A DNA stretch of 64,000 nt from Candidatus Falkowbacteria bacterium UBA1359 (lineage in GTDB: Bacteria; Patescibacteriota; Patescibacteriia; Patescibacteriales; Patescibacteriaceae), in NCBI GenBank assembly GCA_002306385.1, contig DBRV01000003.1, forward strand, positions 861-64,860. Reading direction: 5' to 3'. This document shows, one piece after another, positions 1 to 64,000 of this stretch; positions within the stretch are counted from its first letter, which is position 1, and each line of letters opens with the position of its first letter. Under the pieces are notes generated by a model. The model did not search any database and was not told where the DNA came from. It saw only the letters and a program-made list of their open reading frames with translations. Both the position numbers and the translations under genes were made by a program.

Positions 1-1313
1 TCGTAATAAGAATTTAGCCCACTATCCAAATGAAAAACGTGTTCTCCCTGCAGAGCTTTACGAACATAAAGGGGTAATTCACCTTTACTTTCGGCAATCT
101 GTTCTTGCGCTTGCATATTAATTTTACCGACATTTAAAGCCCAATCTTCTTGATATTTAAGTAATATCTCCTTGTGAGGAACATCCTCTGGAATGCGACC
201 ATTATACTCTGTGGCGAGAACCCTAATCCATGATAATAATTCAGGGGTCGATGGCCTTTTTTGTATCTTTGGATTTTCGTGATACTGATAAAAAACAGAA
301 ATGGCATAATTTAATAATTCTTTTTGTATCCCGGGAAAATTTAACTCAACAATTTGAGATAAATCAGACCGGCTTGGATAATCAACATAGTGATATAAAC
401 TTCGCCTGCGGAATGATGGCGGAATTTTATCTGAATCTTCTGTATTTGTTGTGACTATAATTCTTAAATTCTTTTTATCACCCTTTACAACAGTACCCGT
501 TTCATTAATAGTAAAGGTTAAATTTTCAATTTCATCTAAGATTCCTGTCATTAACTCTTCACGACCTTTTTCAATCTCATCTATAAGTAAATATATTTTT
601 TTACCTTTTCCCGATTGATAAATAGCCTCTCCTAATGGCCCTAGATCAATATAATTAAGATAGTCTAAGTCTTTAGATGTTTCACCCAGCTCAACAACAG
701 CTCTCATTTTAGCTTTAAATGCCATATATCCTTTATCTGTTGTGGGGTCTATCTCGCCACTAACTATTTTTTGCTTCCAAAACATAGCCTCATCTTTGAT
801 TTCTTCTGGCACCTGGGCCCGAGACTGGGCATCACTTAATCTTCTTACATCATCAACACTATATAATAAATCCTGGGCTCTCATTGTGTCCTTAACCCGA
901 ATATGAATAAGGGCAACATCTTTACCCTCTTGTAGCTCTTGGCCAACCTCTGAATAAGCCCATTGCGTTTTACCAGTGCCAGGTTCACCCTCTAAGATAA
1001 CAGAATTACAATCACCGCTCTCTGCCAAAACATCTAAAACCTCCTTAACGGCCTGCAGTTCCGCAGACACCACATATGGCCTCTCCATTCTTTCATTTAT
1101 TTCCGTCAAACTATGCCGCATCCTATCAAGTTGCTCCTCTTTTTTACCAATAGTTTTTATTATATTTTCTTTCCCCCTAGACTCTTCGGTAATCATGCTT
1201 AATTTTTCTTCAAGGAAGTCAATTTTTGCCAACAAACTAGACAATATAGACTTAAAAACTTCGGGGTCTTCAACTTCATCAATTTGTGGCTGTAATTCAA
1301 AATTTTTCCTCAT
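1..1313 (-). CDS. AAA+ ATPase, MoxR/AAA_5-like, with coiled-coil N-terminus; partial (C-terminus beyond window edge)
   Basis: Absent from the ORF track because it has no stop in the window. My minus-strand translation starts at ATG 1313-1311: MRKNFELQPQIDEVEDPE... It shows VILEGEPGTGKT (Walker A), IYLLIDEIEKGREELMTGILDEIENLTFTI (Walker B plus MoxR-like helix), LRIIVTTN (sensor 1) and PPSFRRRSLYHYVDYP. The frame stays open to nt 3. Confidence 0.75.
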   Translation of the reverse strand, partial: MRKNFELQPQIDEVEDPEVFKSILSSLLAKIDFLEEKLSMITEESRGKENIIKTIGKKEEQLDRMRHSLTEINERMERPYVVSAELQAVKEVLDVLAESGDCNSVILEGEPGTGKTQWAYSEVGQELQEGKDVALIHIRVKDTMRAQDLLYSVDDVRRLSDAQSRAQVPEEIKDEAMFWKQKIVSGEIDPTTDKGYMAFKAKMRAVVELGETSKDLDYLNYIDLGPLGEAIYQSGKGKKIYLLIDEIEKGREELMTGILDEIENLTFTINETGTVVKGDKKNLRIIVTTNTEDSDKIPPSFRRRSLYHYVDYPSRSDLSQIVELNFPGIQKELLNYAISVFYQYHENPKIQKRPSTPELLSWIRVLATEYNGRIPEDVPHKEILLKYQEDWALNVGKINMQAQEQIAESKGELPLYVRKALQGEHVFHLDSGLNSYY

Positions 1314-1325
1314 AAAATTATAAGT

Positions 1326-1508
1326 TTAGTTGTTTTCAAAATTTTTAATATCTTCTTCAATCTTGGTGATTTTTTGTATCGCCTTATCTAAGACAGACTT
1401 TTTATAGGCTTGTAATTTTGTATTATGTCTTGCGTCAGCATTAATAACCTTTGATTTTATTGGAGGATTTGCTTTATTGATACCTCCCAAAATATTGTTT
1501 TTACTCAT
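1326..1508 (-). CDS. hypothetical small Lys-rich protein (60 aa), co-oriented with the AAA+ ATPase
   Basis: ORF-track ORF. Its stop lies 12 nt upstream of the AAA+ start on the same strand. I recognise no family. Confidence 0.45.
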   Translation of the reverse strand: MSKNNILGGINKANPPIKSKVINADARHNTKLQAYKKSVLDKAIQKITKIEEDIKNFENN

Positions 1509-1706
1509 AAAATAATTAGTTTTATAATAATGAAATTAGCGGAACATCGTGAGGGATGTTGGAAACATACTTCAGTGACAAACCGAATATATTTACATCC
1601 CCAATTTAAGTCCTCAGGCTTAGCTTTATCATATCAAGTTTTGCTCTACTCTTCAACTCACTATTGTTTTTAATTATTAACCACGCATAAAAGTGGGATT
1701 TATTTT

Positions 1707-1745
1707 TTCAAAAAAGAAAAAGCGGCAACACTTAGGCTACCGCTT
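1707..1745 (-). terminator. Rho-independent terminator of the radical-SAM cassette
   Basis: Minus strand reads AAGCGGTAG-cctaagtg-TTGCCGCTT followed by TTTCTTTTTT. It lies 33 nt downstream of the stop at 1778. Confidence 0.6.
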
Positions 1746-1777
1746 GAGTAAAGAACTGTTTACGGATACGGACAAAT

Positions 1778-2770
1778 TTACTTCTTGTATTTATCCATAT
1801 AGATATGAGCAAGTTGACCGCAACATAACCCCGCCTCTTCACATTTAGCAATGGTGTCAACGACAACATTGAGGCCTAACGCGCGAATTTCGTCTCCTCT
1901 CTGCTTAAGGAGATCGAAATTACGATAATTCGCGAAGGCCTTAAGGCCATCCCGATCACCGCGTGTAGTCTTGTTGAGAGGAATCAGCTTAATTGCGAAT
2001 TTTGCGGGATCCAACCCCTTGAGTTTTTCAGGATCAAGCTCCCAGCCATCGCCACAGATGAAGTTCAGCGTTATCGTCCTATCTGTGACAGTGTGCTGAT
2101 CAAAGAATTCGACAAGACGAACAAGTGGAACAACCTTAGCTCCGTGAAAGAGCCAATGTCTTTCTTCTTCGCTTGTTGAATTAATTGACAGCTGAAGATG
2201 TAGGAATCCTCCGAATACTTCTTCCTTGACCCGCAGGACTTCCTCCAAAATTTCAAATGGCGAAGCTCCGTGAATTGTCGTGTCGGGCACGATGGAGTTG
2301 TAGCAAGGCAGGAATCGAAAATCACCCCAGGGGTGATTCTTGAGATATCGAATCGCCTCCAACACATTACACCAGTTTAGGGCTGGCTCACCCATTCGGG
2401 CGAATCCGATTTTCGCCTTCTTGGTTTTTTGAACATGAGGCGATTCTCGAATGATCAAGTCGATTTGCTCGATGATCTGCTCTGCACTTAAATTACCACG
2501 AAATGGCAGCAGAGGCACATCGCAGAAACGACATTGATAGCCACAACCAAGCTGAGTCGAAACGGTCATCAGCCACTTTTCTTCATAAGGAACAAGGTTT
2601 GCCCGAATCAGCTCTATATCATCGGTGACGAGAACTTCGGGATGTTCCTTGCCAGTTACGTCCTGCATCTCCGTGCATTCCACGATGTATGGATCACCTT
2701 TTTCATCTGTTGTTTCACAGATGAAAATTCTGCCACTTGGCAGCTCGACGACATCCTTTAAGGTTATCAT
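1778..2770 (-). CDS. radical SAM enzyme, RlmN/Cfr-like core without the N-terminal domain
   Basis: CX3CX2C motif GCGYQCRFC (C76/C80/C83, nt 2522-2545). MGEPALNW, LQLSINSTSEEER, IKLIPLNK and C-terminal CCGQLA are collinear with E. coli RlmN MGEPLLN, AISLHAPNDEIR, INLIPWNP and ACGQLA, as I recall that sequence. Confidence 0.75.
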   Translation of the reverse strand: MITLKDVVELPSGRIFICETTDEKGDPYIVECTEMQDVTGKEHPEVLVTDDIELIRANLVPYEEKWLMTVSTQLGCGYQCRFCDVPLLPFRGNLSAEQIIEQIDLIIRESPHVQKTKKAKIGFARMGEPALNWCNVLEAIRYLKNHPWGDFRFLPCYNSIVPDTTIHGASPFEILEEVLRVKEEVFGGFLHLQLSINSTSEEERHWLFHGAKVVPLVRLVEFFDQHTVTDRTITLNFICGDGWELDPEKLKGLDPAKFAIKLIPLNKTTRGDRDGLKAFANYRNFDLLKQRGDEIRALGLNVVVDTIAKCEEAGLCCGQLAHIYMDKYKK

Positions 2771-3495
2771 TGCTTTTTCTCCTTTCTTTGGAATTTTTGC
2801 GCCAACTTTGTGGCGTCGTAATCTTCGTAGACCAAATTGTCGGGCATGAAATAATAGTTATAGTCGCCATCAGCTAAAAATCTAACTTGCGGAAATTCGT
2901 CTTGAAGCGTCTGTCGAATTTTATTGAAATCGGCAACAACACCTCTGCATTCCCGCACTGTCAGTTTGGGAACAAACGAGTAGAACCGAATCCACTCGCG
3001 AATCCAATCTGAGCTCTGGCCGACATAAACCACTACTACTCGTGCACGAGAGAATCTCAGAAGTCGCGTCAGTTCTTCCCTGCGAACCTCTGAAATCGTG
3101 TGTGTGGACACCACAACCTGGTGGAATCCGAGAAGTTCAATCATTGCCAGTTTATCAAGCAAATCCTCGTTTGTGTGGAGATCAACTTGACGATTATGCT
3201 TGTGGCAGATAGCAACGATTGTTTCGAGCGTTGAGAAATTCTCCTTTAGCTCGAACAAGGGGTCGCCACCGCCAGAAACAGAAACCTTCGGCCCAGTAAA
3301 TCTTCCGATACACCAATCTAGATAATCCCAATCAATTGTTTGTTTCTCCCGCTTCAGCCGATGATTAGCAAAAGCACAGAAAAAACATCGTTTTGCACAA
3401 CCGAAATTTGTAACAATGGAAAAATTCCTTTCCTGACAACATAAAGTGCTGTCGGATTCAAATTTCTCCTTTCGTACCTGCGTTATCATGGTCAT
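2767..3495 (-). CDS. small radical SAM protein (242 aa), activase/QueE-sized
   Basis: CX3CX2C motif GCAKRCFFC (C33/C37/C40, nt 3376-3399). SVSGGGDPL is a glycine-rich SAM motif. ATGA overlap with the downstream gene at 2767-2770. SD GGAGG at 3497-3501 favours the third-codon ATG (3489) as the true start. Confidence 0.7.
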   Translation of the reverse strand: MTMITQVRKEKFESDSTLCCQERNFSIVTNFGCAKRCFFCAFANHRLKREKQTIDWDYLDWCIGRFTGPKVSVSGGGDPLFELKENFSTLETIVAICHKHNRQVDLHTNEDLLDKLAMIELLGFHQVVVSTHTISEVRREELTRLLRFSRARVVVVYVGQSSDWIREWIRFYSFVPKLTVRECRGVVADFNKIRQTLQDEFPQVRFLADGDYNYYFMPDNLVYEDYDATKLAQKFQRKEKKQ

Positions 3496-3572
3496 TCCTC
3501 CTTTTTATTTGAATTATCAATGTACAAAACCCCTGATAGGTTTATCAACAATAATACAAAATGTTCGAAATG

Positions 3573-4118
3573 TCAATCTTTGCAGACCTCGCTAACGATC
3601 TTTCTCAAATATGAGAAACGAGAATGAATCTTGGGATCAGTTACCTTTTGCCAAGCGGATTCATCTCCATTTAAAAGATAATCACGTAACTGAGTGGCGC
3701 TAATGCCGTCGCGTTCGACTTTTTCAAACTTCATATCATAATTTTTATACAACCACTCTAATTTTGTCTCGCTTCCACCATAGACAACTTCGGGAATTTT
3801 CCCAGTATAAAATTGACAGAAAGAAACTATCCAATTACCCCATTCGCGATATTCCCCCTCGGTCTTAGGAATACCATGCAGGTCTGGGAAAAACCCAATT
3901 TTTAATCGTTTATTATCACCATAGATTCTTTTTATCAAATCTATCCTATCCAGAACGTTGAAAGGATTTCTTTTGCTGCCATACGATTGGCATTCACCAA
4001 CAAGCAAAATTGCTTCTTCGCACTCAGAAAGCATTTTATCGATGACTTTCTGATGGCCAAGTTGAATGTGTTGAAATCGACCATGAAATAACCCAAATTT
4101 GTATTTGTATGATCCCAT
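3573..4118 (-). CDS. cytidylyltransferase-fold nucleotidyltransferase, NadM/NadR (NMN adenylyltransferase)-like
   Basis: N-terminal GLFHGRFQHIQLGH matches the GRFQPxHxGH HIGH-type motif. ISATQLRDYL matches the ISxTxxR motif. SD GAGGGGG at 4127-4133 lies 8 nt from the ATG. Confidence 0.65.
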   Translation of the reverse strand: MGSYKYKFGLFHGRFQHIQLGHQKVIDKMLSECEEAILLVGECQSYGSKRNPFNVLDRIDLIKRIYGDNKRLKIGFFPDLHGIPKTEGEYREWGNWIVSFCQFYTGKIPEVVYGGSETKLEWLYKNYDMKFEKVERDGISATQLRDYLLNGDESAWQKVTDPKIHSRFSYLRKIVSEVCKD

Positions 4119-4439
4119 AAATATTACCCCCTCATATAATTACTTATTTAATTTTATTATAACAGTTAATAATTGAAAAATCTATTAAAGTTTGCGGTCA
4201 TTCATTATTGCTGAAAACCCAAAAATCTGCCAAAATAAAGACATAAATTACAATTACTATAATCAAAGAGGCTGGAACTTCACCAGAAACACTGCTAAAA
4301 ATTAAACAAGTATTGGACGTTATTCAGAACTGACATGCTCTCAATCCAGAGAACAAGTTTTTTGAATTTGAGCTCGACGGATTCGGCATAGATTTAAAAA
4401 ATGCAGATACCTACTTAGAGCTCCTAGATATCTTTGAGG

Positions 4440-4793
4440 GATTAAAAAATATCAGATGCTTCATGAAAAGTACTATCACACAGAGATCACAGAGAAAAAG
4501 CATATAGCAAAGGCACATCGCAAAAATCGCTCAATTAAACAATAAGCTAAGGGAGACTGAGGCCAGGGCTGAACACTGGTTGGAATTAACCAAAAGGACA
4601 TTCAGTTTTACCGCTTATGCACGAGCCGAATTGCTTAAGGCTACTGAAATGGGCAAAACGGGGTCAAAACTGAAGAAAAAATTCTTCTTGCATTAAGCCA
4701 AAGCCCTAAAATTAAAGATGGAGAGCTAGTGATCAAGTCCAACGAATGGTTTGTGCCGATACAAAAGATTCTGCACTGGAAAAGAAATACTTA
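4440..4793 (+). pseudogene. decayed C-terminal remnant of a large serine recombinase (integrase)
   Basis: Reading ...IAQLNNKLRETEARAEHWLELTKRTFSFTAYARAELLKATEMGKTGSKLKKK, then a frameshift in an A-run, then ILLALSQSPKIKDGELVIKSNEWFVPIQKI. This resembles the coiled-coil and C-terminal tail of recombinase-family proteins. It has multiple stops and frameshifts and no catalytic N-terminal domain. Limits are approximate. Confidence 0.45.
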
Positions 4794-4861
4794 GCGTTAG
4801 AACCGACAAAATTGCCACTAAATAAAGCAAAAACGTAGACTCTGGCCTCTATTCGTAACAC

Positions 4862-4950
4862 TGGCGGAGGAGAAGGGATTCGAACCCTTGATGCCATATA
4901 GGCATAGCGCTTTTCGAGAGCGCCCGATTCAACCACTCTCGCACTCCTCC
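4862..4950 (-). tRNA. tRNA-Ser(CGA)
   Basis: Hand fold: acceptor GGAGGAG/CTCCTCC, anticodon stem GCGCT/AGCGC, loop CTCGAAA, long variable arm TGCC..GGCA, T-arm AAGGG-TTCGAAT-CCCTT, discriminator G, encoded CCA. Confidence 0.9.
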
Positions 4951-4965
4951 CTTAAGTCAACTGAT

Positions 4966-5697
4966 TCATTGTTTATCTTGAATTAGTTGTTTTAATCTGT
5001 CAATCTCTGCCGTATTAAGCGACCGAACCGCCCCAATGGGCAGACGACCCAACTTTAAAGGACCAAGTCCAGTTCTTTTTAGGTCAATCACTTCATAGCC
5101 TGCTAATTTTAGCAATAAACGAATCTGTCTCTTTTGACCTTGCTCTAAAATAATTTCTAACCGATCACCAGCTAATTGACGGCTTATTTTAGCTCTAGCC
5201 AAACTTTGGCCGTCATATAACTTATGACCCTGGGACAAAAATGTCTGTAGTTTTATAAAATTAGCAGAAGTAATCCCTGGTCTAACAGTGACCTCATAAA
5301 TCTTAGGGTGAGTAAAGCGAGGGTGGGTCAATTTAGCTGCTAAAATTCCATCATTGGTTAAAAGAACTAAGCCATGGCTATTTTTATCTAAACGGCCAGC
5401 CACAAAAAGCCGCCCCGGATAATTCACTAACTCAAAAATATTTTTTTCATGAGGCAATTGCTTATTAGTACAAGTATAGCCTACCGGCTTATTAACCATG
5501 AAATAAACCGGAGCCGGTTCCTGATTAGCTATTGGGCGACCATCAACCTTAATAATTGTGTGAGGGTTAATAATGATCTCCCCTAAATGAGCGGGCTGGT
5601 CATCCACGGTAACTCGTCCGGCTCTAATTAAAGATTCGGCTTGTCGTCTGGACCAAGGGCCATGACTGGCTAAATATTTAGTTAATTGCTGTTTCAT
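4966..5697 (-). CDS. pseudouridine synthase, RsuA/RluB family (S4 domain plus catalytic domain)
   Basis: S4-like N-terminus (LTKYLASHGPWSRRQAESLIRAGRVTVD), then VAGRLDKNSHGLVLLTNDG carrying the catalytic Asp motif. Confidence 0.8.
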   Translation of the reverse strand: MKQQLTKYLASHGPWSRRQAESLIRAGRVTVDDQPAHLGEIIINPHTIIKVDGRPIANQEPAPVYFMVNKPVGYTCTNKQLPHEKNIFELVNYPGRLFVAGRLDKNSHGLVLLTNDGILAAKLTHPRFTHPKIYEVTVRPGITSANFIKLQTFLSQGHKLYDGQSLARAKISRQLAGDRLEIILEQGQKRQIRLLLKLAGYEVIDLKRTGLGPLKLGRLPIGAVRSLNTAEIDRLKQLIQDKQ

Positions 5698-5699
5698 GG

Positions 5700-7046
5700 C
5701 TATTTGCTTTTTAACTTCCCCCTTAATTGCCAGTTAAGCCAACCAGTAAGCGCTAGGCCTAGCCAAAATAATACTGCTAAATCATTTTTAAAATAAGGCA
5801 CATCTACGAGACCATGGATAAAAGCAGCCAGCCAAGCCCCAAATAATCCCCAATTAAGCCAAGCTAAATTATTTTTAAGATGATAACCACAAAAATTGCG
5901 ACAATTAATAAATAGAGCCTTAAACCATAGCCACATAAAAATTATCATCCCCAGTAGCCCCAATTCACTCCAAAAATTTAAGATAATATTGTGAGGATAG
6001 AGGTATATCTCTACCGGCTGCCAGACTGGTTTTTCTGACTTATCTACTGGCTTAAGCCAAATACCTGTTTCATGATATGGCTTCACACTAGATTGATAAT
6101 TAGCAAGACCAGCCCCAGTAAATAATCGGCCATCTCGTAACATCTCCCAAGTTTCTTGCCATTGGGCTCGACGGATTTGGCCTGATTCATCGGCTAAAGA
6201 AATTTTCCTATAAATTCCAGGGTTCTGTAAAGTAACAATAACCAAAAGAGCAGTCAAAATAATAGACACCACCTTACCACCACGGCTAGAAAGAAAAATC
6301 ATAACTATAATAGCTATAATTAATCCAACTATAGCGCCTTCGGAATGGGCCCAATAAAGAGCCAGCCAACTCAAAATAATACTAGCGGCTAGTAAAATAT
6401 TAGACCAAGTAAATAGTTTAGACCGTTCTTTTCTTAAATAAATAAGGCAACCCAAAAGTGCTAAGCTAACTGGGGCCACAAAGAGACCAATAGCATTGGG
6501 GTAGCCAAAAAAAGAAGTAGCCCGCCGACCAGTAACTGACGCCCACTCAGGATTAAAAATGAGCTGGCCGGTAAAATACTGGTAGCCGGCTAATAAACTA
6601 ATTAAGGTTACACTACCCGCTAGAAACAATAGGGCATTAACAATGTCTTGAGGTTTTTGCCAAACATTAAAGGCAATAACAAAAACTAAAATTGGCTCAA
6701 TGAAATAAGCCTTCCAAATTCCCAGGGCTGGAAGACTATAGCCACTAATAGCAACGGCTATCCAGGCAATAATTAATATGATAATTATCTCCCAAGTAAA
6801 AGGATAAGGATGCCAATTCTTGGGTTTACGGATAATATTCTTCCAGGGCCGAGGCCAAGACTTAATGAGCCAAACCATGGTGGTAATTACAATGAATTCT
6901 TCTAAGACAGTAGAAGGCACAAAACCCACCTTAAAACGCAATAAATAAACAGGTAATAAACCAAATAGCAAAGATAGAGCTAATTTTAAGTTACTCCATG
7001 ACAAAATAAGCCACAAAACACCGACGGCTAAAATTAACCAGCTCAT
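5700..7046 (-). CDS. O-antigen ligase-like (Wzy_C) polytopic membrane protein; possible PglL/TfpO-type O-oligosaccharyltransferase
   Basis: More than 10 predicted TM helices. Motifs HSEGAIVGL, a RRAQWQETWEMLRDGRLFTGAGLANYQ loop and YPHNIILNFWSELGLLGMIIF are typical of Wzy_C. 4-nt overlap with the upstream gene. Confidence 0.6.
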   Translation of the reverse strand: MSWLILAVGVLWLILSWSNLKLALSLLFGLLPVYLLRFKVGFVPSTVLEEFIVITTMVWLIKSWPRPWKNIIRKPKNWHPYPFTWEIIIILIIAWIAVAISGYSLPALGIWKAYFIEPILVFVIAFNVWQKPQDIVNALLFLAGSVTLISLLAGYQYFTGQLIFNPEWASVTGRRATSFFGYPNAIGLFVAPVSLALLGCLIYLRKERSKLFTWSNILLAASIILSWLALYWAHSEGAIVGLIIAIIVMIFLSSRGGKVVSIILTALLVIVTLQNPGIYRKISLADESGQIRRAQWQETWEMLRDGRLFTGAGLANYQSSVKPYHETGIWLKPVDKSEKPVWQPVEIYLYPHNIILNFWSELGLLGMIIFMWLWFKALFINCRNFCGYHLKNNLAWLNWGLFGAWLAAFIHGLVDVPYFKNDLAVLFWLGLALTGWLNWQLRGKLKSK

Positions 7047-7540
7047 ATTTTTAACTGACTTAATGTCTTAAGCTTCCAAATATTATTAACCGTGTCATAA
7101 AGGGCAAAAGAGGCCGGATAATAAACTCCTCCTAGTGTGCCAGGATTCACGAGCCAAGTATTATTATCTAATTCCTCCCATGGTTTATGACTATGTCCGT
7201 AAAACAATACTTCTACTGATCCTTCTCTTAATACTTCTTCCCAATATCTTGGTTCGTGACAAAGACCAATGTGCCGTTTATCTACAATAATTTGGCCATA
7301 CCGACCAACATTATGCCACTGAGGATAACTGGGAATATCACTGGTTAAATAAGTATCACAATTGCCCTGAATAAAATAAAACTCCTTAGGCCAAAGTCTA
7401 GCTAGCTCTAAAAGCGTATCAGTATTAGTTAAGTCTCCCAAAAAAATAGCCGCATCGACTTGATTATTATTCGCCCAATTAAAACAAGTCTCTAAATTGG
7501 GTAAATTATCATGAAGATCACTAAATACTAAGATTGTCAT
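7043..7540 (-). CDS. metallophosphoesterase, YfcE/MJ0936-like
   Basis: Motifs ILVFSDLHDN, FLGDL, GNCD and GHSH. Confidence 0.75.
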   Translation of the reverse strand: MTILVFSDLHDNLPNLETCFNWANNNQVDAAIFLGDLTNTDTLLELARLWPKEFYFIQGNCDTYLTSDIPSYPQWHNVGRYGQIIVDKRHIGLCHEPRYWEEVLREGSVEVLFYGHSHKPWEELDNNTWLVNPGTLGGVYYPASFALYDTVNNIWKLKTLSQLKI

Positions 7541-7541
7541 A

Positions 7542-10500
7542 TTAACCAGCGACTCGCCAAATTTCTTCTAAACTTGTCTCGCCATTAGCTGCTTTAATTA
7601 AACCATCATGGACCATTAGCAGTGAGCCTTGTTTAATGGCCAATTTCTCAAGTTCAGCTTCAGTAGTCAAGGGTTGCTGAATTAATTTTTGCATTTCTGG
7701 AGTAATAATAATAACTTCATAAATACCTAGACGGCCATTATAGCCAATACCACGACACTGAGGACAACCAACTGGTCCATAAAACTGAGGCTTATCCGGC
7801 AACTTTAAGTCTGGCCGCTTACGTAAAAACTCCCAAGCTGGTTCAGCTTGTTCCCAAATATCTGCTGATGGAGTAATGGGTTTTTTACAGTAAGGACACA
7901 AACGTCTAACTAACCGCTGGCCAATAGAGCACTCCAGAGCACTAGCCAGCATCGGCCGGTCAACACCCAGTCCAGCAAAACGAGCAATGGCGCTAGCCGC
8001 ACTATTAGCGTGAATAGTAGATAGAACTAAATGACCAGTTAAACTTGCCTCAATGGCCGTTTTAGCTGTCTCAGGGTCACGAATCTCGCCAATCATAATA
8101 ATATTAGGATTCTGACGTACCAAAGAACGAAGCGCTGCGGCAAAAGTATAGCCACTGGCAGTATCAATTTGAGTTTGCATTACTCCGTCAAGATGATATT
8201 CAATTGGATCTTCAACAGAGATAATTTTAACTTCAGGGGTATTTAATTTTTTAAGTAAAGCATAAAGAGTAGTAGTTTTACCTGCACCGGTAGGACCAGT
8301 AGTAATAATAATACCTTTAGTCTTATGAATAGATTTGTCAATAAGGGATAAAGAGACATCGCGGATGCCTAGATCAGACAAGTCTAAACTAATAGATTGA
8401 CTGGACAGTAAACGGATGACTACAGTTTCTCCATAACCACCAGTAATTAAAGAAACACGACAGTCCATCCGCTCTTGCGGCAAAATCATGCTAAAACGAC
8501 CATCAAAAGTAGGTTGTTTAACGCTTAATGGCAAGCCAATTAAATTTTTAATTTCCCCAATTAATGGAACATAATGCTCCGCACCTAAAGTAACAATATC
8601 ATATAAGATGCCGTCAAGACGATAACGAATTTTTACACCACCCTCAATAGGGTCAATATGAACATCGGCGGCTTTACTGGCAATAGCGCCAGCCATTATG
8701 GCGGTGAGCATCTCACTGGTTGGTTTATTGGCTAATAATGTACCTGCCTGATTTATGTCTTTAGCTATGGCCTCACCAAATTGTAAATCCGCCTCTTTAA
8801 TAGTTAACCCGCGCCCCAGGGTCTGGGAGACAACAATATCATATAAGTCATCAATATAATCCGTCTTGCCCACTACCCTCAAAACTTCTTCCAGTGAAGT
8901 CTGGCCATCAAGCATTTTTAAGATTCCGTCTTGGAGCATAGTAACCATCCCATCTTCAATAGCTTGCCGCATTACCTTAAACGAAGGCGCTCCTTCGTTA
9001 AGCAAAACCTTCATCGGTTCGGTCATGGTAAAAATTTCAAAAATACCAACCCGCCCCTTATAACCAAAACCCGAACAATGCGGGCAGCCTGGCCCTGCTT
9101 TATAGAATACTGGTAATTCTTTAGGCACATCTATATTAGCCTTAGGCGAAATAACTGCTAAAATTTTATTAATTTGCTTCCGTTCTTCTTCGGTTGGTTC
9201 ATGGACCTGTCGACAGTAGGGACATAATTTGCGAACTAAACGCTGGCCAATAACAGCATTAATAGCTGGCGCTAGTTGATAGGGCTGCACCCCCAAATCA
9301 ATTAACCGGGGCAGTACACCAGCAGCATCATTAGTATGAAGAGTAGAAAATACTAGATGACCAGTCAGACTAGCCTGAATGGCAATATTTGCAGTATCAG
9401 CATCACGAATCTCCCCGACCATAATAATATTAGGATCCTGCCGTAAAATTGACTTTAAACCATTAGCAAAAGTGTAGCCTCGGCTTTCATCAACTTGACT
9501 TTGGTTAATTCCCTCCAGCTCATACTCAATGGGGTCCTCCAGGGTAATAATCTTAACGTCCGGAGAGTTTAATTTATTCAGTATAGCATATAGGGTGGTC
9601 GTCTTGCCTGATCCAGTGGGACCAGTAGTTAAAATAAGACCATTAGGTTTAGCCATCTGCTGTTCTAATATGGCCCGGACTGCTGGCCGCATCCCTAAAC
9701 TATCTAGAGGCAAAATAGCTGACTCAGGCCGCAGTAATTTTAAAACAACACTTTCACCATAAGCTGTCGGTAAAAATGAAGCCCTAACAGCTATTTTTTC
9801 TTTAGGGAGAAAAATATCAAAACGGCCATCCTGTGGCTTATTTTCTACATTTATCTTCACCCTGGCCACAACTTTAAGACGGGCTAGGACTCTCTTCCAA
9901 TCAGCTTTAGGAAGAGAGGCTACGTGTTGTAAAACTCCGTCTACTCTCATTCTAATTGCCACCTCATTTTCTTCGGCCTCAATATGGACATCACTACTCT
10001 CTGTTTTTAGAGCGGCAGCAATGATTAAAGTCATAATTTGACTTATATTACCTTCTTTTAACCTCTCATTAAGTGACTTAAAATCGCTCAATTCTTCTTG
10101 ATAGCGCACTAAATCAGCTGGACTAATTTCTACACCCTCTAAACGTTTAATCTTGGGTAGAGTGTCATAAACCCTAAGGCCATACCCTAAACTACGGGGG
10201 GAAATCAAATAAAGCTTGCTTTTAACATGATATTGATTTTTTAATTCTTCTATCTTGCGGGTTAGGCGATCACTTGGTTTAGTTGTGCCAATTCTAATAT
10301 TGTCTCCAACATAGTAAAAACAAATAGCCTGCAAGTTTTCAGCCTCTTCTCGACTTAATAAGACAATTGCCTCAGGACTAATGGGAAAATTAGTCAAATC
10401 AATATATGATAACCCCAATTGAGCTGCTTGAGCCGCTACCTCATTTTCGATGGCCTGTTCGCGTAATTCTTGTTCCCGACGTGCCAATTGCGCAGCGGGG

Positions 10501-10571
10501 GAATTTTTTTCTTGTAGTGATTTACTATTTAATAAATCCTCAATGGATAAATTGTCACTTTCTTCTGTCAT
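7542..10571 (-). CDS. tandem-fused GspE/PilB-type secretion ATPase (two complete ATPase modules in one 1009-aa chain)
   Basis: Module 1 (aa 1-568): GSPII-N-like N-terminus, GPTGSGKTTT (nt 9600-9623), IIMVGEIRD, TGHLVFSTLHTND, CPYC..CPHC. Module 2 (aa 569-1009): GPTGAGKTTT (nt 8274-8297), IIMIGEIRD, TGHLVLSTIHANS, CPYC..CPQC. The junction reads VVG|KTDY at 8868. Confidence 0.85.
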   Translation of the reverse strand: MTEESDNLSIEDLLNSKSLQEKNSPAAQLARREQELREQAIENEVAAQAAQLGLSYIDLTNFPISPEAIVLLSREEAENLQAICFYYVGDNIRIGTTKPSDRLTRKIEELKNQYHVKSKLYLISPRSLGYGLRVYDTLPKIKRLEGVEISPADLVRYQEELSDFKSLNERLKEGNISQIMTLIIAAALKTESSDVHIEAEENEVAIRMRVDGVLQHVASLPKADWKRVLARLKVVARVKINVENKPQDGRFDIFLPKEKIAVRASFLPTAYGESVVLKLLRPESAILPLDSLGMRPAVRAILEQQMAKPNGLILTTGPTGSGKTTTLYAILNKLNSPDVKIITLEDPIEYELEGINQSQVDESRGYTFANGLKSILRQDPNIIMVGEIRDADTANIAIQASLTGHLVFSTLHTNDAAGVLPRLIDLGVQPYQLAPAINAVIGQRLVRKLCPYCRQVHEPTEEERKQINKILAVISPKANIDVPKELPVFYKAGPGCPHCSGFGYKGRVGIFEIFTMTEPMKVLLNEGAPSFKVMRQAIEDGMVTMLQDGILKMLDGQTSLEEVLRVVGKTDYIDDLYDIVVSQTLGRGLTIKEADLQFGEAIAKDINQAGTLLANKPTSEMLTAIMAGAIASKAADVHIDPIEGGVKIRYRLDGILYDIVTLGAEHYVPLIGEIKNLIGLPLSVKQPTFDGRFSMILPQERMDCRVSLITGGYGETVVIRLLSSQSISLDLSDLGIRDVSLSLIDKSIHKTKGIIITTGPTGAGKTTTLYALLKKLNTPEVKIISVEDPIEYHLDGVMQTQIDTASGYTFAAALRSLVRQNPNIIMIGEIRDPETAKTAIEASLTGHLVLSTIHANSAASAIARFAGLGVDRPMLASALECSIGQRLVRRLCPYCKKPITPSADIWEQAEPAWEFLRKRPDLKLPDKPQFYGPVGCPQCRGIGYNGRLGIYEVIIITPEMQKLIQQPLTTEAELEKLAIKQGSLLMVHDGLIKAANGETSLEEIWRVAG

Positions 10572-10575
10572 AGAT

Positions 10576-12282
10576 TTAACCTATTTGGTTTTTACGTTCA
10601 TTAACATAGTTAGTCCAATCCTCAACCATATTTACTAAAAACTTAAACGGAGTCTCAATTATAAAATCTAGAAAAAAAACAAAAACGTTAATTTTACTAA
10701 ATTTTTCACTTAAGTATTTACCAACTGAAAGAACTGGCAAGCTAAAAAAGTCAAAAATAGTGCGCCATAAATTTTCTTTTTCTTCAGTAATTTTAAGCTC
10801 ATTGGTAACCTTCTTGATTCGAATGATAAAAAAACTAACAAATACCAAGAAAAATAAGAAAATTAATATACTAACCCAGGTAAAATGAAATATAGTCAGT
10901 AACCAGATAATAGCCCCAAAGGTTATAATAAAAGCTAATCCATATAAGAAATTAAAAATCTTCCTCAAAACACTAGTTTTTTTCTGAGATACCCTTAAAA
11001 TTATTGGTTCTGACCGCTTATATTCTTCAAAAGACAGTTCATTCACTAGTTTAATAATCTTCTCTGTATTATTTTCGTCAGGTACTTTAGTAACTAAAAC
11101 TGAAAAGAACAACAAAGTTGGAGGAAAAAGAATATTAAATAATAGGGCCAACGGTTCAATCTCTGCGCCAAATATCTTATTAGCTGGAATCTCTAGAAGA
11201 ATAACTAAAACACCTTTAGTAATAAAAATATAGATGATACTACGGACAGCGGCTCGCCATAATAATTTTTTAGCTTTAGTATACTTTGTCTCACAAATTT
11301 TCTTAATTTGTCTAGAAAAGGCCTGGGGATCAGTTTTAAAGCTGGTATAAATCCCTACCGGATCTTGGCGTAATAACTCTAATGAAACAGAAACCGCTAC
11401 GGCATAACGGCTAATAATTTTATCAAGTGGCTCAGCAAGCGGGTGTCTTAATTGGCTATTAACAACATTGCGAATTTTCTCAATATTTTTAGCTACCGTT
11501 GGCCAGAGATTCTCAGGTAAATTTTGCCAATCTGCAATATAGTATTTAAATAAAATAAAAGTCAGCATGTCGTCATCTAACTTAGCAAAATTTCGGTTAA
11601 TGGAAAGATAAATTTGAATTGGCAAATCCTTAGCTAGCTCTTGCTGATCAGCTAATTGAATATTTTTAGATAGATATTCATAGAGATTTTTAATAGCTTG
11701 ATTTAATACAGGGTCTTGGCTAAGACGAGCTTCAATTTCGCTAGCTGCTACTGCCAGTAACCAATCCACTAACTGATTATGCTTAGCTATTTCGTCTCTA
11801 ATCTCCCTTAAATCTCTTTTGGTTAAATCCTTACTTATTTCTTTACTTATACTAGGGGCAGCAATATTTTTAATTACCAAATATTTTTTAATAATAACTG
11901 CTACTTCATCAATAAGGCTCAGGGGTAGTTGATTATTTGGCAAATAACCACCACGAATTAATTCTGTTAATAAATGTTCACTAATTTCTGCCGCTTGGCA
12001 CTCTTTAGTATCTCCTTCAATTACGGTTTTGCGTCGTAAAATTCGTTTAATTGCCTCTTTACGGAGCAAATATTCTTCCTTATATTCCACCACATTACGG
12101 ATTTTTTCATAAAAAAAGGCCATGCGGGAAATAACGCTAGAAACCTTAATTTTAGGCTGATCTGATGTATCTTTGACCTGACTATGTTGAGTACGATAAA
12201 TTACTTGCAACAATTGTTTAGTGTTAACATTGGCGGTTAAAGTAAAAGAGGCCTGTTTATGTAACTTAGGATTGAGTATCAT
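10576..12282 (-). CDS. hypothetical membrane protein (about 340-aa cytoplasmic helical N-domain plus about 5 C-terminal TM helices)
   Basis: ORF-track ORF. Its stop lies 4 nt before the tandem ATPase start. Hydrophobic helices from about aa 345. No T2SSF/PilC motifs recognised. Confidence 0.6.
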   Translation of the reverse strand: MILNPKLHKQASFTLTANVNTKQLLQVIYRTQHSQVKDTSDQPKIKVSSVISRMAFFYEKIRNVVEYKEEYLLRKEAIKRILRRKTVIEGDTKECQAAEISEHLLTELIRGGYLPNNQLPLSLIDEVAVIIKKYLVIKNIAAPSISKEISKDLTKRDLREIRDEIAKHNQLVDWLLAVAASEIEARLSQDPVLNQAIKNLYEYLSKNIQLADQQELAKDLPIQIYLSINRNFAKLDDDMLTFILFKYYIADWQNLPENLWPTVAKNIEKIRNVVNSQLRHPLAEPLDKIISRYAVAVSVSLELLRQDPVGIYTSFKTDPQAFSRQIKKICETKYTKAKKLLWRAAVRSIIYIFITKGVLVILLEIPANKIFGAEIEPLALLFNILFPPTLLFFSVLVTKVPDENNTEKIIKLVNELSFEEYKRSEPIILRVSQKKTSVLRKIFNFLYGLAFIITFGAIIWLLTIFHFTWVSILIFLFFLVFVSFFIIRIKKVTNELKITEEKENLWRTIFDFFSLPVLSVGKYLSEKFSKINVFVFFLDFIIETPFKFLVNMVEDWTNYVNERKNQIG

Positions 12283-12395
12283 AAAAATATTTACTATCCA
12301 TAAGAATAGCTAAAAAAAGCTTAATAGTAAAGAGAAAAATTAAAGGTGATGTTTACTGGACTAAATCCAACCTTTTTTGAGTAAAATCTAAGTGT

Positions 12396-13310
12396 TTATT
12401 TATTTAAATCGTAGCTTTGTTTAATAAGCGCAAAAACCGCTTCAAGCTCGCTATCTTTCTTCAGTTTCACCTCGTAATCGCCATTGCCCCAGTGCCCAAT
12501 GGGTTTCGGTTGCGTTAAGTCGCGCGCGAGCTTTTGCGGATCATTAAGCTGTCCACTTTTGACATTGAGGAAAATTTTGAGGCCGTATTGCTCGACGACA
12601 ATATCAGTAAAGTTTGTTGATGTTTTATAAGCGACATACTTTGCTTTTGCTTCCTCAATAATGCTTTCATCGAGTGAAAGAATTTTTTCGCGCAAGGCTT
12701 GAAAAAGCATAACTGTCTGCTTATCAATTCCGGCAAGGTGGTCATCTACCGAGTAAATTTTTTGTAGACGCTCCATTTTTTCTTTTCCTTGTTTTGATTT
12801 TTTCACTATGCCAGAGATGGATATTCTGACTTTTTGATAATTTTCCGGTTCAAGATATAAAATTTCATCGTCATAAATTCGGTATCGTAAAAGTTCAACA
12901 TTGATCGGCAGAATATCAGCAGTATCAAGATCAAATTTATTATAACTTTCAGCAATGCAGATGACGCGAGGTGAATCCCACTCAATTTTTATGCTCATTT
13001 TTTTGCTTTGGCATAAAATTTCAAAATCGGCCTTATGGTCAAGAAGCCAGCGCAAATATGAAAGCCCTTGATTAATAACGTTGTCATTTTGGTTTTTCTT
13101 GTATTCAATAATGCAGGGCGAGCCGTTTTTATCTATACCGAGCGTATCAATTCTGCCACCGAAACTTGTTGAGTATTCATGAGCAAGAAAAATAATGTCC
13201 AAAATTTCTTCCAAATTATTCTCAAAAAGTTCTTGAAGGTTTCGCTCCAAATCAAGGTTGCGAGCGACTATTTTTTTGACTGCCGAATTGTGGATTTTAA
13301 ATAGTGCCAT
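12396..13310 (-). CDS. NucS/DUF91-like PD-(D/E)xK nuclease domain protein with a DUF5655-like C-terminal domain
   Basis: GGRIDTLGIDKNGSPCIIEYKKNQNDNVINQGLSYLRWL matches the D...E-x-K core plus the QxxxY helix of NucS-type nucleases. It lies directly downstream of the tRNA-Ala 3' end. Confidence 0.55.
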   Translation of the reverse strand: MALFKIHNSAVKKIVARNLDLERNLQELFENNLEEILDIIFLAHEYSTSFGGRIDTLGIDKNGSPCIIEYKKNQNDNVINQGLSYLRWLLDHKADFEILCQSKKMSIKIEWDSPRVICIAESYNKFDLDTADILPINVELLRYRIYDDEILYLEPENYQKVRISISGIVKKSKQGKEKMERLQKIYSVDDHLAGIDKQTVMLFQALREKILSLDESIIEEAKAKYVAYKTSTNFTDIVVEQYGLKIFLNVKSGQLNDPQKLARDLTQPKPIGHWGNGDYEVKLKKDSELEAVFALIKQSYDLNK

Positions 13311-13366
13311 ATTTTTATTTCATTAAAACATCAAGCAAAGCCCCGAGTGAGGCAACTAGTTCAATG

Positions 13367-13443
13367 TGGTGGACCTTAAGGGACTCGAACCCTCGACCTC
13401 CTGCTTGCAAAGCAGACGCTCTAGCCAGCTGAGCTAAAGGCCC
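13367..13443 (-). tRNA. tRNA-Ala(TGC)
   Basis: Hand fold: acceptor GGGCCTT/AAGGTCC with the G3:U70 identity pair, anticodon loop TTTGCAA, T-arm GAGGG-TTCGAGT-CCCTT, encoded CCA. Confidence 0.9.
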
Positions 13444-13452
13444 AAAATATAT

Positions 13453-13707
13453 TTAACTCTGTTGATACCGCAGTAATGGACCAAGCATCCAACCTAAAAA
13501 ATTATTTATTAACCCAAAGGCAATACAAAAGCCAATAAAAATAGCAATAAGCCCAATAAGTGAATAAGCCATTCTGGTTCCGCCATAGGCGCTCAGCTTC
13601 TCTTCAAAAAAATCTATACGGCCAAAATTATTTAAAATCCATTCTCGTTTTAAGATAATGACTGCCCCCAAAACCACGATGGCTAACCCACCCAAAAAAT
13701 GTAACAT
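13453..13707 (-). CDS. hypothetical small membrane protein (84 aa, 2-3 TM)
   Basis: ORF-track ORF with hydrophobic segments, tightly spaced between tRNA-Ala and the M23 peptidase gene. Confidence 0.5.
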   Translation of the reverse strand: MLHFLGGLAIVVLGAVIILKREWILNNFGRIDFFEEKLSAYGGTRMAYSLIGLIAIFIGFCIAFGLINNFLGWMLGPLLRYQQS

Positions 13708-13718
13708 ATAGAGATAAT

Positions 13719-15038
13719 TTAATGGACATAATTTAACGGATTATACCTAACATTACCAGATAAAACCTCAAAATGCAAATGTGATCCAGTAGAACGGCCA
13801 GTCGAGCCCATCTCACCAATAACCTGGCCCTTTACCACATTTTCTCCCGCTTTAACATATAGACGTGACAAATGGCCATAGCGAGTCTTTAATTTACCAT
13901 GGTTAATAACAATAGTAGTACCATAGCCACCATTCCAACCAGTAGCGGCTATTTCTACCCGACCGCTGTCGGCGGCATAAATCGGTGTCCCCACTTTATT
14001 ACCAATATCAATACCAGTATGACGCCACGAATAATATTGAGTAATACGATGGCCTACCGTTGGCCAGGTCATACCGCTACCTGATGAGGTTAAACTCTTT
14101 TGAGCCGTCTCTTTAGCTGAAGTAAAAACTTGTTGGACATTACTTTTAACGGCTTGAGTGATTTGACTAGCCAGTGTTGATGGTGGCTGGCCGCCAGGAA
14201 TAATTAAAGACTGGCCAATAACTACTTTATCGCCAGATAAATTGTTATAGGCAATAATATCAGCAGTCTTAACTCCATATTGTTTAGCAATCTTAGATAA
14301 ACTATCTCCGGCTTTCACTTTATGTAAAACTCCGCTAACTGGCAAAATGGTCAATTTATCACCAGGCCGTAGAAGAGCATTAGAACTTAAACCATTTTGC
14401 CAAGCAATTGTATTTATGCTTACCCCAAAAGCTTTAGCAATCCCGCTTAAAGTATCGCCAATTTTAACGGTATAATAAGTAATAGCCCTAGAAGGAGCAG
14501 TAGAGGTAGTGCCTTGGATATTTACTTGAGGCAGACTAACTGGACCCAAAGTATACGCCCAGCGGTCAGTTGTCATTCCCAAAACAGTCGTCAGGTCAGT
14601 AGATTTAGCCAGATCTAGGGTACTTAGATTATTAGTAATAATAGCTGGGTTATTAACAATAAATTCTCGGGGTGGCTGGTTATCCACCACAATATCATTA
14701 AATTGATTAAACTCATCACCAACTAATCTGGATAACCATGTGCCACGGACTAAATCTTCGGCAGCCATCAACTGATTGCTTTCTTGCTGGTTGTATAAAA
14801 CAATAAACAGGGCTATTAATAGGAACGTAATTACTGCTAGCCAAGCATTTTGTTGATAGCGGTTAATCATCCGCCGGCGCAAGTGCAAATATAGCTTGTA
14901 GATCTTAGTCGCTGGCCAATAGATAAATAACCGACCGACTAATTTAAAAATACGCGACAATAGCCAAACAATAATCCTTTTGACTTTAAGTAAAATATTT
15001 AATAAAAATAATGAACCGTCAACAAAGAAAGCCTTCAT
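13719..15038 (-). CDS. LysM-repeat M23 family peptidoglycan endopeptidase
   Basis: Two LysM repeats (YTVKIGDTLSGIAKAFGV, HKVKAGDSLSKIAKQYGV). M23 motifs HTGIDIG and GSTGRSTGSHLHFEV. N-terminal TM anchor. Confidence 0.85.
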   Translation of the reverse strand: MKAFFVDGSLFLLNILLKVKRIIVWLLSRIFKLVGRLFIYWPATKIYKLYLHLRRRMINRYQQNAWLAVITFLLIALFIVLYNQQESNQLMAAEDLVRGTWLSRLVGDEFNQFNDIVVDNQPPREFIVNNPAIITNNLSTLDLAKSTDLTTVLGMTTDRWAYTLGPVSLPQVNIQGTTSTAPSRAITYYTVKIGDTLSGIAKAFGVSINTIAWQNGLSSNALLRPGDKLTILPVSGVLHKVKAGDSLSKIAKQYGVKTADIIAYNNLSGDKVVIGQSLIIPGGQPPSTLASQITQAVKSNVQQVFTSAKETAQKSLTSSGSGMTWPTVGHRITQYYSWRHTGIDIGNKVGTPIYAADSGRVEIAATGWNGGYGTTIVINHGKLKTRYGHLSRLYVKAGENVVKGQVIGEMGSTGRSTGSHLHFEVLSGNVRYNPLNYVH

Positions 15039-15202
15039 TGATCGGCTGACATTGGACTTACCAATATGTTTATTCTAATTATCAGCCTCACTCTATCATT
15101 TTTGGGTGCCTCAGTCAATTAGACCCTATAATTATTGGCTAAACATACACTAAAAAAATTATACTTGCCCGACCAAATCTTTTTTGTTAGACTAATTTAA
15201 TC

Positions 15203-15278
15203 GGTCACGTCGCCAAGAGGTTAAGGCAACAGTTTGCAAAACTGTTATACGTGGGTTCGACTCCCACCGTGACCTCCA
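15203..15278 (+). tRNA. tRNA-Cys(GCA)
   Basis: Hand fold: acceptor GGTCACG/CGTGACC, anticodon stem ACAGT/ACTGT, loop TTGCAAA, T-arm GTGGG-TTCGACT-CCCAC, discriminator U, encoded CCA. Confidence 0.9.
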
Positions 15279-15315
15279 GGGATTATCTTTTTTTTGTTAA
15301 GTCTAAAAGAATATA

Positions 15316-15360
15316 GACTAAAATAATTTTATAATTTGAAATCTAAAAATTATTTTAGTC
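15316..15360. repeat. perfect 15-bp inverted repeat (GACTAAAATAATTTT / AAAATTATTTTAGTC) with a 15-nt loop
   Basis: Read directly: arms at 15316-15330 and 15346-15360. It lies just downstream of tRNA-Cys and a T-run. Confidence 0.8.
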
Positions 15361-15398
15361 AATAAAACATTAAGTCTAGAGGAATGTAGTCAGAAGTC

Positions 15399-15427
15399 TT
15401 GACCACTTTTTTATTTTATGCTATACT
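15399..15427 (+). promoter_or_regulatory. sigma70-like promoter (TTGACC-17-TATACT) with no annotated gene downstream
   Basis: -35 at 15399-15404, a 17-nt spacer, -10 at 15422-15427. Confidence 0.5.
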
Positions 15428-15555
15428 ACCCATATAGTTCTTTTTTACCTTCTTACTCTGGCTTCTCCTAAAAAATAAAAAAACAAAAAATAAAAGGGCC
15501 AAGGTCACCATAAAGGAGACCAAAAGTTCCTTGAAGCCGGTTTAAGAATTTTGCT

Positions 15556-15581
15556 CTTGAAATTTTTATAAAAATTTCAAG
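15556..15581. repeat. perfect 26-bp palindrome CTTGAAATTTTTATAAAAATTTCAAG
   Basis: Read directly; 12-bp arms around a central AT. Confidence 0.85.
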
Positions 15582-15628
15582 GAGGAGGCCGTCGGGGCCA
15601 TTTCAATTTTTTACATCTTTATGTAAAT

Positions 15629-15660
15629 GAAGGGCCCGCAGTGGCTTCCTTTTTGTTTTT
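15629..15660 (+). terminator. candidate intrinsic terminator (GAAggGCC-cgcagt-GGCTTC plus CTTTTTGTTTTT)
   Basis: A 6-bp stem with a 2-nt bulge, followed by an 11-nt T-rich run. It lies immediately upstream of the tRNA promoter at 15670. Confidence 0.4.
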
Positions 15661-15669
15661 AAAATATCC

Positions 15670-15698
15670 TTGACGAACAATTATTTTTCCCTTACAAT
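15670..15698 (+). promoter_or_regulatory. promoter of the tRNA-Arg/tRNA-Ala pair (TTGACG-17-TACAAT)
   Basis: -35 at 15670-15675, -10 at 15693-15698, 32 nt upstream of tRNA-Arg. Confidence 0.6.
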
Positions 15699-15730
15699 AC
15701 CAAGCACTTACCTCTGTTGGACAAAATTAG

Positions 15731-15802
15731 GCCCTCATAGTTCAATGGATAGAACAAGGGACTCCTAAGCCCTAAATCCATGTTCGATTCATGGTGGGGG
15801 CA
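15731..15802 (+). tRNA. tRNA-Arg(CCT)
   Basis: Hand fold: acceptor GCCCTCA/TGGGGGC, D-arm GTTC..GAAC, anticodon loop CTCCTAA (with a 31-39 A-G mismatch), T-arm CCATG-TTCGATT-CATGG. No encoded CCA. Confidence 0.8.
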
Positions 15803-15817
15803 CGGAGATTAATAAAT

Positions 15818-15891
15818 GGGCCATTAGCTCAGTTGGCTAGAGCGCTTCCATGGCATGGAAGAGGCCAAGGGTTCAAGTCCCTTATGGTCCA
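15818..15891 (+). tRNA. tRNA-Ala(GGC)
   Basis: Hand fold: acceptor GGGCCAT/ATGGTCC with G3:U70, anticodon stem CTTCC/GGAAG, loop ATGGCAT, T-arm AAGGG-TTCAAGT-CCCTT. No encoded CCA. Confidence 0.9.
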
Positions 15892-15949
15892 CAATCCTCG
15901 TTTTTGTTCCATGTGGAACCAAATAATATTGTTAAAAATCATTTATTCT

Positions 15950-16011
15950 GTCCATAAAAATCTAGACAAATTATTCGGTGGAAAAGTCCATAAAAATCTA
16001 GACAAATTATT
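15950..16011 (+). repeat. two identical 26-nt direct repeats GTCCATAAAAATCTAGACAAATTATT, period 36 nt
   Basis: Copies at 15950-15975 and 15986-16011, 26/26 identical, separated by CGGTGGAAAA. Confidence 0.9.
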
Positions 16012-16118
16012 TACTTCGTGGCTAATATTAGCTAAAATTTAAAGCAGTGGATAACTTGTGAATTATTTTAATTTAAGTCCAGATAAACCTACCTTCTAAA
16101 AACCCTCCACTATAAATC

Positions 16119-16514
16119 ATGGCTAAACAAAACAACCCCTGGACCAATTTTGGCCAAGCGGTTGCATTGGCTTATTTTCAAAAAACTGGCTATAAAATTA
16201 TCGCCAGTAATTGGCATTATCATCAACAAAAAATTGATTTAGTAGCCCAACAACGATCTATCATTGTCTTTATAGAAATAAAACTATATCTTACTAATAA
16301 ATTTAGCTATACCAATAAAATAATGGGGAGCTACCAAGAAAAACAACTACAAATAGCAGCTAATTATTTTTTGGAGAGATATAAAATAAATAAATGGCGC
16401 TATGACTTTATTATTATTAGTATTAATGGTTATGGGGGGATGGCTAAACTTAAACACTACCGGCAAATTACTCCCAGTCCACACTATCTGAAAAAATTCC
16501 AGAGTAATACTTGA
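16119..16514 (+). CDS. yraN: YraN-family (UPF0102) endonuclease-like protein
   Basis: GQAVALAYFQKTGYKIIASNW...KIDLVAQQRSIIVFIEIK matches the YraN pattern (G-E..A..yL...Gy.il..N.....EIDLia.....lvFvEVK). Gln replaces Glu at two usual positions. Confidence 0.6.
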   Translation: MAKQNNPWTNFGQAVALAYFQKTGYKIIASNWHYHQQKIDLVAQQRSIIVFIEIKLYLTNKFSYTNKIMGSYQEKQLQIAANYFLERYKINKWRYDFIIISINGYGGMAKLKHYRQITPSPHYLKKFQSNT

Positions 16515-16573
16515 CTTGCCCCTAGCAACTCCGTATAGTGGAATAAATTAAAACAAACAATCACCAACTAAAT

Positions 16574-18439
16574 ATGCGTTTAATTATTGTGGAATCGCCC
16601 ACTAAAGCTAAAACCATTAGCCATTTTTTAACAAAAACTGACACTGTTGAATCATCATTTGGCCATGTACGTGATTTACCTACTAAAAAATTGGGTGTAG
16701 ATATAGAAAACAACTTTGAGCCAGAATATGAGGTGCCGGCTAAGGCTAAAAAGGTAGTAGCTAAATTAAAAACTCTAGCCAAAAAAGCTGATGAAATCAT
16801 TCTAGCTACTGACGAAGACCGAGAAGGTGAAGCAATTGCCTGGCACCTTCAGCAACTATTAAAACTACCGGCTAATCAAAAAAATCGCATTGTATTTCAT
16901 GAAATAACTGAATCAGCTATTAAAAATGCTCTCAAAGCGCCTCGAGAACTTGATTATAATTTAATTAACGCTCAACAAGCCCGAAGAATTCTGGATAGAT
17001 TGGTTGGCTATGAACTGTCTCCTTTTCTCTGGAAAAAGGTAGCAAAAAATTTATCAGCCGGGCGGGTGCAATCAGTGGCCGTAAGATTAATTGTCGAGCG
17101 GGAAAGAGAAATAGAAAAATTCATTAAACAAGAATATTGGACAATCACCGCTCATTTACAAGCTCATGAAGAAAAATTTACTGCTCAATTAGTAAAATGG
17201 CAAGGAAAAACATTGGAGAAATTTGCTCTTGCTGACCAACAAAAAGCCGAAGAAATTAAAGAAAAACTCACCGGAGAAGAATTTGTTATTGATAAAATCA
17301 CTAAAGAAAAAATTCTAAAAATGCCACCCGCTCCCTTTACTACTTCTACTTTACAGCAAGTAGCTAACCGCTGGCTAGGCTTTTCAGCTAGACAAACCAT
17401 GGTTCTAGCTCAACAACTATACGAAGGTATTAATTTGGGTTCTGAAGGACAAGTTGGCCTCATTACTTACATGAGAACCGACGCTCTAGATTTATCCAGT
17501 GAGTTTATCCATCAGGCCCGAAAGGTTATCCAAGATAATTTTGGCTCTCAATTTATAGCTAAGACCCCCCGCAAGTTTATTAATAAAAATAAAAGGGCTC
17601 AGGAAGCTCATGAAGCTATTCGACCGACTAACCCCCAACGGACACCAGAATCAATTAAACAATACTTAGATCCACGTCAATTTAGACTTTATGAGCTTAT
17701 TTGGCAGCGAGCTTTAGCTAGCCAAGCAGCAGAAGCCCAAATTAACCATCTCTCTATAGACATTAAGGCTAACTCGGCTATATTTCTAGCTACTGGTCAG
17801 ACAATTACCTTTCCTGGATATTTAAGTATCTACCCTGAGCAAACACAAGAAAAAAATTTGCCACACCTTACTGACAAAGAGCATCTTAAATTACTAGAGC
17901 TAACAACAGATCAACACTTTACTCAACCACCGGCTCGTTATAGTGACGCTGGGCTGGTGAAACAACTAGAAAAATACGGTATTGGCCGGCCATCTACTTA
18001 TGCTCCAATTATTGCGACCATTGAAAAGCGAGGCTATGTGGCAAGAGATAATTATAAACGACTAGCACCAACAGCTATCGGCAAGATAGTTAACGATTTA
18101 TTAGTAAAACACTTTCCTGAGATTGTTGATTATCAATTTACTGCCAATATAGAAAATAATTTAGATGATATTGCTAGGGGAGAGGTGGCGTGGCCAAAGG
18201 TTATTGCCGATTTTTATTGGCCATTTCATCAACATTTAGAAGAAAAAAACCAAGAATTATCTAAAAAAGATATTATGCCCGAGACACCTACCAATGAAAC
18301 TTGTGATAAATGTGGCGCCAAAATGGTCATAAAAATAGGGCGATATGGACCCTTTCTCGCTTGTAGCGCTTTCCCTAAGTGTCGCAACATTAAAAAGATA
18401 CAAAAAACTACTAAACCCAACTCAACAAATTTTAGCTAA
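16574..18439 (+). CDS. topA: DNA topoisomerase I
   Basis: Toprim start MRLIIVESPTKAKTI, DEDREGEAI, the catalytic-Tyr region TYMRTD, and one C-terminal zinc ribbon CDKCG...CSAFPKC. Confidence 0.95.
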   Translation: MRLIIVESPTKAKTISHFLTKTDTVESSFGHVRDLPTKKLGVDIENNFEPEYEVPAKAKKVVAKLKTLAKKADEIILATDEDREGEAIAWHLQQLLKLPANQKNRIVFHEITESAIKNALKAPRELDYNLINAQQARRILDRLVGYELSPFLWKKVAKNLSAGRVQSVAVRLIVEREREIEKFIKQEYWTITAHLQAHEEKFTAQLVKWQGKTLEKFALADQQKAEEIKEKLTGEEFVIDKITKEKILKMPPAPFTTSTLQQVANRWLGFSARQTMVLAQQLYEGINLGSEGQVGLITYMRTDALDLSSEFIHQARKVIQDNFGSQFIAKTPRKFINKNKRAQEAHEAIRPTNPQRTPESIKQYLDPRQFRLYELIWQRALASQAAEAQINHLSIDIKANSAIFLATGQTITFPGYLSIYPEQTQEKNLPHLTDKEHLKLLELTTDQHFTQPPARYSDAGLVKQLEKYGIGRPSTYAPIIATIEKRGYVARDNYKRLAPTAIGKIVNDLLVKHFPEIVDYQFTANIENNLDDIARGEVAWPKVIADFYWPFHQHLEEKNQELSKKDIMPETPTNETCDKCGAKMVIKIGRYGPFLACSAFPKCRNIKKIQKTTKPNSTNFS

Positions 18440-18875
18440 CCTTCGTCTTATTTTTTTTAGATTTCTTAATTTTAGCCTTAGTTTTAACCTTAGTTTCAGA
18501 TTTTGGTTCTACTTCGATTTGATTATTGTCTAAATCATTTTCTTCTTCACTTTTTTTATGTTTTTTAGTTGAAGAATGAAAAACTTTATCTTTTATTCTG
18601 CTAAACATTTTATTTTGGAATAAATCTATTACTTTGCTACCCACCTTTTCTAAAATCGCCCAATAAGACACCATGAAAGACAATTTACCTTTAATAGATT
18701 CGGTTATCTGGCTAATTGTCTCAAGCTGACGATTAAGTTCATCAATGGTTCGATGCAACTCTCGAATAAAATTAGAAGCAACAATAAAGAAATAAACTAT
18801 AGCCGCGCTAACACCAATAATGCCGATTGTTAAAGCTAGATTAACTAAATCATGAGAAGTTGAAAATATTTCCAT
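18432..18875 (-). CDS. hypothetical membrane-anchored protein with a Lys-rich tail
   Basis: ORF-track ORF with one N-terminal TM helix and a KKHKKSEEE...KTKAKIKKSKKNKTKVS tail. Its 3' end overlaps the topA 3' end by 8 nt (convergent). Confidence 0.5.
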   Translation of the reverse strand: MEIFSTSHDLVNLALTIGIIGVSAAIVYFFIVASNFIRELHRTIDELNRQLETISQITESIKGKLSFMVSYWAILEKVGSKVIDLFQNKMFSRIKDKVFHSSTKKHKKSEEENDLDNNQIEVEPKSETKVKTKAKIKKSKKNKTKVS

Positions 18876-18887
18876 ATATTAACTAAA

Positions 18888-19286
18888 TTAATTAGTAAGA
18901 TAATCATCCAAAGTTTGACCTAACTGCTTCACTTTTGATTTATCTAGAATCATAATACCTGAATCATCTTCTCCTAAACCAAGTTCTTTAGCTGAACAAA
19001 GCATTCCCAAAGACATCTGACCACGTATTTCTCTTGGAGTAATAACTTCGCCTGAGGATAATTTAGCACCTTCTAAGGCAACGGGTACAAATTGGCCAAT
19101 CTCAATATTATTAGCCCCGCAAACTATATTTAATTGCTGACTGCCAACATCTACTGTAACCATAGATAATCGGTCAGCCTCAGGATGTTTTTTTATATCA
19201 GTTATTTGGCCAACTACTACCAAAGGAAAACGGCTAGGTGTTAAAGACGGAGTCTTTTTATGAAAAAGTTTTAATGGATTCCACAT
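18888..19286 (-). CDS. tRNA-binding domain protein (CsaA/YtpR/Trbp111-like)
   Basis: VVGQITDIKKHPEADRLSMVTVDVG...NIVCGANNI is typical of the EMAP/PheT-N-type tRNA-binding OB fold. Confidence 0.75.
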   Translation of the reverse strand: MWNPLKLFHKKTPSLTPSRFPLVVVGQITDIKKHPEADRLSMVTVDVGSQQLNIVCGANNIEIGQFVPVALEGAKLSSGEVITPREIRGQMSLGMLCSAKELGLGEDDSGIMILDKSKVKQLGQTLDDYLTN

Positions 19287-19296
19287 AATATAAAAG

Positions 19297-19755
19297 TTAA
19301 TGATTTTCCTTAAAAGTTGAAGAAATTATGTCTTTAGAAGTGGCATGCTTAGAGATTTTCTGGGCCGATAATCGAGTATTTTGAGATTGGCAACTTAACA
19401 TAAAAAACTCTAACATCACTAAACCAGCGACTAAAATAAACAGATTAAACCAGCCAAGTAACTGCCGTGATAAGAGCCACAAGGCAATAACCACTCCAAT
19501 AGCAATTAGCGCTGCCTGCCGAAAAGCGGTAATAACCGCCTGATGAGCTAATTGTTGGCGAATTAGACTAAAGCGAAGAATAAAACCGAATAAAGACATA
19601 GTGCTAAAAATTGCTGCAAACAGGGTTAAATAAAAAAGACCTCGACCTAACCAATTAGTAGTTAATGGGTCTACTTTAAAAAGTATTACAAACCACAACA
19701 GCCAGAAAATAATCATGGCTCCTAAATTAATCAAGAGATAATGTTTTAATTTCAT
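19297..19755 (-). CDS. hypothetical membrane protein (4 TM)
   Basis: ORF-track ORF with hydrophobic helices. No family recognised. Confidence 0.5.
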   Translation of the reverse strand: MKLKHYLLINLGAMIIFWLLWFVILFKVDPLTTNWLGRGLFYLTLFAAIFSTMSLFGFILRFSLIRQQLAHQAVITAFRQAALIAIGVVIALWLLSRQLLGWFNLFILVAGLVMLEFFMLSCQSQNTRLSAQKISKHATSKDIISSTFKENH

Positions 19756-19815
19756 GACTTTTAAATTAAATCAACTATATTATACTATAATTCACTTACA
19801 ACGGTAAAGATTTTA

Positions 19816-19844
19816 TTGTCTCCAGTGTTAAAAAATGATATACT
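19816..19844 (+). promoter_or_regulatory. promoter of the glycosidase cluster (TTGTCT-17-TATACT, TGn extended -10)
   Basis: -35 at 19816-19821, TGaTATACT at 19836-19844, 33 nt upstream of the ATG at 19877. Confidence 0.5.
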
Positions 19845-19876
19845 GCCATTATATTTAATATAAATAAAGGTTATAC

Positions 19877-21049
19877 ATGACTTCTCAAATATCGTGCCAT
19901 TTCCCTAAAGGATTCCTATGGGGCACGGCTACATCAGCCCATCAAACTGAAGGCAATAATCTTAATGACTGGTCCATATGGGAACCCGGCAAAACAGTTG
20001 ATGGCTCGGTCTCTGGCATTGCTTGTGACTCTTATCATCATTTTAGAGAAGACATTGGTTTAGCTAAAAAACTTAATAATAATGCCTACCGTTTCTCTAT
20101 TGAATGGAGCAGAATTGAACCCAGACAAGGACAATTTAACACCAAGGCCTTGCGACACTACCAAGCAGTAATTAATGAATGCCTCAAACAAAAAATAGAA
20201 CCAGTTGTTACTATTCATCACTTTACCCACCCCTTGTGGTTTTCAGCTATTGGGGGCTGGGAAAATCAAGCTGCACCACAAATATTTAATAATTATGTTC
20301 TCTATTTAGCCCAAAATATTACTGGCGTTAAAATCTGGTGTACTATTAATGAACCAATGCTCTATGCCTGGAATGCTTATGGACGAGGCAAGTGGCCACC
20401 ACAGAAAAAAAATTTAGGTACCTGGCAACAAGTTCTTAATAATTTAATTAAAGCCCATTGTCTAGCCTACCAAACATTACATTTAATTAATAAAAAATGC
20501 CTAGTTGGGATTGCTAATAATAGCCAATATTTTAAACCAATAAATAATAACTGGCTAAATAAAGAAATAAATAAAATTGCTAAATATATAATTAATGATT
20601 ATTTCTTCAAAAAAACTGCTGGCTATGAAGACTATATTGGCATTAACTATTATTTCTATAAACTCATTGGCTTAGGACGACGTCCCCCTGATAACTTACT
20701 GCGTAATGACCTAGGATGGCCTATCAACCCGTATGGACTATATGATGTTTTAATCTCAGCCAAAAAATATAATTTACCAATATATATCCTAGAAAATGGG
20801 ATAGCTGACTCTCAAGATAAATATAGGGCAAACTTTATTATTGAACATCTAAAAATGGTCTATCAGGCTATTCAAAATGGTTGTAATATTAAGGGCTATT
20901 TTTATTGGTCTTTACTAGATAATTTTGAATGGGATAAGGGCTTTGTGCCCCGATTTGGACTCTATACCGTTGATTACCCCTCACTTAAACGAAAGCCTCG
21001 ACCTAGTAGTAAAATATACGCTACAATTTGCAAAAATAATGGCCTTTAA
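19877..21049 (+). CDS. glycoside hydrolase family 1 (beta-glucosidase-like), short form
   Basis: FPKGFLWGTATSAHQTEGN, TINEP (acid/base Glu) and ILENG (nucleophile Glu). Confidence 0.85.
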   Translation: MTSQISCHFPKGFLWGTATSAHQTEGNNLNDWSIWEPGKTVDGSVSGIACDSYHHFREDIGLAKKLNNNAYRFSIEWSRIEPRQGQFNTKALRHYQAVINECLKQKIEPVVTIHHFTHPLWFSAIGGWENQAAPQIFNNYVLYLAQNITGVKIWCTINEPMLYAWNAYGRGKWPPQKKNLGTWQQVLNNLIKAHCLAYQTLHLINKKCLVGIANNSQYFKPINNNWLNKEINKIAKYIINDYFFKKTAGYEDYIGINYYFYKLIGLGRRPPDNLLRNDLGWPINPYGLYDVLISAKKYNLPIYILENGIADSQDKYRANFIIEHLKMVYQAIQNGCNIKGYFYWSLLDNFEWDKGFVPRFGLYTVDYPSLKRKPRPSSKIYATICKNNGL

Positions 21050-21052
21050 AAT

Positions 21053-22000
21053 ATGTGGCTACTGATTACCATTATAGCCAATCTTTTAAATGGAGTAGTT
21101 TATTTAGTGGATAAATATTTTTTATCACAAAAGGTGCATTCATCGGTATCTTATGCTTTTTATGTTGGCATTTGGAGTATAGGAAATTGTGTCTTTTTTA
21201 TCTTTAATCGACATATACCGACATTCGGCTGGCTATTATTAGACCTTTTAGCTGGTCTAATCTTTATGGCTGCTCTCTACTTTTGGTATAAGGCCCTACA
21301 CCAAGGGGAAACTACTAAGGTTGTTCCGATCGCTGGTTCTTTTATTCCATTTTTTACTTTACTGTTAAATTTTTTAATCGGTCGACATAATCTAACGTCA
21401 CAAGAATTATTAGCCCTCATCATTTTGATTGCCGGCACGGCATTTGTATCTTTTAATCCCCGTGATAACTTATGGCATAAATGGTGGATCAAAATAAAAA
21501 AATTCCTTCAGCCCCATAAGGCTAGCCTGCGCAGTACCGGTCGTCTTTTATTTAATGCACTCCTAGCTTCGTTTATTTTTGCTGTCTACTACGTTATGAT
21601 AAAATACATATATGACTCCCAGGGTTTTAGCAATTCTTTCGTCTGGACTAGACTTGGTAGTTTTTTAGGAGCTTTACTGTTGTTAATTCCCTCCAGAAAC
21701 CGAAAGTTAATCTTTGCCCGGCCACGACGCCAAGCTACTATAAAAAGTTGGCCATTGTTCTTAGGTATTAGATTAACCGCCTTTATTGCTTTTGTTATGA
21801 CTAACCTTGCTATATCACTAGCTGACGTCTCATTGGTTAATAGCCTCCAAGGATTACAATATGTATTTCTACTAATAATTGCCTTCTTCTTGGCCAAACG
21901 CTATCCCAAGTTACTTAAACAAGAGATTAATCGACGCAATATTTGGCATAAATTAGCTGGTATTATTTTAATTAATATAGGACTCTTTCTGCTATTATGA
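21053..22000 (+). CDS. polytopic membrane protein, EamA/DMT-like (possible sugar or metabolite transporter)
   Basis: About 9-10 TM helices arranged as two halves. 4-nt overlap with the next gene. Family call is tentative. Confidence 0.45.
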   Translation: MWLLITIIANLLNGVVYLVDKYFLSQKVHSSVSYAFYVGIWSIGNCVFFIFNRHIPTFGWLLLDLLAGLIFMAALYFWYKALHQGETTKVVPIAGSFIPFFTLLLNFLIGRHNLTSQELLALIILIAGTAFVSFNPRDNLWHKWWIKIKKFLQPHKASLRSTGRLLFNALLASFIFAVYYVMIKYIYDSQGFSNSFVWTRLGSFLGALLLLIPSRNRKLIFARPRRQATIKSWPLFLGIRLTAFIAFVMTNLAISLADVSLVNSLQGLQYVFLLIIAFFLAKRYPKLLKQEINRRNIWHKLAGIILINIGLFLLL

Positions 22001-23016
22001 TCAAACGAATAAAAAAACATTGGCGACGCTTTATCATCATTTTAAGCTGTCTAATAATCCTCGGCTTATTATGGATTTGGCTAACTAGACGAACTATTTA
22101 TTCGCCACATGAACTTACATATGGTCTGACTTTTTCTCCACTCGTCTTGAAAGACATGAACCTAGATTGGCAAGAAGCTTACATTAAAATGCTCGATGAA
22201 TTAAAAGTTAAACATCTAAGGTTGGTGGCTTATTGGCCAATGATTGAAGAAAAAGAGGGGACATACGACTTTAGTGAATTAGATTGGCAAATCAAACAAG
22301 CCAGCCAAAGAAATGTGGATATAATTTTAGCGGTCGGAGCTCGTCTACCACGCTGGCCTGAATGTCACTATCCACAGTGGTATACTCAGCAAGACAAGCA
22401 AACTCAACAAAAAAAATTACTTGATTATATTCAAGCAACAATTAATAGATATGATGCCAATCCGGCTATAGTTGCCTGGCAGATAGAAAATGAGCCATTT
22501 TTAATTGGCTTCGGTAAATGTCCCAGGCTAAATGTAAGACTCTTAGACCAAGAAATAGCTCTGGCCCGTCAAAACACAAAAAAACCAATTGTCGTAACCG
22601 ATAGCGGTGAATTAGGTATTTGGATACCAGCCGCTAGACGAGCTGATATTTTTGGTACTTCGATTTATCGACATATTTATAGTCAGCCCCTTAAGCACTA
22701 TATGACCTACCCCTTATCTCCAAATTTCTTTAGGATAAAAACTAAATTAACTGAACTTGTAAGTAATGCCAAAATCATTGTCATTGAAATGCAAGCTGAG
22801 CCATGGGGCCCCCAACCCTACTTTACGTTATCCGAAGAGGAAAAAAACAAAACCATGAATATGGATAAATTAAAGAAAATGCTAGAATATGGCCGGCAAG
22901 GCGGTTTTGATACTTTTTATCTCTGGGGCGTAGAGTGGTGGTATTGGGAAAAAGAAATAAATGGTAACAATGAATATTGGGAATTTATGAAAAATCTTTT
23001 TAGTCAATCTTTATGA
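21997..23016 (+). CDS. membrane-anchored clan GH-A glycoside hydrolase (GH42/GH5-like)
   Basis: N-terminal TM helix. YWPMIEEKEGTYDFSELDWQI is a GH42-like motif. WQIENEPF contains the NEP acid/base motif. Confidence 0.6.
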   Translation: MIKRIKKHWRRFIIILSCLIILGLLWIWLTRRTIYSPHELTYGLTFSPLVLKDMNLDWQEAYIKMLDELKVKHLRLVAYWPMIEEKEGTYDFSELDWQIKQASQRNVDIILAVGARLPRWPECHYPQWYTQQDKQTQQKKLLDYIQATINRYDANPAIVAWQIENEPFLIGFGKCPRLNVRLLDQEIALARQNTKKPIVVTDSGELGIWIPAARRADIFGTSIYRHIYSQPLKHYMTYPLSPNFFRIKTKLTELVSNAKIIVIEMQAEPWGPQPYFTLSEEEKNKTMNMDKLKKMLEYGRQGGFDTFYLWGVEWWYWEKEINGNNEYWEFMKNLFSQSL

Positions 23017-23855
23017 AACAACAACTAAACATAGGGCTGGACATTGGAGGCTCAAAAATTCTAGGCCTCTTATATGACCATAACAACAACAAAGCTTATG
23101 CCGCTCTTCGTCAGCCTATTATCAAAGATAGCTTACCAGCACTAGTCCGACAAATTCACTCAGAAATTGAACGTTTAATTGAAGCTGCTCAAAAAACAGG
23201 AAATATTCCCACTGGTATTGGGATTGGCATCCCCGGAGTAATTAAAAATGGCCGGATAATAAATTGTCCAAACTTAAGTGTATTAAACAATAGAAATTTA
23301 AATAAACTCCTGGCCAAGCAATTCCCTGATAAAAAAATACTATCAGATAATGACGTTAACTGTTTCTTAAGAGCTTATCTAGTTAAACATCCATTACTAA
23401 AAAATACCACCTTTGCTGTAGTTGCCTTGGGCACAGGTATTGGTGGAGCTATCGCTATAAATGGAAATAATATTATCCCTGAACTAGGTATTAGCAGTGA
23501 AATAGGTCATATGATCATTAATTCACAGTCAGGAGCTGATTTAGAGCATTATTACCACAAAATAATGGGTCATCCGGCTGGTCGTCTCTTTACTGCCGCC
23601 CAGGCGGGTGACTTTCTGGCCCAGCAAAAAGTAGAAAAATTTGCTAAAATACTAGGACTTGCCATGGTTAATCTAAATAATCTTATTAATCCTAAAGTAA
23701 TAATTTTAACTGGAGGAGTTAGCCGATACTATAAAACTTATCTACCTCTAGTAAAACAGATAATTAATGAACAAAGCCTAACCCCCAATAGGCCCAAGTG
23801 GATTGTAGGACAAGATCAAAAAGCGGCCGCTATTGGAGCTAGTTTATTATTATAA
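23013..23855 (+). CDS. ROK-family sugar kinase (glucokinase-like)
   Basis: GLDIGGSKI (ATP-binding), ALGTGIGGAIAING and GHM. The usual CxCGxxGC zinc motif is not evident. Confidence 0.7.
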   Translation: MKQQLNIGLDIGGSKILGLLYDHNNNKAYAALRQPIIKDSLPALVRQIHSEIERLIEAAQKTGNIPTGIGIGIPGVIKNGRIINCPNLSVLNNRNLNKLLAKQFPDKKILSDNDVNCFLRAYLVKHPLLKNTTFAVVALGTGIGGAIAINGNNIIPELGISSEIGHMIINSQSGADLEHYYHKIMGHPAGRLFTAAQAGDFLAQQKVEKFAKILGLAMVNLNNLINPKVIILTGGVSRYYKTYLPLVKQIINEQSLTPNRPKWIVGQDQKAAAIGASLLL

Positions 23856-26747
23856 TCCTCTCACCAATAAAGTAAGACTGGGGCTAGTAATGGTCTCTCC
23901 GGTCCACAATTCTGCCTCTGCTGTTATTACATAAGTACCATTTCCTTCTGCCGGCTTTGGGAAATTAATATCAGCCAATCCATTATCGGCCGGCTGGACG
24001 ACAGTAATAAGTTGGGGTGAAGAGCCTTTAATTTTATAATACACCTTAATCTTATGAGCTAATTTAAAATTAGTAATTTTAAGCTGAAGAGCCACTGGAA
24101 AATCAGCTGCTCGATAAGTAAGACCGTCATCAGGGGATAACCAGGTCATTGTTAAATTACCAACATTACTACCTCCCCCTAAAACAATAGTAAGCTCATG
24201 CTTGGTGCAATTTTTAACATCATCACAAGCCTCTATCGCTAATTTGTGCTGGCCATCAGGTAAAAAATCTAAACTAATTTCCTCATCTAAATGGTCAGCG
24301 TTAATGGTTTTTAATAAAAAGCCATTAATATAAAGATTAAAAGTTTTAACCCCTCGAGGTGCAGTAGCAGTAGCATTAACTAATAAAGTATGGTCAGTAA
24401 TTTGTTGCCCTGCTGATGGACTAATAATCGTTAAATCAGGTTGATTTTCAGGAATATGTAAATTATCACTATCTTTGGGTGGCTCACCTAAATTAAGCTT
24501 CTGCTTCTCGGCCCAACTCTTAACCCCCGCTTCCCAGGGAGCAAATTGAGGATCAGCTTCAGGGTTAGTGGGTGCTGGCCCGCGAGGATTCTCACGATCA
24601 ACATAATAAAGAATACAATGTCCCTGCCAATAACGGTCTTCGCGAATCATATCGGGTGGTGTAGAACTAGTAGCTAATAATCCAGAAACTTTATCCACCT
24701 TGACTACAGTAGTAGTCGGAATTACTCCATCTAAAACAGGCTTGCCGGTATCTTCAATTTCTGGCTTTTTAAATGTTTCTACTGGGGTACCAGTTAAAAT
24801 GCGATTCATGTAATTTTGCCAAATTGGAGCAGCGACTACACTACCGTCAGCACCCTTACTCATTGATTTATTGTCATTATTGCCAACCCAAACCCCGGTA
24901 ATAATTGACGGGGTGTAACCAATAGTCCAAGCATCTTTGTAATCATTAGTAGTGCCAGTTTTAACGGCTGCCGGCCGATCATTAAGAGTTAAATGATTTT
25001 TAGCCCCAAAAATATAAGCACGCTCCTCGTTGTCACTAAGAATATCATTTATCTCTCTAGCAATTTGCGGCTCCAAAACTTTAACATGTTCCGACTCGAT
25101 TTCTTCGAGAATTTTACCATCTTTATCTTCCACTTTTAATATATAGCGTGGCTTAACCATCTCTCCGTCGCGCGCAAAAGCACTATAAGCAGCTACGTGT
25201 TCCGCCAATTTTACTTCGCCGCCTCCCAAAACCAAAGATAAACCAAAACGACTTTTATCGTTTAGAGTAGAATAGCCTAAATTTTTAGCTACAGCTAAAA
25301 CATCATCTAACCCTGCCAGATAAAGAGTTTTGACAGCTGGGATATTAAGCGAACCAGCTAAGGCCTTTTTCATGGTAACTGGACCATATTCCTGACCATT
25401 ATAGTTATGTGGCTCATAAGGATTATCTGGGTCTAAAGAAAAATTAGTTATAACATCAAATAAAACCGTCCGTGGCGTATAACCTTTCATAAAAGCAGTG
25501 GCATAAACTATGGGCTTAAAAGATGATCCTGGCTGTCGGGGTCTTAAGGTTAAATTAACCTGCCCATCAATCTCATCATTAAAATAGTCTCTGGAACCTA
25601 CCATCGCTAGAATATCTCCTGATTTAGCATCCATAGAAAATAGGGCGGCATTACTAGCGCCAAAATTCTTAGCATTTTTTTCAGCCTGAGTAGTTACTGC
25701 CTCTTCAGCAATTTTTTGCTTTTCTATATCAATAGTAGAATAAATCTTTAATCCTCCTTGCTCTAACATTTTTTCACCATATTTATCTGCTAACTGATCT
25801 TTAATTTCCATCACAAAATGAGGAGCAATAATATTGCCGTTTTCTTGTAGGGGCTTAAACTGTAAGGGAAAATCTTTAGCTTCAGCTGCTTCCTCTTTAC
25901 TAATATAACCTTGTTCGGCCATTAAATCTAAAATGTAACGTTGCCGAGCTATTAGAGTCTCTTTATTGGGGCCATAGGGTGAATAACGGGTTGGGGCTTG
26001 AGGTAGAGCCGCTAAAATTGCCGCCTCGGCTAAATTAACCTGGCTAATGCTCTTACCGAAATAACGCTGACTAGCAGCTTCAACGCCATAAGCATTAGAG
26101 CCGTAAGGAATTTCATTTAAATACATCTGTAAAATTTCATCTTTAGAAAATTTCTTTTCAATCCGGTAGGCCAAAATAAGCTCCTTAATCTTGCGGGTAT
26201 ATGTTTTTTCTGAAGTTAATAGGGCATTTTTCACAAACTGCTGAGTTAAAGTAGAACCACCAGCCCGCCGATGGAACAAAACATTAGTGACAGCAGTGCG
26301 GAACATGGCCCATAAACTAAAAGCGCCATGGTTATAAAAATCTTTATCTTCAATGGCAATAGTGGCCTCCTTCACATAATCGGGAATCTGGTCAAGATTA
26401 ACCAATGTTCTTTTTTGATCACCATGAATCTCATAAAGGATAGTTTCTCCCTTACGGTCATAGATCTTAGTACTTTGAGCTATCTCTCTCTCTAGCAATT
26501 TATTAGGTGATGGCAAATCACGTGAGAACCACCAAAAGACACAGCTGCCAACAATTAGAAACAACAAAAATAGAGCTCCTAAAAATTTGATGATTTTAAC
26601 CCAATTAAGTCCCCGGCGTGGTTTTCGCTGGCCAGGCCGTCTATTGGTTCTTATAGCTAAAGCTGAACGATTACCTTTCTGATTAATATATCGCCGAGTA
26701 GAATAAGTTGAAGAGGGCTTGCGTACAACTAATTTTGGTATGGGCAT
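23850..26747 (-). CDS. class A penicillin-binding protein (PBP1A-type) with a long Ig-like C-terminal extension
   Basis: Glycosyltransferase motifs EDKDFYNHGA and GGSTLTQQ. Transpeptidase motifs SSFKP, SLN and KTGTT. N-terminal TM anchor. About 250 extra C-terminal residues. Confidence 0.9.
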   Translation of the reverse strand: MPIPKLVVRKPSSTYSTRRYINQKGNRSALAIRTNRRPGQRKPRRGLNWVKIIKFLGALFLLFLIVGSCVFWWFSRDLPSPNKLLEREIAQSTKIYDRKGETILYEIHGDQKRTLVNLDQIPDYVKEATIAIEDKDFYNHGAFSLWAMFRTAVTNVLFHRRAGGSTLTQQFVKNALLTSEKTYTRKIKELILAYRIEKKFSKDEILQMYLNEIPYGSNAYGVEAASQRYFGKSISQVNLAEAAILAALPQAPTRYSPYGPNKETLIARQRYILDLMAEQGYISKEEAAEAKDFPLQFKPLQENGNIIAPHFVMEIKDQLADKYGEKMLEQGGLKIYSTIDIEKQKIAEEAVTTQAEKNAKNFGASNAALFSMDAKSGDILAMVGSRDYFNDEIDGQVNLTLRPRQPGSSFKPIVYATAFMKGYTPRTVLFDVITNFSLDPDNPYEPHNYNGQEYGPVTMKKALAGSLNIPAVKTLYLAGLDDVLAVAKNLGYSTLNDKSRFGLSLVLGGGEVKLAEHVAAYSAFARDGEMVKPRYILKVEDKDGKILEEIESEHVKVLEPQIAREINDILSDNEERAYIFGAKNHLTLNDRPAAVKTGTTNDYKDAWTIGYTPSIITGVWVGNNDNKSMSKGADGSVVAAPIWQNYMNRILTGTPVETFKKPEIEDTGKPVLDGVIPTTTVVKVDKVSGLLATSSTPPDMIREDRYWQGHCILYYVDRENPRGPAPTNPEADPQFAPWEAGVKSWAEKQKLNLGEPPKDSDNLHIPENQPDLTIISPSAGQQITDHTLLVNATATAPRGVKTFNLYINGFLLKTINADHLDEEISLDFLPDGQHKLAIEACDDVKNCTKHELTIVLGGGSNVGNLTMTWLSPDDGLTYRAADFPVALQLKITNFKLAHKIKVYYKIKGSSPQLITVVQPADNGLADINFPKPAEGNGTYVITAEAELWTGETITSPSLTLLVRGL

Positions 26748-26820
26748 AAAAATATTTTATAATGAAATTATAGCAAATAATTGGAGATAATCAAAAATGA
26801 CTATCTAGGGCCGCCTACTC

Positions 26821-26849
26821 TTGCCGACCAACAAGGGTTATGTTATAAT
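26821..26849 (+). promoter_or_regulatory. promoter of the pilin-like array (TTGCCG-17-TATAAT with TGn)
   Basis: -35 at 26821-26826, TGtTATAAT at 26841-26849, 40 nt upstream of the ATG at 26890. Confidence 0.55.
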
Positions 26850-26889
26850 AGCTCCATCTTAATCTAATTTGTGTCTTAATAACATTTTT

Positions 26890-27279
26890 ATGAAACTATC
26901 TAAAAAAATTCTCTTTATTTGTTTACTCCTGCAATGTTTAATTATTAATCCTTTAACTTTACAGCCAGCTAAAGCTCAGGTTGATTTATGGGGCAACAAT
27001 GTGGGCACTAACGCTTTCAACAATATCGGCTTTAAAGAAAAAGATCCCCGGGAAATAGTGGCCAATATTATTAAAATAGCCTTGGGTTTCTTGGGAACTA
27101 TTGCAGTAGTATTGATTCTCTATGCTGGCTTCTTGTGGATGACAGCGGGTGGTAAACCAGATACGGTCAGCAAAGCCCAAAAAATTATGGCGGCAGCCGT
27201 CATTGGCCTAGTTATCATTCTAGCTTCCTATGGATTGACCTTGTTTATAACCAGATCATTAAGTAATGCCGTTGGATAA
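26890..27279 (+). CDS. TrbC/VirB2-like T4SS-pilin-like small membrane protein, paralogue 1
   Basis: Signal peptide ending AKA-Q, a variable segment, TM1, the FLWMTAGGKPD loop, KAQK, then TM2. Start moved to ATG 26890 (the track begins at GTG 26869). Confidence 0.7.
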   Translation: MKLSKKILFICLLLQCLIINPLTLQPAKAQVDLWGNNVGTNAFNNIGFKEKDPREIVANIIKIALGFLGTIAVVLILYAGFLWMTAGGKPDTVSKAQKIMAAAVIGLVIILASYGLTLFITRSLSNAVG

Positions 27280-27322
27280 AATTTAATAAAAATTAATTCA
27301 TTTATAAGCTAATAACAAAATT

Positions 27323-27712
27323 ATGAAAAAATGGTTAATTGGCCTTATGTCGTTAGTATGGGCCTGCAGCTTTATATCTTTATCCCCTGCGCCAGTTAGA
27401 GCAATTGACGTGTGGGGAACTGGCACCATAGATGCCTATACTAATGATCAAAATGGTGTGGGATTTTCTGAAACCGATCCACGAACAGTAGTAGCTCGAA
27501 TTATAAATATAGCTCTGGGTTTCTTGGGAACTATTGCAGTAGTATTAATTATTGTAGCTGGCTTTCAGTGGATGACAGCGGCTGGTAATGAAGAAAAAAT
27601 TGGTAAAGCCAAAAAATTAATGTCAGCAGCGGTCATTGGTTTGGTTATTGTTCTAATGGCTTTTGCTCTAAGCAGCTTTATTATTAATGCTGTTATTACT
27701 GCCGTTAGCTAA
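27323..27712 (+). CDS. TrbC/VirB2-like pilin-like protein, paralogue 2
   Basis: Signal peptide ending VRA-I, then GFLGTIAVVLI-FQWMTAAGNEEKIGKAKK-TM2. Shares an identical 30-nt block (gggtttcttgggaactattgcagtagtatt) with paralogue 1. Confidence 0.7.
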   Translation: MKKWLIGLMSLVWACSFISLSPAPVRAIDVWGTGTIDAYTNDQNGVGFSETDPRTVVARIINIALGFLGTIAVVLIIVAGFQWMTAAGNEEKIGKAKKLMSAAVIGLVIVLMAFALSSFIINAVITAVS

Positions 27713-27735
27713 TTTTGCTATATTAGCTACAGCTC

Positions 27736-27763
27736 AAATTTGCCAAAATATTTTGGCAAATTT
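27736..27763. repeat. perfect 28-bp palindrome AAATTTGCCAAAAT|ATTTTGGCAAATTT between paralogues 2 and 3 (hairpin, terminator or operator candidate)
   Basis: Read directly. It is followed by T. Confidence 0.8.
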
Positions 27764-27816
27764 TGCTTCAGCCTAATTACTAATTGTGCTGAGACAAAAT
27801 TTTTAAATGATTTCTC

Positions 27817-28212
27817 ATGGGCAAAAAATTAAGTATCATCAAAAATTCTTATAAATTATTCTGGATTTTCATTTTAGGGGTGGCCTTAATTCAAAATATT
27901 ATTATCCCCAATGCTAAGGCAGCCTCAAACTCTACTTTTGGCCTAGAGACAACGGCTAGCCATGCTGGTCTTGTAACGAATACTACCCTCCAGGCCAAGG
28001 TTGGACAAATAGTTGGGTCGGTTTTAGCTTTAATTGGAGTGCTTTTCTTTGTTCTAATGATCTATGGTGGTATCACCTGGATGACGGCTGGTGGTAATGA
28101 AACTACTGTCACCAACGCTAAAAAAACTATTACTGCTGCAATTATTGGACTAGTCATAGTAATTTCAGCCTATGCAATAACTCTTTTCTTGGGAGAAGGA
28201 TTGGCGGGATAA
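27817..28212 (+). CDS. TrbC/VirB2-like pilin-like protein, paralogue 3
   Basis: Signal peptide ending AKA-A, an S/T/N-rich variable segment, then TM1-ITWMTAGGNETTVTNAKK-TM2. Confidence 0.7.
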   Translation: MGKKLSIIKNSYKLFWIFILGVALIQNIIIPNAKAASNSTFGLETTASHAGLVTNTTLQAKVGQIVGSVLALIGVLFFVLMIYGGITWMTAGGNETTVTNAKKTITAAIIGLVIVISAYAITLFLGEGLAG

Positions 28213-28218
28213 TTTATT

Positions 28219-28626
28219 ATGAAAAAAAGAAAAAAATTTTTTGTATTAAGTGTTTTTACCCTCATCGTCTTCACACTCTACGTGCCTTTAAATTGTTATT
28301 CTAAAAATAATACTGCTAATGCTGCAGCAATTGATCTTTTCTCTAATAGTGCCAAGACAACTGCTAGTCAAATGGGTTATGACCCTCAAACTAACCAATT
28401 AACTATATTAAGTCAAATAAGTCTTATTGTTAATATTGTCTTTGGCCTAACTGGTGTCATCTTTTTTATCTTAATAATCTATGGCGGCATTCTGTGGATG
28501 ACTGCTGGCGGTAATGATGAACAAGTTAAAAAAGCACAAAATATTATTCAACGAGCCGCTATTGGACTTTTTATTGTGGTGCTGGCCTATGCTATTACTT
28601 ACTTCATTCTTAAACGAATTTTGTGA
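28219..28626 (+). CDS. TrbC/VirB2-like pilin-like protein, paralogue 4
   Basis: Signal peptide ending ANA-A, a variable segment, then IYGGILWMTAGGNDEQVKKAQNIIQRAAIGLFIVVLAYAITYFI. Confidence 0.7.
   Translation: MKKRKKFFVLSVFTLIVFTLYVPLNCYSKNNTANAAAIDLFSNSAKTTASQMGYDPQTNQLTILSQISLIVNIVFGLTGVIFFILIIYGGILWMTAGGNDEQVKKAQNIIQRAAIGLFIVVLAYAITYFILKRIL
28470..28608 (+). repeat. 139-nt conserved block, copy 1 of 3 (membrane-core coding part of paralogue 4)
   Basis: My hand alignment to 28868-29006 gives about 16 mismatches in 139 nt. Confidence 0.8.
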
Positions 28627-29072
28627 TAAAATCTCATTTCTTTAAAATAATCAATCAACGTGTGGTCATTATTATTATAACAATCATGACCATAATAATG
28701 CCCCTGCACTTTATAACGGCGCAAGGTATAAAGGATGCCTTCTCTGACAACACAATTAAAACGACAGGGAAAGCTGCTGGTTATGACACCACAAAAGACA
28801 GCGTTCTCCCTATAGTCGCTAATATTGTTAATATCGTCTATGGCTTAATTGGTGTTATCTTTTTTGTCTTAATAATCTATGCTGGCATTCTGTGGATGAC
28901 TGCTGGCGGTAATGATACACAAGTTAAAAAAGCACAAAACATTATTCAACGGTCAGCTATTGGACTTCTTATTGTTGTATTGGCCTATGCTATTACATAT
29001 TTTATCTTCAATGTCGTCTTTCGTGTCCATTATGTGCCATCAAACATTAGAGATTATTATATAACTACATAA
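28623..29072 (+). CDS. TrbC/VirB2-like pilin-like protein, paralogue 5
   Basis: The GTG start overlaps the paralogue 4 stop (GTGA). Signal peptide ending TAQ-G. Core IYAGILWMTAGGNDTQVKKAQNIIQRSAIGLLIVVLAYAITYFIF plus a unique C-terminal tail. Confidence 0.65.
   Translation: MIKSHFFKIINQRVVIIIITIMTIIMPLHFITAQGIKDAFSDNTIKTTGKAAGYDTTKDSVLPIVANIVNIVYGLIGVIFFVLIIYAGILWMTAGGNDTQVKKAQNIIQRSAIGLLIVVLAYAITYFIFNVVFRVHYVPSNIRDYYITT
28868..29006 (+). repeat. 139-nt conserved block, copy 2 of 3
   Basis: See copies 1 and 3. A 74-nt core (tatgctggcattctgtggatgac..cattattcaacg) differs from copy 3 at a single position. Confidence 0.8.
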
Positions 29073-29077
29073 GAAAT

Positions 29078-29476
29078 ATGACTAAAAAAATATTTGCTAT
29101 AAGTGCTTGGACTATAATTATAGCCGGACAGCTATTATTTAGTGGCCACACAGTTAAAGCTCAATCAACAAGTTCGGTAATGGAACATCTGAGATTAGTG
29201 GCTGGGGGTAGTTATGACATCAATACCAACGAGGATACACTATTAAACAATATAGCCACTATAATACAAGTAGTCCTTGGCTTGCTGGGTACCATTTTTG
29301 TCATCTTAATGATTTATGCTGGCATTCTGTGGATGACCGCTGGCGGTAATGATACACAAGTTAAAAAAGCACAAAACATTATTCAACGAGCGGTTATTGG
29401 CCTGATTATTGTTGTCCTAGCCTATGCTATTACTTACTTCATATTTAAGGAACTCGGAGGATTAGGGCCAGCCTAA
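29078..29476 (+). CDS. TrbC/VirB2-like pilin-like protein, paralogue 6
   Basis: Signal peptide ending VKA-Q. Core IYAGILWMTAGGNDTQVKKAQNIIQRAVIGLIIVVLAYAITYFIF. Confidence 0.7.
   Translation: MTKKIFAISAWTIIIAGQLLFSGHTVKAQSTSSVMEHLRLVAGGSYDINTNEDTLLNNIATIIQVVLGLLGTIFVILMIYAGILWMTAGGNDTQVKKAQNIIQRAVIGLIIVVLAYAITYFIFKELGGLGPA
29305..29443 (+). repeat. 139-nt conserved block, copy 3 of 3
   Basis: My hand alignment to copy 2 gives about 17 mismatches in 139 nt, clustered outside the 74-nt core. Confidence 0.8.
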
Positions 29477-29483
29477 AATAAAA

Positions 29484-29503
29484 CCCCGCTATTACTAGCG
29501 GGG
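29484..29503 (-). terminator. hairpin CCCCGCT-attact-AGCGGGG; terminator for the minus-strand lipoprotein gene
   Basis: A GC-rich 7-bp stem. The U-run exists only in the minus direction (plus strand aaaataaaa at 29475-29483). Confidence 0.6.
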
Positions 29504-29514
29504 ATAGACAGTGG

Positions 29515-30030
29515 TTATTTGTTAACAATAACCACCGCCTTTTGTCCGGCAGAAATCTGCCGGATTATTGTTGCCCGTTGGTTGTTTCCCCAGCCAACGG
29601 TAAAAACTAAGGTCCCCACAGGTACCCTAGCCTCAACGAGGCTGGCTTCCCCGGGGTTCAAAATTATTCCAGCGAATGGACCATCCAAAACGACGATCCG
29701 ATAATCACTAGCATTCACTAGTCTTGCCAAAGTGGTGCCGAAGATAGCTTGGCCCATTACCTGATTAGCTAAGTCAAGCCAGGCTTGACTAGTCTCGGGA
29801 GTTGTGGCTTCACGGGCCTTTTGCAAATAATAGGCCCGTAAATTTGTCCAGTCTTGGTCACCCCTCAACTGGATCCAATTCTCAGCAGGTAGGACGCCTT
29901 TCGCGTCAACAGCTAAAATCTGTTGACCGTTGGCGTCCAGCCCAACCTCCACTCTGGCCGTATTGCTGCTACAAGCAGCAATAACTAGAGCAATAATCAC
30001 TAGGGCGATAAAAAAGTATGGGCGTCTCAT
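29515..30030 (-). CDS. lipoprotein of unknown function, compositionally foreign
   Basis: Signal peptide with lipobox LVIAAC-S. SD GGAGG at 30037-30041. Hand G+C counts are 32/60 (29581-29640) and 33/60 (29881-29940). Confidence 0.7.
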   Translation of the reverse strand: MRRPYFFIALVIIALVIAACSSNTARVEVGLDANGQQILAVDAKGVLPAENWIQLRGDQDWTNLRAYYLQKAREATTPETSQAWLDLANQVMGQAIFGTTLARLVNASDYRIVVLDGPFAGIILNPGEASLVEARVPVGTLVFTVGWGNNQRATIIRQISAGQKAVVIVNK

Positions 30031-30096
30031 TTAACACCTCCTTATATTTTATGATTTTTAAGTACTATAATAGTAAAATAACACATAAAGTTAATT

Positions 30097-30135
30097 TTGT
30101 CAATAATTGACAAAGCTGCAATTTCTGAGATAATT
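30097..30135 (+). promoter_or_regulatory. nusA promoter candidate (TTGACA at 30107-30112, GATAAT at 30129-30134) overlapped by the 17-bp palindrome TTGTCAATAATTGACAA
   Basis: Read directly. The palindrome spans 30097-30113. Confidence 0.45.
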
Positions 30136-30142
30136 AACTTAT

Positions 30143-30170
30143 GCTAGTTTAGATTAAACTAGCTTTTTTT
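30143..30170 (+). terminator. intrinsic terminator-like hairpin in the nusA leader (GCTAGTTTA-gat-TAAACTAGC plus T7)
   Basis: A 9-bp perfect stem followed by TTTTTTT, 19 nt upstream of the nusA ATG. Confidence 0.6.
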
Positions 30171-30188
30171 ATCACTATATCATTTTCT

Positions 30189-31514
30189 ATGTCTGAATTA
30201 ATGAATGCCATTAAACTTATCTGCGAGGAAAAAAACCTCAATTATGAAGCAGTTATTGAGGCTATTGAATCAGCCCTAGCTGCCGCTTATCGTAAAGACT
30301 ATGGCGACAAAAATCAAAACATTAAAGTTAAATTTAATGAGGATTTATCTAAGATCAAAGTCTATGATGTTAAAACGGTAGTAGAAGATATGCCTCTCCC
30401 AACCTTTAACGCTCCGCTAACCTTAAAGAGCTTACAAGAGTCAACAGTAACTATAGATCCAGAAGCAGCTAAAGAATTAACCACCATTCGTGAAGATCAA
30501 CCGCCGACAGAAATCCGTGACGAAAATGGTGAAATTATTAGAAAATTTAATCCTAAAACAGAAATTCAACTTAGCGAAGCTAGACTAATTAAACCGAATG
30601 CTAAAGTGGGCGATGAAATCATTACCGAGCTACCAGCTCATACTGAATATGGCCGTATGGCTGCCCAGACTGCTAAACAAGTAATCATCCAGAAATTACG
30701 AGAAGCTGAGCGCGATATGATTTATGAAGATTTTAAAGATAAAGAAAAAGAGGTAATTAGTGGAATTGTCCAGCGCCGTGAAGGCCATAATGTTTTAGTA
30801 GATGTAGGGAAAACTGTTGGCATTATTCCACCCCAGTACCAAATACCTAGCGAAAATTACCGCCCTAATAGCCGCATTAAAGTCTTTGTAGAAGAAGTTC
30901 GAGTAAGCAATCGAGGGCCAGAAATTATTTTGTCTAGAACAGCTGACGAAATTCTTAGTAAGGTTTTTTATCTCGAAATTCCAGAAATATCTAACGGTCT
31001 AGTAGATTTAAAGGCAGTCGCCCGAGAAGCTGGCAGTAGGTCTAAGGTAGCAGTAGCCGCTAACAGTGAGAATGTTGACCCTATTGGTTCTTGTGTTGGT
31101 CAACGAGGTTCGCGAATCCAAACTATAATTAATGAAGTTGGTGGTGAAAAAATTGACATTATTGAATACAGTGATGATCCCAGTAAATTCATTGCTAATG
31201 CTTTGGCCCCAGCAAAAATTGAACAAGTAGAGCTTGACTATGAGAATAAACAAGCAACAATTACTGTTGATCCAGAACAATTATCATTAGCCATTGGCCG
31301 AGATGGCCAAAATGTCCGCCTAGCCGCTAAGTTAACTGGCTGGCATTTAGATATCGTCAGTTCAGCGGATAAAACAAACAAAACTCCGACCAAAGAAACT
31401 AACAAGAAAGAAAAGACTAATAAAACTAAAGTCATTTCAAAGGAAAAAGCTAAAAAAGTGACTAAAAAAACCAGTACTTCTGCCTCTAAAACCAAAAAAA
31501 CTGCTAAGAAATAA
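30189..31514 (+). CDS. nusA: transcription termination/antitermination factor NusA with a Lys-rich C-terminal tail
   Basis: NusA N-terminal domain, S1 domain (GIVQRREGHNVLVDVGK), two KH domains (CVGQRGSRIQTI; AIGRDGQNVRLAAKLTGW), and a KTNKTPTKETNKKEK...KKTAKK tail. Confidence 0.9.
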   Translation: MSELMNAIKLICEEKNLNYEAVIEAIESALAAAYRKDYGDKNQNIKVKFNEDLSKIKVYDVKTVVEDMPLPTFNAPLTLKSLQESTVTIDPEAAKELTTIREDQPPTEIRDENGEIIRKFNPKTEIQLSEARLIKPNAKVGDEIITELPAHTEYGRMAAQTAKQVIIQKLREAERDMIYEDFKDKEKEVISGIVQRREGHNVLVDVGKTVGIIPPQYQIPSENYRPNSRIKVFVEEVRVSNRGPEIILSRTADEILSKVFYLEIPEISNGLVDLKAVAREAGSRSKVAVAANSENVDPIGSCVGQRGSRIQTIINEVGGEKIDIIEYSDDPSKFIANALAPAKIEQVELDYENKQATITVDPEQLSLAIGRDGQNVRLAAKLTGWHLDIVSSADKTNKTPTKETNKKEKTNKTKVISKEKAKKVTKKTSTSASKTKKTAKK

Positions 31515-31523
31515 ACAAAATTT

Positions 31524-32558
31524 ATGCTTTTCTTCCGCTATGGTGAAGAAAGTTTTCAGATTCAGCGGGATTATAAACAGCAACTAAGAGAATTAGATTC
31601 TAATACTGTTGCCAGCCTGCAGTCTTTTAATATACCCGAAACAGATTGGTTAGAACTTAATAACAGTCTTAACAATCCATCACTTTTCCAGTCTACTAAG
31701 ATTATTACTCTTAATAATTTATTGAGTGGCAAAAATTCAATAGTAGAAAATGGATTAATTAATGAATTAAAAAAAGAAACAACAATTATTGAGTCGCCAT
31801 CTATCTATTTGTTTATTAATGACTATAATCTAGGAATGAAATATCTGGCGGGAAAACAACGGCCGGTAATCCTAGGAGGTGATGGGCGAACGAAACCACT
31901 TAATAAAAATGAGCAAGAATTATTTTTACTTCTTACTCAGAAGGCTAAATTAGTAAAATATTATCCAAAACTAAAAGGACTGGGTGCAGAAAAATTCTTA
32001 GAGCAGCTTATTAAAGAAAGAAATATAGAGCTTACTCCAGCTGCTAAAAAATTATTATTAGAACTAACTGGTGGTAATTTCTGGCAGATTTATCACGAGC
32101 TTAATAAATTAGCCAACTATATTGCTGGTAGTGACCACAAAGAAATCGCTAATGCCGATGATGTTAATCTTTTAGTAAATAACACCACCAAACATTTATT
32201 TGAATTTATAGAGGCCTTTTGTAACCAAAAATTAGCCCAGACAACCAAATTAACTGAAGAGATTTTTAACGATGAAGATGGTATTGCCACTTTCTTAGCC
32301 CTACTTAATCGACAAGTACTCCAATTTTTAGACATCAAAACCCGCCTAGAGGCAGGACAATCTTTAATAGAAATTGAAAAATCACTTAACCTACCAAAAA
32401 GTGTGAGTCAAAAATTAATTAATCAAGCCTCAAAACTAAAAAGAGACAGTTTAATTCAATTATTAGACAATTTAACAAAATTTAATTGGTCAACTAAACA
32501 AAGCCATGGGAATGAGGCGGCTCTTTTTACTCTTCTTACTATAGCTCATGCTAGATAA
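31524..32558 (+). CDS. holA: DNA polymerase III delta subunit (HolA-like)
   Basis: Size, position next to dnaN, the N-terminal YGEESFQI motif and a helical C-terminal half. This is a weak motif-level call. Confidence 0.5.
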   Translation: MLFFRYGEESFQIQRDYKQQLRELDSNTVASLQSFNIPETDWLELNNSLNNPSLFQSTKIITLNNLLSGKNSIVENGLINELKKETTIIESPSIYLFINDYNLGMKYLAGKQRPVILGGDGRTKPLNKNEQELFLLLTQKAKLVKYYPKLKGLGAEKFLEQLIKERNIELTPAAKKLLLELTGGNFWQIYHELNKLANYIAGSDHKEIANADDVNLLVNNTTKHLFEFIEAFCNQKLAQTTKLTEEIFNDEDGIATFLALLNRQVLQFLDIKTRLEAGQSLIEIEKSLNLPKSVSQKLINQASKLKRDSLIQLLDNLTKFNWSTKQSHGNEAALFTLLTIAHAR

Positions 32559-33695
32559 TTATTTACGAAGGGGGACTACAATATATTGATATTCATTACT
32601 ACCGGGTAGAGTTATTTCACATGCACTAATACCATCAATTATTTTGAATAAAACCTGATTAACCGGAAGAATATTAAGGCAATCTAATAAATAGCGATAA
32701 TTTAAGCGGATAGAGTTATCTTTACCATTTATTTGGGCAGCTAATTTTGCCTGATGGCTTCCAATTTGTCCTGACACAGCTTCAATTATTATTTCTTGCT
32801 GATCAGCATTAATAGTCAAATCAACGGCATTAGAATTGGCGCTAAAAATGGAGGCCATTTTTATGGCTCTTAAAAATTCTCCTCGGTCAATAGTTATTTC
32901 AGTTTTAAAATCAGTAGGAATAACTTGAATATAATCAGGATAATGTCCTTCAATTAAACGGGACACTATCTCTATTCCTTGATAAACAAATAAGACTTGA
33001 TTGTCAGCGATATGTATCTGTATTTGATCACTATCTTCAGTTAATTCATCGTTGGAAAAATTAATAATTCTTGCTAATTCCTGCATGGTCTTAAAAGGAA
33101 CAATAATTTTAAGTCCTTCTGAATCTAGAGTGCCAAAATCTAGATGAAAATTAATTTCTTTTTTAGCTAAACGGAAACTATCTGTAGATACTAGATTGAT
33201 ATATTTATTATTAATATCGAATAAAACCCCAGTTAATTCTAGCCGATTATCAGTAGGATTAATGGCAAATAAAAGTTGATTAAGGGCCAACTTTAAATCA
33301 GAAACAGCTAAAGTGAGACTGATTTTTTTATCAATTTGAGGAATTACTGGAAAATCTTCAGCATTTTGTCCTTTTATAATAGTATTGTATTTTTTACAAT
33401 TAATTTTTAAATCTTGTTTATTTATTAATTGAATATCAATTTTTTCGTTAGGCAAAAGAGCAATATAATCACTAAAAATTTTAGCATCTATAGCAATTGC
33501 TCCCTCTTTATTAACTTTACCTCTAATTTGCTTAGTGATGCCTATTTCTAAGTTAGTAGCTGCTAAAGTAATAATGTTATCTTTTGCTTTAATTAAAATA
33601 TTATTTAAAATAGGCATACTAAGATTTTTTTCGGCAATATGGCTAACAATGGTTAATCCTTGATGTAAATTTTTTTGAAGAATAGTTAATTGCAT
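32559..33695 (-). CDS. dnaN: DNA polymerase III beta sliding clamp
   Basis: 378 aa with a three-domain clamp pattern (MQLTILQKNLHQGL..., LEITGVLF, SFRLA), immediately downstream of dnaA. Confidence 0.9.
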   Translation of the reverse strand: MQLTILQKNLHQGLTIVSHIAEKNLSMPILNNILIKAKDNIITLAATNLEIGITKQIRGKVNKEGAIAIDAKIFSDYIALLPNEKIDIQLINKQDLKINCKKYNTIIKGQNAEDFPVIPQIDKKISLTLAVSDLKLALNQLLFAINPTDNRLELTGVLFDINNKYINLVSTDSFRLAKKEINFHLDFGTLDSEGLKIIVPFKTMQELARIINFSNDELTEDSDQIQIHIADNQVLFVYQGIEIVSRLIEGHYPDYIQVIPTDFKTEITIDRGEFLRAIKMASIFSANSNAVDLTINADQQEIIIEAVSGQIGSHQAKLAAQINGKDNSIRLNYRYLLDCLNILPVNQVLFKIIDGISACEITLPGSNEYQYIVVPLRK

Positions 33696-33896
33696 AATAA
33701 TTATTTTAATATAGATTATATTATTAATAATAGCTGGAAAAAAGTTGATAAGTCTTTTTTACGTATAATATTAGTTAAAAATATTAGTATTTGAATTGTG
33801 GATAAAGAGAGAAATTATTGTTAATAACAAGTATATAAATTAATTAAAAATTTTTAGTCAGTGGATAAATAAAAGTTATAAACTATTTAATCACAA
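33696..33896. other. oriC part 1: AT-rich dnaA-dnaN intergenic region with DnaA boxes
   Basis: Perfect TGTGGATAA at 33797-33805. AGTGGATAA at 33860-33868. AGTTGATAA-like at about 33743. A very AT-rich tract at 33696-33790. Confidence 0.6.
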
Positions 33897-35282
33897 TTAA
33901 TACACCGAAGTAATTGATTGAGATATTTGTTCAATATCTTGTCTAATTTTAGAATTATTTTGAATATCTCGCTCAATTTTCGCACAAGCATGCATCGCAG
34001 TAGTATGGTCTCGTCCACCTAATTCTTGACCAATAAAAGGGAAAGAAGCATCCATTCTGGTTCTTAATAAATACATAGCTATTTGTCTGGGGATAACCAA
34101 TTCTTTTTTACGGCTACTGCCGGTAAGTTCAGATAAATTTAGGTTATAAAAATTAGCCACCGCTTCTAATATTTTTTGGGGAGTAGATAGATTATTAGCT
34201 TGAATGGAAATAAAAAAATCTTTTAGTACTTGCTTGGCGATAGATAAATCTGGTTCACAATTATGGAATTGGCAGAAACCAATAATTCTATTAAGTGCTC
34301 CCTCTAGTTCACGAATATTATTACTAATATTCGTGGCAATGTATTGAATAATTGATTGGTCTAAGGGAAAGTTTTTCTGTTGGCATTTAGAATTTAAGAT
34401 AGCCATTCTGGTTTCTAAATCAGGTTGCCCAATATCAGCAACCATACCCCATTCAAAACGCGTAATAAGACGAGCCTCTACAGCTTTCATATTTCTCGGT
34501 GAACGGTCAGAAGTAATAACTATTTGTTTATTGGCTCGGTGGAGCTGATCAAAAGTATAAAAAAATTCTTGTTGGGTACCATCTTTGCCAGCCATAAATT
34601 GTATGTCGTCAACTAGTAATAAGTCTACATTTCTGTAGACACTCTTAAAAGTATTACCCTGTCCATGATAGACGGCATCAACATAATCATTAGTAAATTT
34701 TTCTGAGGTAACATATAGGACTTTTTTACCAGATTTGAGTACTTCATGACCAATAGCTTGGAGAAGGTGAGTTTTACCTAAACCGACGCCACCATAGATA
34801 AAAAGAGGGTTATATGTTTCTCCGGGTTGGCGGATAGCTGCCCATGAAGCGGCATGAGCTAATTCATTATGTTTACCTACGATAAAGGTTTCAAAAGTAT
34901 ATTTAGGATTAAGACCAGCTGCCAGGCAAAGTGATTCATCTTTTGAGGGGTTAGTTTTATAGGCCTTATTCTCTTTTTCTTCAGGAGGGTCAGGAGCAAG
35001 AAAATTGCTTTTAGCTTCCTTGGGCTTAGTTTTGATAATATATTTTATCCCTTTAAGCTTATTACCGGTAACTTTATAAAAAGTTTTAGTAATATCTTTG
35101 GAAAATTTATTTTCAAACCAAGCCTGAGTGAAGGCATTAGGAACACCAATAGTTAAAATGTCATCTTGATAATCAAAAATAAAAGAATTCTTAAACCAGG
35201 TGGTAAAACTGGCTTTAGACATGTTCAGTTCAGCTTCACTAAGGATAGCTTGCCAAATTTGTTCTAGGGAGGAGTGATCCAT
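33897..35282 (-). CDS. dnaA: chromosomal replication initiator DnaA
   Basis: Walker A GGVGLGKTHL, Walker B LLLVDDIQF, and the DNA-binding domain VIPRQIAMYL...GGRDHTT. Confidence 0.97.
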   Translation of the reverse strand: MDHSSLEQIWQAILSEAELNMSKASFTTWFKNSFIFDYQDDILTIGVPNAFTQAWFENKFSKDITKTFYKVTGNKLKGIKYIIKTKPKEAKSNFLAPDPPEEKENKAYKTNPSKDESLCLAAGLNPKYTFETFIVGKHNELAHAASWAAIRQPGETYNPLFIYGGVGLGKTHLLQAIGHEVLKSGKKVLYVTSEKFTNDYVDAVYHGQGNTFKSVYRNVDLLLVDDIQFMAGKDGTQQEFFYTFDQLHRANKQIVITSDRSPRNMKAVEARLITRFEWGMVADIGQPDLETRMAILNSKCQQKNFPLDQSIIQYIATNISNNIRELEGALNRIIGFCQFHNCEPDLSIAKQVLKDFFISIQANNLSTPQKILEAVANFYNLNLSELTGSSRKKELVIPRQIAMYLLRTRMDASFPFIGQELGGRDHTTAMHACAKIERDIQNNSKIRQDIEQISQSITSVY

Positions 35283-35467
35283 AGATGGGGGCTTATTTTG
35301 ATTTTATTATAACAGGCTTATTTTTTTCGGCAACCCATTAAAAAGTTGATAACTTTGTTGATAAAATGTGGATAATAAAATCATTATAAGTATTGACCAA
35401 GGTTTAATAAACTGATATGCTCTTGCTAGACTATATCACTAAAGGAGTCTTTTTAACTTTTGATAAT
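35283..35467. other. oriC part 2 / dnaA-rpmH divergent control region with three co-oriented DnaA boxes and an rpmH promoter
   Basis: AGTTGATAA at 35344-35352, TGTTGATAA at 35356-35364, perfect TGTGGATAA at 35367-35375. TTGACC-17-TATGCT at 35393-35421. Confidence 0.6.
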
Positions 35468-35605
35468 ATGCCGAAACGAACTTATCAACCTAATAATTTA
35501 CGAGCTAAGAAGAAGCATGGTTTTTTAGAAAGAATGATGACTAAAAGTGGTCGTAGTGTTTTACGTCGCCGCCGTAATAAGGGGCGCCAGAGATTAACCA
35601 AATAG
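35468..35605 (+). CDS. rpmH: 50S ribosomal protein L34
   Basis: [23 protein letters not shown]...[12 protein letters not shown]. Start moved to ATG 35468 because the track start at 35417 lies inside the promoter -10. Confidence 0.95.
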
Positions 35606-35625
35606 TTCTTGGTTAATCTTGTTCT

Positions 35626-35970
35626 ATGCTTAAAAAACAAAATCGTTTAACCAAGAAGAAAGATTTTGACCGTCTTTTTAGATCAGCCGAGGCTAAATAT
35701 TATGGTAAATTGTTGGGTGTTAGAATAGTGGCTAATGGATTAGATTATAATCGCTTTGGCTTTGTCGTTAGTCGTCGTTACTGTCATTTAGCCGTAGAAC
35801 GTAATTTAATTAGGCGTCGTTTAGCAACCATAGTAGAAGAAAATTTATCCAAGATGGTTGGAGGCCACGATATTGTGATTGTTGTTATTGCTCCCTGGCC
35901 CCTTTTAAAGTTTATTGACTTAAGACAAGAGTTAATTAATGCTTGGAAAAAACTAAAATTAATAGTATGA
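35626..35970 (+). CDS. rnpA: RNase P protein component
   Basis: [17 protein letters not shown]..., basic, 114 aa, in the canonical position after rpmH. Confidence 0.9.
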
Positions 35971-36233
35971 TAAGGGTTATTAAGTTCTTAGAGCAAATTG
36001 TAATCAATTTAATAATTGCTATTATTTCAGGGTATCAAAAAACCTTGTCACCAGATCATGGTTGGTTTAAAAAGTATTTTCCTTATGGCTGTTGTCGTTT
36101 TCGGCCAACCTGTTCAGAATATGCCCAGGCGGCCCTAAAAAAATACGGCTTAATCAAGGGAAGTCTAATATCTATTAATCGCATCTTACATTGTCATCCC
36201 TGGTCCTCGGGTGGTTGGGATCCAGTTCGCTAA
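35967..36233 (+). CDS. yidD: membrane protein insertion efficiency factor YidD
   Basis: [10 protein letters not shown]...[19 protein letters not shown]...[11 protein letters not shown] 35967 forms an ATGA overlap with the rnpA stop (the track begins at TTG 35943). Confidence 0.85.
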
Positions 36234-36238
36234 TTTTT

Positions 36239-36958
36239 ATGAAGCATTTATTTACTATTCTTTTTTATCAGCCAGTACTCAATCTTCTGGTTTGGTTTTA
36301 TAATATTTTGCCTGGTCATGACATGGGAGTAGTTATTATTGCTCTAACAATCCTGGTTAAGTTAATTTTGTGGCCACTTTCTCAGAAGTCGTTAAAGTCG
36401 CAACAGGCCATTAATCGTCTTCAGCCAAAAATTAAAGAAATTCAAAATAAATATAAAAATGACAAGGAAAAACAGGGTCAGGCCCTAATGGATCTTTATC
36501 GTCAAGAAAAGGTTAACCCCGCCTCTTCTTGTTTGCCCCTTTTAATTCAGTTGCCACTATTATGGGCGGTGTTTATGGTTTTTCGTGATGGTCTTTCTAA
36601 CCAGTCGCTATCATTGGTCTATCCATTTATTAGTAGACCAGAATTGTTAAAAACTACATTTTTTGGTATAATAGATTTAGCTAAACCAAATGAAATTTTG
36701 GCAGTAGCTACAGGATTAGTTCAATTTTTTCAGAGTAAAATTTCGGCTCATTATACTATGCCTGCTAATACTGGTAATGGCCGGGCAGATAATCTTACGG
36801 CAATGATGAGCAAGCAGATGATATTTATGATGCCCATTATGACAGTTATAATCTGTTGGACTCTACCGAGTGGTTTAGCAATGTATTGGTTGTTTTCTAG
36901 TCTCTTTACAATTTTTCAGCAGCTTTATTGGTTTAAAAAGACTCCTAAGTCAAATTAA
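36239..36958 (+). CDS. yidC: membrane protein insertase YidC (short form)
   Basis: QKSLKSQQAINRLQPKIKEIQNKYKNDKEKQ...LYRQEKVNP..CLPLLIQLP. Start set at ATG 36239, just after the yidD stop. Confidence 0.9.
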   Translation: MKHLFTILFYQPVLNLLVWFYNILPGHDMGVVIIALTILVKLILWPLSQKSLKSQQAINRLQPKIKEIQNKYKNDKEKQGQALMDLYRQEKVNPASSCLPLLIQLPLLWAVFMVFRDGLSNQSLSLVYPFISRPELLKTTFFGIIDLAKPNEILAVATGLVQFFQSKISAHYTMPANTGNGRADNLTAMMSKQMIFMMPIMTVIICWTLPSGLAMYWLFSSLFTIFQQLYWFKKTPKSN

Positions 36959-36966
36959 ATATTTCT

Positions 36967-37950
36967 ATGATCAATTATAAAAATATACTGAAGCAAACTT
37001 GGCAGATAACCATTAAAAATCGATGGTTATGGGTAATGGGTTTATTTGCTGCTTTGCTTAGTAATGTCAATCAATATACCAGTTTATTAAATGCTTTTGA
37101 TGGAAGTGGCTGGTCTAGATTTTTGAACTCTCTTTCTGTTTATTGGAATTATGGTTTATCTTTGATTAATATTTCCTCTCATAATCCTTTACTTTTATTA
37201 CTGTGTTTATTAGCTTTAGTATTAATTATTGGTTTATTGTTTCTTGCTGTTAATAGTCAGATTGTATTAGTCCAGAAAATACAGCATAGTATAAAATCTG
37301 AAGGGAAGAAGTCCCTACCTCTTCCCCGGGTAAGTTTTTGGCAACAGATCAAAAATAATTGGCCAATTTTTTGGCCGACAGTAGGTATTATTGTTACTGT
37401 TAAATTAATTCTATTATTTGGATTATTGATAATAAGTTTAGGCATGACAGGAGCTTATTTAATTAGACAGCCAATTATCAGCGTTTTTGTTTATATTGTA
37501 TTAGTTTTACTATTCCTGGTTTTAATTTGGTTAATAGGTACCTGGGGCTTTTATTGGCTTCTACTCTTTTTGTCTGACAAGAAAAGTGATTGGTTGGCTT
37601 CAGCCAAGGAGGCTTGGCATATACTCTGTGAAAATTTATTGGCCAGCTTAGGGATTTTTATTATTGTAGTTTTAATCAATTTAGTAGTTTATTTGTTGTG
37701 GATTTTTATTATGGGTCTATTAGCTATACCTTATTCACTTTTGTCTTTACTCTTAATAAGATACCTATCATTTAGCGAAGTGCCACTTATTATTATTGCC
37801 CAGATTTTATTAATAGCCGGTTTAATGTTTGTTGTGGGCATAGTGACTGTGTTTGAATATAGTTTATGGCTTAGTTTTATAGACAAATTGCCCAATAAAA
37901 GTAACAAAAATATTATCAGAAGAGTTAGTCACGCTTTTCATCGCCAGTAA
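36967..37950 (+). CDS. hypothetical polytopic membrane protein
   Basis: ORF-track ORF with 6 or more TM helices. No family recognised. Confidence 0.55.
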   Translation: MINYKNILKQTWQITIKNRWLWVMGLFAALLSNVNQYTSLLNAFDGSGWSRFLNSLSVYWNYGLSLINISSHNPLLLLLCLLALVLIIGLLFLAVNSQIVLVQKIQHSIKSEGKKSLPLPRVSFWQQIKNNWPIFWPTVGIIVTVKLILLFGLLIISLGMTGAYLIRQPIISVFVYIVLVLLFLVLIWLIGTWGFYWLLLFLSDKKSDWLASAKEAWHILCENLLASLGIFIIVVLINLVVYLLWIFIMGLLAIPYSLLSLLLIRYLSFSEVPLIIIAQILLIAGLMFVVGIVTVFEYSLWLSFIDKLPNKSNKNIIRRVSHAFHRQ

Positions 37951-37965
37951 GTATAATTAAAATTT

Positions 37966-38007
37966 ATATCTATAAAAACCCACTAAAATGTGGGTTTTTA
38001 TAGATAT
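37966..38007 (+). terminator. intrinsic terminator (18-bp perfect inverted repeat, core AAAAACCCAC/GTGGGTTTTT)
   Basis: ATATCTATAAAAACCCAC-taaaat-GTGGGTTTTTATAGATAT. Confidence 0.7.
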
Positions 38008-38083
38008 AAACGTTGACTTCTAAGGAAAAATATTATAAAGTAAGGACAAAATAAATTTTTCCTAAAGGATTATAATCATTTTT

Positions 38084-40051
38084 ATGAATATTACAGAATT
38101 AGCACGTCGCCTTAGGGTTTCACCTCAAGAGTTAAGAGATACGTTGCCTAAGATTGGTTTTGATATTGGTCAAAAGGCTATTAAGATAGATCAATATTTG
38201 GCTCAACGTATTATTAGGGAATGGCCACGACTGACTCGTGACTTAAAAAATCGTGAGGAGCGAGAGCGACAACAAGAAGAAGCAGTAGCCACAGCTCGAG
38301 CTGAAAGGCGAGTAGTTAAAATAGGTCCAGTCATCACCGTTAAAGACCTGGCCAATGTTTTTGGTTTGCCAGTAAATCGTATTTTGACTGAATTAATGCA
38401 GAATGGAATATTTGCCTCACTTAACGAGAAGATAGATTTTGATACAGCAACTATTATTGGTAGTGAATTAGGAATAGGAGTAGTGGCTTCTGAAGAAGAA
38501 GCGATGGATAATGATATTAATGAATTAAAAGAAGCAGAAAATATATCTGGTTCTAATAATTTAATAGTTAGGCCACCAATTGTTGTGGTAATGGGTCATG
38601 TTGATCATGGAAAGACTCAATTATTAGATGCTATTCGTCATACTGATGTAGTAGCAACTGAGGCTGGAGGTATTACTCAACATATTGGAGCGTATCAGAT
38701 TAGTCGTAAAGATAAGGAGGTTACTTTTGTAGATACTCCAGGCCATGAAGCTTTTACCGCTATGCGTAAACGAGGAGCTAAAGTGGCTGATTTAGCTATT
38801 TTAGTAATAGCAGCTGATGATGGAATTAAGCCGCAGACTATTGAAGCTTATCGAATTATTAAAGAGGCTAAGATTCCTTTTGTAGTCGCTATAAACAAAA
38901 TTGATAAACCAGAGGCTAATGTTGACAGAGTGAAGCAGGAGCTAGCTAATGAACTTGGCCTTGTACCCGAGGAGTGGGGTGGTAAGGCAATTATTTGTTC
39001 AGTTTCAGCTAGATATGGCCAGGGAATAGATGAGCTTTTGGATACTATTTTATTGTTAGCTGATTTGAACGCCGAGGCTCGATTAGCTGATCCTCTAGCT
39101 AAGGCAGTGGGGACTATTATTGAGTCTCATATAGATAAAGGGGAGGGGCCAGTAGCTACCGTTTTAGTCCATAATGGGACTTTAAAGATTGGCGATAATC
39201 TGATGTGCAATCAACAATATTATGGTAAGGTACGTGCTTTAAAAGATTATCGTGGTCAGTTAATCCAAGAAGCTGGTCCATCTACTCCAGTAAAGGTTAT
39301 TGGCCTTAGGGCAACACCAGAAATTGGTGATATAGTAAGGGTAGAATCTGTAGAACATAGAAATAAAACCAAAATAATTGCCAAACAAGAAAATCAAGCC
39401 ATCATTACTAAAGTGCAGGATGATAATTCTTTTAAAGGGACCCCAATTAATTTAGTGATAAAAACTGATGTTTATGGTAGTGGCGAGGCCATTGAGGAGT
39501 CTCTTTTAAAGTTAAATAATGAAGAGGTAGCCGTTCGAATTATTTATCGTGGGCTAGGAAATATTACCGAAGGAGATGTTGTCAGGGCTGCAGCTAATCA
39601 GGCTAAGGTTATTGGTTTTAATGTTGGAGTAAATGCCCAAGTTGAAGATTTAGCTAGAGACAAGGGGGTACTTATTGAAAGATATCAAATTATTTATGAT
39701 TTGATAGATAAGGTTAGACAAGATATGCAGGCCCTAATGAAGCCAGAGATTAAACGAATAAATTTAGGGCAGGTTAAAGTGTTGGCAATTTTTAAACAAG
39801 AAGGAATGACTCAAATAGTAGGAGGCAAAGTCATAGAGGGCACTATTCGGGCCGATAGTCTATTGGAAGTTGTCCGGGGTGGGGAGGTTATTGGTCAAGG
39901 TAAATTAGTCCATTTGCAAGCCGGGCGGCAAGAGGTTAAAGAGGTTGTTACTGACCAAGAATGTGGTCTTCAGATAGAAAGCTTGGAAGTGCTTAAAGTA
40001 GGAGATATTTTACGGATTTATCGTGAAGATGAGGTTTTTAAAAAGATGTAA
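38084..40051 (+). CDS. infB: translation initiation factor IF-2
   Basis: G-domain motifs [13 protein letters not shown] and NKID. C-terminal IF-2 domains. Confidence 0.95.
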
Positions 40052-40054
40052 TTT

Positions 40055-40387
40055 ATGATTCATAATTTTAAACGCGCCAATAAAACCCTGCAACGAGAGA
40101 TAGCCGATTTAGTTAATAAATTAATAGAATTTCCCGGAGGTTTATTATCTATTACTTATACCAGTTTAAATGCTGATTGTTTAGAAATGAAAGTTGGAGT
40201 ATCTGTACTTCCAATTAATTTGCGTGGTACAGCCTTAAGGAAATTAAGAAAGAAGTCGGCAGAAATTGCTAAATTTTTAGCTAAAAAATATCAATTGCCA
40301 CGAATACCTAGAATTATTTGGTTAATTGATGATTCGGCTGAAGAGGCGGACCATCTTAATTATTTAATCAATAAATTATCAAGCTGA
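40055..40387 (+). CDS. rbfA: ribosome-binding factor A
   Basis: 110 aa, immediately after infB. RANKTLQREIADLV is an RbfA-like N-terminus. Confidence 0.8.
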   Translation: MIHNFKRANKTLQREIADLVNKLIEFPGGLLSITYTSLNADCLEMKVGVSVLPINLRGTALRKLRKKSAEIAKFLAKKYQLPRIPRIIWLIDDSAEEADHLNYLINKLSS

Positions 40388-40393
40388 TTTTAT

Positions 40394-41359
40394 ATGGATA
40401 AAGTGGAAGCTCTTAAGGCCTGGTCGTTAATGCGTGAAGCCAAAAATTGGCTTATAGCTACTCATTTTAATCCAGACGGTGATGCCCTGGGGTCAGTTAA
40501 TACATTTTTAGAGCTAGCTGCCGCTATGAATAAGCCAGTAATGGCTTATTGTGCTAGTGCTCCTGATGACAAGTTTGGGTTTTTATCCAGAATTAACCAG
40601 TTAGCAAACAAGATAACTAAAGAGCAATTTGATGAATTCGACCTCATTATTACAGTAGATTGTGCCACAGCTAGCCGTAGTAAATTAAAAGAGTGGTTAT
40701 TTAGTCGCTCTGCTAATCAAATAGTTATTGAATTTGACCACCACGAGCGACAAGAAGATTATGCCGATATAAGTTTTAAGGAAAGTGGGGCGGCTGCTAC
40801 AGTAGAGATAATTTATAATTTTCTGTTAGCTAATGACTGGCCTATTAATGCGGAAATGGCCAAATCAATTCTGACTGGCCTATTAACCGACACTGGTAAT
40901 TTTTTATATTCTAATACTAACGATAAAATTGCTAAAATAGCGGCTAAAATGATGTTAATAGGGGCAAGGTTGCCTAAAATTGTAAGGCAGACTGTAACTA
41001 ATAAAAATTTAGCAGTTATGCATTTATGGGGTTTAGTTTTAAGTCGTCTTAAAATTAATTATGAATATTTAGTAGCCATAGCTACAGTAAAACAAAAAGA
41101 ACTATCTGAGTTTGGTTTAGGCGTTGATGATCTTACTGGTCTTACTGGTCTTATGAGTGGTCTCCAAGGAGTTAATGGTAGTTTATTATTAATAGAAACT
41201 GAGAATGGTCAAATTAAAGGAAGTTTGAGGTCTCATTTAACTAATATTGATATGTCCGAGCTGGCAAATTTTCTAGGAGGCGGTGGGCATCGTCAGGCTG
41301 CTGGTTTTTGCGTTAATGGTTCACTGGTGGAGGGAGGGGGACAAGTAATAGTATCATAG
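40394..41359 (+). CDS. DHH/DHHA1 phosphoesterase (NrnA-like oligoribonuclease/pAp phosphatase)
   Basis: Motifs HFNPDGDALGS, VDCA, DHH (FDHHER) and GGGGHRQAAGF. Confidence 0.8.
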   Translation: MDKVEALKAWSLMREAKNWLIATHFNPDGDALGSVNTFLELAAAMNKPVMAYCASAPDDKFGFLSRINQLANKITKEQFDEFDLIITVDCATASRSKLKEWLFSRSANQIVIEFDHHERQEDYADISFKESGAAATVEIIYNFLLANDWPINAEMAKSILTGLLTDTGNFLYSNTNDKIAKIAAKMMLIGARLPKIVRQTVTNKNLAVMHLWGLVLSRLKINYEYLVAIATVKQKELSEFGLGVDDLTGLTGLMSGLQGVNGSLLLIETENGQIKGSLRSHLTNIDMSELANFLGGGGHRQAAGFCVNGSLVEGGGQVIVS

Positions 41360-41418
41360 CTAATCTTTATTTATTGTGTTATACTTTTTATAAGTTAATT
41401 AATTTAAGCTATAAAAAT

Positions 41419-41664
41419 ATGGACAACATTATTAAAATTGTTAACAAAAAAATTAGGCAGATAGTTATTAGTTTAACTGTGGTTGGCATTCTGCTATTGA
41501 TTCTTAGTTTTTTAACAGTTTGGACTACCTTTATGGCCAAATTAGTTATGGGGATGGTAATTCTGCTATTGGCTTATGCCTTTTTATCCACAGCTTATAG
41601 ATTGTGGAAAATTCAGCAAGACATCAAAGATGTGTGGCAGATTAAAGATACAAAGATTAAATAA
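41419..41664 (+). CDS. hypothetical small membrane protein (2 TM)
   Basis: ORF-track ORF. ATG 41419 preferred over TTG 41374. Confidence 0.45.
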   Translation: MDNIIKIVNKKIRQIVISLTVVGILLLILSFLTVWTTFMAKLVMGMVILLLAYAFLSTAYRLWKIQQDIKDVWQIKDTKIK

Positions 41665-41671
41665 TTAGCTT

Positions 41672-42166
41672 ATGCCCAAAAGTAAGAAGTTCCCACGATG
41701 GATTTGGTTAGTAATTGCAATAATTATTATTGGTGGAATATTAATTTGGGTTATGAAAAATAGATCAGTACCCAATATGGATGAGTTAGGGCGAGATAAT
41801 TTATATCATTATAGAAATGAGGAGCTGGGATTTAGTTTGGATCTACCGCCAGAATTTATATATTATCAAGTAGAAAGATTTAATGCGGCTGATTATACTG
41901 AAATTAGATTTTTTGTACCAACTAGTGATCCAAACTATGTTTACGAGGTTGTTCCTAGTTATGCCAAGCCAATAGTTATTAGAGTTTATTCTGAAGCTGC
42001 TTGGAATCAATTAGAAGATGATGATGAGGGGAAACAGGCTTTTGAAAAAAAGATGACTAAAAATGGTCGGGTGTATGTAATCCAATTTTGGGACCACCAG
42101 CCAAGTGATTGGCAAGATAAATGGAGCGATGATATGAAGTCGGCCATAAGTGAATCTTTAAGATAG
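41672..42166 (+). CDS. hypothetical membrane-anchored protein
   Basis: ORF-track ORF with an N-terminal TM helix and an acidic Trp-rich ectodomain. Confidence 0.5.
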   Translation: MPKSKKFPRWIWLVIAIIIIGGILIWVMKNRSVPNMDELGRDNLYHYRNEELGFSLDLPPEFIYYQVERFNAADYTEIRFFVPTSDPNYVYEVVPSYAKPIVIRVYSEAAWNQLEDDDEGKQAFEKKMTKNGRVYVIQFWDHQPSDWQDKWSDDMKSAISESLR

Positions 42167-42172
42167 CTATTA

Positions 42173-42201
42173 ATATACCCGCTTTAAAGCGGGTATATTT
42201 T
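42173..42201 (+). terminator. intrinsic terminator ATATACCCGCT-ttaa-AGCGGGTATAT plus TTT
   Basis: An 11-bp perfect stem. It overlaps the TTG start proposed by the ORF track for polA, which argues for the ATG at 42239. Confidence 0.65.
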
Positions 42202-42238
42202 ATTGCTTAAAATAAGAGAAATCAATTATAATATTAAT

Positions 42239-44902
42239 ATGCCGAGTGCGGATAAAAAATTAGTAGTTGTTGATGGGAATGCCGTTACCTATAGGTCATT
42301 TTATGCTATTCAGTCGGGGCTTTCTTCTAATAATCAGCCGACTAATGCTGTCTATGGTTTTTTTAGCGTTTTATTTAAGGTTATTAATGAGTTATCGCCA
42401 GATTATTTAGTGGTAGCTTTTGATAGACCTGAGCCAACTTTTCGTCATGAGTTATCTGTTGATTATAAAGCTAAAAGAATCAAGCAGCCCGAGGAGTTAT
42501 ATAGTCAGATTCCAATAATTAAAGAGCTGCTTACGGCCATCAATGTTCCTATTATTGAATTAGCTGGTTATGAGGCTGATGATATTATTGGAACAATTGT
42601 GAGTCATACGCCTAAAAGTATTCATAATTATATTGTCACTGGTGATAAAGATGCCTTTCAACTAGTTAACGATCATGTTAGTGTTTATTGGTTACAGCGA
42701 GGTTTGCAAAAGACGGTCATTTTAGACAGGGAAGGAGTAAAAAGAATTTTGGGCCTTGAGCCAGAACAGGTAGTAGATTATAAATCTTTACGTGGAGATG
42801 CTAGTGATAATATTATGGGAGTACCTGGTATTGGTGACAAGACAGCGGTTAGCCTTCTACAGTCATTTGGTAGCCTAGATAATATTCAAACCGCTGTAGC
42901 TGCTGGCGACAACATTAAGATAAAACCACGTTGGCGTCAACTTATTCTGGCTAATCAAGAAAGCCTAGACTTAAGCCAAAAGTTGGCCAGTATTAATTCT
43001 AATGTACCAATTAAATTTTCATTGAAAGAAGCTAAATTTACTGGTTTTGATTTTATTTTAGCTCGTCAAGCCTTTTTAAAATGGCAACTTAACAGTCTTA
43101 TTCCTAGACTAGAAAAATTATCCCACTATTCTAAAAGTAGGCCGGCAGTTTTCGCAATTAGTCAATCAAGGATAATAGAAATTAATAATGTCAATGAATC
43201 AACCAACCTAGCTCATTCTTGGACCGGAAAAACCTTAGCTCTTCGTCCAGCATTTGATGGCAAGCGGATAACTAGTTTAATGCTGGCCGGTCAGAATGAG
43301 ATTTATCAGTTAGTTATAGGTAAAGAAATTCAAGGTGAGCTATTTACCCCTTCCACATCTAGGAATCCAATTTTAGAACCATGGAGAACAATTTTAGAGG
43401 ATAAAAATACTAAAAAAATTATCTTTCAAGCCAAAGAAGTTATTAAATTTTTATTAACTCAGGAAATTGTTTTAGAAGGCCTAAGCGGTGATCCCCTACT
43501 AGCTAATTATCTTTTACATCCCGGAGAGCGACAGATTAGCCTTATGGATATTGGTCGGCAGGTCGGTTTTGAGTGGGGAGAAAAAAGCGGTAGCCCCAAA
43601 GATGCTGCTTTTGGGGTTTTACAAATTATGGATATCCATGAGGCCTTGATAAAAGAATTAACTGATACTTACTTATTAAAAGTATATAATGAAATTGAGA
43701 TTCCGCTTATTACTGTTTTAGCTAAAATGGAGCTAGCTGGTATTAAAATTAATCAAGAGGTGTTAACCAATCTAGCTCAAAAATGGCAAGACAGCTTAAA
43801 TCGTTTATCTCAAGAAATTTATAATCAGGCTGGTGAAGAGTTTAATATTAATTCTCCTAAGCAACTTCAGGATATTTTATTTAAGAAGTTGGCACTTAAT
43901 TCAAAGGGGCTAGATAAAACAAAAAATGGTCCCTCTACTGATGCCGATAATTTACAAAAGATTAAAGACCAGCACCCCATAGTTTCTTTACTTTTAGAGT
44001 ATCGAGAAATTAGTAAGTTATTAAATACTTATGCTTTGGCTTTGCCTAAGCTTATTAGTACTAAAGATGGACGACTAAGGGCTAATTTTCATCAAGCCAT
44101 AACTGCTACTGGCCGTCTATCTTCGAGTGATCCTAATCTGCAGAATATTCCTATCCGTACTGAGATGGGAAGAAAATTACGTCAAGCTTTTGTGCCCGAG
44201 CAAGGCTATAAACTAATTAGTTTTGATTATTCTCAAATAGAGTTAAGAATAATAGCTAGCTTAGCCCACGAAGATAGCATGATTGCTAACTTCTTGGCGG
44301 GTCATGACATCCATGCCGTGACAGCGGCTAAAATTAATGGGATTCCATTAGAAGATGTTACCGAAAAACAACGTCGAGCCGCTAAAGCTGTTAATTTTGG
44401 TATTTTATATGGTCAAGGACCACATGGGCTGTCTAGAGCCACTGGTCTTAGTTATGGAGCAGCTAAAGATTTTATTGAACAATATTTTACTATTTATCCT
44501 CAGATTCATAAGTATATTAATGAATTATTAATAAAAGCACGTCAGGATGGATTTGTTACTACCTTTTGGGGCCGTCGGCGATATTTGCCAGACCTATTAA
44601 GTCCTAATCCAACCCTAAGGCGAGCTGCTGAGAGAATGGCTATTAATTTTCCAGTTCAAGGTACTGCTGCTGATATTATGAAAGCAGCCATGATTAATGT
44701 AGATCATTGGCTAGAAGATAATTTCGCCTGGGTTCAGGCTAGAATAGTATTGCAAATTCACGATGAAATTTTAATTGAAGCCTCTGAGGAGTTAGTAGAT
44801 AAAATTACTGCTGCTGTGCCACCCTTAATGACAGAAATAATTGCCTTACCGGTACCATTAGTAGTTAGTACTAAGGTAGGTAATAGTTGGGCTGAATTAT
44901 AA
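42239..44902 (+). CDS. polA: DNA polymerase I
   Basis: 5'-nuclease domain (VVDGNAVTYRSFYA, GDKD, GVPGIGDKTA). Polymerase motifs DYSQIELR, RRAAKAVNFGILYG and QIHDE. Confidence 0.95.
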   Translation: MPSADKKLVVVDGNAVTYRSFYAIQSGLSSNNQPTNAVYGFFSVLFKVINELSPDYLVVAFDRPEPTFRHELSVDYKAKRIKQPEELYSQIPIIKELLTAINVPIIELAGYEADDIIGTIVSHTPKSIHNYIVTGDKDAFQLVNDHVSVYWLQRGLQKTVILDREGVKRILGLEPEQVVDYKSLRGDASDNIMGVPGIGDKTAVSLLQSFGSLDNIQTAVAAGDNIKIKPRWRQLILANQESLDLSQKLASINSNVPIKFSLKEAKFTGFDFILARQAFLKWQLNSLIPRLEKLSHYSKSRPAVFAISQSRIIEINNVNESTNLAHSWTGKTLALRPAFDGKRITSLMLAGQNEIYQLVIGKEIQGELFTPSTSRNPILEPWRTILEDKNTKKIIFQAKEVIKFLLTQEIVLEGLSGDPLLANYLLHPGERQISLMDIGRQVGFEWGEKSGSPKDAAFGVLQIMDIHEALIKELTDTYLLKVYNEIEIPLITVLAKMELAGIKINQEVLTNLAQKWQDSLNRLSQEIYNQAGEEFNINSPKQLQDILFKKLALNSKGLDKTKNGPSTDADNLQKIKDQHPIVSLLLEYREISKLLNTYALALPKLISTKDGRLRANFHQAITATGRLSSSDPNLQNIPIRTEMGRKLRQAFVPEQGYKLISFDYSQIELRIIASLAHEDSMIANFLAGHDIHAVTAAKINGIPLEDVTEKQRRAAKAVNFGILYGQGPHGLSRATGLSYGAAKDFIEQYFTIYPQIHKYINELLIKARQDGFVTTFWGRRRYLPDLLSPNPTLRRAAERMAINFPVQGTAADIMKAAMINVDHWLEDNFAWVQARIVLQIHDEILIEASEELVDKITAAVPPLMTEIIALPVPLVVSTKVGNSWAEL

Positions 44903-44904
44903 GT

Positions 44905-46230
44905 ATGATTAATTTGAAGGATTATTCCAATAAAAAAATAGCAGTTTTAGGGCTAGGAACAGAAAATGAAGCACTCATCCTATGGTTAGCTAGGCAGAGC
45001 TTACCATTAGACTTATCTATTTATGACCGGCGTGAAGCAACTTTATTAGGAGATAAATCAGAAAAAATTAATCATTTAGCTAGTAATTTATCCATAAAGT
45101 GGCAATTAGGCCGTAAATCATATAGGTCATTGAATGATTATGATGAACTTTGGCGTTCACCGGGCTGGCCCATTTTTTGTCCCCAGGTTCAAGAAGCTAT
45201 ACGGCATGGTTCTTATTTAAACAGTCCAATGAATTTATTTTTTGAGTTTTGTCCTACTAAGAACATCATTGGAGTTACCGGTAGCAAGGGGAAGGGGACA
45301 ACTGCTAGCTTAATTTATGACATTTTAAAGTTAGCTGGTTGGCCAGTCTTTTTAGGGGGTAATATTGGTGTACCGCCATTTGCCTTTTTTGATCAACTAA
45401 ATAAGGATTCATGGGTGGTTTTGGAGTTGTCTAGTTTTCAGCTAGAGGATTTAAGATTTAGTCCCCATATTGCTGTTATTACCAATCTTTATAAAGAACA
45501 TTTAGCGCCCGCTGATCCAGTTAATCCTAATTATCATAAGAGTTTTGATGATTATTGGCTAGCGAAAGAACATATTTTTTTACATCAAACTTCTAGCGAT
45601 TGGTTAGTCATTAATAAAAAATTATCTAATTTATTAGACAAGAAGCTTTGTCCAGGGAAAATTAAGTGGTTTGGACGACTGACTTGGCCTAGTAAATTGA
45701 TAGGGGAACATAATCAAGAAAATGTTGCTGCTGCTTGGGCAGCGACAAAAATAGTTAATGTGCCATTAAAAATTGCTAAGGAGGCGGTAGCTAATTTCAA
45801 GGGACTAGAACATCGTTTGGAGTTTGTGGGGGAGAAAAATGGAGTTCGTTATTATGATGATAGCTTTGCTACTAATCCAGATTCTACCATAATAGCTATT
45901 AAATCTTTTAGAGAGCCAATTATTTTGTTAGCTGGTGGAGCTGACAAGGGCAATGATTTTACTTCTTTAGCTAAGGTGATTATTAGCCAGCAAGTTAAAG
46001 TGGTCATTTTATTTGAGGGAGAGGCTTCACCTCGTTTTAAGGATAGTTTGTTGTCAGCTGGTTATCCGCCACAGCAAATATTGTCAGCCAGTAGTATGAC
46101 TGAGGCCATGAATTTAGCTAAAAAATATGCACAAGCAGGCGATATTGTATTATTATCGCCTGCTTGTGCTAGTTTTGGCTTATTTAAGAATTATAAAGAA
46201 AGAGGTAATTTATTTAAGCAAGCGGTTTAG
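44905..46230 (+). CDS. murD: UDP-N-acetylmuramoylalanine--D-glutamate ligase
   Basis: N-terminal Rossmann segment KKIAVLGLG. Mur ligase P-loop GVTGSKGKGTT. C-terminal domain SPACASFGLFKNYKERG. Confidence 0.85.
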   Translation: MINLKDYSNKKIAVLGLGTENEALILWLARQSLPLDLSIYDRREATLLGDKSEKINHLASNLSIKWQLGRKSYRSLNDYDELWRSPGWPIFCPQVQEAIRHGSYLNSPMNLFFEFCPTKNIIGVTGSKGKGTTASLIYDILKLAGWPVFLGGNIGVPPFAFFDQLNKDSWVVLELSSFQLEDLRFSPHIAVITNLYKEHLAPADPVNPNYHKSFDDYWLAKEHIFLHQTSSDWLVINKKLSNLLDKKLCPGKIKWFGRLTWPSKLIGEHNQENVAAAWAATKIVNVPLKIAKEAVANFKGLEHRLEFVGEKNGVRYYDDSFATNPDSTIIAIKSFREPIILLAGGADKGNDFTSLAKVIISQQVKVVILFEGEASPRFKDSLLSAGYPPQQILSASSMTEAMNLAKKYAQAGDIVLLSPACASFGLFKNYKERGNLFKQAV

Positions 46231-48037
46231 GCCCAACCATTGCTTCAAATGCATCTTTCTCAATCGTTTCTTTGGTGATGAGTTCATGACTGATGGTCTC
46301 TAATTCTTGACGATGGTTATTAATTATCTCTTCAGCCATTGTGCGGGCTTGATGGATAAAATTATTAATTTCTTGGTCAATTTGTTCGGCTACTTTTTCA
46401 CTATAATCGCGTTGCTCGTGAATTTCCCGACCCAGAAAAATCATTTCTTCTTTTTCGCCAAAAGTTCGTGGGCCTAATTTTTCACTCATACCAAAGTCAG
46501 TAACTAATCTTCTGGCTAGGCCAGTAGCTTGTCTGAGGTCAGAGGTTGCACCGGTAGTTACTTCGCCATAAACAATTTTTTCACTCAAATAGCCCCCCAA
46601 AAGCACAGCTATTTCTTCAATGAATTCTTGCTTACTTTGGAGATGCTTATCGCGTTCTGGCATTTTTAAAGTATAGCCACCAGCTTGTCCCCGGGCGACT
46701 ATTGATATTTTTTGTACCGGGTCAGTATGTGGCAAAAAATGAGCTACCAGGGCATGGCCTGCTTCATGGTAAGCGGTGATTTCTTTTTCTTTATCACTTA
46801 AGAGACGGCTTTTTCTTTCTGGACCCAGCATAACCTTTTCAATACTTACTAATAAATCTTCATTATCAATAACTTTTTTATTCTTTTTAGCGGCTAAGAT
46901 AGCTGCTTCATTGAGCACATTAGCTAAGTCAGCCCCACTAAAACCAGGAGTGCGTTGAGCTACTAAGTGGAGGTCAGCATCTTGGGCTAGTGGTTTATTA
47001 GTGGCATGTATCTTGAGGATTTCATAGCGATCTTTAATATCTGGTTCATCTAGAATAACTTGGCGGTCAAATCGCCCGGGTCTTAAAAGGGCCGGATCTA
47101 GGACATCGGGTCGATTAGTGGCAGCCATAACAATCACATTGGTATCAGCTTCAAAGCCATCCATTTCTACTAGAATTTGATTTAGGGTTTGCTCACGTTC
47201 ATCATGAGACCCCCCAAGACCGGCGCCGCGTCTACGACCAACAGCGTCAATCTCGTCAATAAAAACAATGCAGGGAGCACTCTTTTTAGCCTTTTTAAAT
47301 AGATCCCTAACTCGTGAGGCCCCAACTCCAACAAACATTTCGACAAATTCTGATCCAGATAAACTAAAAAATGGGACATTAGCTTCACCGGCCACAGCCC
47401 GAGCCAGTAAGGTTTTACCAGTTCCCGGTGAACCAAGCAGTAAAATACCTTTAGGAATTTTAGCTCCTAGGTCAGTAAATTTTTTAGGTTGCTTTAAAAA
47501 TTGTACCACCTCTCGTAATTCTTCTTTGGCCTCTTTTACTCCGCCTACATCTTTAAATGTAATTTTATTTTTGTGGCGGTCTATTTCTTTGGCAGTAGTT
47601 TGGCCAAAACTTAAAGCTCGGTTGTTAACCCCTTGCGCTGAGCGCATAATAAAATAAAATAAACCTGCAAAAACTAGAATAGGAATAAGAAGAGGTAGGA
47701 CAGTGGTAAGGAAAATGGTAGCAGTAGAGTCATTTTTTACCCTTATATTAACTGCCGTTATTTTTTCTGGACTTACCCCGTAGTTATGTAATAATTGGCT
47801 TAAACTCTCTCCTGGTTCTTTATCAGCAGTTTGCTCTCGGTTATCTTTCAAAACAATAGATAAATTATCACCCTTAACAGTAATGCTAGCAATTTCTTCA
47901 TTATTAATTTCTTGCACTAGTCTTTCTAGACCAATTTTTTCTACGGGCGTACTTTTACTAGAATATAAACTAAATAGATAACTAATTGTCAGAAAAATAA
48001 TTAAGACTAGAAAAAAATTTTTAAATAAATTTTTCAT
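46214..48037 (-). CDS. ftsH: ATP-dependent zinc metalloprotease FtsH
   Basis: [27 protein letters not shown], and HEAGHA zinc motif, with an N-terminal TM helix. Its 3' end overlaps the murD 3' end by 17 nt. Confidence 0.97.
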
Positions 48038-48099
48038 AATTTAAAATTGTAATGATTATTTCAGTATAGTCTAATAACTACAGATTGACAATTTATCTA

Positions 48100-49383
48100 T
48101 TAGTCTTTTGCTTTTTTAATAGATTTTTTACCTGTCTTTTTAGAAATAGCGTCTTGTGTTTTGTTATTTTTTGTCTCTTTATCTATTGGTGATTGCTTGT
48201 CTTGCTGACTCTTGTCTTTCTTGGACTGGTCATTTACTTTTTTAGGTTCCTCCTCATTGTCTTCGGGCGGATTATTAGAGGATGATGCCCTAGAGACTTT
48301 TTTATTTATACTAGCTAGCCCAAGGCGATGATTATCTGGCTCTAGAGAAATAATTATAAATTCAGCTTTAGAATTTGGTGTATAGGCTTCAGTTATTTTT
48401 TGTCCAGGTTTAAGGGCTAATTGACTAACATGAGCTAATCCATGTATATCTTTGTCTAGTTCAACAAAAAGGCCGAAGGGGTTGACTTTTAAGACCGTCC
48501 CCGTAACCTTTTGTCCGACCTTGTATTTTTTAGCAACATCTCTCCATGGGTCATGGACTAATTTTTTGGCAGATAAGAAGATTTTTGAGCCGTCAATAGA
48601 GATAATCTCAGCTCTAATTTTGTCTCCTATTTTGTATAGTTCATTAATATCATCAATTCTTTGCCAAGCCAGTTCACTAATATGGATTAAACCCTCTAAA
48701 TCGTTATCAAAATTAATAAATAGGCCGAAGCCAGTAATAGCAGTAATAACCCCTTCTACTATACTACCAACTTTATAGCGAGAAATAACATCTTTTTGTT
48801 TATCTTGCCAGGCATCTTTTTCGCTAACAATAAATTTTTTTTCATTTTCATCTAGGGCTATGATTTTTACTTCTAATTCAGAACCAACCAGAGTTTTTAG
48901 TTTTTCTAGAATCTTAGTTTTATCGCCTCCACTTACTCGAGGATAATTATTTGGCGCTAATTGAGATACTGGTAGAAATCCAGTGAGTTGAGAGAGAGCA
49001 ACTATTAATCCACCTCGATTGGCATCTAAAACTTTAACTTTAATATTAGTTTTATCGGCATAATTTTTTTGGAGAAGCGCCCAGCTTTTTTGCTCATCAA
49101 TATGACGAAAAGATAGCTCTAGCTCACCATTTTCATTATCTATATCAATTAATGTAGCCTCAATTTCTGTATTAATTGGCAGTTTGGTATAGTCATTAGT
49201 ACTAAAGTAGAGTTCACGTCCTCGAATGACACCGGTCATCACACCATTGATATCTACCTTGACTTCAGATTTAGAGGTAGAAATAACTCGTCCAGAAACC
49301 GTATCACCGACTTTAGGGATGGGTATTGGGTCTTTTTCTAATAATTTACTAAATTCTTTCTCATTGTCCTTTGTTTGGTTCAT
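48100..49383 (-). CDS. rpsA: 30S ribosomal protein S1-like (four S1 domains) with a Lys-rich tail
   Basis: Repeated S1 motifs (GDTVSGRVI, GSIVEGVITAITGFGLFINF, GQKVTGTVLKVNPFGLFVEL). Tail KKVNDQSKKDKSQQDK...KKSIKKAKD. Confidence 0.8.
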   Translation of the reverse strand: MNQTKDNEKEFSKLLEKDPIPIPKVGDTVSGRVISTSKSEVKVDINGVMTGVIRGRELYFSTNDYTKLPINTEIEATLIDIDNENGELELSFRHIDEQKSWALLQKNYADKTNIKVKVLDANRGGLIVALSQLTGFLPVSQLAPNNYPRVSGGDKTKILEKLKTLVGSELEVKIIALDENEKKFIVSEKDAWQDKQKDVISRYKVGSIVEGVITAITGFGLFINFDNDLEGLIHISELAWQRIDDINELYKIGDKIRAEIISIDGSKIFLSAKKLVHDPWRDVAKKYKVGQKVTGTVLKVNPFGLFVELDKDIHGLAHVSQLALKPGQKITEAYTPNSKAEFIIISLEPDNHRLGLASINKKVSRASSSNNPPEDNEEEPKKVNDQSKKDKSQQDKQSPIDKETKNNKTQDAISKKTGKKSIKKAKD

Positions 49384-49560
49384 AAAAAATAACTAGGCTA
49401 ACACCTAGTAGGAGATTAACCTCTAGCAAAATTGTCAATTTTTGCTGAAGTCTTTTGGTTCACCTTGCCAAAAGTTTTTAAATAGGTGTAAGATAAAAAC
49501 ATCTTAAAAGATTTTTTTAAAAAAGGCAAGTAGATAGGTAAATAGTGATGTTGATGGTTT

Positions 49561-49569
49561 TGCTATAAT
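49561..49569 (+). promoter_or_regulatory. extended -10 element TGcTATAAT upstream of the 49628 gene
   Basis: Read directly. No good -35 element. Confidence 0.4.
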
Positions 49570-49627
49570 GCTGTTAATGGAATTAGGTGTTCTTTAAAAA
49601 TTAAACTAAAAATAAAGGAGGTGTTCC

Positions 49628-51049
49628 ATGAAAAGGAACCGCATCTTTTTAATGGCCATTTTTTTAATGGCTATCACGTCTCTGCCAGCTCAAGCTGGGC
49701 CCCAGCAATTATGGTCGATTACCCTAGATCTTTTTCTGACCGAGCCTGAGGTTACCAATAATCTAGTGGTGATAGGTGATAACCTATATCTATTAGCAGA
49801 GACATTGGGCAATGTCCCATATCTTTTAAAGTTGGTCCAGGTTAATAAGACGACAGGAGAAGTCGGCTGGATAAGAAATCTGCCCTCGCAGGGGCTGGAG
49901 GTGGTCAATAATCAGTTAGCGGTGAGCCCCGATAATAATCTTGTGTTGGCTCATGCTGGCATTGTTCACAAAATATGTCCGGAAAACGGGCAGGACATAT
50001 GGACTCATGATTTTACTAATGATTCACCGGCTCTTGTTTGCCGATTGTGTGCTACTGCTGATTATTTGATCTGTTTGGATTGTTTTTCTCATTTATTTCT
50101 TGTGGACTATTCCGATGGTCATACTATTGGTACCTTGTTTGTATCTCGGGGGTATTATAGTGTTGATAGCAAGGGTGGAAATACTATTTTTATGGGTCAA
50201 AGAGACGGTCTACATGGTTATGACCCAAATAAGAGCGTTATAAGTAAAATAGTGGTGGATACCACTGCTACCACATGGGACAGCTATCAGACAGAGTGGC
50301 GCGTAGAGTTTCCTGAAGCGCTTCCTCGTGTATTACTAGATGGCAGCTGCAGTTCCCTATATGTTGTTGGAACTGATTATAGCCTACCCAGTGAGTTGTG
50401 TTCACTGCGCTATTTAGATGCCTCAAATGGTAATTGCCTTTGGTCAGTACTATTGCAGAGTTCTACTTTCATAAGAGGTATGATCAGCAGTGATAGTGAC
50501 GCAGAGGCTGAAGGAATTTTTTTATACGGAAGACATCTAGCGAATCCACTGCTGCTTAGTTATAGTGCCTCTGGTTATCTGAACTGGATATTTAGTCCAG
50601 TATTACCAGGTGGGGCTGTAGATGGTCAATACGAAGATGCCATCTGGGATGGTGATACTTTGATACTTATTGCCCCGATAGCCGAGTGGGGGTCGAACCT
50701 ACTTGCTGACTACTTGTGGTTGTCGGCTATTTCTACTGTTAATGGCGTGGAAGATGGAGCTAGTGTCCCCATTGTTAGTCAGGCTACTTGCTATCCTAAT
50801 CCTTTTCGGGGTAGTACGTCCCTTAAATTTAAACAAGCAGTTGCTGGACCAGTTACTGTTGGTATTTATAATATGAAGGGACAGTTAATAAATACCCTAG
50901 TTAATGCTCAGCCATTTACTTGTGGTGAGCATGCCATTAATTGGGATGGCAAAAATAGTCGGGGACAGAAAGTAACCCCCGGCATTTATTTATATAAAAT
51001 TACTGTTGACCATTTTTCCCTAACCGGGAAAATGGTTTTGGTAAAATAA
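49628..51049 (+). CDS. secreted PQQ/BamB-like beta-propeller protein with a T9SS/FlgD-Ig-type C-terminal domain
   Basis: Signal peptide ...SLPAQA. Repeated G..W propeller motifs (GEVGWIRN, GQDIWTHD, GNCLWSVL, GYLNWIFS). The last 86 aa (nt 50789-51046) read CYPNPFRGSTSLKF...VGIYNMKGQLINTL...GEHAINWDGKNSRGQKVTPGIYLYKI...GKMVLVK. SD GGAGG at 49617-49621. Confidence 0.75.
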   Translation: MKRNRIFLMAIFLMAITSLPAQAGPQQLWSITLDLFLTEPEVTNNLVVIGDNLYLLAETLGNVPYLLKLVQVNKTTGEVGWIRNLPSQGLEVVNNQLAVSPDNNLVLAHAGIVHKICPENGQDIWTHDFTNDSPALVCRLCATADYLICLDCFSHLFLVDYSDGHTIGTLFVSRGYYSVDSKGGNTIFMGQRDGLHGYDPNKSVISKIVVDTTATTWDSYQTEWRVEFPEALPRVLLDGSCSSLYVVGTDYSLPSELCSLRYLDASNGNCLWSVLLQSSTFIRGMISSDSDAEAEGIFLYGRHLANPLLLSYSASGYLNWIFSPVLPGGAVDGQYEDAIWDGDTLILIAPIAEWGSNLLADYLWLSAISTVNGVEDGASVPIVSQATCYPNPFRGSTSLKFKQAVAGPVTVGIYNMKGQLINTLVNAQPFTCGEHAINWDGKNSRGQKVTPGIYLYKITVDHFSLTGKMVLVK

Positions 51050-51059
51050 CTAACAACAT

Positions 51060-51088
51060 CCGGTAGTTGAACAAACTACCGGTTTTTT
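51060..51088 (+). terminator. intrinsic terminator CCGGTAGTT-gaaca-AACTACCGG plus T6
   Basis: A 9-bp perfect stem followed by TTTTTT, 11 nt after the stop. Confidence 0.8.
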
Positions 51089-51099
51089 AATGAAACATG

Positions 51100-51128
51100 T
51101 TGACATTTTTTTACGGCCATGCTAACAT
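51100..51128 (+). promoter_or_regulatory. promoter TTGACA-17-TAACAT for the 3D-domain gene
   Basis: -35 at 51100-51105, -10 at 51123-51128. It lies inside the 5' extension proposed by the ORF track. Confidence 0.5.
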
Positions 51129-51186
51129 CCCCCATCACTTTTATACTACCCATGCTTGTTTTTTAGTTTCTGGATCTAAAAGTTTT

Positions 51187-51768
51187 ATGGATTATTCGTG
51201 TTGTAGTCCTTATTTGTTTAGTAAAAAACGTAATAGACAAATTAGTTGTTGGTTGCTAGGGGTAGTAATCTGGGAGTTATTACTATTGCCAAGGCCAATT
51301 TTGGCTGATGCAAAACAAAGGCCCAGGGCTCAGGCCAAGTCATTGGTATTTGATTTGACTATTAATAATATAGAGCCAAGTGATTTAGCTAATGAAAGAT
51401 TATCGCTTCGTTTGCCCGAAAAGGATATTATAGTAGAAGAGATTACCAAAACAGTTAGTGAGTCTAGTAGTAGTCTTTATATTATTACTGCCTATAATTC
51501 TAGTATGAGCCAGTGTGATGCTTCGCCTTGCATTACTGCTAGTGGTTTTAATGTTTGTAAACATAATATTGAAGATACGGTGGCAGCTAATTTTTTACCC
51601 TTAGGGACGAAGATCAAGATTCCAGATTTATTTGGCGAGCAAATTTTTGTGGTGCGAGACAGAATGCATCCTCGCCATCATAATCAGATTGATGTGTGGA
51701 TGAAAGAATATAAAAAAGCTAAACAGTTTGGTGTTAAAGTGGCAAGAATTGAAATTATAAGTTTTTAA
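51187..51768 (+). CDS. 3D-domain (MltA/RlpA-like DPBB) cell-wall-binding protein
   Basis: ITAYNSSMSQCDASPCITASG...TVAANFLPLGTKIKIPDLFGEQIFVVRDRM..IDVWM is typical of the 3D domain. Start moved to ATG 51187, downstream of the promoter. Confidence 0.7.
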   Translation: MDYSCCSPYLFSKKRNRQISCWLLGVVIWELLLLPRPILADAKQRPRAQAKSLVFDLTINNIEPSDLANERLSLRLPEKDIIVEEITKTVSESSSSLYIITAYNSSMSQCDASPCITASGFNVCKHNIEDTVAANFLPLGTKIKIPDLFGEQIFVVRDRMHPRHHNQIDVWMKEYKKAKQFGVKVARIEIISF

Positions 51769-51777
51769 TTTTATATC

Positions 51778-51805
51778 AAAACACTCCATAGGTATGGAGT
51801 GTTTT
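51778..51805. terminator. bidirectional terminator AAAACACTCCATA-gg-TATGGAGTGTTTT
   Basis: A 13-bp perfect stem with A-run and T-run arms, between convergent genes (the 3D-domain gene and rpsT). Confidence 0.75.
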
Positions 51806-51833
51806 GAGTTATAAGTTTAAAATTTTTATTTCT

Positions 51834-52100
51834 TCATTGCCCTTTGGTGGCGTTTAGTTTTTTTTGCAAGCGAGATTTTTTTCTGCTAGCCGTATTCTTT
51901 TTAATTACCCCCTTTTTAGCAGCCTTATCTAATGTTTTAGCGGCTTGTTTGACTAAATCATGGGCTTGGGGATTTTTGGCACTAATAGCCCGGCGACTGC
52001 CCTTGACCATTTTTTTAATTTCCTGTCGAGTTGCAGCATTACGGGTAGTACGTCTCTTGCTTTTGCGCAACTCTTTTTTGGCTGATTTTAGATTAGGCAT
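51834..52100 (-). CDS. rpsT: 30S ribosomal protein S20
   Basis: MPNLKSAKKELRKSKRRTTRN..., 88 aa, basic. Confidence 0.9.
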   Translation of the reverse strand: MPNLKSAKKELRKSKRRTTRNAATRQEIKKMVKGSRRAISAKNPQAHDLVKQAAKTLDKAAKKGVIKKNTASRKKSRLQKKLNATKGQ

Positions 52101-52147
52101 AATTGGAATTAATAAAATAAATAAAGCATTAAAGCAAATTTATCATA

Positions 52148-52936
52148 TTAAGGATTTTTGTGCAAGATTAACGGATAAATAATTAGCCATAAGCCAACAA
52201 GAATCATGAAGCAACTTATCCATTGTGGCCAGCGCCAACCTAAAAGGTATAGAGTAGGGTCTTGTCGCCAAAATTCTATGATAAAGCGGATTAGGCCATA
52301 ACCAATTAAATAAGTAGCTACAATATATTGTGCTTTGATAGTGTGACGATTTAGATAGTATAGGATGAGGGCTAATAGGCTACAAGCTATGGACTCGTAA
52401 AGAAATAGAGGATGGAAGTGGGTAGTGGTTAAATATTCTATGGGGCGGTAGACAACATCAATAGGTATGCCCCAGGGGCGATTAGTGGGTGGGCCAAACA
52501 ATTCTTGATTAAAAAAATTACCCCAGCGGCCGATAGCTTGTCCCAACGCCAAACCAGGCGTAAGCCAGCTAGCGACCTGCCAGGAAGGCCAATGTCGTTT
52601 ATGACAAGTAAGCAGTAGAGCTAAGCCACCACCAATAATGGCTCCATGAATTGCTAGGCCGCCTTCCCAGATTTTAACAATATCTATTAGATTATGGCTA
52701 TAATCAGGCCAGTGTATAATGACATGGTAAAGTCGGGCACCAATAACCCCACTAATGATAACGTTAAATGCTAGGTCTAATAAATCACTGGATTTCCAGT
52801 TATGTTTTTTAGCTAATGACCAGGTAAGATAGTACCCTATAACCATCGCTAAAACCATTATGAGGCCATACCAATAAAAATTTACTGGGCCAATACTAAA
52901 GATTACAGCTGAGGGTGGGTTATTGAGCCAATACAT
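52148..52936 (-). CDS. lgt: prolipoprotein diacylglyceryl transferase
   Basis: GLIMVLAMVIGY, GARLYHV, GGLAIHGAIIGG, GRWGNFFNQELFG and HPLFLYES. Confidence 0.9.
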   Translation of the reverse strand: MYWLNNPPSAVIFSIGPVNFYWYGLIMVLAMVIGYYLTWSLAKKHNWKSSDLLDLAFNVIISGVIGARLYHVIIHWPDYSHNLIDIVKIWEGGLAIHGAIIGGGLALLLTCHKRHWPSWQVASWLTPGLALGQAIGRWGNFFNQELFGPPTNRPWGIPIDVVYRPIEYLTTTHFHPLFLYESIACSLLALILYYLNRHTIKAQYIVATYLIGYGLIRFIIEFWRQDPTLYLLGWRWPQWISCFMILVGLWLIIYPLILHKNP

Positions 52937-53037
52937 AATTATAAATTAATAAAAGGCTGGACTTCTTTAATTATTATATAGGTTTTTTAATAAAGAAAAA
53001 AGGCCGATTTGTTTTTAATCGACCTCTGAAAAATCAA

Positions 53038-53469
53038 TCAATAAAAAGAATTTTTCCAATCAGGCCTCCACTCCTGATTGGTTTGAAATCTGACTTGCTT
53101 ATTGCTCAGATTTAAATCAAACAATTCAGATTTCAACTTTTTTTCATTGAGGGTATCCCCGATGATTAACTTAGCCCCATGCGCTGTGGCTAATTTATAA
53201 AAATCCAATACAGTTTTTGCGCTTGGGGGGTTTATCAACACAATATAATCTATTGTTTGGTCTTCTAGATAGGCATTAGCTAGATGGGCGGTCTCATAGC
53301 TAACATTATCAAGTCCTTCCCAGAAGACAGTGTTTATAGCCCCTCCATAGGCTATGTTGTTTTGCCCATCAATAATTAAATATTTCTTGGGCAATGCTAT
53401 CAACACTACTAGGGTGACTATTAGCATAGTCACCAGGGCTATTAATATTTTTTTTACTTTTTTTGGCAT
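53038..53469 (-). CDS. hypothetical membrane-anchored protein (143 aa) with unusually strong expression signals
   Basis: One N-terminal TM helix. SD AGGAGG lies 5 nt before the ATG. A consensus promoter lies upstream. Confidence 0.6.
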   Translation of the reverse strand: MPKKVKKILIALVTMLIVTLVVLIALPKKYLIIDGQNNIAYGGAINTVFWEGLDNVSYETAHLANAYLEDQTIDYIVLINPPSAKTVLDFYKLATAHGAKLIIGDTLNEKKLKSELFDLNLSNKQVRFQTNQEWRPDWKNSFY

Positions 53470-53504
53470 TTTTGCCTCCTTTTATTTTAAAGAACAGTTT
53501 TGTT

Positions 53505-53533
53505 ATTATACTATAATATATGCTATTTGTCAA
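53505..53533 (-). promoter_or_regulatory. perfect consensus sigma70 promoter TTGACA-17-TATAAT (minus strand)
   Basis: -35 at 53528-53533, -10 at 53505-53510, read as the reverse complement. Confidence 0.65.
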
Positions 53534-53598
53534 TAGCAATATATACATAATTTATTTTTTCTTTAGAATGGTCCTTATAATCTAATAAGTAATTGCCG

Positions 53599-55980
53599 TT
53601 ATTCCCTTTTCCGCGGTTTAAACTTAGCCAGAGCTATAGTAGTTTTTAGAACAGTATCAGGGTTAAGAGAGATGCTATCAATACCACAGGCTAACAGGAA
53701 TTTGGCAAATTCTGGGAAGTCGCTTGGTGCTTGACCGCAGATACCAACTTTAGTATGAGTTCGGTGACCAACTTCAATTAAAAATTGAATCAGAGATTTA
53801 ACTGAAGGGTTATTTTCATTAGATTGTCCAGCGATTTGTAAATTGCCAGCATCACGGTCAATGCCCAATGTTAACTGAGTTAGGTCATTAGAACCAATAG
53901 AAAAGCCATCAAAAACTTTGGCAAAATCGTTAGCTAGTAAAATATTAGTGGGAATTTCGGCCATAACATAGATTTCCAGTCCATCACGTCCTTGCTTAAG
54001 GCCATATTTAGCCATAGTTTTAATGACTAATTTACCTTCTTCAATGGTGCGGCAAAAGGGGACCATAATCTTTAAATTTTTGAGACCGAATTCTTCCCTG
54101 ACTTTCTTTAGAGCTAGACACTCTAGAGCGAAGGCTGGTTCAAATTTAGGATCATAATAGCGGCTAGCGCCACGCCAGCCGATCATGGGATTAGATTCTA
54201 CTGGTTCATAATCTTGGCCGCCAATTAAGTTAGCATATTCGTTAGTTTTAAAATCGGAAAGACGGACAATAACATCCTTAGGATAAAAGGCGGCGGCAAT
54301 AGTGCCTACACCTTGAGCTAATTTGTCAATAAAGAATTGTTTTTTGTCTGAATAGCCAATAGTTAATTCATCTATTTGTTTTTTAAGCTGAGGATCCTTA
54401 ATTTTATGATAATTAACTAGAGCTAGGGGGTGGATACGGATATAGTCATTAACAATAAACTCTTCTCTAGCTAGTCCGACACCATCATTGGGCAGGAAGG
54501 AATTAGCAAAAGCAATGTCTGGCGAACCGACATTAAGCATAATTTTGCAATCTGGTCGAGGTATTTTTTGAACATTGGTCTTTTTGATAGAAAAGGGGAT
54601 TTTACCTTCGTAGACAAAACCGACATCACCTTCAGCACAACTCACGGTTACGGTTTGGCCAGTAGATAATTTTTTGGTAGCATTGCCCGTGCCTACTATA
54701 CAAGGAATGCCTAACTCTCTAGACACAATAGCAGCATGACAAGTGCGGCCACCTTTATCGGTTATGATGGCGGCAGCCATTTTCATAATTGGCTCCCAGT
54801 CAGGATCAGTCATAGCGGTTACGAGGATTTGCCCGGGCTTAAATTTATTAATATCTTTAACATTAATAATCCGATTAACTATTCCTGCCCCGACACGGCT
54901 CCCCACACTGCGGCCCTCCACTAAAACTTTACCTCTTTTTTTAATGGTATATTCTTCCAGAATATTATAATCACGCTGGCTATTAACAGTCTCAGGGCGG
55001 GCTTGTACCATATATAGTTGGCCGTCTTGACCGTCTAGGGCCCACTCCATATCCATTGGTTTTTTATAATGTTGTTCTATAGCCATGCCCCAGCGTGCCA
55101 GAGTTTTTACTTGGTCATCGGAAATGGAAAATTTAAATTGGTCTTTTTTGGGTACCGGGATATTTTTAACTCGGGAAGTGGCTTTGGTTTTTAAGTCATA
55201 AACCATTTTTATTTTTTTCTCTCCCAGGGTTTTATCAATAATGGCGAGGGTTGGTTTAAAAACATAAAATTCATCAGGATTGACCCGGCCCTGGACAATA
55301 TTTTCTCCCAAGCCATAAATAGAATCAATAATTACTACATTAGAAAAACCAGTTTCCGTGTCAATAGTAAACATTATGCCTGACGAGCCCAGGTCACTGC
55401 GGATCATTTTTTGAATTCCGACAGACAAGGCAATAGAAAAATGGTCAAAATTTTTATCAACGCGGTAAGAAATAGCCCGGTCAGTAAATAGTGAGGCAAT
55501 ACATTTTTTAACAGCCATAAGGACATTGGCTTCTCCACTGACATTTAAATAGGTTTCTTGCTGGCCAGCAAAAGAAGCATCGGGTAAATCTTCGGCAGTA
55601 GCTGAAGAACGGACAGCCACGCTTAAATTTTTTGTTTTATAAAAACTGCTAAGCCGGTGGTAAGCGATAATAATTTCTTTTTGCAAATCTTTTGGTAGTT
55701 CAACTTTTAGGATAGCTTGCCTAGCTAGACGGCCTCGTCGAGCCAAGTCAGGAATATTATGAGTATCTAGGCCAGCTAAAATTCCTTCTAGCTTCTTTTG
55801 TACCCCCGAGGTTTTTAAAAAATAATAATAAGCGTCAGCCGTAGTGGCAAAACCATTAGGAATTCGAACCCCAGATTTAGTTAATTTTTGATACATTTCT
55901 CCGAGTGACGCATTTTTGCCACCCACAATAGGGACATCTTTAATGGTTATTTCATTAAAGAATTTAACATATTGGCTCAT
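53599..55980 (-). CDS. ppsA: phosphoenolpyruvate synthase (pyruvate, water dikinase)
   Basis: 793 aa with an ATP-grasp N-terminus (VGGKNASLGEM), the phosphohistidine swivel GGRTCHAAIVSRELGIPC, and a C-terminal PEP-utilising TIM domain. Confidence 0.9.
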   Translation of the reverse strand: MSQYVKFFNEITIKDVPIVGGKNASLGEMYQKLTKSGVRIPNGFATTADAYYYFLKTSGVQKKLEGILAGLDTHNIPDLARRGRLARQAILKVELPKDLQKEIIIAYHRLSSFYKTKNLSVAVRSSATAEDLPDASFAGQQETYLNVSGEANVLMAVKKCIASLFTDRAISYRVDKNFDHFSIALSVGIQKMIRSDLGSSGIMFTIDTETGFSNVVIIDSIYGLGENIVQGRVNPDEFYVFKPTLAIIDKTLGEKKIKMVYDLKTKATSRVKNIPVPKKDQFKFSISDDQVKTLARWGMAIEQHYKKPMDMEWALDGQDGQLYMVQARPETVNSQRDYNILEEYTIKKRGKVLVEGRSVGSRVGAGIVNRIINVKDINKFKPGQILVTAMTDPDWEPIMKMAAAIITDKGGRTCHAAIVSRELGIPCIVGTGNATKKLSTGQTVTVSCAEGDVGFVYEGKIPFSIKKTNVQKIPRPDCKIMLNVGSPDIAFANSFLPNDGVGLAREEFIVNDYIRIHPLALVNYHKIKDPQLKKQIDELTIGYSDKKQFFIDKLAQGVGTIAAAFYPKDVIVRLSDFKTNEYANLIGGQDYEPVESNPMIGWRGASRYYDPKFEPAFALECLALKKVREEFGLKNLKIMVPFCRTIEEGKLVIKTMAKYGLKQGRDGLEIYVMAEIPTNILLANDFAKVFDGFSIGSNDLTQLTLGIDRDAGNLQIAGQSNENNPSVKSLIQFLIEVGHRTHTKVGICGQAPSDFPEFAKFLLACGIDSISLNPDTVLKTTIALAKFKPRKRE

Positions 55981-56077
55981 GTTTTTGTTGGCGCCTCGTC
56001 TAAATTGAGGAGGCTAATTATAATAATTAATATTGTTAGTGATAACTATTGTGAAATTATAGCATGGAATAGCAGTC

Positions 56078-56106
56078 TTGACAAAAGACTATTTTTACCT
56101 GACAAT
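56078..56106 (+). promoter_or_regulatory. promoter TTGACA-17-GACAAT upstream of tRNA-Leu
   Basis: -35 at 56078-56083, -10 at 56101-56106, 20 nt before the tRNA. Confidence 0.5.
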
Positions 56107-56126
56107 AGCTTATTAGCTAAATTTAG

Positions 56127-56208
56127 GCAGGCGTGGTGAAATTGGTAGACACGCATGCTTTAGGAGCATGTGGAGCAATCCATGTGGGTTCAAGTCCCGC
56201 CGCCTGCA
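56127..56208 (+). tRNA. tRNA-Leu(TAG)
   Basis: Hand fold: acceptor GCAGGCG/CGCCTGC, anticodon stem CATGC/GCATG, loop TTTAGGA, a long variable arm, T-arm GTGGG-TTCAAGT-CCCGC, discriminator A. Confidence 0.85.
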
Positions 56209-56216
56209 CTGAGACT

Positions 56217-57419
56217 ATGTTAAATTTTGAAGAAACAATCTTACAGACCATCAAGCAAGCCCATCATGTTTTAGTAGCTGCTGATATTAAAAGTACTCCT
56301 AGCAATGGTGCGGCAGCTACAGCCCTAGTTAGTGGGTTGAGGCAGGCTGGTATTCAGGCTGACTTTGTAGCTAATGCCTCACTTGATGCTAGTTGGTCGG
56401 TATTGGGATCAATTATTCAGCCTAACCTGGAATTACCCAGCGAGGATTTTATTATTAGCTTAAACTTAAGTCGCACTAAAGTTGGCCAGGTAAAATATAA
56501 AATTGAAGGTGATAAATTAAAATTTTTTGTTAAGCCCAATGGTGGTCAATTCACCGAAGAAGATGTAGAGTTAATTTTTGGCCGTCCGCCTTATGATTTG
56601 ATAATTACCATAGGGGTGGCCGCTCCTGAAGTACTGGGTGAAATATATAATCAAAATTCTGGTTTATTTTATCAGACACCAATAATTAACATAGATTGTC
56701 AGGTAGATAATGAAAATTACGGTCAAGTTAATTTGGTAGACTTAGTGGCTAGTTCGACGGCTGAGATTGTTTATGATTTATTTCGAGCTCTAGATTGGCA
56801 CATAGATGCTGATGTGGCTACTTATTTATTAGCAGGGTTAATTTATGAAACTAAAAATTTTACCAATACTAAGGCAACACCCCAAGTATTAGTAGCAGCT
56901 GCGAATTTAATTAAAGAAGGGGCACGACGTGAGGCTATTGTTAATGAGTGGTATGCTTCTGTTGAACTCTCAACCTTGCATTTGTGGGGTAAAATTTTAT
57001 TAAATCTGGAACAAACCGAAGATGGTTTAGTTTGGTCTAAATTGGATAGTAATGAGGTTGTACCTTCTGTGTCTTTAATCCGTCAGGCTATTGAGCGATT
57101 GTTAATTGGTCTGCAAGATGCTAAAGTAATAGCAGTTTTTTATAACCTGGCCTCAGCTCAGCCAACTGTTTCTCTGTCACTGCTAAAGAACCAGGGATCT
57201 CTTAAAGAAGTTAATAAATCATTAGAGCGGGCTAGCTCAGAAACTGGGACAGGGGTAGTAGTTTATGCGACTGGAGCCATTAATCTTCAGTCTTGGTTAC
57301 AAGACTTTAGTCCAGTAGGCTCAGAACATTTTGTGACTTTCACTAGCAATTTGCCTCTTTCATCTACCATGGAATTAATTTTGCCAATTTTAAGCCAACG
57401 ATTAGCTGAGATAAAATAA
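56217..57419 (+). CDS. DHH-family-like protein with degenerate catalytic motifs
   Basis: The layout resembles NrnA-type proteins, but I see no DHH or GGGH motif. Start moved to ATG 56217 because the track start at 56133 lies inside tRNA-Leu. Confidence 0.45.
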   Translation: MLNFEETILQTIKQAHHVLVAADIKSTPSNGAAATALVSGLRQAGIQADFVANASLDASWSVLGSIIQPNLELPSEDFIISLNLSRTKVGQVKYKIEGDKLKFFVKPNGGQFTEEDVELIFGRPPYDLIITIGVAAPEVLGEIYNQNSGLFYQTPIINIDCQVDNENYGQVNLVDLVASSTAEIVYDLFRALDWHIDADVATYLLAGLIYETKNFTNTKATPQVLVAAANLIKEGARREAIVNEWYASVELSTLHLWGKILLNLEQTEDGLVWSKLDSNEVVPSVSLIRQAIERLLIGLQDAKVIAVFYNLASAQPTVSLSLLKNQGSLKEVNKSLERASSETGTGVVVYATGAINLQSWLQDFSPVGSEHFVTFTSNLPLSSTMELILPILSQRLAEIK

Positions 57420-57426
57420 ATAGTAA

Positions 57427-57499
57427 GCGCTCGTAGCTCAGCGGTTAGAGCATCGCTCTTATAAAGCGGGGGTCGATGGTTCAAATCCATCCGGGCGCA
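57427..57499 (+). tRNA. tRNA-Ile(TAT)
   Basis: Hand fold: acceptor GCGCTCG/CGGGCGC, D-arm GCTC-AGCGGTTA-GAGC, anticodon stem TCGCT/AGCGG, loop CTTATAA (anticodon at 57460-57462), T-arm GATGG-TTCAAAT-CCATC, discriminator A. Confidence 0.75.
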
Positions 57500-57527
57500 C
57501 CTAGGCGGGGTATAAATTTTGTTATGG

Positions 57528-57556
57528 TTGACAATGGGAGTATAAATTCTTACAAT
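57528..57556 (+). promoter_or_regulatory. promoter TTGACA-17-TACAAT upstream of tRNA-Val
   Basis: -35 at 57528-57533, -10 at 57551-57556, 12 nt before the tRNA. Confidence 0.6.
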
Positions 57557-57568
57557 AAACCTTACCAA

Positions 57569-57642
<74 letters not shown>

Positions 57643-57647
57643 CCTAT

Positions 57648-58832
57648 CTAAGATATGCCTTTAGCTTTAGAGAGCCAATAGGCTAGTCCACCAATCACCC
57701 CAGCAATTAATAAACCCCCTAGCCAAGTAAATGGCGAGATAGTCTTGGTGGTAGTTGAAGTACTTAAATCTAGGGTAGTAGTAGCTGAAGTAGTAGTTGG
57801 CTGAATAATTTTTTGGACGTCACTTAATTGACGAGGCACGAGACGTCGGCCATTATTGTCTATGATTAAACCGATTATTCTATATTTTTCTCCCACGGTA
57901 AAATTACTATTTTTTAGTTCCGTACCAGTTTTTAATTGAATTAACACTTCGCCAAAATCATCAGTTAAATAAATAGTCGACTGATTTTTAGCCGCTACTT
58001 TTCCTTTAATAGCGACTAATTGTCCAGGCAGTAAACCATTAATATCTGAAGTAGTGATTTCTTTAATCTTTAGTTGATGATTACTAGATATTACTTTAAT
58101 GTCTTGTGGACCCTTAATATTTAGTTTAGTTTCTTGGGTGGTTGAGACTAGAGTGCCACTTACTTCAATTAAATCACCAAGCTGAAGTTGGGGCCATAGT
58201 TTATAATAGCAGTAAATTTTTAGTCCGCCCGTATTGTCTGGAGAAGTAATATAAAAATATTGGCTAGAAAGTTGGTAAGGTAAGGCACTAACTATGCCCT
58301 GTACTTTATCTAAAGTGCTTGTTGCTTTACTAATTGGAGAGGTAATAGTTTCGGACGTTGCCGGAGTGGTGGAGTTTAGACTAACAGTGGTATCTAGCCA
58401 CTTCCAGCCATCTCCCTCAAGGCGGTAAATGGCACCACTAGGAGCCTTGGTATAGCTTAGAGAATCCACTAGAGTGCCATCAGGTTGCCAAAGATATAAA
58501 GATTCGGCGTCGTTATTAAGACTTATACCTAGTGTTTTAGTTTCCAGATGCCAAGTTTGACCTGGGCCAAGAATATAGTCTGGCAGGAGGCTAGGATTGT
58601 CGCGCTTAGCTTCGTCGGAAATATGCCAGCCAGCCGAGCTTACATTTTCTTGGCTTACATTAATAATTTCCAGGTATTCTTTTTCACCCGTAGCTGGTCG
58701 GGGTAAGAGCTCATGAAATATTAAAGTTTGCGCCTGAACATAAAAGGGCAGGCAATAATTACTGGTGATGAGCCAGATTAATAAGATTTTTTTTCGGCCA
58801 AGAATTAGCCGAAACCCCTCCTTAATAGTCAT
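57648..58832 (-). CDS. secreted lamin-tail-domain (LTD) plus OB-fold protein with a C-terminal TM anchor
   Basis: IFHELLPRPATGEKEYLEIINVSQENVSSAGWHISDE is the LTD pattern. It is followed by an OB-like segment (VQGIVSALPY...GDLIEVSGTL), a Thr-rich linker and the TM helix WLGGLLIAGVIGGLAYWL. Confidence 0.65.
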   Translation of the reverse strand: MTIKEGFRLILGRKKILLIWLITSNYCLPFYVQAQTLIFHELLPRPATGEKEYLEIINVSQENVSSAGWHISDEAKRDNPSLLPDYILGPGQTWHLETKTLGISLNNDAESLYLWQPDGTLVDSLSYTKAPSGAIYRLEGDGWKWLDTTVSLNSTTPATSETITSPISKATSTLDKVQGIVSALPYQLSSQYFYITSPDNTGGLKIYCYYKLWPQLQLGDLIEVSGTLVSTTQETKLNIKGPQDIKVISSNHQLKIKEITTSDINGLLPGQLVAIKGKVAAKNQSTIYLTDDFGEVLIQLKTGTELKNSNFTVGEKYRIIGLIIDNNGRRLVPRQLSDVQKIIQPTTTSATTTLDLSTSTTTKTISPFTWLGGLLIAGVIGGLAYWLSKAKGIS

Positions 58833-58848
58833 ATATTTAAGTTAAAAA

Positions 58849-59925
58849 TTAAGCTAGTTCTTTTTTAAATAGATCCACCCAGGGTATTTTAGCTGGATCT
58901 ACTCCATTAAGTAGGCCAAGATAATAGCTTAGCCAGCTGCCAAAAGCTAGGATCTCTAAAGCTGTACCCAGATGGCTAGAAGACTTAGCCTCATAAGTTA
59001 GTACTGGTAATTTATTTTGTTTAAAGATTTTATCAGTAAGATAAAGCCGTCGTTCTAAACGCTGAGGTAATCCTTTAACTTTAAAAGAGAGGATAATTAT
59101 GGTGTCGGGTAAGTTGGGAGGAAAGGATAGCCCTTCCATAGCATAGTGGTTTAATTCCGGAACAGTTAAATAATTCGCTAGATTTTTGGCTGTTTCATTT
59201 AATTGGTTGCGTAAAATATGAAGATTGCCGTTAAGACAGTCTGGGCCGACTAGCCAGATTTGGCGGCCATATAATTTCGTAGCCAATTTTTTAGCCTTAT
59301 TTTTATTAGTGGGTTTTTCTGGTAGCCAGGTTTCATTAAGTTTGGCCAAATCTTTTACTAATTGCCGAGCAGTTTTTAAATCAAAAGGGTAAAGTTCTAA
59401 TTGATATAGTAGTCCCAACAGTCCAAAAGTAGCATAACCTAAACCCAGACGAGGTTGTCCGCAAGGATTGTAGCGGGGGTCAAAAATATAAGCTGGCCAA
59501 TTATTGTGGCGAGCTAGATGAGCTAAGGGATTATTAGGAGAGTCAGCAGTAATGGCGGCTATTTGACAGTGCCGTTTTTTAAGTTCTGGGACAACACTTA
59601 GTGGTTCTTCGGTGGTACCCGAATAACTACTAACAATATAGAGAGTTTCGCGATCAATATAGCCAGGGACAGTATATCCTGGTTCGATCAATAGGGGCAA
59701 GGGTAATGTCTCAGCTAAACTTGAAGCAACAAGGCGGGCTCCTAAATTAGAGCCACCCATGCCATTAACAACAATTTTATTAATTGGCCTAGATAATTTA
59801 AGTTTAGGCTGTTTTTTAATATCGTCTAGGACTTGAGTTAATTGTTTAGGCAGTAAAGCAATAGACTCGCCAACTTGCTGGCTATCTAGAGTCAGGCGTT
59901 TAGTAGGATTATCTAAAATAGACAT
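58849..59925 (-). CDS. SIS-domain bifunctional phosphoglucose/phosphomannose isomerase-like
   Basis: VVNGMGGSNLGARL and IVSSYSGTTEE are SIS motifs. Size is typical of archaeal-type PGI/PMI. Confidence 0.65.
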   Translation of the reverse strand: MSILDNPTKRLTLDSQQVGESIALLPKQLTQVLDDIKKQPKLKLSRPINKIVVNGMGGSNLGARLVASSLAETLPLPLLIEPGYTVPGYIDRETLYIVSSYSGTTEEPLSVVPELKKRHCQIAAITADSPNNPLAHLARHNNWPAYIFDPRYNPCGQPRLGLGYATFGLLGLLYQLELYPFDLKTARQLVKDLAKLNETWLPEKPTNKNKAKKLATKLYGRQIWLVGPDCLNGNLHILRNQLNETAKNLANYLTVPELNHYAMEGLSFPPNLPDTIIILSFKVKGLPQRLERRLYLTDKIFKQNKLPVLTYEAKSSSHLGTALEILAFGSWLSYYLGLLNGVDPAKIPWVDLFKKELA

Positions 59926-60025
59926 ATTTAGTAATTATTGAGTCTTATTATTATAGCAAGATTATTGCTCTTTATCAAAAAGTGTGATAACTTATTATTA
60001 AGCTTATTACTATTCAAAGATTTTT

Positions 60026-60757
60026 ATGTCTGGACATTCTAAATGGGCGACCACTAAACGTCAAAAGGCTGTAGTGGATGCAAAACGTGGCGCTATTTTT
60101 ACTAAACTTAGCAATTTAATTAGTATTGCGGCTCGTGATAAAGGTGGAGACCCTGATACCAACTTTACTTTACGGCTGGCCATTGAAAAGGCCAAGCAGG
60201 CCAACATGCCTAAAGAAAATATTGAGCGAGCAATTAAACGAGGCACTGGTGAAGCTGAGGGACAGCAAATTGAGGAATTAATTTATGAGGGCAAAGGACC
60301 AGCTGGCAGTCAGTTTATTATTAAATGTCTGACTGATAATCGTAATCGAACTGCTGCTACTATTCGTCATCTTTTTTCTAGGGTAGGTGGTAATTTAGCA
60401 CCGGTGGCGTGGAATTTTAATCCTCGTGGGGTTATCCAAATAGCCAATGAATCTTTAAATGGTAAAATTAGTGATTGGGATGATTTCGAGTTGCAACTTA
60501 TTGATCAAGGAGCAGAAGATATTTTTAAAGAAGATGAAGGTATTACTATCTATACTAAGCCTGAGGATTTACAGAAAGTTAAGACTTTTTTAGAAGGCTT
60601 AGCTATTAATACTGAAGTAGCCGAATTACAGCAAGTAGCTAAAGAAAAAATCATTATCCAAGATCCTGCTGACAAAGAAAAATTAGAAGGTTTTATTGAA
60701 TCACTGGAAGATTGTGAGGATGTTAGTGATTATTATACTAATGCTGAATGGGACTAA
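60026..60757 (+). CDS. yebC: YebC/PmpR family DNA-binding regulator
   Basis: MSGHSKWATTKRQKAVVDAKRG... and YEGKGPAG. Confidence 0.9.
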   Translation: MSGHSKWATTKRQKAVVDAKRGAIFTKLSNLISIAARDKGGDPDTNFTLRLAIEKAKQANMPKENIERAIKRGTGEAEGQQIEELIYEGKGPAGSQFIIKCLTDNRNRTAATIRHLFSRVGGNLAPVAWNFNPRGVIQIANESLNGKISDWDDFELQLIDQGAEDIFKEDEGITIYTKPEDLQKVKTFLEGLAINTEVAELQQVAKEKIIIQDPADKEKLEGFIESLEDCEDVSDYYTNAEWD

Positions 60758-61251
60758 CAGCTCAACAACGTATTATTGTGGGATTTGACCCTGGCCTAGC
60801 TGACACTGGTTTTGGGGTAATTAAGGTTCAGGGAGATAGACTTACTTGTCTGGCCTATGGTTCGTTAAGGACGCCAGCCAAGGTAAATTTATCTAAGAGG
60901 CTTTCACTGCTATATCAAAAGGTGCAGGAAGTGTTAGAGAAATATAAACCAGATTTAGTGGGTATTGAACAATTGTTTTTTTGCCGTAATGTCACAACTG
61001 CTTTTGGGGTAGGTCAAGCTCGGGGAGTAGTAATGCTGGCTATTGGCCAGCGCTCTATTCCTTATTTAGAATTTACACCTTTGCAAGTAAAACAAGCAGT
61101 AGTTGGTTATGGCCAGGGAAATAAGCAACAAGTTCAAAAAATGGTTAAATTAATACTTAATCTTCAGGCTATTCCTAAACCAGATGATGCAGCTGATGGT
61201 CTTGCCATAGCACTATGTGCCGCTCAGAGCCGGACAACCTTATTAGTTTAA
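60748..61251 (+). CDS. ruvC: Holliday junction resolvase RuvC
   Basis: IIVGFDPGLADTGFGVI, GIEQLFF, and DAADGLAIALC. Canonical yebC-ruvC linkage. Confidence 0.9.
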   Translation: MGLTAQQRIIVGFDPGLADTGFGVIKVQGDRLTCLAYGSLRTPAKVNLSKRLSLLYQKVQEVLEKYKPDLVGIEQLFFCRNVTTAFGVGQARGVVMLAIGQRSIPYLEFTPLQVKQAVVGYGQGNKQQVQKMVKLILNLQAIPKPDDAADGLAIALCAAQSRTTLLV

Positions 61252-61255
61252 TTTT

Positions 61256-62716
61256 ATGGGAAAAATATTAAAGATAGCTAGTATCGCTTCAGAAGTAGCG
61301 CCCTTCAGCAAGACTGGGGGGTTAGCTGATGTGGCTCGCAGTTTACCTAAGGCTCTTTGTCGTTTAGGCCATGAAGTGATAGTTATTACCCCATTATATA
61401 ACCAAATTATAGACAAGAGTACTCATAAACTTAAAGAGATTTATCATGATGTTCTCTTAAATGTTGGTGGTCAGACAGTGAAGGTTAATTATTGGCAAGG
61501 TTATTTAATGGAGGGTTTGCCAGTTTATTTTGTAGAGCAATTAGAGTATTTTGGTTCAAGTCCTAAAATTTATGGTCTTCCTAATGACAATGCTCGTTTT
61601 TACCTTTTTGATGTTGCTAGTTTACGATTATTAGAGCTGATACAATTTCAGCCCGATATTATTCATTGTCATGATTGGCAGACTGGACTTATCCCTCAAT
61701 TATTGAATACTCAGTTTAAAAATTCACCGGCTCTACGTGGAGCGCGGACAGTGTTTACTATCCACAATCTAATTTTTCAGTTTGGCCATAATTGGTGGGA
61801 GACACCATTTGAAAAAAAGGATTTTGGTACTAAAAAACTACCGGCCCTTAATGATCCAGACCTAGAATATATTAATTTTGTAAAACGGGGTATTATGAAT
61901 GCCGATGTTATTAATACAGTGAGTGAACAATATCGGGAAGAGATTATGACCCGGCATTTTGGCCAAAACTTACACCGCATCCTGCGTAATCGTGCTGACC
62001 GTCTTTTTGGAATTATTAATGGGATTGATTATTTTGATTATAATCCAGCTAGTGATAAAAGTCTGCCTAAGCAATATGATTGGCATACAGCCAGTGAAGG
62101 TAAGGCCACTAACAAGTTAGTTTTACAGGAAAAATTAGGATTGCAGGTAAGTAAAGAGACGCCCTTATTTTGTGCAACTTCCCGCATAACCTTTCAGAAA
62201 GGTTTTAGTCTTATTATGGGTATTATGGACTGGCTATTAAAACAAGAACTTCAACTGATCATTTTAGGTGATGGCGATGCTTATTATGTTGATAAATTAA
62301 AAGGGTGGCAGAAGCAATACCCCAAACGTTTAGTTTTTCTTCCATATAATGATTATTGGCAATTTGAACAATTAATTTATGCAGGAAGTGATTGTCTTCT
62401 TCTGCCGTCTCATCACGAACCATGTGGTCTTAATCAGTTAATTGCTATGCGTTATGGCTGTGTCCCCATTGTCCGTAATGTTGGTGGCCTTAATGATACA
62501 GTAACCGACTATAATCCTCGGACTAATCATGGTACCGGTTTTGTTTTTAATAATTTTTCTAATATTGCTTTATATACCGCAATTATTCGAGCGATGGAGG
62601 ATTTTCGTCATGAGACTAGCTGGGCCGCGTTGGTGCGGCGTGATATGAAGCGAGCTACTTCTTGGGAAATACCGGCTCGAAAATATGTTAGTTTATATCG
62701 GCGAGCTTTAAAATAG
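61256..62716 (+). CDS. glgA: glycogen/starch synthase (GT5)
   Basis: KIASIASEVAPFSKTGGLADV, HCHDWQTG and EPCGLNQL. Confidence 0.9.
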   Translation: MGKILKIASIASEVAPFSKTGGLADVARSLPKALCRLGHEVIVITPLYNQIIDKSTHKLKEIYHDVLLNVGGQTVKVNYWQGYLMEGLPVYFVEQLEYFGSSPKIYGLPNDNARFYLFDVASLRLLELIQFQPDIIHCHDWQTGLIPQLLNTQFKNSPALRGARTVFTIHNLIFQFGHNWWETPFEKKDFGTKKLPALNDPDLEYINFVKRGIMNADVINTVSEQYREEIMTRHFGQNLHRILRNRADRLFGIINGIDYFDYNPASDKSLPKQYDWHTASEGKATNKLVLQEKLGLQVSKETPLFCATSRITFQKGFSLIMGIMDWLLKQELQLIILGDGDAYYVDKLKGWQKQYPKRLVFLPYNDYWQFEQLIYAGSDCLLLPSHHEPCGLNQLIAMRYGCVPIVRNVGGLNDTVTDYNPRTNHGTGFVFNNFSNIALYTAIIRAMEDFRHETSWAALVRRDMKRATSWEIPARKYVSLYRRALK

Positions 62717-62720
62717 TAAT

Positions 62721-63869
62721 ATGCGCTGGATTAATATTTTACATTTTTATCAGCCTCCACTAAGTAATAGAGACTCAGTTATAGAAGCAGCTAAATTAAG
62801 TTACAAGCGATGGGCTAAGGCTTTATTAAGCCATCCTCAAGCTAAAATAACCCTTAATTTTACTGGTTGTTTACTTGAGCAATTATTAAATCTTGGTGAA
62901 GATGAATTAATTGCTAATTGGCAGAAATTGGTGGGGCGTGGACAGGTAGAACTCTTAGGCTCAGCCTATTGGCATGCTTTACTTCCTAAGATAACTAAAG
63001 AAGAGGCTACTTACCAAGTGGCAGCTCAAGAAAAGATACTGGCTAAACTATTTAGAGTCAGCCGCCCCTCGGGGTTTTTTGCACCCGAGCTCGCTTATTC
63101 TCCCGAACTTTTAGTTTGGTTAGCTGAAAGAGGTTATGGTTATGCAGTGGTTGATGAAATTCATATTGGCGGAACGTTAAATCAGCCAAAGCAATTATTT
63201 TATCAAGATGAGGGATCAGGAATGATGGTGGCGGTTCGACAAAGAGAGTGGTCGAAAAAATATCCACCCGAGGTGTTAATGACTAAAGAAAATTGTCCCG
63301 AGTTATTACTTACAGCAACCGACGGAGAACTTTATGGCTTGCGGCATCTAGATATTCGAGGTAATTTAGAGAAATGTTTAGCTAACGATTCTGTTGAGAC
63401 ATTAACTGTTTCTGAGGCTATGGCTTTAAATCCTCACCCCATTGCTAGTATTGTTGCTGCTTCTTGGGAAAGTTTGCCATCTGAGCTTAAAGCCAAAGAA
63501 CCCTATGCCCTTTGGGATAAGCGGAGTAATAAGATTCAGCAAATATTGTGGTCGCTGGCTGATTTAGCCCAACAGGCGGCTATTCATTTCAAGGGTGATA
63601 GCAATCAAGAATGGGTATTACGACATTTACATCAAGGGCTAGCTAGTTGTGCCTGGTGGTGGGCTAGTAACTGCGATTTTGAGTTGTTTAGTGGCCCGGC
63701 TTGGAATCCAGACGAAATTATTCGGGGAGCTGAGCAATTAACGAGAAGCGTTCGTTCAATTATGAACCCGCGTAGTCGGCCTTGGAAGCTAGAAGCAGAT
63801 AAAATGTTCTGTAAACTCCAGGCCAGAGTCTGGCGAGAGCATTGGCGTAGATGGCCAGAGCTTAAATAA
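62721..63869 (+). CDS. glycoside hydrolase family 57-like protein
   Basis: N-terminal ILHFYQPP (an HQP-type motif), LNFTGCLLEQL, and FFAPELAY. Adjacent to glgA. Confidence 0.5.
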   Translation: MRWINILHFYQPPLSNRDSVIEAAKLSYKRWAKALLSHPQAKITLNFTGCLLEQLLNLGEDELIANWQKLVGRGQVELLGSAYWHALLPKITKEEATYQVAAQEKILAKLFRVSRPSGFFAPELAYSPELLVWLAERGYGYAVVDEIHIGGTLNQPKQLFYQDEGSGMMVAVRQREWSKKYPPEVLMTKENCPELLLTATDGELYGLRHLDIRGNLEKCLANDSVETLTVSEAMALNPHPIASIVAASWESLPSELKAKEPYALWDKRSNKIQQILWSLADLAQQAAIHFKGDSNQEWVLRHLHQGLASCAWWWASNCDFELFSGPAWNPDEIIRGAEQLTRSVRSIMNPRSRPWKLEADKMFCKLQARVWREHWRRWPELK

Positions 63870-63875
63870 AGACAT

Positions 63876-64000
63876 ATGGCAACCATAGAAGACATTTTAG
63901 ACCCTCATTGTGTTAGTCAACTTCTTAATAAACATTTGAATAAATCAGATTTTCACTGGTCTAATATTGTAGTGCATGATGTTCAAATCATAAAAGAGAA
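63876..64000 (+). CDS. hypothetical protein, 5' partial (runs off the window)
   Basis: My translation from ATG 63876 reads MATIEDILDPHCVSQLLNKHLNKSDFHWSNIVVHDVQIIKE and stays open to the window end. Confidence 0.4.
   Translation, partial: MATIEDILDPHCVSQLLNKHLNKSDFHWSNIVVHDVQIIKE

What the first reader, a model, noticed from the sequence alone, without database searches (positions are those of the whole stretch)
1778..4133. Foreign cassette: NadM/NadR-type nucleotidyltransferase plus two translationally coupled radical-SAM enzymes, not a pathway I can name
Sequence:
- Three co-oriented minus-strand genes run from 4118 to 1778.
- The two radical-SAM ORFs share an ATGA stop/start overlap at 2767-2770.
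- The cassette has its own terminator at 1707-1745.
- It carries strong SDs (GAGGGGG at 4127-4133, GGAGG at 3497-3501). Native genes in this window almost never have one.
- G+C is visibly higher. Hand counts are 27/60 (2101-2160) and 32/60 (2281-2340), against 15/60 (10621-10680) and 21/60 (36301-36360) in native genes.
- Motifs: GRFQHIQLGH plus ISATQLR (HIGH-type adenylyl/cytidylyltransferase); GCAKRCFFC plus GGGDPL (a minimal 242-aa rSAM); GCGYQCRFC plus CCGQLA (RlmN/Cfr-like).

Context: the cassette lies between a decayed serine recombinase at tRNA-Ser and an AAA+ ATPase gene pair.

Inference: the trio looks like a horizontally acquired module that builds or modifies a nucleotide, for example a C-methylated adenine nucleotide or an NAD-like dinucleotide. 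Such chemistry is typical of conflict systems (chain-terminator or signal nucleotides) or nucleoside-antibiotic pathways. I cannot assign it to a described system.
Basis: partly seen in the sequence, partly recalled or inferred. Interest (0 to 1): 0.8.

Follow-up and report, generated by a model that had tools for sequence, protein, structure and literature searches.

The report
Radical-SAM pair wired into NAD metabolism
Three real, intact genes in a Patescibacteria genome form an undescribed module (two partnered radical-SAM enzymes plus an NMN-adenylyltransferase-like enzyme) that in relatives sits inside NrtR-controlled NAD operons and whose enzyme pair is carried by many large phages, pointing to an unknown radical-chemistry branch of NAD metabolism.

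Summary
Three co-oriented minus-strand genes (NTase 3573-4118, rSAM1 2767-3495, rSAM2 1778-2770) show an ATGA overlap, their own SDs and terminator, foreign GC3, and strong purifying selection.

None reaches the curated cut-off of a named family. rSAM2 has the RlmN/Cfr fold. It keeps the methyl-carrier Cys but has Thr in place of the resolving Cys118, and it is short at the N-terminus. rSAM1 is a small, distinct family of minimal rSAMs. The NTase is NMNAT-like.

- **Pairing:** rSAM1 and rSAM2 are adjacent in 32 of 36 dereplicated locus groups, mostly on large phage contigs.
- **Fusion:** the NTase is fused to rSAM1 in at least seven distinct proteins.
- **NAD context:** in cellular relatives the module lies in operons with NrtR and its operator, and variously with NadE, PncA-like, PnuC, NadR-type, NadD, NAD kinase, NadA and Nudix genes. 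One phage places an rSAM2 copy beside NadV, Prs-like and NadE genes.

PADLOC, NCBIfam and ten literature searches found no description.

Best reading: an extra, radical-SAM branch of NAD metabolism, most likely adding one carbon to an adenine or pyridine nucleotide that the NTase joins into an NAD-type dinucleotide. The NAD link is strong. The chemistry is inferred.

The parts
3573..4118 (-). NMN-adenylyltransferase-like nucleotidyltransferase (181 aa). It has QLGH where most relatives have HxGH, plus NPF..ER, the invariant W96 and ISATQLR.
   Evidence: CTP_transf_like scores 31 bits and passes its cut-off. The best NCBIfam matches are all NMNAT models but lie far below their cut-offs. All 13 PDB sequence hits are NMNATs, and the family aligns over its full length to MJ0541. 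dN/dS is 0.095 against the L012 orthologue.
4127..4133 (-). Shine-Dalgarno sequence GAGGGGG of the NTase gene
   Evidence: Read directly from the sequence. SD motifs are rare elsewhere in the window.
4151..4233 (-). Two sigma-70-like promoter matches upstream of the cassette: TTGGCA-18-AATAAT and TTTTCA-17-TAAAAT
   Evidence: Consensus scan only. This is not evidence of function.
2767..3495 (-). rSAM1, a minimal radical-SAM enzyme (242 aa; probably 240 aa from the ATG at 3489). Motifs: NFGCxxxCxxC, SGGGDPL, HT, and the C-terminal DYNYYFMPDN.
   Evidence: Radical_SAM scores 26 bits, below its cut-off. It matches phrog_17662 at 4e-14, a family of unknown function. The family has 286 representatives at E<=1e-10. 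The AF2 model has pLDDT 89 and only generic rSAM fold matches. dN/dS is 0.093.
3497..3501 (-). Shine-Dalgarno sequence GGAGG of rSAM1
   Evidence: Read directly from the sequence.
2767..2770 (-). ATGA stop/start overlap joining rSAM1 to rSAM2 (translational coupling). AGGAG at 2779-2783 lies just upstream.
   Evidence: Read directly from the sequence. Overlap or close adjacency of the two genes recurs in the related loci.
1778..2770 (-). rSAM2, an RlmN/Cfr-fold radical-SAM enzyme (330 aa). The cluster motif is C76/C80/C83. Thr69 replaces RlmN Cys118. C317 corresponds to the methyl-carrier Cys. C156 and C316 are additional invariant cysteines.
   Evidence: RlmN scores 52 bits against a cut-off of 290. 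It matches phrog_24834 at 4e-34. Family invariants come from the alignment. PDB alignments place the key residues. The AF2 model has pLDDT 93.5, and the top 10 Foldseek hits are all RlmN-type.
1710..1745 (-). Intrinsic terminator-like hairpin and T-run ending the cassette
   Evidence: Terminator scan: 10-bp stem with 5 GC pairs, followed by TTTCTTTTTT.

Best explanation
The cassette is a compact, horizontally acquired copy of an undescribed NAD-metabolism module. Its core is a two-enzyme radical-SAM unit, rSAM2 (RlmN/Cfr fold) and rSAM1 (minimal rSAM). In cells this unit works with an NMNAT-like adenylyltransferase.

Proposed mechanism (every step is inferred):
1. rSAM2 uses RlmN/Cfr-type chemistry. 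A SAM-derived methyl group is placed on Cys317 and converted to a thiomethylene radical. This adds one carbon to an sp2 ring carbon of a free adenine or pyridine nucleotide rather than RNA.
2. rSAM1 is made alongside rSAM2 through the ATGA overlap. It supplies a second radical step, possibly making up for the missing resolving Cys118.
3. The NTase joins the mononucleotide to AMP from ATP, giving an NAD-type dinucleotide.

In relatives the module lies inside NrtR-controlled (ADP-ribose-responsive) NAD salvage operons. Those operons already contain canonical NadD and NadR-type enzymes, so the module is an extra branch that feeds or chemically diversifies the NAD pool. Large phages carry the pair on its own, plausibly to sustain or alter the NAD pool during infection.

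Shown here: gene integrity, pairing, fusions, NAD-operon embedding and NrtR-type operator sequences. Inferred: substrate, chemistry and physiological role.
For: **Pairing**
- A small rSAM lies next to rSAM2 in 32 of 36 dereplicated locus groups.
- Phage partners share the NFGC, SGGGDP and DYNxYxMPDN motifs.

**Rosetta-stone fusions**
- NTase-rSAM1 fusions occur in L007, L018 and viral L073, and in P0131, P0143, P0147, P0215, P0229 and P0319.

**NAD context in cellular loci**
- L004 and L008: NrtR.
- L007: NadA (398 bits) and NAD kinase.
- L095: NAD kinase and an NAPRTase fragment.
- L093: NadA, a bona fide NadD (161 bits, above the 112 cut-off), an NAD-kinase-like gene, ADP-ribosylglycohydrolase, Nudix genes and NrtR.
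- L103, L105 and L107: NadE, Nudix, rSAM2, (B12 rSAM in L105), small rSAM, NTase, NrtR. In L105 and L107 a PRTase and a PncA-like gene head the operon.
- L109: PncA-like, NadE, Nudix, PnuC, NadR-type, NAD kinase, NadD, rSAM2, small rSAM, NTase, NrtR.

**NrtR-type operators**
- ATAGTGT-N7-ACACTAT has the published GT-N7-AC core.
- It lies at the operon start in L004, L007, L008, L105 and L107, and before nrtR in L008 and L105-L109.

**Phage link**
- Viral L079/L080 carry isochorismatase, Prs-like, NAMPT, macrodomain and NadE genes next to an rSAM2 copy.

**Enzyme features**
- rSAM2 has the RlmN fold (E 2.6e-14). C317 corresponds to the methyl-carrier Cys.
- All PDB relatives of the NTase are NMNATs, and the nicotinamide-stacking Trp is kept.
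- All three genes are under purifying selection.
Against: - No biochemical data exist. The substrate and product are guesses based on fold and context.
- The window itself has no NrtR, Nudix gene or NrtR operator near the cassette.
- rSAM2 lacks the RlmN resolving Cys. It could therefore do non-methylase chemistry, or its extra cysteines (C156, C310, C316) could bind an auxiliary cluster.
- Most phage loci show no NAD genes within about 5 kb of the pair. Their neighbours are mainly DNA methylases and nucleic-acid enzymes.
- The one phage NAD cluster holds a frameshifted, unpartnered rSAM2.
- In the window lineage the first His of the NTase HxGH motif is Gln.
Confidence: 0.45

Rival explanations
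1. A new route to ordinary NAD. The rSAM pair builds or salvages a standard pyridine mononucleotide (NaMN or NMN) from an unusual precursor by radical chemistry. This would be a de novo-like branch replacing NadB/NadC or the whole NadABC route. The NTase simply adenylylates the product.
For: - The module sits where nadABC would sit in NrtR regulons that otherwise hold only salvage genes (L107, L109).
- NadA is adjacent in L007 and L093, with no NadB or NadC in view.
- NadD lies immediately upstream of rSAM2 in L093 and L109.
- Carriers appear to be host-dependent: phages, Patescibacteria and an archaeal-looking contig.
Against: - The RlmN/Cfr fold with a retained methyl-carrier Cys points to one-carbon transfer rather than ring construction.
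- A third, dedicated NTase would be unnecessary if the product were NaMN or NMN, because NadD and a NadR-type enzyme are in the same operon (L109).
- No phosphoribosyltransferase is consistently linked to the module.
Confidence: 0.25
2. A nucleic-acid modification module. The rSAM pair C-methylates or otherwise modifies adenine in phage or host RNA or DNA, for example to escape restriction or anticodon nucleases. The NAD-gene linkage would be secondary.
For: - The only characterised relatives of rSAM2 modify rRNA and tRNA.
- In phages the commonest neighbours are N6/N4 DNA methylases (9 of 145 proteins scanned). RNA ligase, RtcB and PTPS genes appear occasionally.
- One rSAM2 carries an intein, as replication and nucleotide enzymes often do.
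Against: - Repeated fusion of rSAM1 to an NMNAT-like NTase.
- NrtR operators and NAD-operon embedding in more than ten cellular loci.
- rSAM2 has no counterpart of the roughly 80 N-terminal residues of RlmN (alignments start at RlmN residue 83-109) and lacks Cys118.
Confidence: 0.1
3. A conflict system. The cassette makes a toxic or signalling nucleotide, such as a chain terminator or an antimetabolite NAD analogue, for anti-phage defence or attack on a host.
For: - In L004 the cassette lies in a mobile island with CBASS, an S24 repressor and serine recombinases.
- In the window it neighbours an AAA_5 ATPase.
- Viperins are among the structural neighbours of rSAM1, with TM about 0.6.
- A Tad4 anti-Thoeris gene lies near one phage copy.
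Against: - There are no PADLOC hits.
- The viperin similarity is generic rSAM-core similarity. SuiB, LipA and PqqE score the same.
- The genes are co-operonic with housekeeping NAD genes and under a metabolic repressor.
- The pair is far more common in phages than in cells.
Confidence: 0.1
4. Ordinary housekeeping genes that happen to be adjacent: a divergent RlmN, a NadM, and a QueE- or NrdG-type activase.
For: JGI automatic annotation calls rSAM2 homologues RlmN. The NTase hits NMNAT models.
Against: - All scores are 3- to 14-fold below curated cut-offs.
- The RlmN Cys118 position is an invariant Thr, and the N-terminal domain is missing.
- The genes are conserved as a pair or fusion across phages and cells.
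- Composition and SD usage are foreign to the host genome.
Confidence: 0.02

Closest known systems
RlmN/Cfr class A radical-SAM methylases (rRNA A2503 and tRNA A37, C2/C8 methylation)
   Same: Same fold: the top 10 Foldseek hits have E 1e-14 to 1e-10. Also shared are the CX3CX2C cluster, the MGEP SAM motif, and the C-terminal CGQL loop whose Cys aligns with the methyl-carrier Cys355 of RlmN and Cys338 of Cfr.
   Different: - Only 16-18% identity, and 52 bits against a cut-off of 290.
- The resolving Cys118 is an invariant Thr.
- About 80 N-terminal residues of RlmN have no counterpart.
- Extra invariant cysteines C156 and C316.
- It always has a small rSAM partner.
- Its context is NAD metabolism and phage genomes, not translation.
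Archaeal/NadM-type NMN adenylyltransferase (for example MJ0541, PDB 1f9a)
   Same: All 13 PDB sequence hits are NMNATs. The alignment runs the full length and keeps (H/Q)xGH, NPF..ER, the Trp that stacks on nicotinamide, and SxTxxR.
   Different: - 51 bits against a cut-off of 181.
- The motif is HIHxGH (HIQLGH in the window) instead of PFHxGH.
- It is repeatedly fused to rSAM1.
- It coexists in one operon with canonical NadD and a NadR-type enzyme (L093, L109), so it is probably not the housekeeping enzyme.
NrtR regulons of NAD salvage and biosynthesis (Rodionov et al. 2008, PMC2330246)
   Same: NrtR (Nudix plus winged-helix domains) lies adjacent. Palindromes of 21 bp with the GT-N7-AC core lie upstream of the operon and of nrtR. 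The co-regulated genes are classic regulon members: PncA-like, NadE, NadD, PnuC, NadR-type.
   Different: The word 'radical' does not occur in that paper, so it reports no radical-SAM regulon members. The window's own copy lacks NrtR and the operator.
Phage NAD+ reconstitution pathways NARP1/NARP2 (the name and role are cited in bioRxiv 10.1101/2025.06.06.658234; the enzyme composition is from my own knowledge)
   Same: These are phage-borne NAD-related enzymes. One viral contig places an rSAM2 copy beside Prs-like, NAMPT-like and NadE genes.
   Different: NARP1/2 use Prs-like, NAMPT-like and NMNAT enzymes and no radical-SAM proteins. Most phage copies of the pair have no such neighbours.

Membership tests
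RlmN/Cfr (class A rSAM methylases) | CX3CX2C radical-SAM cluster and the RlmN-type fold | tested here: met
   C76/C80/C83 are invariant. The top 10 Foldseek hits are RlmN-type, with TM 0.59-0.65.
RlmN/Cfr (class A rSAM methylases) | C-terminal methyl-carrier cysteine (RlmN C355, Cfr C338) | tested here: met
   C317 in the invariant CCGQL aligns with the Cys of CGQL in Cfr.
RlmN/Cfr (class A rSAM methylases) | Resolving cysteine (RlmN C118) seven residues before the cluster motif | tested here: not met
   The aligned position is Thr69, invariant in 44 family members.
RlmN/Cfr (class A rSAM methylases) | N-terminal accessory (RNA-binding) domain, and a score above the curated cut-off | tested here: not met
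   Alignments begin at RlmN residue 83-109. TIGR00048 scores 52.3 bits against a cut-off of 290, and Cfr models score 41-45 against 468-550.
NadM / archaeal NMNAT | HxGH and SxTxxR nucleotidyltransferase motifs with an NMNAT-specific pocket (NPF..ER and the stacking Trp) | tested here: met
   Full-length alignment to MJ0541. The first His is H in 14 of 18 relatives and Q in the window lineage.
NadM / archaeal NMNAT | Score above the curated equivalog cut-off | tested here: not met
   TIGR01527 scores 51.3 bits against 181.2. NF002243 scores 49.5 against 127.
NadM / archaeal NMNAT | Catalyses NMN + ATP -> NAD + PPi | not testable with these tools
   This needs an enzyme assay.
QueE / NrdG / PflA-type small radical-SAM enzymes | Match to a family model | tested here: not met
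   There is no QueE or PflA hit. NrdG2 scores 18 bits against a cut-off of 131, and MoaA 24 against 325. QueE has TM only 0.50, below many unrelated rSAMs.
Prokaryotic viperin or other catalogued anti-phage defence systems | Match to a PADLOC model | tested here: not met
   There were 0 PADLOC families for all three proteins. The viperin fold similarity is generic.
NrtR regulon (NAD metabolism) | NrtR-type 21-bp palindrome (GT-N7-AC core) upstream of the operon, with NrtR encoded nearby | tested here: inconclusive
   Met in orthologous cassettes L004/L104, L007, L008 and L105-L109. Not met in the window itself, which has no such motif and no Nudix or NrtR gene near the cassette. NrtR binding was not tested.

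The most novel reading that the evidence does not exclude
Phages, Patescibacteria and DPANN-like archaea use this rSAM pair and NTase to make a chemically distinct, C-methylated NAD (a 'private' cofactor). It would still serve redox enzymes but escape NAD-degrading immune effectors or host NAD-consuming enzymes, a form of cofactor camouflage. An equally novel alternative that the evidence does not exclude is a radical-SAM, oxygen-independent third route that builds the pyridine nucleotide itself.
Probability: 0.2. Interest if true: 0.95.

Novelty: categorically new. Interest (0 to 1): 0.8.

Why it matters
NAD biosynthesis is regarded as one of the best-mapped cofactor pathways, and to my knowledge none of its known routes uses radical-SAM enzymes. 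Likewise, no RlmN/Cfr-type enzyme is known to act on anything but RNA.

If true, this module would add new chemistry to NAD metabolism. It is fused to an NMNAT-like enzyme, placed under the NAD regulator NrtR, and carried by many large phages and by ultra-small symbionts. That bears directly on the phage-bacterium arms race over NAD depletion and on how genome-reduced symbionts obtain or personalise cofactors.

It also gives three unannotated protein families a testable functional context.

Tried and rejected
- **Island boundaries.** No repeat of 12 nt or more of the tRNA-Ser region occurs elsewhere in the window. The 4119-4861 stretch gave no recombinase signal.
- **Defence.** PADLOC found nothing.
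- **Viperin or QueE identity for rSAM1.** PDB and BFVD fold searches give only generic rSAM-core matches. PTPS/QueD is adjacent in a single phage locus only.
- **Cultured phages.** rSAM1 has no tblastn hit. A phage-type rSAM1 hits one unannotated faecal phage record. rSAM2 has only distant hits of 23-33% identity with no obvious rSAM1 partner.
- **NrtR operator in the window.** Absent.
- **A Nudix gene or second NTase in the window.** Neither motif was found in any frame.
- **The 205-aa gene beside the L079 rSAM2 as a hidden rSAM1.** hhalign probability is 0.5%.
- **Literature.** Ten full-text searches found no description of the pair or of rSAM enzymes in NAD pathways. Subscription-only papers were not searched.
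- **A pitfall.** My first iterated HMMs for rSAM1 and rSAM2 cross-contaminated. The pairing counts rest on the clustering and the BLAST comparison.
Full report
**1. The observation**

The three minus-strand ORFs are real:
- NTase, 3573-4118, 181 aa.
- rSAM1, 2767-3495, 242 aa.
- rSAM2, 1778-2770, 330 aa.

The sequence features check out:
- The ATGA stop/start overlap lies at 2767-2770.
- GAGGGGG lies at 4133-4127 and GGAGG at 3501-3497.
- GGAGG is only 1 nt from the ATG at 3495, so the ATG at 3489 is the likelier rSAM1 start.
- AGGAG lies 8 nt before the rSAM2 start.
- A 10-bp hairpin and T-run lie at 1745-1710.

The foreign signature is also real.
- All three cassette genes have SD-like motifs. 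Of the 39 other ORFs of at least 150 aa, 34 have none.
- GC3 is 0.47 (rSAM2) and 0.45 (rSAM1), against 0.27-0.33 in neighbouring genes. The NTase stands out less, at 0.36.
- The genes are intact and constrained. Against the L012 orthologues, dN/dS is about 0.09 for the NTase and rSAM1. For rSAM2, pN is 0.08 and synonymous sites are saturated.

Some contextual details did not hold.
- The 'decayed serine recombinase' at 4119-4861 is not supported.
- No att-like repeat of tRNA-Ser was found.
- Downstream there is a single AAA_5 ATPase gene plus a 60-aa ORF.

The window comes from a Patescibacteria-group MAG contig of 95 kb. NCBI names these proteins only 'radical SAM protein' and 'hypothetical protein'.

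**2. What the proteins are**

No protein reaches the curated cut-off of a named functional family.
- The NTase passes only the generic Pfam CTP_transf_like model. Its best NCBIfam hits are all NMNAT models, at 51 bits against a cut-off of 181.
- rSAM2 scores 52 bits for RlmN, against a cut-off of 290.
- rSAM1 scores 24 bits for MoaA, against a cut-off of 325.
- PADLOC finds nothing.
- PHROGs places both rSAMs in phage families of unknown function: phrog_24834 at 4e-34 and phrog_17662 at 4e-14.

*rSAM2.* A confident AF2 model (pLDDT 93.5) matches RlmN structures at E 1e-14 to 1e-10. A roughly 10^6-fold gap separates these from the next fold. In alignments, Cys317 of the invariant CCGQL corresponds to the methyl-carrier Cys of RlmN and Cfr. 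The resolving Cys118 position is an invariant Thr69. About 80 N-terminal residues of RlmN have no counterpart. C156 and C316 are extra invariant cysteines.

*rSAM1.* This is a single-cluster minimal rSAM. It has invariant SGGGDP, HT and Arg positions and a C-terminal DYNxYxMPDN motif. Its model (pLDDT 89) gives only generic rSAM-core matches: SuiB, viperins, LipA, PqqE and QueE. The family is small: 286 representatives at E<=1e-10 among 1.84 billion.

*NTase.* All 13 solved relatives are NMN adenylyltransferases. The family aligns end to end with MJ0541. It keeps (H/Q)xGH, NPF..ER, SxTxxR and a Trp. From my own knowledge of the archaeal NMNAT structures, that Trp stacks on nicotinamide.

**3. 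The pair is the conserved core, and it is mainly viral**

- rSAM2 has at least 400 database homologues at roughly 50% identity.
- A scan of 185,579 species genomes found 8 loci. IMG/VR gave 69 loci, many on contigs of 90-400 kb.
- After dereplication at 90% identity there are 36 locus groups. A small rSAM lies beside rSAM2 in 32 of them, often overlapping it.
- The four exceptions are one contig end (L027), two contigs of one frameshifted phage copy (L079 and L080), and one locus with no partner (L087).
- The phage partners are true rSAM1 homologues. The alternative small rSAM in L004 and L008 is a probable remote homologue, with hhalign probability 84% over nearly its full length.
- Nothing else is conserved around the pair in phages. 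Among 145 neighbouring proteins, the commonest family is N6/N4 DNA methylase, with 9 members.
- A 74%-identical rSAM2 with its partner lies on phage-like contigs.
- No cultured phage has a close copy.

**4. The NTase belongs to the same pathway**

NTase-rSAM1 fusion proteins occur in several lineages:
- L007.
- L018.
- Viral contig L073.
- P0131, P0143, P0147, P0215, P0229 and P0319.

The window-type gene order, NTase then rSAM1 then rSAM2, recurs in other CPR-like contigs. L012-L016 add a Nudix gene. L098-L100 and L102 repeat the trio, and L102 has an extra B12-binding rSAM.

**5. The module is embedded in NAD metabolism**

Cellular loci (gene contents):

| Locus | Genes beside the module |
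|---|---|
| L004, L008 | B12 rSAM, rSAM2, small rSAM, NTase, NrtR |
| L007 | NadA, NTase-rSAM1 fusion, rSAM2, NAD kinase |
| L095 | Fusion, rSAM2, NAD kinase, NAPRTase fragment |
| L093 | Nudix, NadA, Nudix-like, DUF1152, ADP-ribosylglycohydrolase, NAD-kinase-like, bona fide NadD, rSAM2, small rSAM. Nearby: a second window-type NTase, an NMNAT-methyltransferase fusion, a PRK-family kinase, a HAD phosphatase and NrtR |
| L103, L105, L107 | NadE, Nudix, rSAM2, (B12 rSAM in L105), small rSAM, NTase, NrtR. In L105 and L107 a PRTase (QRPTase_N domain) and a PncA-like isochorismatase head the operon |
| L109 | PncA-like, NadE, Nudix, PnuC, NadR-type NMNAT/AAA_28 protein, NAD kinase, NadD, rSAM2, small rSAM, NTase, NrtR |

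NrtR-type operators.
- The sequence ATAGTGT-N7-ACACTAT carries the published GT-N7-AC core of 21-bp NrtR sites (PMC2330246).
- It lies at the start of the operon in L004/L104, L007, L008, L105 and L107.
- It lies just before nrtR in L008 and L105-L109.
- In 1.46 Mb of fetched DNA, the GTGT-N7-ACAC core otherwise hits almost only a conserved coding position inside gut-phage rSAM2 genes.

Viral support. Viral contigs L079 and L080 hold isochorismatase, Prs-like, NAMPT, macrodomain and NadE genes next to an rSAM2-family gene. That copy is frameshifted and has no partner.

**6. Interpretation**

L093 and L109 carry canonical NadD, and L109 also a NadR-type enzyme, in the same gene cluster. The window-type NTase and the rSAM pair are therefore not replacements for standard steps. 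They form an additional branch.

The most economical chemistry for an RlmN/Cfr-fold enzyme that keeps the methyl-carrier Cys is one-carbon addition to an sp2 ring carbon. With the N-terminal region missing and an NMNAT-like partner present, the likeliest substrate is a free adenine or pyridine nucleotide. The NTase would make or consume the corresponding NAD-type dinucleotide.

rSAM1 is translationally coupled to rSAM2 and fused to the NTase in several lineages. It presumably performs a second radical step, possibly compensating for the missing Cys118.

My estimates:
- The NAD link itself is about 0.85 likely.
- The specific 'C1-modified NAD-type dinucleotide' reading is about 0.45.
- A radical route to ordinary NaMN, NMN or NAD is about 0.25.

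Nucleic-acid modification, a conflict-system toxin or signal, and housekeeping roles are less likely, for the reasons given under the rival explanations.

**7. Comparison with known systems and novelty**

The module resembles RlmN/Cfr, archaeal NMNAT and NrtR regulons. It fails the membership tests for the first two. It meets the operator criterion for NrtR regulons only in orthologous loci, not in the window itself.

No description of the pair, or of radical-SAM enzymes in NAD pathways, turned up in:
- NCBIfam (June 2026 release).
- Pfam.
- PADLOC.
- PHROGs annotations.
- Ten full-text literature searches.

I therefore rate it as a new kind of NAD-linked enzyme system. Two caveats apply: the function is inferred from context, and subscription-only literature was not searched.

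Noticed in passing
window 57427-57501: tRNA-Ile with anticodon TAT (UAU). Bacteria usually decode AUA with a lysidine-modified CAU tRNA, so this is unusual.
   Followed up: no
window 29515-30030 (-) and 49628-51049 (+): These are the only other genes with a strong SD (AAGGAGGTGT) in a genome where most genes have none. Both lie in GC-richer 1-kb bins (0.433 and 0.421). They may be further foreign genes or highly expressed ones.
   Followed up: no
window 33001-34000: A very AT-rich kilobase (GC 0.249) contains the palindrome GTATTGTATTTTTTACAATTA at 33382.
   Followed up: no
window 7542-10571: A 1009-aa protein made of two tandem GspE/PilB-type ATPase units. It is conserved in related Patescibacteria MAGs (90%-identity cluster of 76 members).
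   Followed up: partly
window 3-1313 (-) and 1326-1508 (-): An AAA_5 (MoxR/McrB-like) ATPase runs off the window start and is preceded by a 60-aa ORF. Its function and any link to the cassette are unknown.
   Followed up: partly
L085 6735-8789: An rSAM2 homologue on a 394-kb viral contig is interrupted by an intein with a LAGLIDADG endonuclease domain.
   Followed up: partly
L004 1-17041: The extended cassette sits in a mobile island on a 284-kb contig. It is flanked by two large serine recombinases and accompanied by CD-NTase plus Cap15 (CBASS), an S24 repressor and ParB.
   Followed up: partly
L093 5500-6957: A 485-aa protein fuses an NMNAT-like N-terminal domain to a class I SAM methyltransferase. 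It lies beside the window-type NTase in an NAD/ADP-ribose gene island. This is another hint of methylated adenylylated nucleotides.
   Followed up: partly
L033 3050-4021 and 9285-10256: Two identical copies of rSAM2, together with the same flanking ORFs, lie 6.2 kb apart on a viral contig. This could be a duplication, a terminal repeat or an assembly artefact.
   Followed up: no
L105 272-1543: A borderline Phage_integrase-domain protein (26.4 bits against a cut-off of 27.1) lies immediately upstream of the NrtR-controlled NAD super-operon. The whole operon may be mobile.
   Followed up: no
phage loci used in alignment A4: One neighbour of the phage rSAM pair matches the Thoeris inhibitor Tad4 (E 1e-32). 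The locus was not identified.
   Followed up: no

Follow-up and report, generated by a model that had tools for sequence, protein, structure and literature searches.

The window analyzed here is a 64,000-nt stretch of a contig from Candidatus Falkowbacteria bacterium UBA1359. Three co-directional genes on its minus strand (1778–4118) encode, in this order, a nucleotidyltransferase, a minimal radical-SAM enzyme and an RlmN-like radical-SAM enzyme. The nucleotidyltransferase (3573–4118, 181 aa) is NadM/NMNAT-like, with a HIGH motif in HGRFQHIQLGH and a PF01467 domain. The partner (2767–3495, 242 aa) is a minimal single-cluster radical-SAM enzyme with the motifs NFGCxxxCxFC, SGGGDPL, DxHT and DYNxYFMPDN. 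The RlmN-like gene (1778–2770) encodes a protein of 330 aa with a [4Fe-4S]/SAM core and no helical N-domain or C118 equivalent; we call its family the CC family. A tRNA-Ser(CGA) (4862–4950, minus strand) lies beside the module, and a tRNA likewise directly adjoins the module in its closest cellular relative (L076). The GC content was 0.432 over 2001–4000, against approximately 0.37 for the window. The three-gene module was probably acquired horizontally.

The ATG of the RlmN-like gene shares the sequence ATGA (2767–2770) with the stop codon of the gene before it, and its Shine-Dalgarno sequence AAAGGAG (2779–2785, minus strand) is located within the 3′-end of the partner gene, so an upstream extension of the ORF is impossible. 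Homologues of the 330-aa protein are all approximately 320–350 aa long. The cluster motif C76-x3-C80-x2-C83 (GCGYQCRFC, 2522–2545, minus strand) has its cysteine codons at 2545–2543 (C76), 2533–2531 (C80) and 2524–2522 (C83), as read from the sequence, and is invariant in 121 sequences. Thr69 is encoded at 2564–2566. Cys156 (2303–2305), an extra cysteine specific to the family, lies in an LPC motif that ends a core β-strand. The C-terminal loop (1820–1843, minus strand) reads AKC(310)EEAGLC(316)C(317)GQLA, in which C316 is TGT (1825–1823) and C317 is TGC (1822–1820). C310 and C316 are also family-specific, and C317 is the equivalent of RlmN C355.

RlmN methylates A2503 of 23S rRNA and A37 of tRNA to m2A by a textbook ping-pong mechanism with two cysteines. 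In E. coli RlmN, C355 carries the methyl group and C118, which lies seven residues ahead of the first cluster cysteine, is the second catalytic cysteine. The related enzyme Cfr is a clinical resistance determinant. To our knowledge, no class A radical-SAM methylase other than RlmN and Cfr has been characterised. The earlier note had aligned the protein by hand with RlmN, placing a Thr at the C118 position and a Cys-Cys doublet at the methyl-carrier position. Three independent alignments were used here: HMMER against PDB RlmN chains, a 48-sequence profile aligned with E. coli K-12 RlmN by hhalign, and MAFFT. HMMER paired eekwlmTvstqlgc with pdrttvCvscqvgc of 6fz6, and did likewise for the C118A chains 4pl1 and 5hr6. 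The hhalign alignment paired T69 with C118, C317 with C355, C316 with A354 and C310 with G348, placed C76/C80/C83 opposite RlmN C125/C129/C132, and gave a profile-profile probability of 97.6% over 257 columns. C156 fell opposite the STSG region of RlmN; this position is variable in the sister subfamilies. MAFFT gave the same register. Since all three alignments keep Thr opposite C118, the hand alignment was not shifted and both placements hold. A mis-called start or a shifted alignment is excluded by these alignments together with the ATGA overlap and the Shine-Dalgarno sequence.

ORF 1778–2770 is a distant RlmN/Cfr homologue. It shares with RlmN and Cfr the radical-SAM core, the GCxxxCxFC context, the MGEP, S-x-N/H and LIPxN motifs, and the C-terminal CGQLA with the methyl-carrier Cys in identical register. 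It differs in having Thr for Cys118 and Arg for the Gly before MGEP, in lacking the helical N-terminal domain, and in adding C156, C310 and C316. It scored 52.3 bits against TIGR00048 (cut-off 290) and 45.3 bits against CfrAB in the NF000424 family test (cut-off 530). The AF2 model had an overall pLDDT of 93, and the C-terminal Cys loop was its lower-confidence part (pLDDT 67–84). Foldseek gave RlmN structures as the best PDB matches (6fz6 and 3rfa at TM 0.62–0.66; with 5hr6 included, TM 0.6–0.66 and E-values from 2.5 × 10−14 to 1 × 10−10); the next-best radical-SAM folds had TM below 0.5. The proposal that the N-terminal domain of about 100 residues is missing was right about the domain and too large about its size. 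The helical domain is absent and there is no upstream extension, but only about 50 residues are gone. In the MAFFT alignment, the part of the protein ahead of the Thr69/Cys118 position is about 49 residues shorter than in RlmN, and the missing helical stretch corresponds to roughly RlmN residues 25–65. Pfam detected Radical_SAM only and no RlmN_N domain in the window protein. The β-strand extension ahead of the core is retained and strongly conserved (LPSGRIF...E.TEMRDV.GK). The E. coli RlmN core has a net charge of +2, compared with −11 for the window protein and a CC-family mean of −2.

The anatomy is conserved. Among 121 sequences, T69 was present in 119, C316 and C317 each in 120, C310 in 119 and C156 in all; C310 was lost in diverged members (L080, P0152 and P0154). 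All short relatives have a residue other than Cys at position 69 and Arg at position 125, whereas canonical sequences have Cys and Gly. In a p-distance neighbor-joining tree, a crude method for sequences about 25% identical, 99 of 100 bootstraps split all Cys118-less sequences from the canonical ones, and 98 of 100 gave a monophyletic CC family. The Cys118-less sequences form a large clade that branched from RlmN/Cfr; the helical N-domain and Cys118 were lost in it, and the SAM/[4Fe-4S] core and a CGQ motif with the Cys355 equivalent remain. The CC family was found in 69 IMG/VR viral loci, mostly contigs of 90–400 kb, and in 8 of 185,579 species genomes; Saccharibacteria chromosomes also carry it. 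Given 69 viral contigs and so few cellular genomes, this is not the normal housekeeping RlmN architecture of any lineage, an explanation the earlier note had considered. RlmN itself is a universal housekeeping enzyme, in contrast to this phage-borne, NAD-gene-linked family with a second radical-SAM partner. Databases annotate CC-family proteins as "23S rRNA (adenine2503-C2)-methyltransferase", which is probably wrong. We found no curated family describing these proteins, and in the literature no paper on the family or on a link between radical-SAM enzymes and NAD synthesis.

Two sister subfamilies help to place the family. The first is phrog_24834 (PHROGs v4, function unannotated), the TCGN-type phage radical-SAM proteins, with Bacteroides phage Versailles WAK79139.1 as the type and at least 3,940 relatives. 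Its profile matched the window protein at 119 bits over residues 49–318, compared with 801 for Versailles and 366 for P0327. The window protein is related to phrog_24834 but appears to belong to a separate subfamily. Both are in the C118-less clade, are phage-borne and of similar length, and share W66, a non-Cys residue at 69, R125 and the Cys of the CG motif. However, identity to the window protein is only about 30%, and the TCGN-type lacks the CC doublet, C156, C310 and an adjacent partner radical-SAM gene. The second comprises cellular NCGQ-type short RlmN-like proteins (for example P0178, P0183 and locus L089), which share the clade and the loss of C118 and the N-domain and often have C156. 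They differ in the absence of the CC doublet, in their cellular rather than phage distribution, and in being encoded with or fused to isochorismatase-family hydrolases or thioredoxin-reductase-like flavoproteins, not a second radical-SAM enzyme. Fusions of the radical-SAM domain to each of these two domains were observed among the relatives. This context suggests a small-molecule substrate for the NCGQ-type. Distant relatives also include fusions of a QueT transporter, a radical-SAM domain and an MTA/SAH nucleosidase. Outside the cluster, the C118-less sister subfamilies conserve a single Cys and have none of the CC-family extras, and the whole C-terminal Cys segment is missing from Arno18 orf59.

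In 77 of 83 loci the partner radical-SAM gene lies directly beside the RlmN-like gene, with the two in either order, and we regard the pairing as obligate. Its AF2 model (pLDDT 86) showed a generic viperin/SuiB-like radical-SAM core. Sequence and fold searches assigned the partner to no specific family, giving only generic similarity to SuiB, viperin and PflA, and found no nucleic-acid-binding domain on the bare core. The nucleotidyltransferase matched PF01467 at 31 bits (cut-off 21). Its best NCBIfam matches were NadM-type NMNATs at 51–53 bits, below the cut-offs of 127–397, so its substrate is not certain. It is a separate gene in the window, L001–L003 and L076. At least six proteins combine a NadM-like domain and the partner in a single fusion (P0131, P0132, P0143, P0147, L078 and, on a phage contig, L056). 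Most phage loci have the two radical-SAM genes only, with no nucleotidyltransferase within 8 kb.

Some relatives are located in NAD operons. In L096 the order is NrtR-like, NadB, NadA, fusion protein, RlmN-like gene and NAD kinase, with NadB at 472 bits (cut-off 452.75) and NadA at 425 (cut-off 294). In L091 it is NadA, fusion, RlmN-like and NAD kinase. No nadC was seen in the visible stretch of the module-bearing nadB-nadA operons, which lie on short contigs. The lineages with these NAD operons are few, related and cellular, with 58–74% identity to the window protein, and a single ancestral insertion may account for them. A divergent NrtR-type Nudix regulator is encoded in L001, and Nudix genes are beside or near the module in L076 and L082. 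No NadV-type phosphoribosyltransferase was seen in the window or L076, which carry NadM-like and Nudix genes. Rfam searches of the module and its relatives gave only tRNAs and, in L001, a LOOT RNA, with no riboswitch. L096 also contains a 900-nt gap without ORFs. L005 encodes RtcB near a family member, L098 has an RNA ligase next to a TCGN-type gene, and Arno18 carries a nearby tRNA cluster.

The RlmN-like enzyme probably modifies a small nucleotide rather than rRNA or tRNA. The small-molecule reading is favored by the radical-SAM partner, the adjacent or fused NadM-like domain, the nadB-nadA-nadK operons and the fusions of the relatives. The earlier note had offered two branches, namely that the second Cys of the doublet resolves the crosslink or that the substrate is a small molecule or something else. 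The gene context, an associative kind of evidence, favors the latter, and C316 as the resolver is possible for the CC family but not in general. The clade-wide losses of RNA-enzyme hallmarks (the N-domain and C118, with Arg for Gly at position 125) and the acidic net charge were likewise counted for a non-RNA substrate. The data show the anatomy and its conservation, the structure of the clade, the pairing, the fusions and the NAD-operon setting; from gene context we infer which class of substrate the module acts on, that it uses methyl-Cys chemistry, and its biological role. That the three-part module acts on a free pyridine or adenine nucleotide, using RlmN-like methyl-Cys chemistry resolved without Cys118, has in our judgement an even chance of being correct.

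The proposed substrates are NMN, NaMN, NaAD or NAD, or their adenine moiety. Cys317 would first be methylated by SAM. A second SAM would then be cleaved at the C76/C80/C83 cluster, and the resulting 5′-deoxyadenosyl radical would take a hydrogen from the S-methyl group. The thiomethylene radical would add to an electron-poor ring carbon, which in the nucleotide could be C2/C8 of adenine or a carbon of the pyridinium. The adduct would be resolved without Cys118, for which C316, C156 (with H191) and the partner radical-SAM enzyme are candidates. C316 cannot be the general solution, because the C118-less sister subfamilies have no second conserved non-cluster Cys. The nucleotidyltransferase may finally make or use the dinucleotide form. 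In phages, the pair may make or remodel NAD-type nucleotides during infection.

A different reading keeps the protein as an RNA adenine C-methylase of tRNA A37 or 23S A2503, acting in phages and a few reduced-genome bacteria, with the partner or another factor in place of the RNA-binding domain and C316 or C156 in place of Cys118. We regard this as unlikely. It agrees with RlmN and Cfr being the sole characterised homologues, with the retained CGQLA methyl-carrier motif and pre-core β-extension, and with the tRNA genes of large phages and the RNA repair genes near some members (L005, L098 and Arno18). The clade-wide loss of the helical N-domain and C118, the acidic net charge and a partner devoid of a nucleic-acid-binding domain all speak against it. 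It also leaves the NadM-like fusions and the NAD-operon placement unexplained, and it fits poorly with relatives fused to transporter, nucleosidase and isochorismatase domains.

The retained Cys317 could also be a hydrogen-atom donor and not a methyl carrier, as the sister subfamilies manage with one non-cluster Cys. In such a case, the RlmN scaffold would now serve a different radical reaction, with a nucleobase, nucleoside or nucleotide as the substrate (lyase, isomerase, decarboxylase or C–C/C–N bond former), with Cys317 as the donor or a thiyl radical and the two enzymes catalyzing consecutive steps, possibly in place of the phosphoribosyltransferase of the NAD operon. A single non-cluster Cys suits this role better than a two-Cys ping-pong, and Arno18 orf59 and some other relatives lack the C-terminal Cys segment altogether. 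The nadB-nadA operons without a visible nadC, and the NadM-like and Nudix genes of the window and L076 without NadV, agree with it as well; among surveyed phages, NadV was present in every NadM-carrying one (PMC9503650). However, conservation of the CGQ motif in precisely the register of RlmN suggests that methyl-Cys chemistry has been kept. One relative is moreover fused to an MTA/SAH nucleosidase, an enzyme that clears SAH and 5′-deoxyadenosine, both by-products of two-SAM methylases. We regard this reading, too, as unlikely.

The most far-reaching form of the free-nucleotide readings is that the two radical-SAM enzymes and the NadM-like transferase constitute a new NAD route. It would supply NMN or NaMN and then NAD with no phosphoribosyltransferase step, taking the place of NadC or NadV in nadB-nadA operons and in phages, or it would produce a C-methylated NAD analogue; phages would deploy either against NAD-depleting bacterial immunity. 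We consider this form doubtful. Depletion of NAD is among the major strategies against phages, and a phage NAD-linked pathway of a new kind would therefore interest phage biologists and enzymologists. Were either version true, a class-A-type radical-SAM enzyme would for the first time be known to work on a free nucleotide, with Cys118-independent resolution. The hypothesis is concrete and cheaply testable because of the radical-SAM partner, the NMN-adenylyltransferase-like fusions and the nadB-nadA-nadK operons. Apart from NAD, the clade comprises thousands of mostly viral proteins that kept the methyl-carrier Cys and lost the resolving Cys and the RNA-binding domain. This raises the questions of how the adduct is resolved, or whether the chemistry differs, and why large phages carry these proteins.

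NAD metabolism is a known phage–host battleground, and three phage NAD+ reconstitution pathways have been described: NARP1 (Adps and Namat), NARP2 (NadV/Nampt and NadM/Nmnat) and NARP3 (PnuC-like and NadR-like) (PMC13464706, PMC9503650). The module resembles them in being phage-borne, with a NadM-like adenylyltransferase and Nudix genes nearby. It differs in that two radical-SAM enzymes take the place of NadV, Adps, Namat, PnuC and NadR. The defining pairs (Adps+Namat, NadV+NadM and PnuC+NadR) were not found in the module or its relatives, which have the NadM-like enzyme only. The virus-wide NAD survey makes no mention of radical-SAM enzymes (PMC9503650).

Hypermodification of phage DNA bases, which would shield the genome from restriction, is very unlikely. 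The family is mainly phage-borne, and DNA methylases, a topoisomerase or a QueD-like PTPS neighbor it in some loci, but no association with DNA-modification genes is conserved across loci, chromosomal NAD operons and Saccharibacteria chromosomes also contain the family, and the nucleotidyltransferase coupling points to free nucleotides. We think it hardly credible that C156, C310, C316 and C317, four extra conserved cysteines near the barrel top and in the C-terminal loop, bind an auxiliary Fe-S cluster for sulfur insertion or substrate binding, since C310 is lost in three diverged members, adjacent cysteines are poor co-ligands of one cluster, C317 lies within the RlmN methyl-carrier motif, and the extra cysteines are absent from the sister subfamilies.

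QueL of Clostridioides difficile (Q186P0) is described as a radical-SAM queuine lyase acting on a free purine-like base (Yuan et al. 2019, as cited in PMC11130926). By that description it is encoded with a transporter and a nucleosidase; the fusions among relatives of the window protein include QueT and a nucleosidase domain. The database entry of QueL carries the generic IPR006638 only. A link to 7-deazaguanine or queuosine was rejected for the CC family: a QueD-like PTPS stands next to the radical-SAM pair in L004 only, and the QueT fusions are confined to distant relatives. A role as a defence system was likewise rejected, as the three module proteins had no match among the PADLOC-DB v2 defence models. 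L001 adjoins a CBASS operon inside a recombinase-flanked island, which is not a general pattern of the family.

The target, an RlmN-like radical-SAM ORF of 330 aa (1778–2770), lies in a head-to-tail array on the minus strand with the genes of a second radical-SAM enzyme (the partner; 2767–3495, 242 aa) and an HxGH-motif protein of the cytidylyltransferase-like superfamily (the transferase; 3573–4118, 181 aa). The start ATG of the target and the partner's stop codon overlap (ATGA, 2767–2770), and a Shine-Dalgarno sequence (AAAGGAG) lies 8 nt ahead of the ATG, indicating that the partner and the target are translationally coupled. A tRNA-Ser gene (4862–4950) flanks the module, and the GC content of 2001–4000 (0.432) is the maximum among the 2-kb bins (window mean approximately 0.37). 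These three genes, together with one of Nudix type, recur in the closest cellular relative (L076, 86% identity), again next to a tRNA but between different flanking genes. Based on these features, the module in the window looks horizontally acquired.

The target was aligned with RlmN using HMMER (PDB RlmN chains), hhalign (48-sequence profile against E. coli K-12 RlmN) and MAFFT. The earlier note placed a Thr at the position of the resolving cysteine, Cys118 of E. coli RlmN, and this register was identical in the three alignments. The Thr69 codon (2566–2564) and the codons of C316 and C317 (TGT and TGC, 1825–1820, in AKCEEAGLCCGQLA) are located where that reading had them. The agreed register (hhalign probability 97.6%, 257 columns) paired Thr69 with Cys118, the cluster ligands C76, C80 and C83 with C125, C129 and C132, C317 with the methyl carrier C355, C316 with A354, and C310 with G348. 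The target scored 52 bits against TIGR00048 (cut-off 290) and 45 bits against the CfrAB model (cut-off 530), and matched PDB RlmN chains at E ~1e-6. Judged by sequence, its relationship to RlmN/Cfr is genuine but remote.

The RlmN N-terminal domain had no Pfam match in the target. The proposed N-terminal truncation is real, but approximately 49 residues are missing before position 69 and not the 100 first estimated. The deleted stretch corresponds to the helical segment of RlmN (about residues 25–65), and the pre-core beta-strand extension is retained and highly conserved. The AlphaFold2 model of the target (48 homologues) had a pLDDT of 93 and a pTM of 0.91. Its best PDB matches were RlmN structures (TM 0.62–0.66), versus <0.5 for other radical-SAM folds. 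The RlmN-type core is kept, including a SAM cluster and a methyl-carrier cysteine that align with those of RlmN, and Cys118 and the RNA-binding domain are gone.

A search of 5.8 billion proteins gave at least 400 homologues, every one approximately 320–350 aa. Conservation was calculated from 121 sequences (the best 120 of the at least 400 homologues). C156 was present in 121/121, C316 and C317 each in 120/121, and T69, C310 and H191 each in 119/121. When a profile was run against 1.84 billion cluster representatives, 4,961 sequences matched with E<=1e-3, of which 985 reached E<=1e-10 and 56 reached E<=1e-30. All short relatives had W66, Arg125 (ARMGEP) and a residue other than Cys at position 69 (T, I, N, M, V, G, D, A or S). 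The Cys69 sequences had Gly125 (GMGEP) and were approximately 300–355 aa, most of them exceeding the short relatives in length.

In an 80-sequence neighbour-joining tree, which is crude at approximately 25% identity and has a small canonical sample, ten Cys69 sequences including E. coli RlmN separated from all the others, the target among them, in 99/100 bootstraps. The family with the C316-C317 doublet was monophyletic in 98/100 bootstraps. Two large sister subfamilies have four conserved cysteines only, namely those of the cluster motif and the one equivalent to C355. Bacteroides phage Versailles belongs to the TCGN-type, which corresponds to phrog_24834 and counts at least 3,940 relatives; the NCGQ-type is cellular. 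Because the sister subfamilies keep just these four, the whole clade descends from an ancestor that had already lost the resolving cysteine, and C316, C310 and C156 were gained later, specifically in the family found in the window.

Two members of the wider group had unusual gene structures. The member on a 394-kb viral contig (L068:6735-8789, IMGVR_UViG_3300042259_000194) is 684 aa long and carries an intein-like insertion of approximately 345 aa (...CQFC|LVPG...VANHN|CDVAPL...) exactly at the third cysteine of CxxxCxxC. Inteins are typically inserted at essential catalytic sites. In the crAss-like Kehishuvirus sp. 'tikkala' (OQ198717.1), the RlmN-like 262-aa ORF (L086:4962-5750) stops before the C-terminal loop, and the next annotated ORF (L086:5753-5884, 43 aa) encodes ...GYDYGVAIATEAEIKAQAACGQLASILENQE, the methyl-carrier Cys motif alone. 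The arrangement may reflect gene splitting, a frameshift or an error in sequencing. Two genes upstream, beyond one hypothetical ORF, there is an SPFH/band-7 gene, and band-7 genes occur near family members in L005 too.

A pattern scan put the target family at 69 loci in IMG/VR, mostly on viral contigs of 90–400 kb. The identical scan of one genome per species found it in eight of 185,579 species; most of these were MAG contigs, and some were clearly phage-like. This distribution rules out that the family is the housekeeping RlmN of a lineage. The target itself is very probably no housekeeping rRNA/tRNA methylase, and the source label '23S rRNA (adenine2503-C2)-methyltransferase' is an unsupported annotation transfer. 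The homologue-bearing contig L004 (289 kb) encodes gyrase/topoisomerase, SSB and an SNF2 helicase, and L005 (154 kb) encodes RtcB, DNA methylases and HNH endonucleases. Cultured phages had distant relatives only (<=33% identity). The best structural matches in BFVD were an uncultured Caudovirales 'COG0820' protein (A0A6J5RTK8) and a Pseudomonas phage 201phi2-1 protein.

ORFs were called in 83 target-family loci and clustered by BLASTP. The partner family, counterpart of the 242-aa protein, adjoined the target family in 77/83 loci in either gene order; the loci without it were mostly contig ends. The partner is a radical-SAM enzyme of minimal size, and its motifs are (I/V)TNFGCxxxCx(Y/F)C, SGGGDPL, DxHT and a C-terminal DYNxYFMPDN, with no conserved cysteine beyond the cluster motif. 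Sequence searches with the partner matched no specific family. In fold, the partner model (pLDDT 86) is similar to generic cores, for example those of viperin and the catalytic domain of SuiB (TM ~0.6). The partner was absent from the loci of the sister subfamilies and therefore co-occurs with the CC/C156/H191 signature. It is an obligate partner and can be the source of a second 5'-deoxyadenosyl radical. In 35 related gut-phage loci (L017-L075), the two radical-SAM genes are separated by one for a 142-aa DxDxT HAD phosphatase (e.g., L017:7550-7978). This phosphatase matches phrog_1238, labelled 'phosphoheptose isomerase', and looks GmhB-like. Subsets of these loci have SIR2, YpsA/SLOG or another radical-SAM gene (295-aa, phrog_16999) nearby.

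The transferase in the window scored best against NadM-type NMN adenylyltransferases (NCBIfam 51–53 bits, below cut-offs) and was above the cut-off for PF01467. The transferase domain is a separate neighbour gene in L001-3 and L076, and is fused to the partner N-terminus in the proteins P0131, P0132, P0143 and P0147; fusions also occur in phage contig L056 and in L078. The fusion-bearing partners are just 28–53% identical to one another. In cellular contigs the module lies inside NAD biosynthesis operons. The gene order in L096 is NrtR-like Nudix regulator, NadB (472 bits, cut-off 452.75), NadA (425 bits, cut-off 294), transferase::partner fusion, RlmN-like gene, NAD kinase and a NAPRTase C-terminal fragment; that in L091 is NadA, fusion, RlmN-like gene and NAD kinase. 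No nadC was seen in the available operon stretches carrying the module. Nudix genes lie beside or near the radical-SAM pair in L076 and L082, and L001-3 add a B12-binding radical-SAM gene and an NrtR-type regulator (divergent transcription). In a virus-wide NAD survey, NadM was always found together with NadV (PMC9503650), whereas the NadM-like gene here is without NadV. A true connection to NAD and nucleotide metabolism is probable, with the NAD-operon cases drawn from a few related lineages and most phage loci having no transferase within 8 kb.

L096 also has approximately 900 nt without an ORF >=60 aa between the RlmN-like gene and NAD kinase (7577-8490; no Rfam match), and its NAPRTase fragment (9376-9582, 68 aa) lies downstream; both may be decayed genes. 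In L001:1-17041 (284-kb contig ERZ27247924 k141_630728), the module, accompanied by the B12-binding radical-SAM gene (409 aa) and a 355-aa uncharacterised protein, sits between two serine-recombinase genes. The same stretch has a CBASS-like pair (CD-NTase and Cap15), an S24 peptidase repressor and a LOOT RNA (RF03000, 80 bits).

Among the other C118-less relatives, some carry a fused QueT-type transporter component and MTA/SAH nucleosidase (P0176, P0200), and others a fused isochorismatase-family hydrolase (P0178, P0191, P0217) or thioredoxin-reductase-like flavoprotein (P0183, P0238). L089:4396-6972 is an operon version, with isochorismatase, flavoprotein and a cellular short RlmN-like radical-SAM gene. 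These architectures appear uncharacterised. The fused functions (import, by-product clearance and electron supply) are of the small-molecule-enzyme type and not the RNA-enzyme type. Class A methylases release SAH and 5'-deoxyadenosine, and the nucleosidase fusion fits an enzyme releasing both.

We propose that SAM would methylate C317, and that the thiomethylene radical would attack a free NAD-family nucleotide at one of its electron-poor ring carbons. The pyridinium ring and adenine C2 and C8 are good acceptors for a nucleophilic radical on chemical grounds. The adduct would be resolved without Cys118, by C316, by C156/H191 or with help from the partner. We give this scheme as a whole about an even chance. 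Radical chemistry without methylation, with C317 as a hydrogen donor, is unlikely, although the single-Cys sister subfamilies and relatives such as Arno18 orf59, without the C-terminal Cys segment, favour it. A phage RNA methylase, with the partner standing in for RNA binding or resolution, is equally doubtful; the target has a net charge of -11 and a pI of 5.4 (family mean -2, E. coli RlmN core +2), which weakly accords with a small-molecule rather than an RNA substrate. Lesser alternatives are DNA hypermodification and an auxiliary cluster.

The scaffold is derived from RlmN, while the catalytic residues, the partner and the context are new, and the module could represent a new pathway. The target falls into no curated family: it was below the Pfam gathering score, NCBIfam had no specific model, and PADLOC gave nothing for it. 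Its sole PHROG match was the unknown-function family of a sister group. Full-text literature searches turned up no account of the family; radical-SAM enzymes are unmentioned in recent work on the phage NAD pathways NARP1-3 (PMC13464706) and in the virus-wide survey (PMC9503650).

Other features were observed in the window. A minus-strand ORF running off the window start (1-1323) encodes a putative MoxR/McrB-type AAA+ ATPase (GEPGTGKT, read by eye on the reverse strand), and a 60-aa ORF (1326-1508) precedes it. The 1009-aa ORF at 7542-10571 (minus strand) appears to be a GspE/PilB-type secretion ATPase in tandem duplication, with two Walker-A modules (GPTGSGKTT and GPTGAGKTT), followed by a 568-aa ORF (10576-12282). 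The window has eight tRNA genes in total. One of these, at 57427-57501 (plus strand), is a tRNA-Ile with a UAU anticodon, which is uncommon in bacteria, and adjoins tRNA-Val(GAC).

Follow-up and report, generated by a model that had tools for sequence, protein, structure and literature searches.

The PilB, GspE and PilT motors are thought to be homohexamers that cycle with C2 symmetry (PMC5424180, PMC6858323), a model that is hard to test because the six sites are chemically identical. Two diverged ATPases of the PilT/PilB family can serve one machine, as with PilB and TfpB in A. baylyi or PilT and PilU in V. cholerae, each partner being separately encoded. Linked or alternating ATPase modules occur in hexameric machines of different ASCE lineages, i.e. 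KaiC, p97/NSF/ClpB, EccC, the F1 alpha3beta3 ring and the engineered single-chain ClpX; we know of no natural covalent tandem in the PilT/VirB11-like secretion ATPase superfamily, and found none. For the paired extension-ATPase paralogs, a 2024 review asks whether they form discrete hexamers or hetero-oligomers (PMC11656802).

Within a 64,000-nucleotide stretch of DNA from a Patescibacteria (candidate-phyla-radiation, CPR) bacterium, hereafter the window, we find a gene that encodes a genuine tandem double ATPase of the PilB/GspE type. The gene (7542..10571, stop codon included) appears in the ORF list as an uninterrupted frame with an ATG start and a product of 1009 residues. The initial annotation had proposed that this single chain holds two complete PilB/GspE modules, and this is borne out, as the T2SSE, GspE and PilB models each match two stretches of the protein, with 753.7 bits for Pfam T2SSE (PF00437) and, both above their cut-offs, 865 bits for TIGR02533 (GspE, NCBIfam) and 836 bits for TIGR02538 (PilB, NCBIfam). 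Aligned with one another, residues 134-568 and 576-1009 are 42% identical over 437 columns (E = 9e-123), a similarity far beyond chance. Every motif quoted in the annotation could be located in both modules: the Walker A sequences GPTGSGKTTT and GPTGAGKTTT at residues 317 and 759, the Walker B regions IIMVGEIRD and IIMIGEIRD at 382 and 824, TGHLV at 403 and 845, the zinc cysteine motifs CPYC/CPHC at 450/496 and CPYC/CPQC at 892/936, and SLEE at 559 and 1000. The gene lies on the minus strand, a detail absent from the annotation that we add here; all coordinates below refer to minus-strand features.

The domain order is N1D - N2D1 - CTD1 - 54-aa structured junction - N2D2 - CTD2. The single putative N1D, of GSPII-N/MshEN-like type (approximately residues 30-135; 10167..10484) and thus of the kind by which PilB/GspE proteins dock to PilM/GspL, gives a weak MshEN match over residues 52-127 (22.5 bits against a Pfam cut-off of 23.1), while the TIGR02538 PilB model begins to align at residue 18 and AF2 predicts a folded alpha/beta domain with pLDDT of ~80-90. 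It is followed in module 1 by an N1D-N2D linker (residues 136-180; 10032..10166; mean pairwise identity 0.55), by the N2D (residues 181-295; 9687..10031), in which R250, R263 and K278 map to R257, R271 and R286 of G. metallireducens PilB, and by the CTD (residues 296-568; 8868..9686) with its Walker A (317-324), Asp box (345-349), Walker B GEIRD (386-390), His box (403-414) and zinc tetracysteine (C450/C453/C496/C499). The N2D of module 2 (residues 623-737; 8361..8705) carries R692, R705 and R720, all three invariant in 120/120 sequences, and its CTD (residues 738-1009; 7545..8360) has the Walker A at 759-766, the Asp box at 787-791, the Walker B at 828-832, the His box at 845-856 and the tetracysteine at C892/C895/C936/C939.

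The two modules are joined in frame at nucleotide 8868, as had been claimed: G568 ends there and KTDYIDDLYD is read on directly, with no stop. The further claim that only the first half has the N-terminal extension holds for the N1D proper, which is absent from module 2; module 2 is not bare, for it retains a 54-residue segment (569-622; 8706..8867) homologous to residues 134-180 of module 1, and the linker of module 1 aligns to it. This junction consists of a conserved motif, GK(F/T)DYIDxLYDIV(I/V)SQT(I/L)GRG, followed by helices, with a helix predicted by AF2 at residues 571-585. Tyr-572, Leu-576, Tyr-577, Ser-582, Gly-586 and Gly-588 are invariant in the alignment of relatives, the length is 54 residues in 105/120 sequences (range 53-56), and the dN/dS is ~0.15. 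The junction consensus contains no conserved in-frame Met that might serve as an internal start for module 2.

Each module resembles the solved PilB proteins (G. metallireducens 5TSG/5TSH/6OLJ; G. sulfurreducens 5ZFR; T. thermophilus PilF 5IT5/5OIU) in its N2D and CTD fold, with TM scores, normalised to the target, of up to 0.89, and in ~42% identity, the catalytic motifs, the zinc tetracysteine and the pore glutamate; module 1 also has the putative N1D. The solved PilBs are homohexamers of single-module chains, whereas the window protein has two modules per chain, connected by the conserved 54-residue junction, with one N1D for every two modules, and its gene is not beside pilT, pilC or pilM. 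GspE/EpsE proteins (V. cholerae 1P9R, 4KSR/4KSS; V. vulnificus 4PHT) give the best sequence matches of module 2 (284 bits) and have the same motifs and zinc subdomain, but they differ in lacking the tandem architecture, and T2SS genes are absent from the vicinity of the window gene; CPR bacteria lack both an outer membrane and a secretin. Neither module resembles the PilT/PilU retraction ATPases (~350 aa), as both lack an AIRNLIRE-like motif and both have the tetracysteine that sets PilB/GspE apart from PilT, and PDB matches to PilT reach ~110-117 bits versus 284-326 bits for PilB/GspE. Unlike the separately encoded ATPase pairs of A. baylyi and V. cholerae, the paralogs are here covalently joined in a fixed 1:1 ratio and are both of the extension (PilB-like) type. 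The PilF of T. thermophilus (913 aa) is likewise a long PilB-family protein derived from internal repetition, but there the repeated part is the N-terminal GSPII domains and the ATPase module is single (one matched stretch), whereas the window protein repeats the ATPase module itself.

The same architecture, of ~1003-1015 aa, recurs in four independent sources (NCBI, JGI, ENA and Logan), where at least 119 other 90%-identity clusters have it; with the window protein these make up our core set (coverage 97-100%, lengths 992-1024 aa). Some 13 additional clusters, formed at 50% identity, widen the family (39-58% identity). By the names under which the sources list them, these proteins come from Parcubacteria/Paceibacterota, Falkowbacteria and Moraniibacteriota. 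The window protein's own 90% cluster has 76 members, with the exact protein in public data, and an 81%-identical ortholog occurs on 20 contigs. One diverged relative (P0012, 1460 aa), the only such protein seen and on a single contig, has three modules that are 47-58% identical to one another, with a similar junction motif ahead of modules 2 and 3. A scan of GTDB genomes returned mostly single-module pilB genes or pilB-pilT pairs, with one fused locus (L007) among the matches listed. The sequences themselves are thus already known, hundreds being held in public databases as, for example, 'GspE/PulE family protein', with the architecture apparently undiscussed. The annotation's remark that such an architecture had not been described agrees with our searches, which found no published account of a two-module PilB/GspE chain in the searchable literature and no two-module chain among solved structures, where all members of the family are single-module.

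AF2 predicts the full chain with a pLDDT of 79.7 and confident domains; at a pTM of 0.48 the inter-module geometry is not readable and the arrangement of the modules is not settled by the model. With moderate confidence, we favour a genuine, selected covalent tandem in which both modules are active and three chains form a six-module ring that drives a type IV filament or pseudopilus. A single ring of six modules, from three chains or, for the three-module relative, from two, would be the most likely assembly. Such a trimer of dimers is plausible in view of the fixed length and conserved motif of the junction, the existence of the three-module relative (2 and 3 both divide 6), and the occurrence in both modules of a pore residue equivalent to E400, and it is from these features that we infer the single-ring stoichiometry; against it, the ring would have three N1D domains only, instead of six. 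Module 1 and module 2 sites would alternate around the ring, both binding and hydrolysing ATP, and since alternation combined with the C2 'CCOCCO' rotary cycle of PilB makes opposite positions unlike, each step would fire one module 1 site and one module 2 site. What the ring drives would presumably be the PilC-like platform of a type IV filament or pseudopilus machine whose genes lie elsewhere in the genome.

A different assembly, unlikely in our estimate but a serious contender, is a stacked double ring of six chains, in which a module 1 hexamer, with its six N1Ds toward the membrane machinery, sits over a module 2 hexamer, so that the two tiers of the motor would be covalently tied. Tandem ATPases of other superfamilies (KaiC, p97, ClpB) do stack. 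Module 1 with its N1D amounts to a complete ordinary PilB and clusters with single-module PilBs, module 2 lacks the N1D, as expected of a ring with no contact to the PilM/stator layer, and an in situ study of the competence pilus machine of V. cholerae reports a double ATPase ring, with PilT on PilU (bioRxiv 10.1101/2025.10.14.680967). The three-module relative would, however, need three tiers, the junction is short and of fixed length, and the pore glutamate of module 2, E834, is present in 120/120 sequences, which is less expected of a distal ring, although this last point is weak evidence. The single ring of alternating modules remains our preferred reading.

The cellular role was approached through the gene neighbourhood. 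In 10 contexts (the window and nine others) no pilC, pilM, pilT or pilin gene adjoins the fused gene, and no PilC/GspF, PilM/N/O, pilin or prepilin peptidase is encoded in the 64-kb window or within 6-10 kb of the nine other fused loci; pilins with class-III signal peptides were likewise absent from the window and the fused loci. Because the gene never adjoins type IV pilus genes, its putative pilus-related role is drawn from homology. Immediately downstream, after a 1-nt gap, lies a gene for a 165-residue phosphoesterase of the Pfam family Metallophos_2 (7043..7540), the sole neighbour to recur across the core family, 0-2 genes downstream in loci L092, L001, L090 and L004. Upstream, after a 4-nt gap, a 568-residue membrane protein with no Pfam family match (10576..12282) is probably encoded in the same operon as the ATPase; it has a 68% identical ortholog in L092 only and, like Wzy_C, is conserved in the closest relative only. 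In other subfamilies a DHH phosphoesterase gene is found directly upstream, amid PolA, TsaE and RuvB. This linkage looks like housekeeping synteny, as PolA and a DHH/DHHA1 gene (with TsaE as a putative assignment) lie ~30 kb from the ATPase in the window, which points to synteny rather than function.

These neighbourhoods lend some weight to the idea that the motor powers something other than a pilus that is specific to CPR bacteria, for example DNA uptake, the handling of nucleic acids or secretion, in concert with the phosphoesterases repeatedly encoded near it (Metallophos_2 downstream in the core family, DHH upstream in other subfamilies); the lack of adjoining pilus genes and of class-III signal-peptide pilins is what it would predict. 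We nevertheless consider this improbable, since the nearest matches of the modules are bona fide PilB and GspE, T4aP genes usually lie at several separate loci (Denise et al. 2019), CPR genomes are compact, and the distant DHH/DHHA1 and PolA genes of the window speak for synteny.

The annotation had allowed that one half might prove a degenerate pseudo-ATPase; neither is, the catalytic residues being intact in both modules. The Walker A, Asp box, atypical Walker B (GEIRD) and His box are present in both and are invariant in sets of 53 and 120 relatives, and both zinc tetracysteines are found in 120/120 sequences. McCallum et al. 2017 (PMC5424180) tied 11 PilB residues to nucleotide binding, catalysis, inter-subunit sensing and the pore, and among 120 sequences these are essentially invariant in both modules, the catalytic, sensing and pore residues tested being kept in 118-120/120 except for the pore residue of module 1 (112/120). 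The N2D arginines that sense and bind nucleotide at the adjacent packing unit (R257, R271 and R286 in G. metallireducens) are arginine at all six positions in at least 118/120, and both modules retain an equivalent of E400, the pore residue that faces PilC. In the window protein itself, K278 replaces the gamma-phosphate-sensing arginine of module 1, which is Arg in 118/120 relatives, and D392 replaces the module 1 pore glutamate; both are conservative changes. Mean pairwise identity is 0.69/0.74 for module 1 and 0.64/0.67 for module 2, with dN/dS of 0.05 and 0.08, respectively, and purifying selection acts on both modules and across the junction. Taken at the level of sequence, these data suggest that both modules have ATPase activity.

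It is correspondingly hard to sustain a division of labour in which one module, probably module 2 as the faster to evolve, is mainly regulatory or structural with little turnover, leaving three working sites as in F1 alpha3beta3. Module 2 is somewhat less conserved (0.64-0.67 versus 0.69-0.74), module 1 of the window protein carries the R-to-K and E-to-D changes, and in P0135, a separate, unrelated non-CPR fusion, one module no longer has its Walker A lysine, so such degeneration is possible in the superfamily. However, dN/dS is below 0.1 in both modules and the tested residues are retained in each, with no loss in either module class of the window family, and we hold such a split to be very improbable. 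Weakest of all, with nothing found in its favour, is an assembly or frameshift artefact joining two adjacent pilB genes, for although adjacent or overlapping pilB/gspE pairs exist in other phyla (L067, L083), the recurrence of the same fused architecture in well over 100 separate clusters and assemblies, where the annotation had envisaged a stop or frameshift at the junction, and a junction of conserved motif and fixed length under purifying selection lead us to reject it as far as sequence data allow. Three candidates for a natural split form were also set aside, i.e. a contig-edge fragment with module 2 only (P0146, 390 aa), a chimeric fragment containing the junction (P0189), and a true single-module protein with nothing module-like downstream (P0169, 601 aa); as none of them is such a pair, no unfused module 1/module 2 gene pair was found.

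A fuller reading, which we offer tentatively and would put somewhat short of an even chance, is that of a natural single-chain PilB heterodimer, in one lineage a heterotrimer, which evolved in CPR bacteria of the Parcubacteria group and was long kept, whose six-module ring of three (or two) chains has two (or three) permanently non-equivalent yet fully active site classes, and which, standing apart from pilus operons, may serve a CPR-specific filament or DNA uptake. If true, the PilT/VirB11-like ATPase superfamily would have its first natural example of a covalently linked ring, and with it a system at hand for dissecting the C2 rotary mechanism site by site, since in a natural covalent dimer or trimer with intact sites every second or third site can be mutated. 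Engineered single-chain ClpX enabled such site-selective mutation for AAA+ unfoldases. The protein also bears on whether paired paralogs work as discrete hexamers or hetero-oligomers (PMC11656802), the ratio here being fixed at 1:1 by evolution. Type IV pili play a central part in the epibiotic life of Patescibacteria (PMC9894109, PMC12206443), so an additional, unusual motor found lineage-wide would be relevant to host attachment or DNA uptake.

In the tree of the core family, module 1 and module 2 form separate clades with 100% bootstrap each, and are grouped together in 0/100 replicates, which supports an old single origin of the core family. Deep nodes of the neighbour-joining tree are weak, a clade of all module 2s receiving 38% bootstrap. 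All single-module CPR PilBs examined are closer to module 1 than to module 2, and no stand-alone counterpart of module 2 was found. The tandem probably goes back to an old event within Patescibacteria, either an internal duplication or a fusion, with module 1 staying like ordinary single-module CPR PilBs and module 2 being the diverged copy. In two other fused proteins, P0127 and P0129, the protein's own modules are mutually nearest (100% bootstrap; 55% and 74% identity), a pattern that would fit either independent re-duplication or intragenic gene conversion; P0129 shares the PolA-TsaE synteny of the main family.

The tandem ATPase is encoded by one uninterrupted 1009-aa ORF (7542..10571, minus strand), and the initial annotation of two GspE/PilB modules within it is confirmed: Pfam T2SSE matches twice (753.7 bits), the NCBIfam equivalog models GspE and PilB each match in two stretches, and self-alignment of residues 134–568 with residues 576–1009 gives 42% identity over 437 columns (E = 9e-123). 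The motifs quoted for both halves were all located where they had been placed, i.e. Walker A at residues 317 and 759, IIMxGEIRD at 382 and 824, TGHLV at 403 and 845, and the CxxC pairs at 450/496 (module 1) and 892/936 (module 2). From the codon for G568, whose last base is nt 8868, the frame runs on into KTDYIDDLYD with no stop, so the junction is in frame as claimed. The assertion that only the first half has an N-terminal extension is correct for the N1D, the sole part unique to module 1, and needs refining for the N1D-N2D linker, as module 2 retains a homologous 54-residue segment (residues 569–622). Each module qualifies as a genuine PilB/GspE family member on all of the sequence criteria applied; the ATPase as a whole departs from the family norm of one module per chain.

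The same architecture recurs widely. A search of a 5.8-billion-protein collection gave, in its top 120 clusters at 90% identity, 119 with proteins of 992–1024 aa that show 56–91% identity to the window ATPase and query coverage of 95–100% (at least 97% in all but one), drawn from NCBI, JGI, ENA and Logan assemblies. The exact window ATPase is present in public data, inside a 76-member 90% cluster, and an 81%-identical ortholog lies on 20 contigs; the fusion is thus not an assembly artefact concealing a stop or frameshift at the junction, a possibility raised at the outset. An exhaustive search of 50%-identity representatives yielded ∼13 more divergent clusters of this organization (39–58% identity, 978–1018 aa). 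Named members belong to the Parcubacteria group, Ca. Paceibacterota, Ca. Falkowbacteria, Ca. Moraniibacteriota and the "Patescibacteria group." When the window gene is compared with its ortholog at locus L092, synonymous changes greatly outweigh non-synonymous ones in every part of the gene, with dN/dS values of 0.05 (module 1), 0.08 (module 2) and 0.15 (junction) that are rough as dS is saturated.

In PilB of G. metallireducens, T327 and the Walker A lysine bind nucleotide, E357 coordinates Mg, E395 is catalytic, R257, R271 and R286 sense the γ-phosphate from the neighboring packing unit, T411, H413 and H420 provide inter-unit coupling, and E400 is the pore residue (McCallum et al. 2017, PMC5424180). 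When these residues were transferred to both modules through PDB alignments, all eleven proved invariant or nearly so in both across 120 family members, and the zinc tetracysteines of both modules are present in 120/120 sequences. The alignment bears out the claim of a full catalytic set in each half and rules out that either is a degenerate pseudo-ATPase. Mean pairwise identity for N2D/CTD is 0.69/0.74 in module 1 and 0.64/0.67 in module 2. Two substitutions, both conservative, are confined to module 1: K278 (nt 9738–9740, minus) replaces the R286 equivalent only in the window protein and in P0001, its nearest relative (Arg in 118/120), and D392 (nt 9396–9398, minus) replaces the E400 equivalent in eight sequences, the window protein included. 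Neither module is PilT-like by these measures, because the AIRNLIRE motif is absent from both, the tetracysteine is present, and PDB matches to PilB/GspE (284–326 bits) far outscore those to PilT (∼110–117).

The connection between the modules is fixed in both length and sequence, which points to a geometrically constrained joint rather than a floppy tether. It spans 54 residues in 105/120 sequences (range 53–56), and residues 569–590 follow the motif GK(F/T)DYIDxLYDIV(I/V)SQT(I/L)GRG, in which Y572, L576, Y577, S582, G586 and G588 are invariant. The AF2 model places a helix at residues 571–585, then a short strand and two more helices, an arrangement that parallels residues 125–173 of module 1; over the full chain pLDDT is 79.7, with good domains, and pTM 0.48.

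The PilB ring comprises six rigid packing units, each pairing the N2D of one chain with the CTD of the next chain, with flexible linkers between the units (McCallum et al. 2017, PMC5424180), and all PilB structures show C2 "CCOCCO" symmetry. Should three tandem chains close into one such ring, modules 1 and 2 would alternate, positions i and i+3 would always be unlike, and both module classes would pass through every state of the C2 cycle, which fits the conservation of both catalytic sets and both pore glutamates. For a three-module relative, P0012, two chains would complete the ring, and like modules would face each other; 2 and 3 modules per chain both divide six. We rate the prospect of a single ring of three chains as even or slightly better. 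The main alternative, which seems less likely, is a two-tier particle of six chains, in which a canonical module-1 hexamer bearing six N1Ds sits on top of a module-2 hexamer; in situ observation of a double ring of PilT and PilU provides a precedent (bioRxiv 10.1101/2025.10.14.680967).

The view that this architecture was undescribed has held up: full-text searches of open-access papers, together with work on CPR protein families, Saccharibacteria T4P, TFF-superfamily phylogeny and PilT conformations and the 2024 PilB review, turned up no mention of tandem or fused PilB/GspE, an absence that is not proof, and a PDB search returned no chain matching the window ATPase in two stretches. Foldseek matches span one module only (TM ≤0.35 query-normalized, up to 0.89 target-normalized). 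Thermus PilF is long through repeated N-terminal domains, whereas the window ATPase repeats the ATPase module. Tandem sequences are already deposited under generic names, e.g. "GspE/PulE family protein"; what appears to be new is the two-module chain, the PilB/GspE family of each module being known. A covalent dimer (and trimer) of the PilB motor that occurs in nature with all sites intact would allow the rotary model to be tested site by site, and it bears on an issue raised by the 2024 review (PMC11656802), namely whether extension ATPases that are paralogs assemble into separate hexamers or into hetero-oligomers. The tandem ATPase would also be an additional, unrecognized lineage-wide motor in Patescibacteria, in whose lifestyle type IV pili play a central part.

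In a neighbor-joining tree of 79 modules (383 columns, 100 bootstraps), modules 1 and 2 of the core family, which holds the window protein, form separate clades with 100% support each and are joined in 0/100 bootstraps, which places the fusion before the radiation of this family. A clade of module 2s from all main fused lineages was recovered at 38% support only. All single-module CPR PilBs examined are nearer module 1 than module 2, including N1D-less stand-alone PilB-like ATPases of 431–437 aa from Nealsonbacteria, UBA6220 and Staskawiczbacteria MAGs (L028 9944–11236; L035 9935–11236; L071 2132–3442). No stand-alone module-2-type gene was found among the candidates examined, which were rejected as fragments.

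P0012 (L003 10001–14383, 1460 aa), known from one 77-kb JGI contig only, contains three complete T2SSE modules, of which modules 2 and 3 are both of module-2 type. As the three modules share 47–58% mutual identity and the same kind of junction motif precedes each added module, it is not a repeat mis-assembly. In P0127, and likewise in P0129, the two modules are more closely related to one another than to any other module (55% and 74% identity, respectively, 100% bootstrap), indicating either independent duplication or intragenic conversion, which are not separable since the P0129 locus has the PolA-TsaE synteny common to the main family. The non-CPR protein P0135 (1047 aa; L094 8001–11144, L095 3275–6418) has T2SSF platform-domain matches (∼118–203) as well as two T2SSE modules, the first without the Walker A lysine (GPTGSGTT), and by these features is a platform-domain/pseudo-ATPase/ATPase fusion; its gene adjoins ECF sigma/anti-sigma genes. 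Planctomycetales and Verrucomicrobiota MAGs carry two full-length PilB/GspE genes head to tail with overlaps of 44 and 14 nt (L067 9422–13019; L083 5619–9051), and these unfused paralogs might form mixed rings.

No gene for PilC/T2SSF, PilM, PilT, prepilin peptidase or class-III pilin was found in the 64-kb window, and T4P genes lie within 6–10 kb of the fused ATPase at none of nine further loci. T4aP genes tend to be dispersed (Denise et al. 2019), and a pilus role, suggested by homology only, would be compatible with this orphan position. The ATPase gene is flanked with gaps of 1–4 nt by genes for a 568-aa membrane protein (10576–12282, minus; 4 nt upstream) and a 165-aa Metallophos_2 phosphoesterase (7043–7540, minus), after which come genes for a Wzy_C protein and a pseudouridine synthase. 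The membrane protein has no Pfam match, is multi-pass in its C-terminal half, and has a 68% identical ortholog only in the closest relative, L092. Across the core family, Metallophos_2 (∼165 aa, 34–57% identity) lies 0–2 genes downstream of the fused ATPase (L092 11029–11523; L001 13601–14098; L090 1744–2220; L004 14434–14919). In other subfamilies the fused gene is directly preceded by PolA(−) TsaE(−) DHH(+) and has RuvB downstream, the DHH phosphoesterase of 375–389 aa being immediately upstream at L003, L086 and L089. The DHH/DHHA1 gene and PolA of the window are 30 kb from the ATPase, and this linkage is therefore taken to reflect synteny and not function. In the window, a chromosomal segment of Patescibacteria, dnaN and dnaA (32559–35282, minus) and a change in GC skew sign near 33–36 kb probably mark the chromosomal replication origin. 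Six tandem genes at 26869–29476 (+), encoding proteins of 129–149 aa, all match PF18895 "T4SS_pilin" and probably specify pilins of the conjugation-like type IV secretion system of Patescibacteria (bioRxiv 10.1101/2025.01.22.634366).
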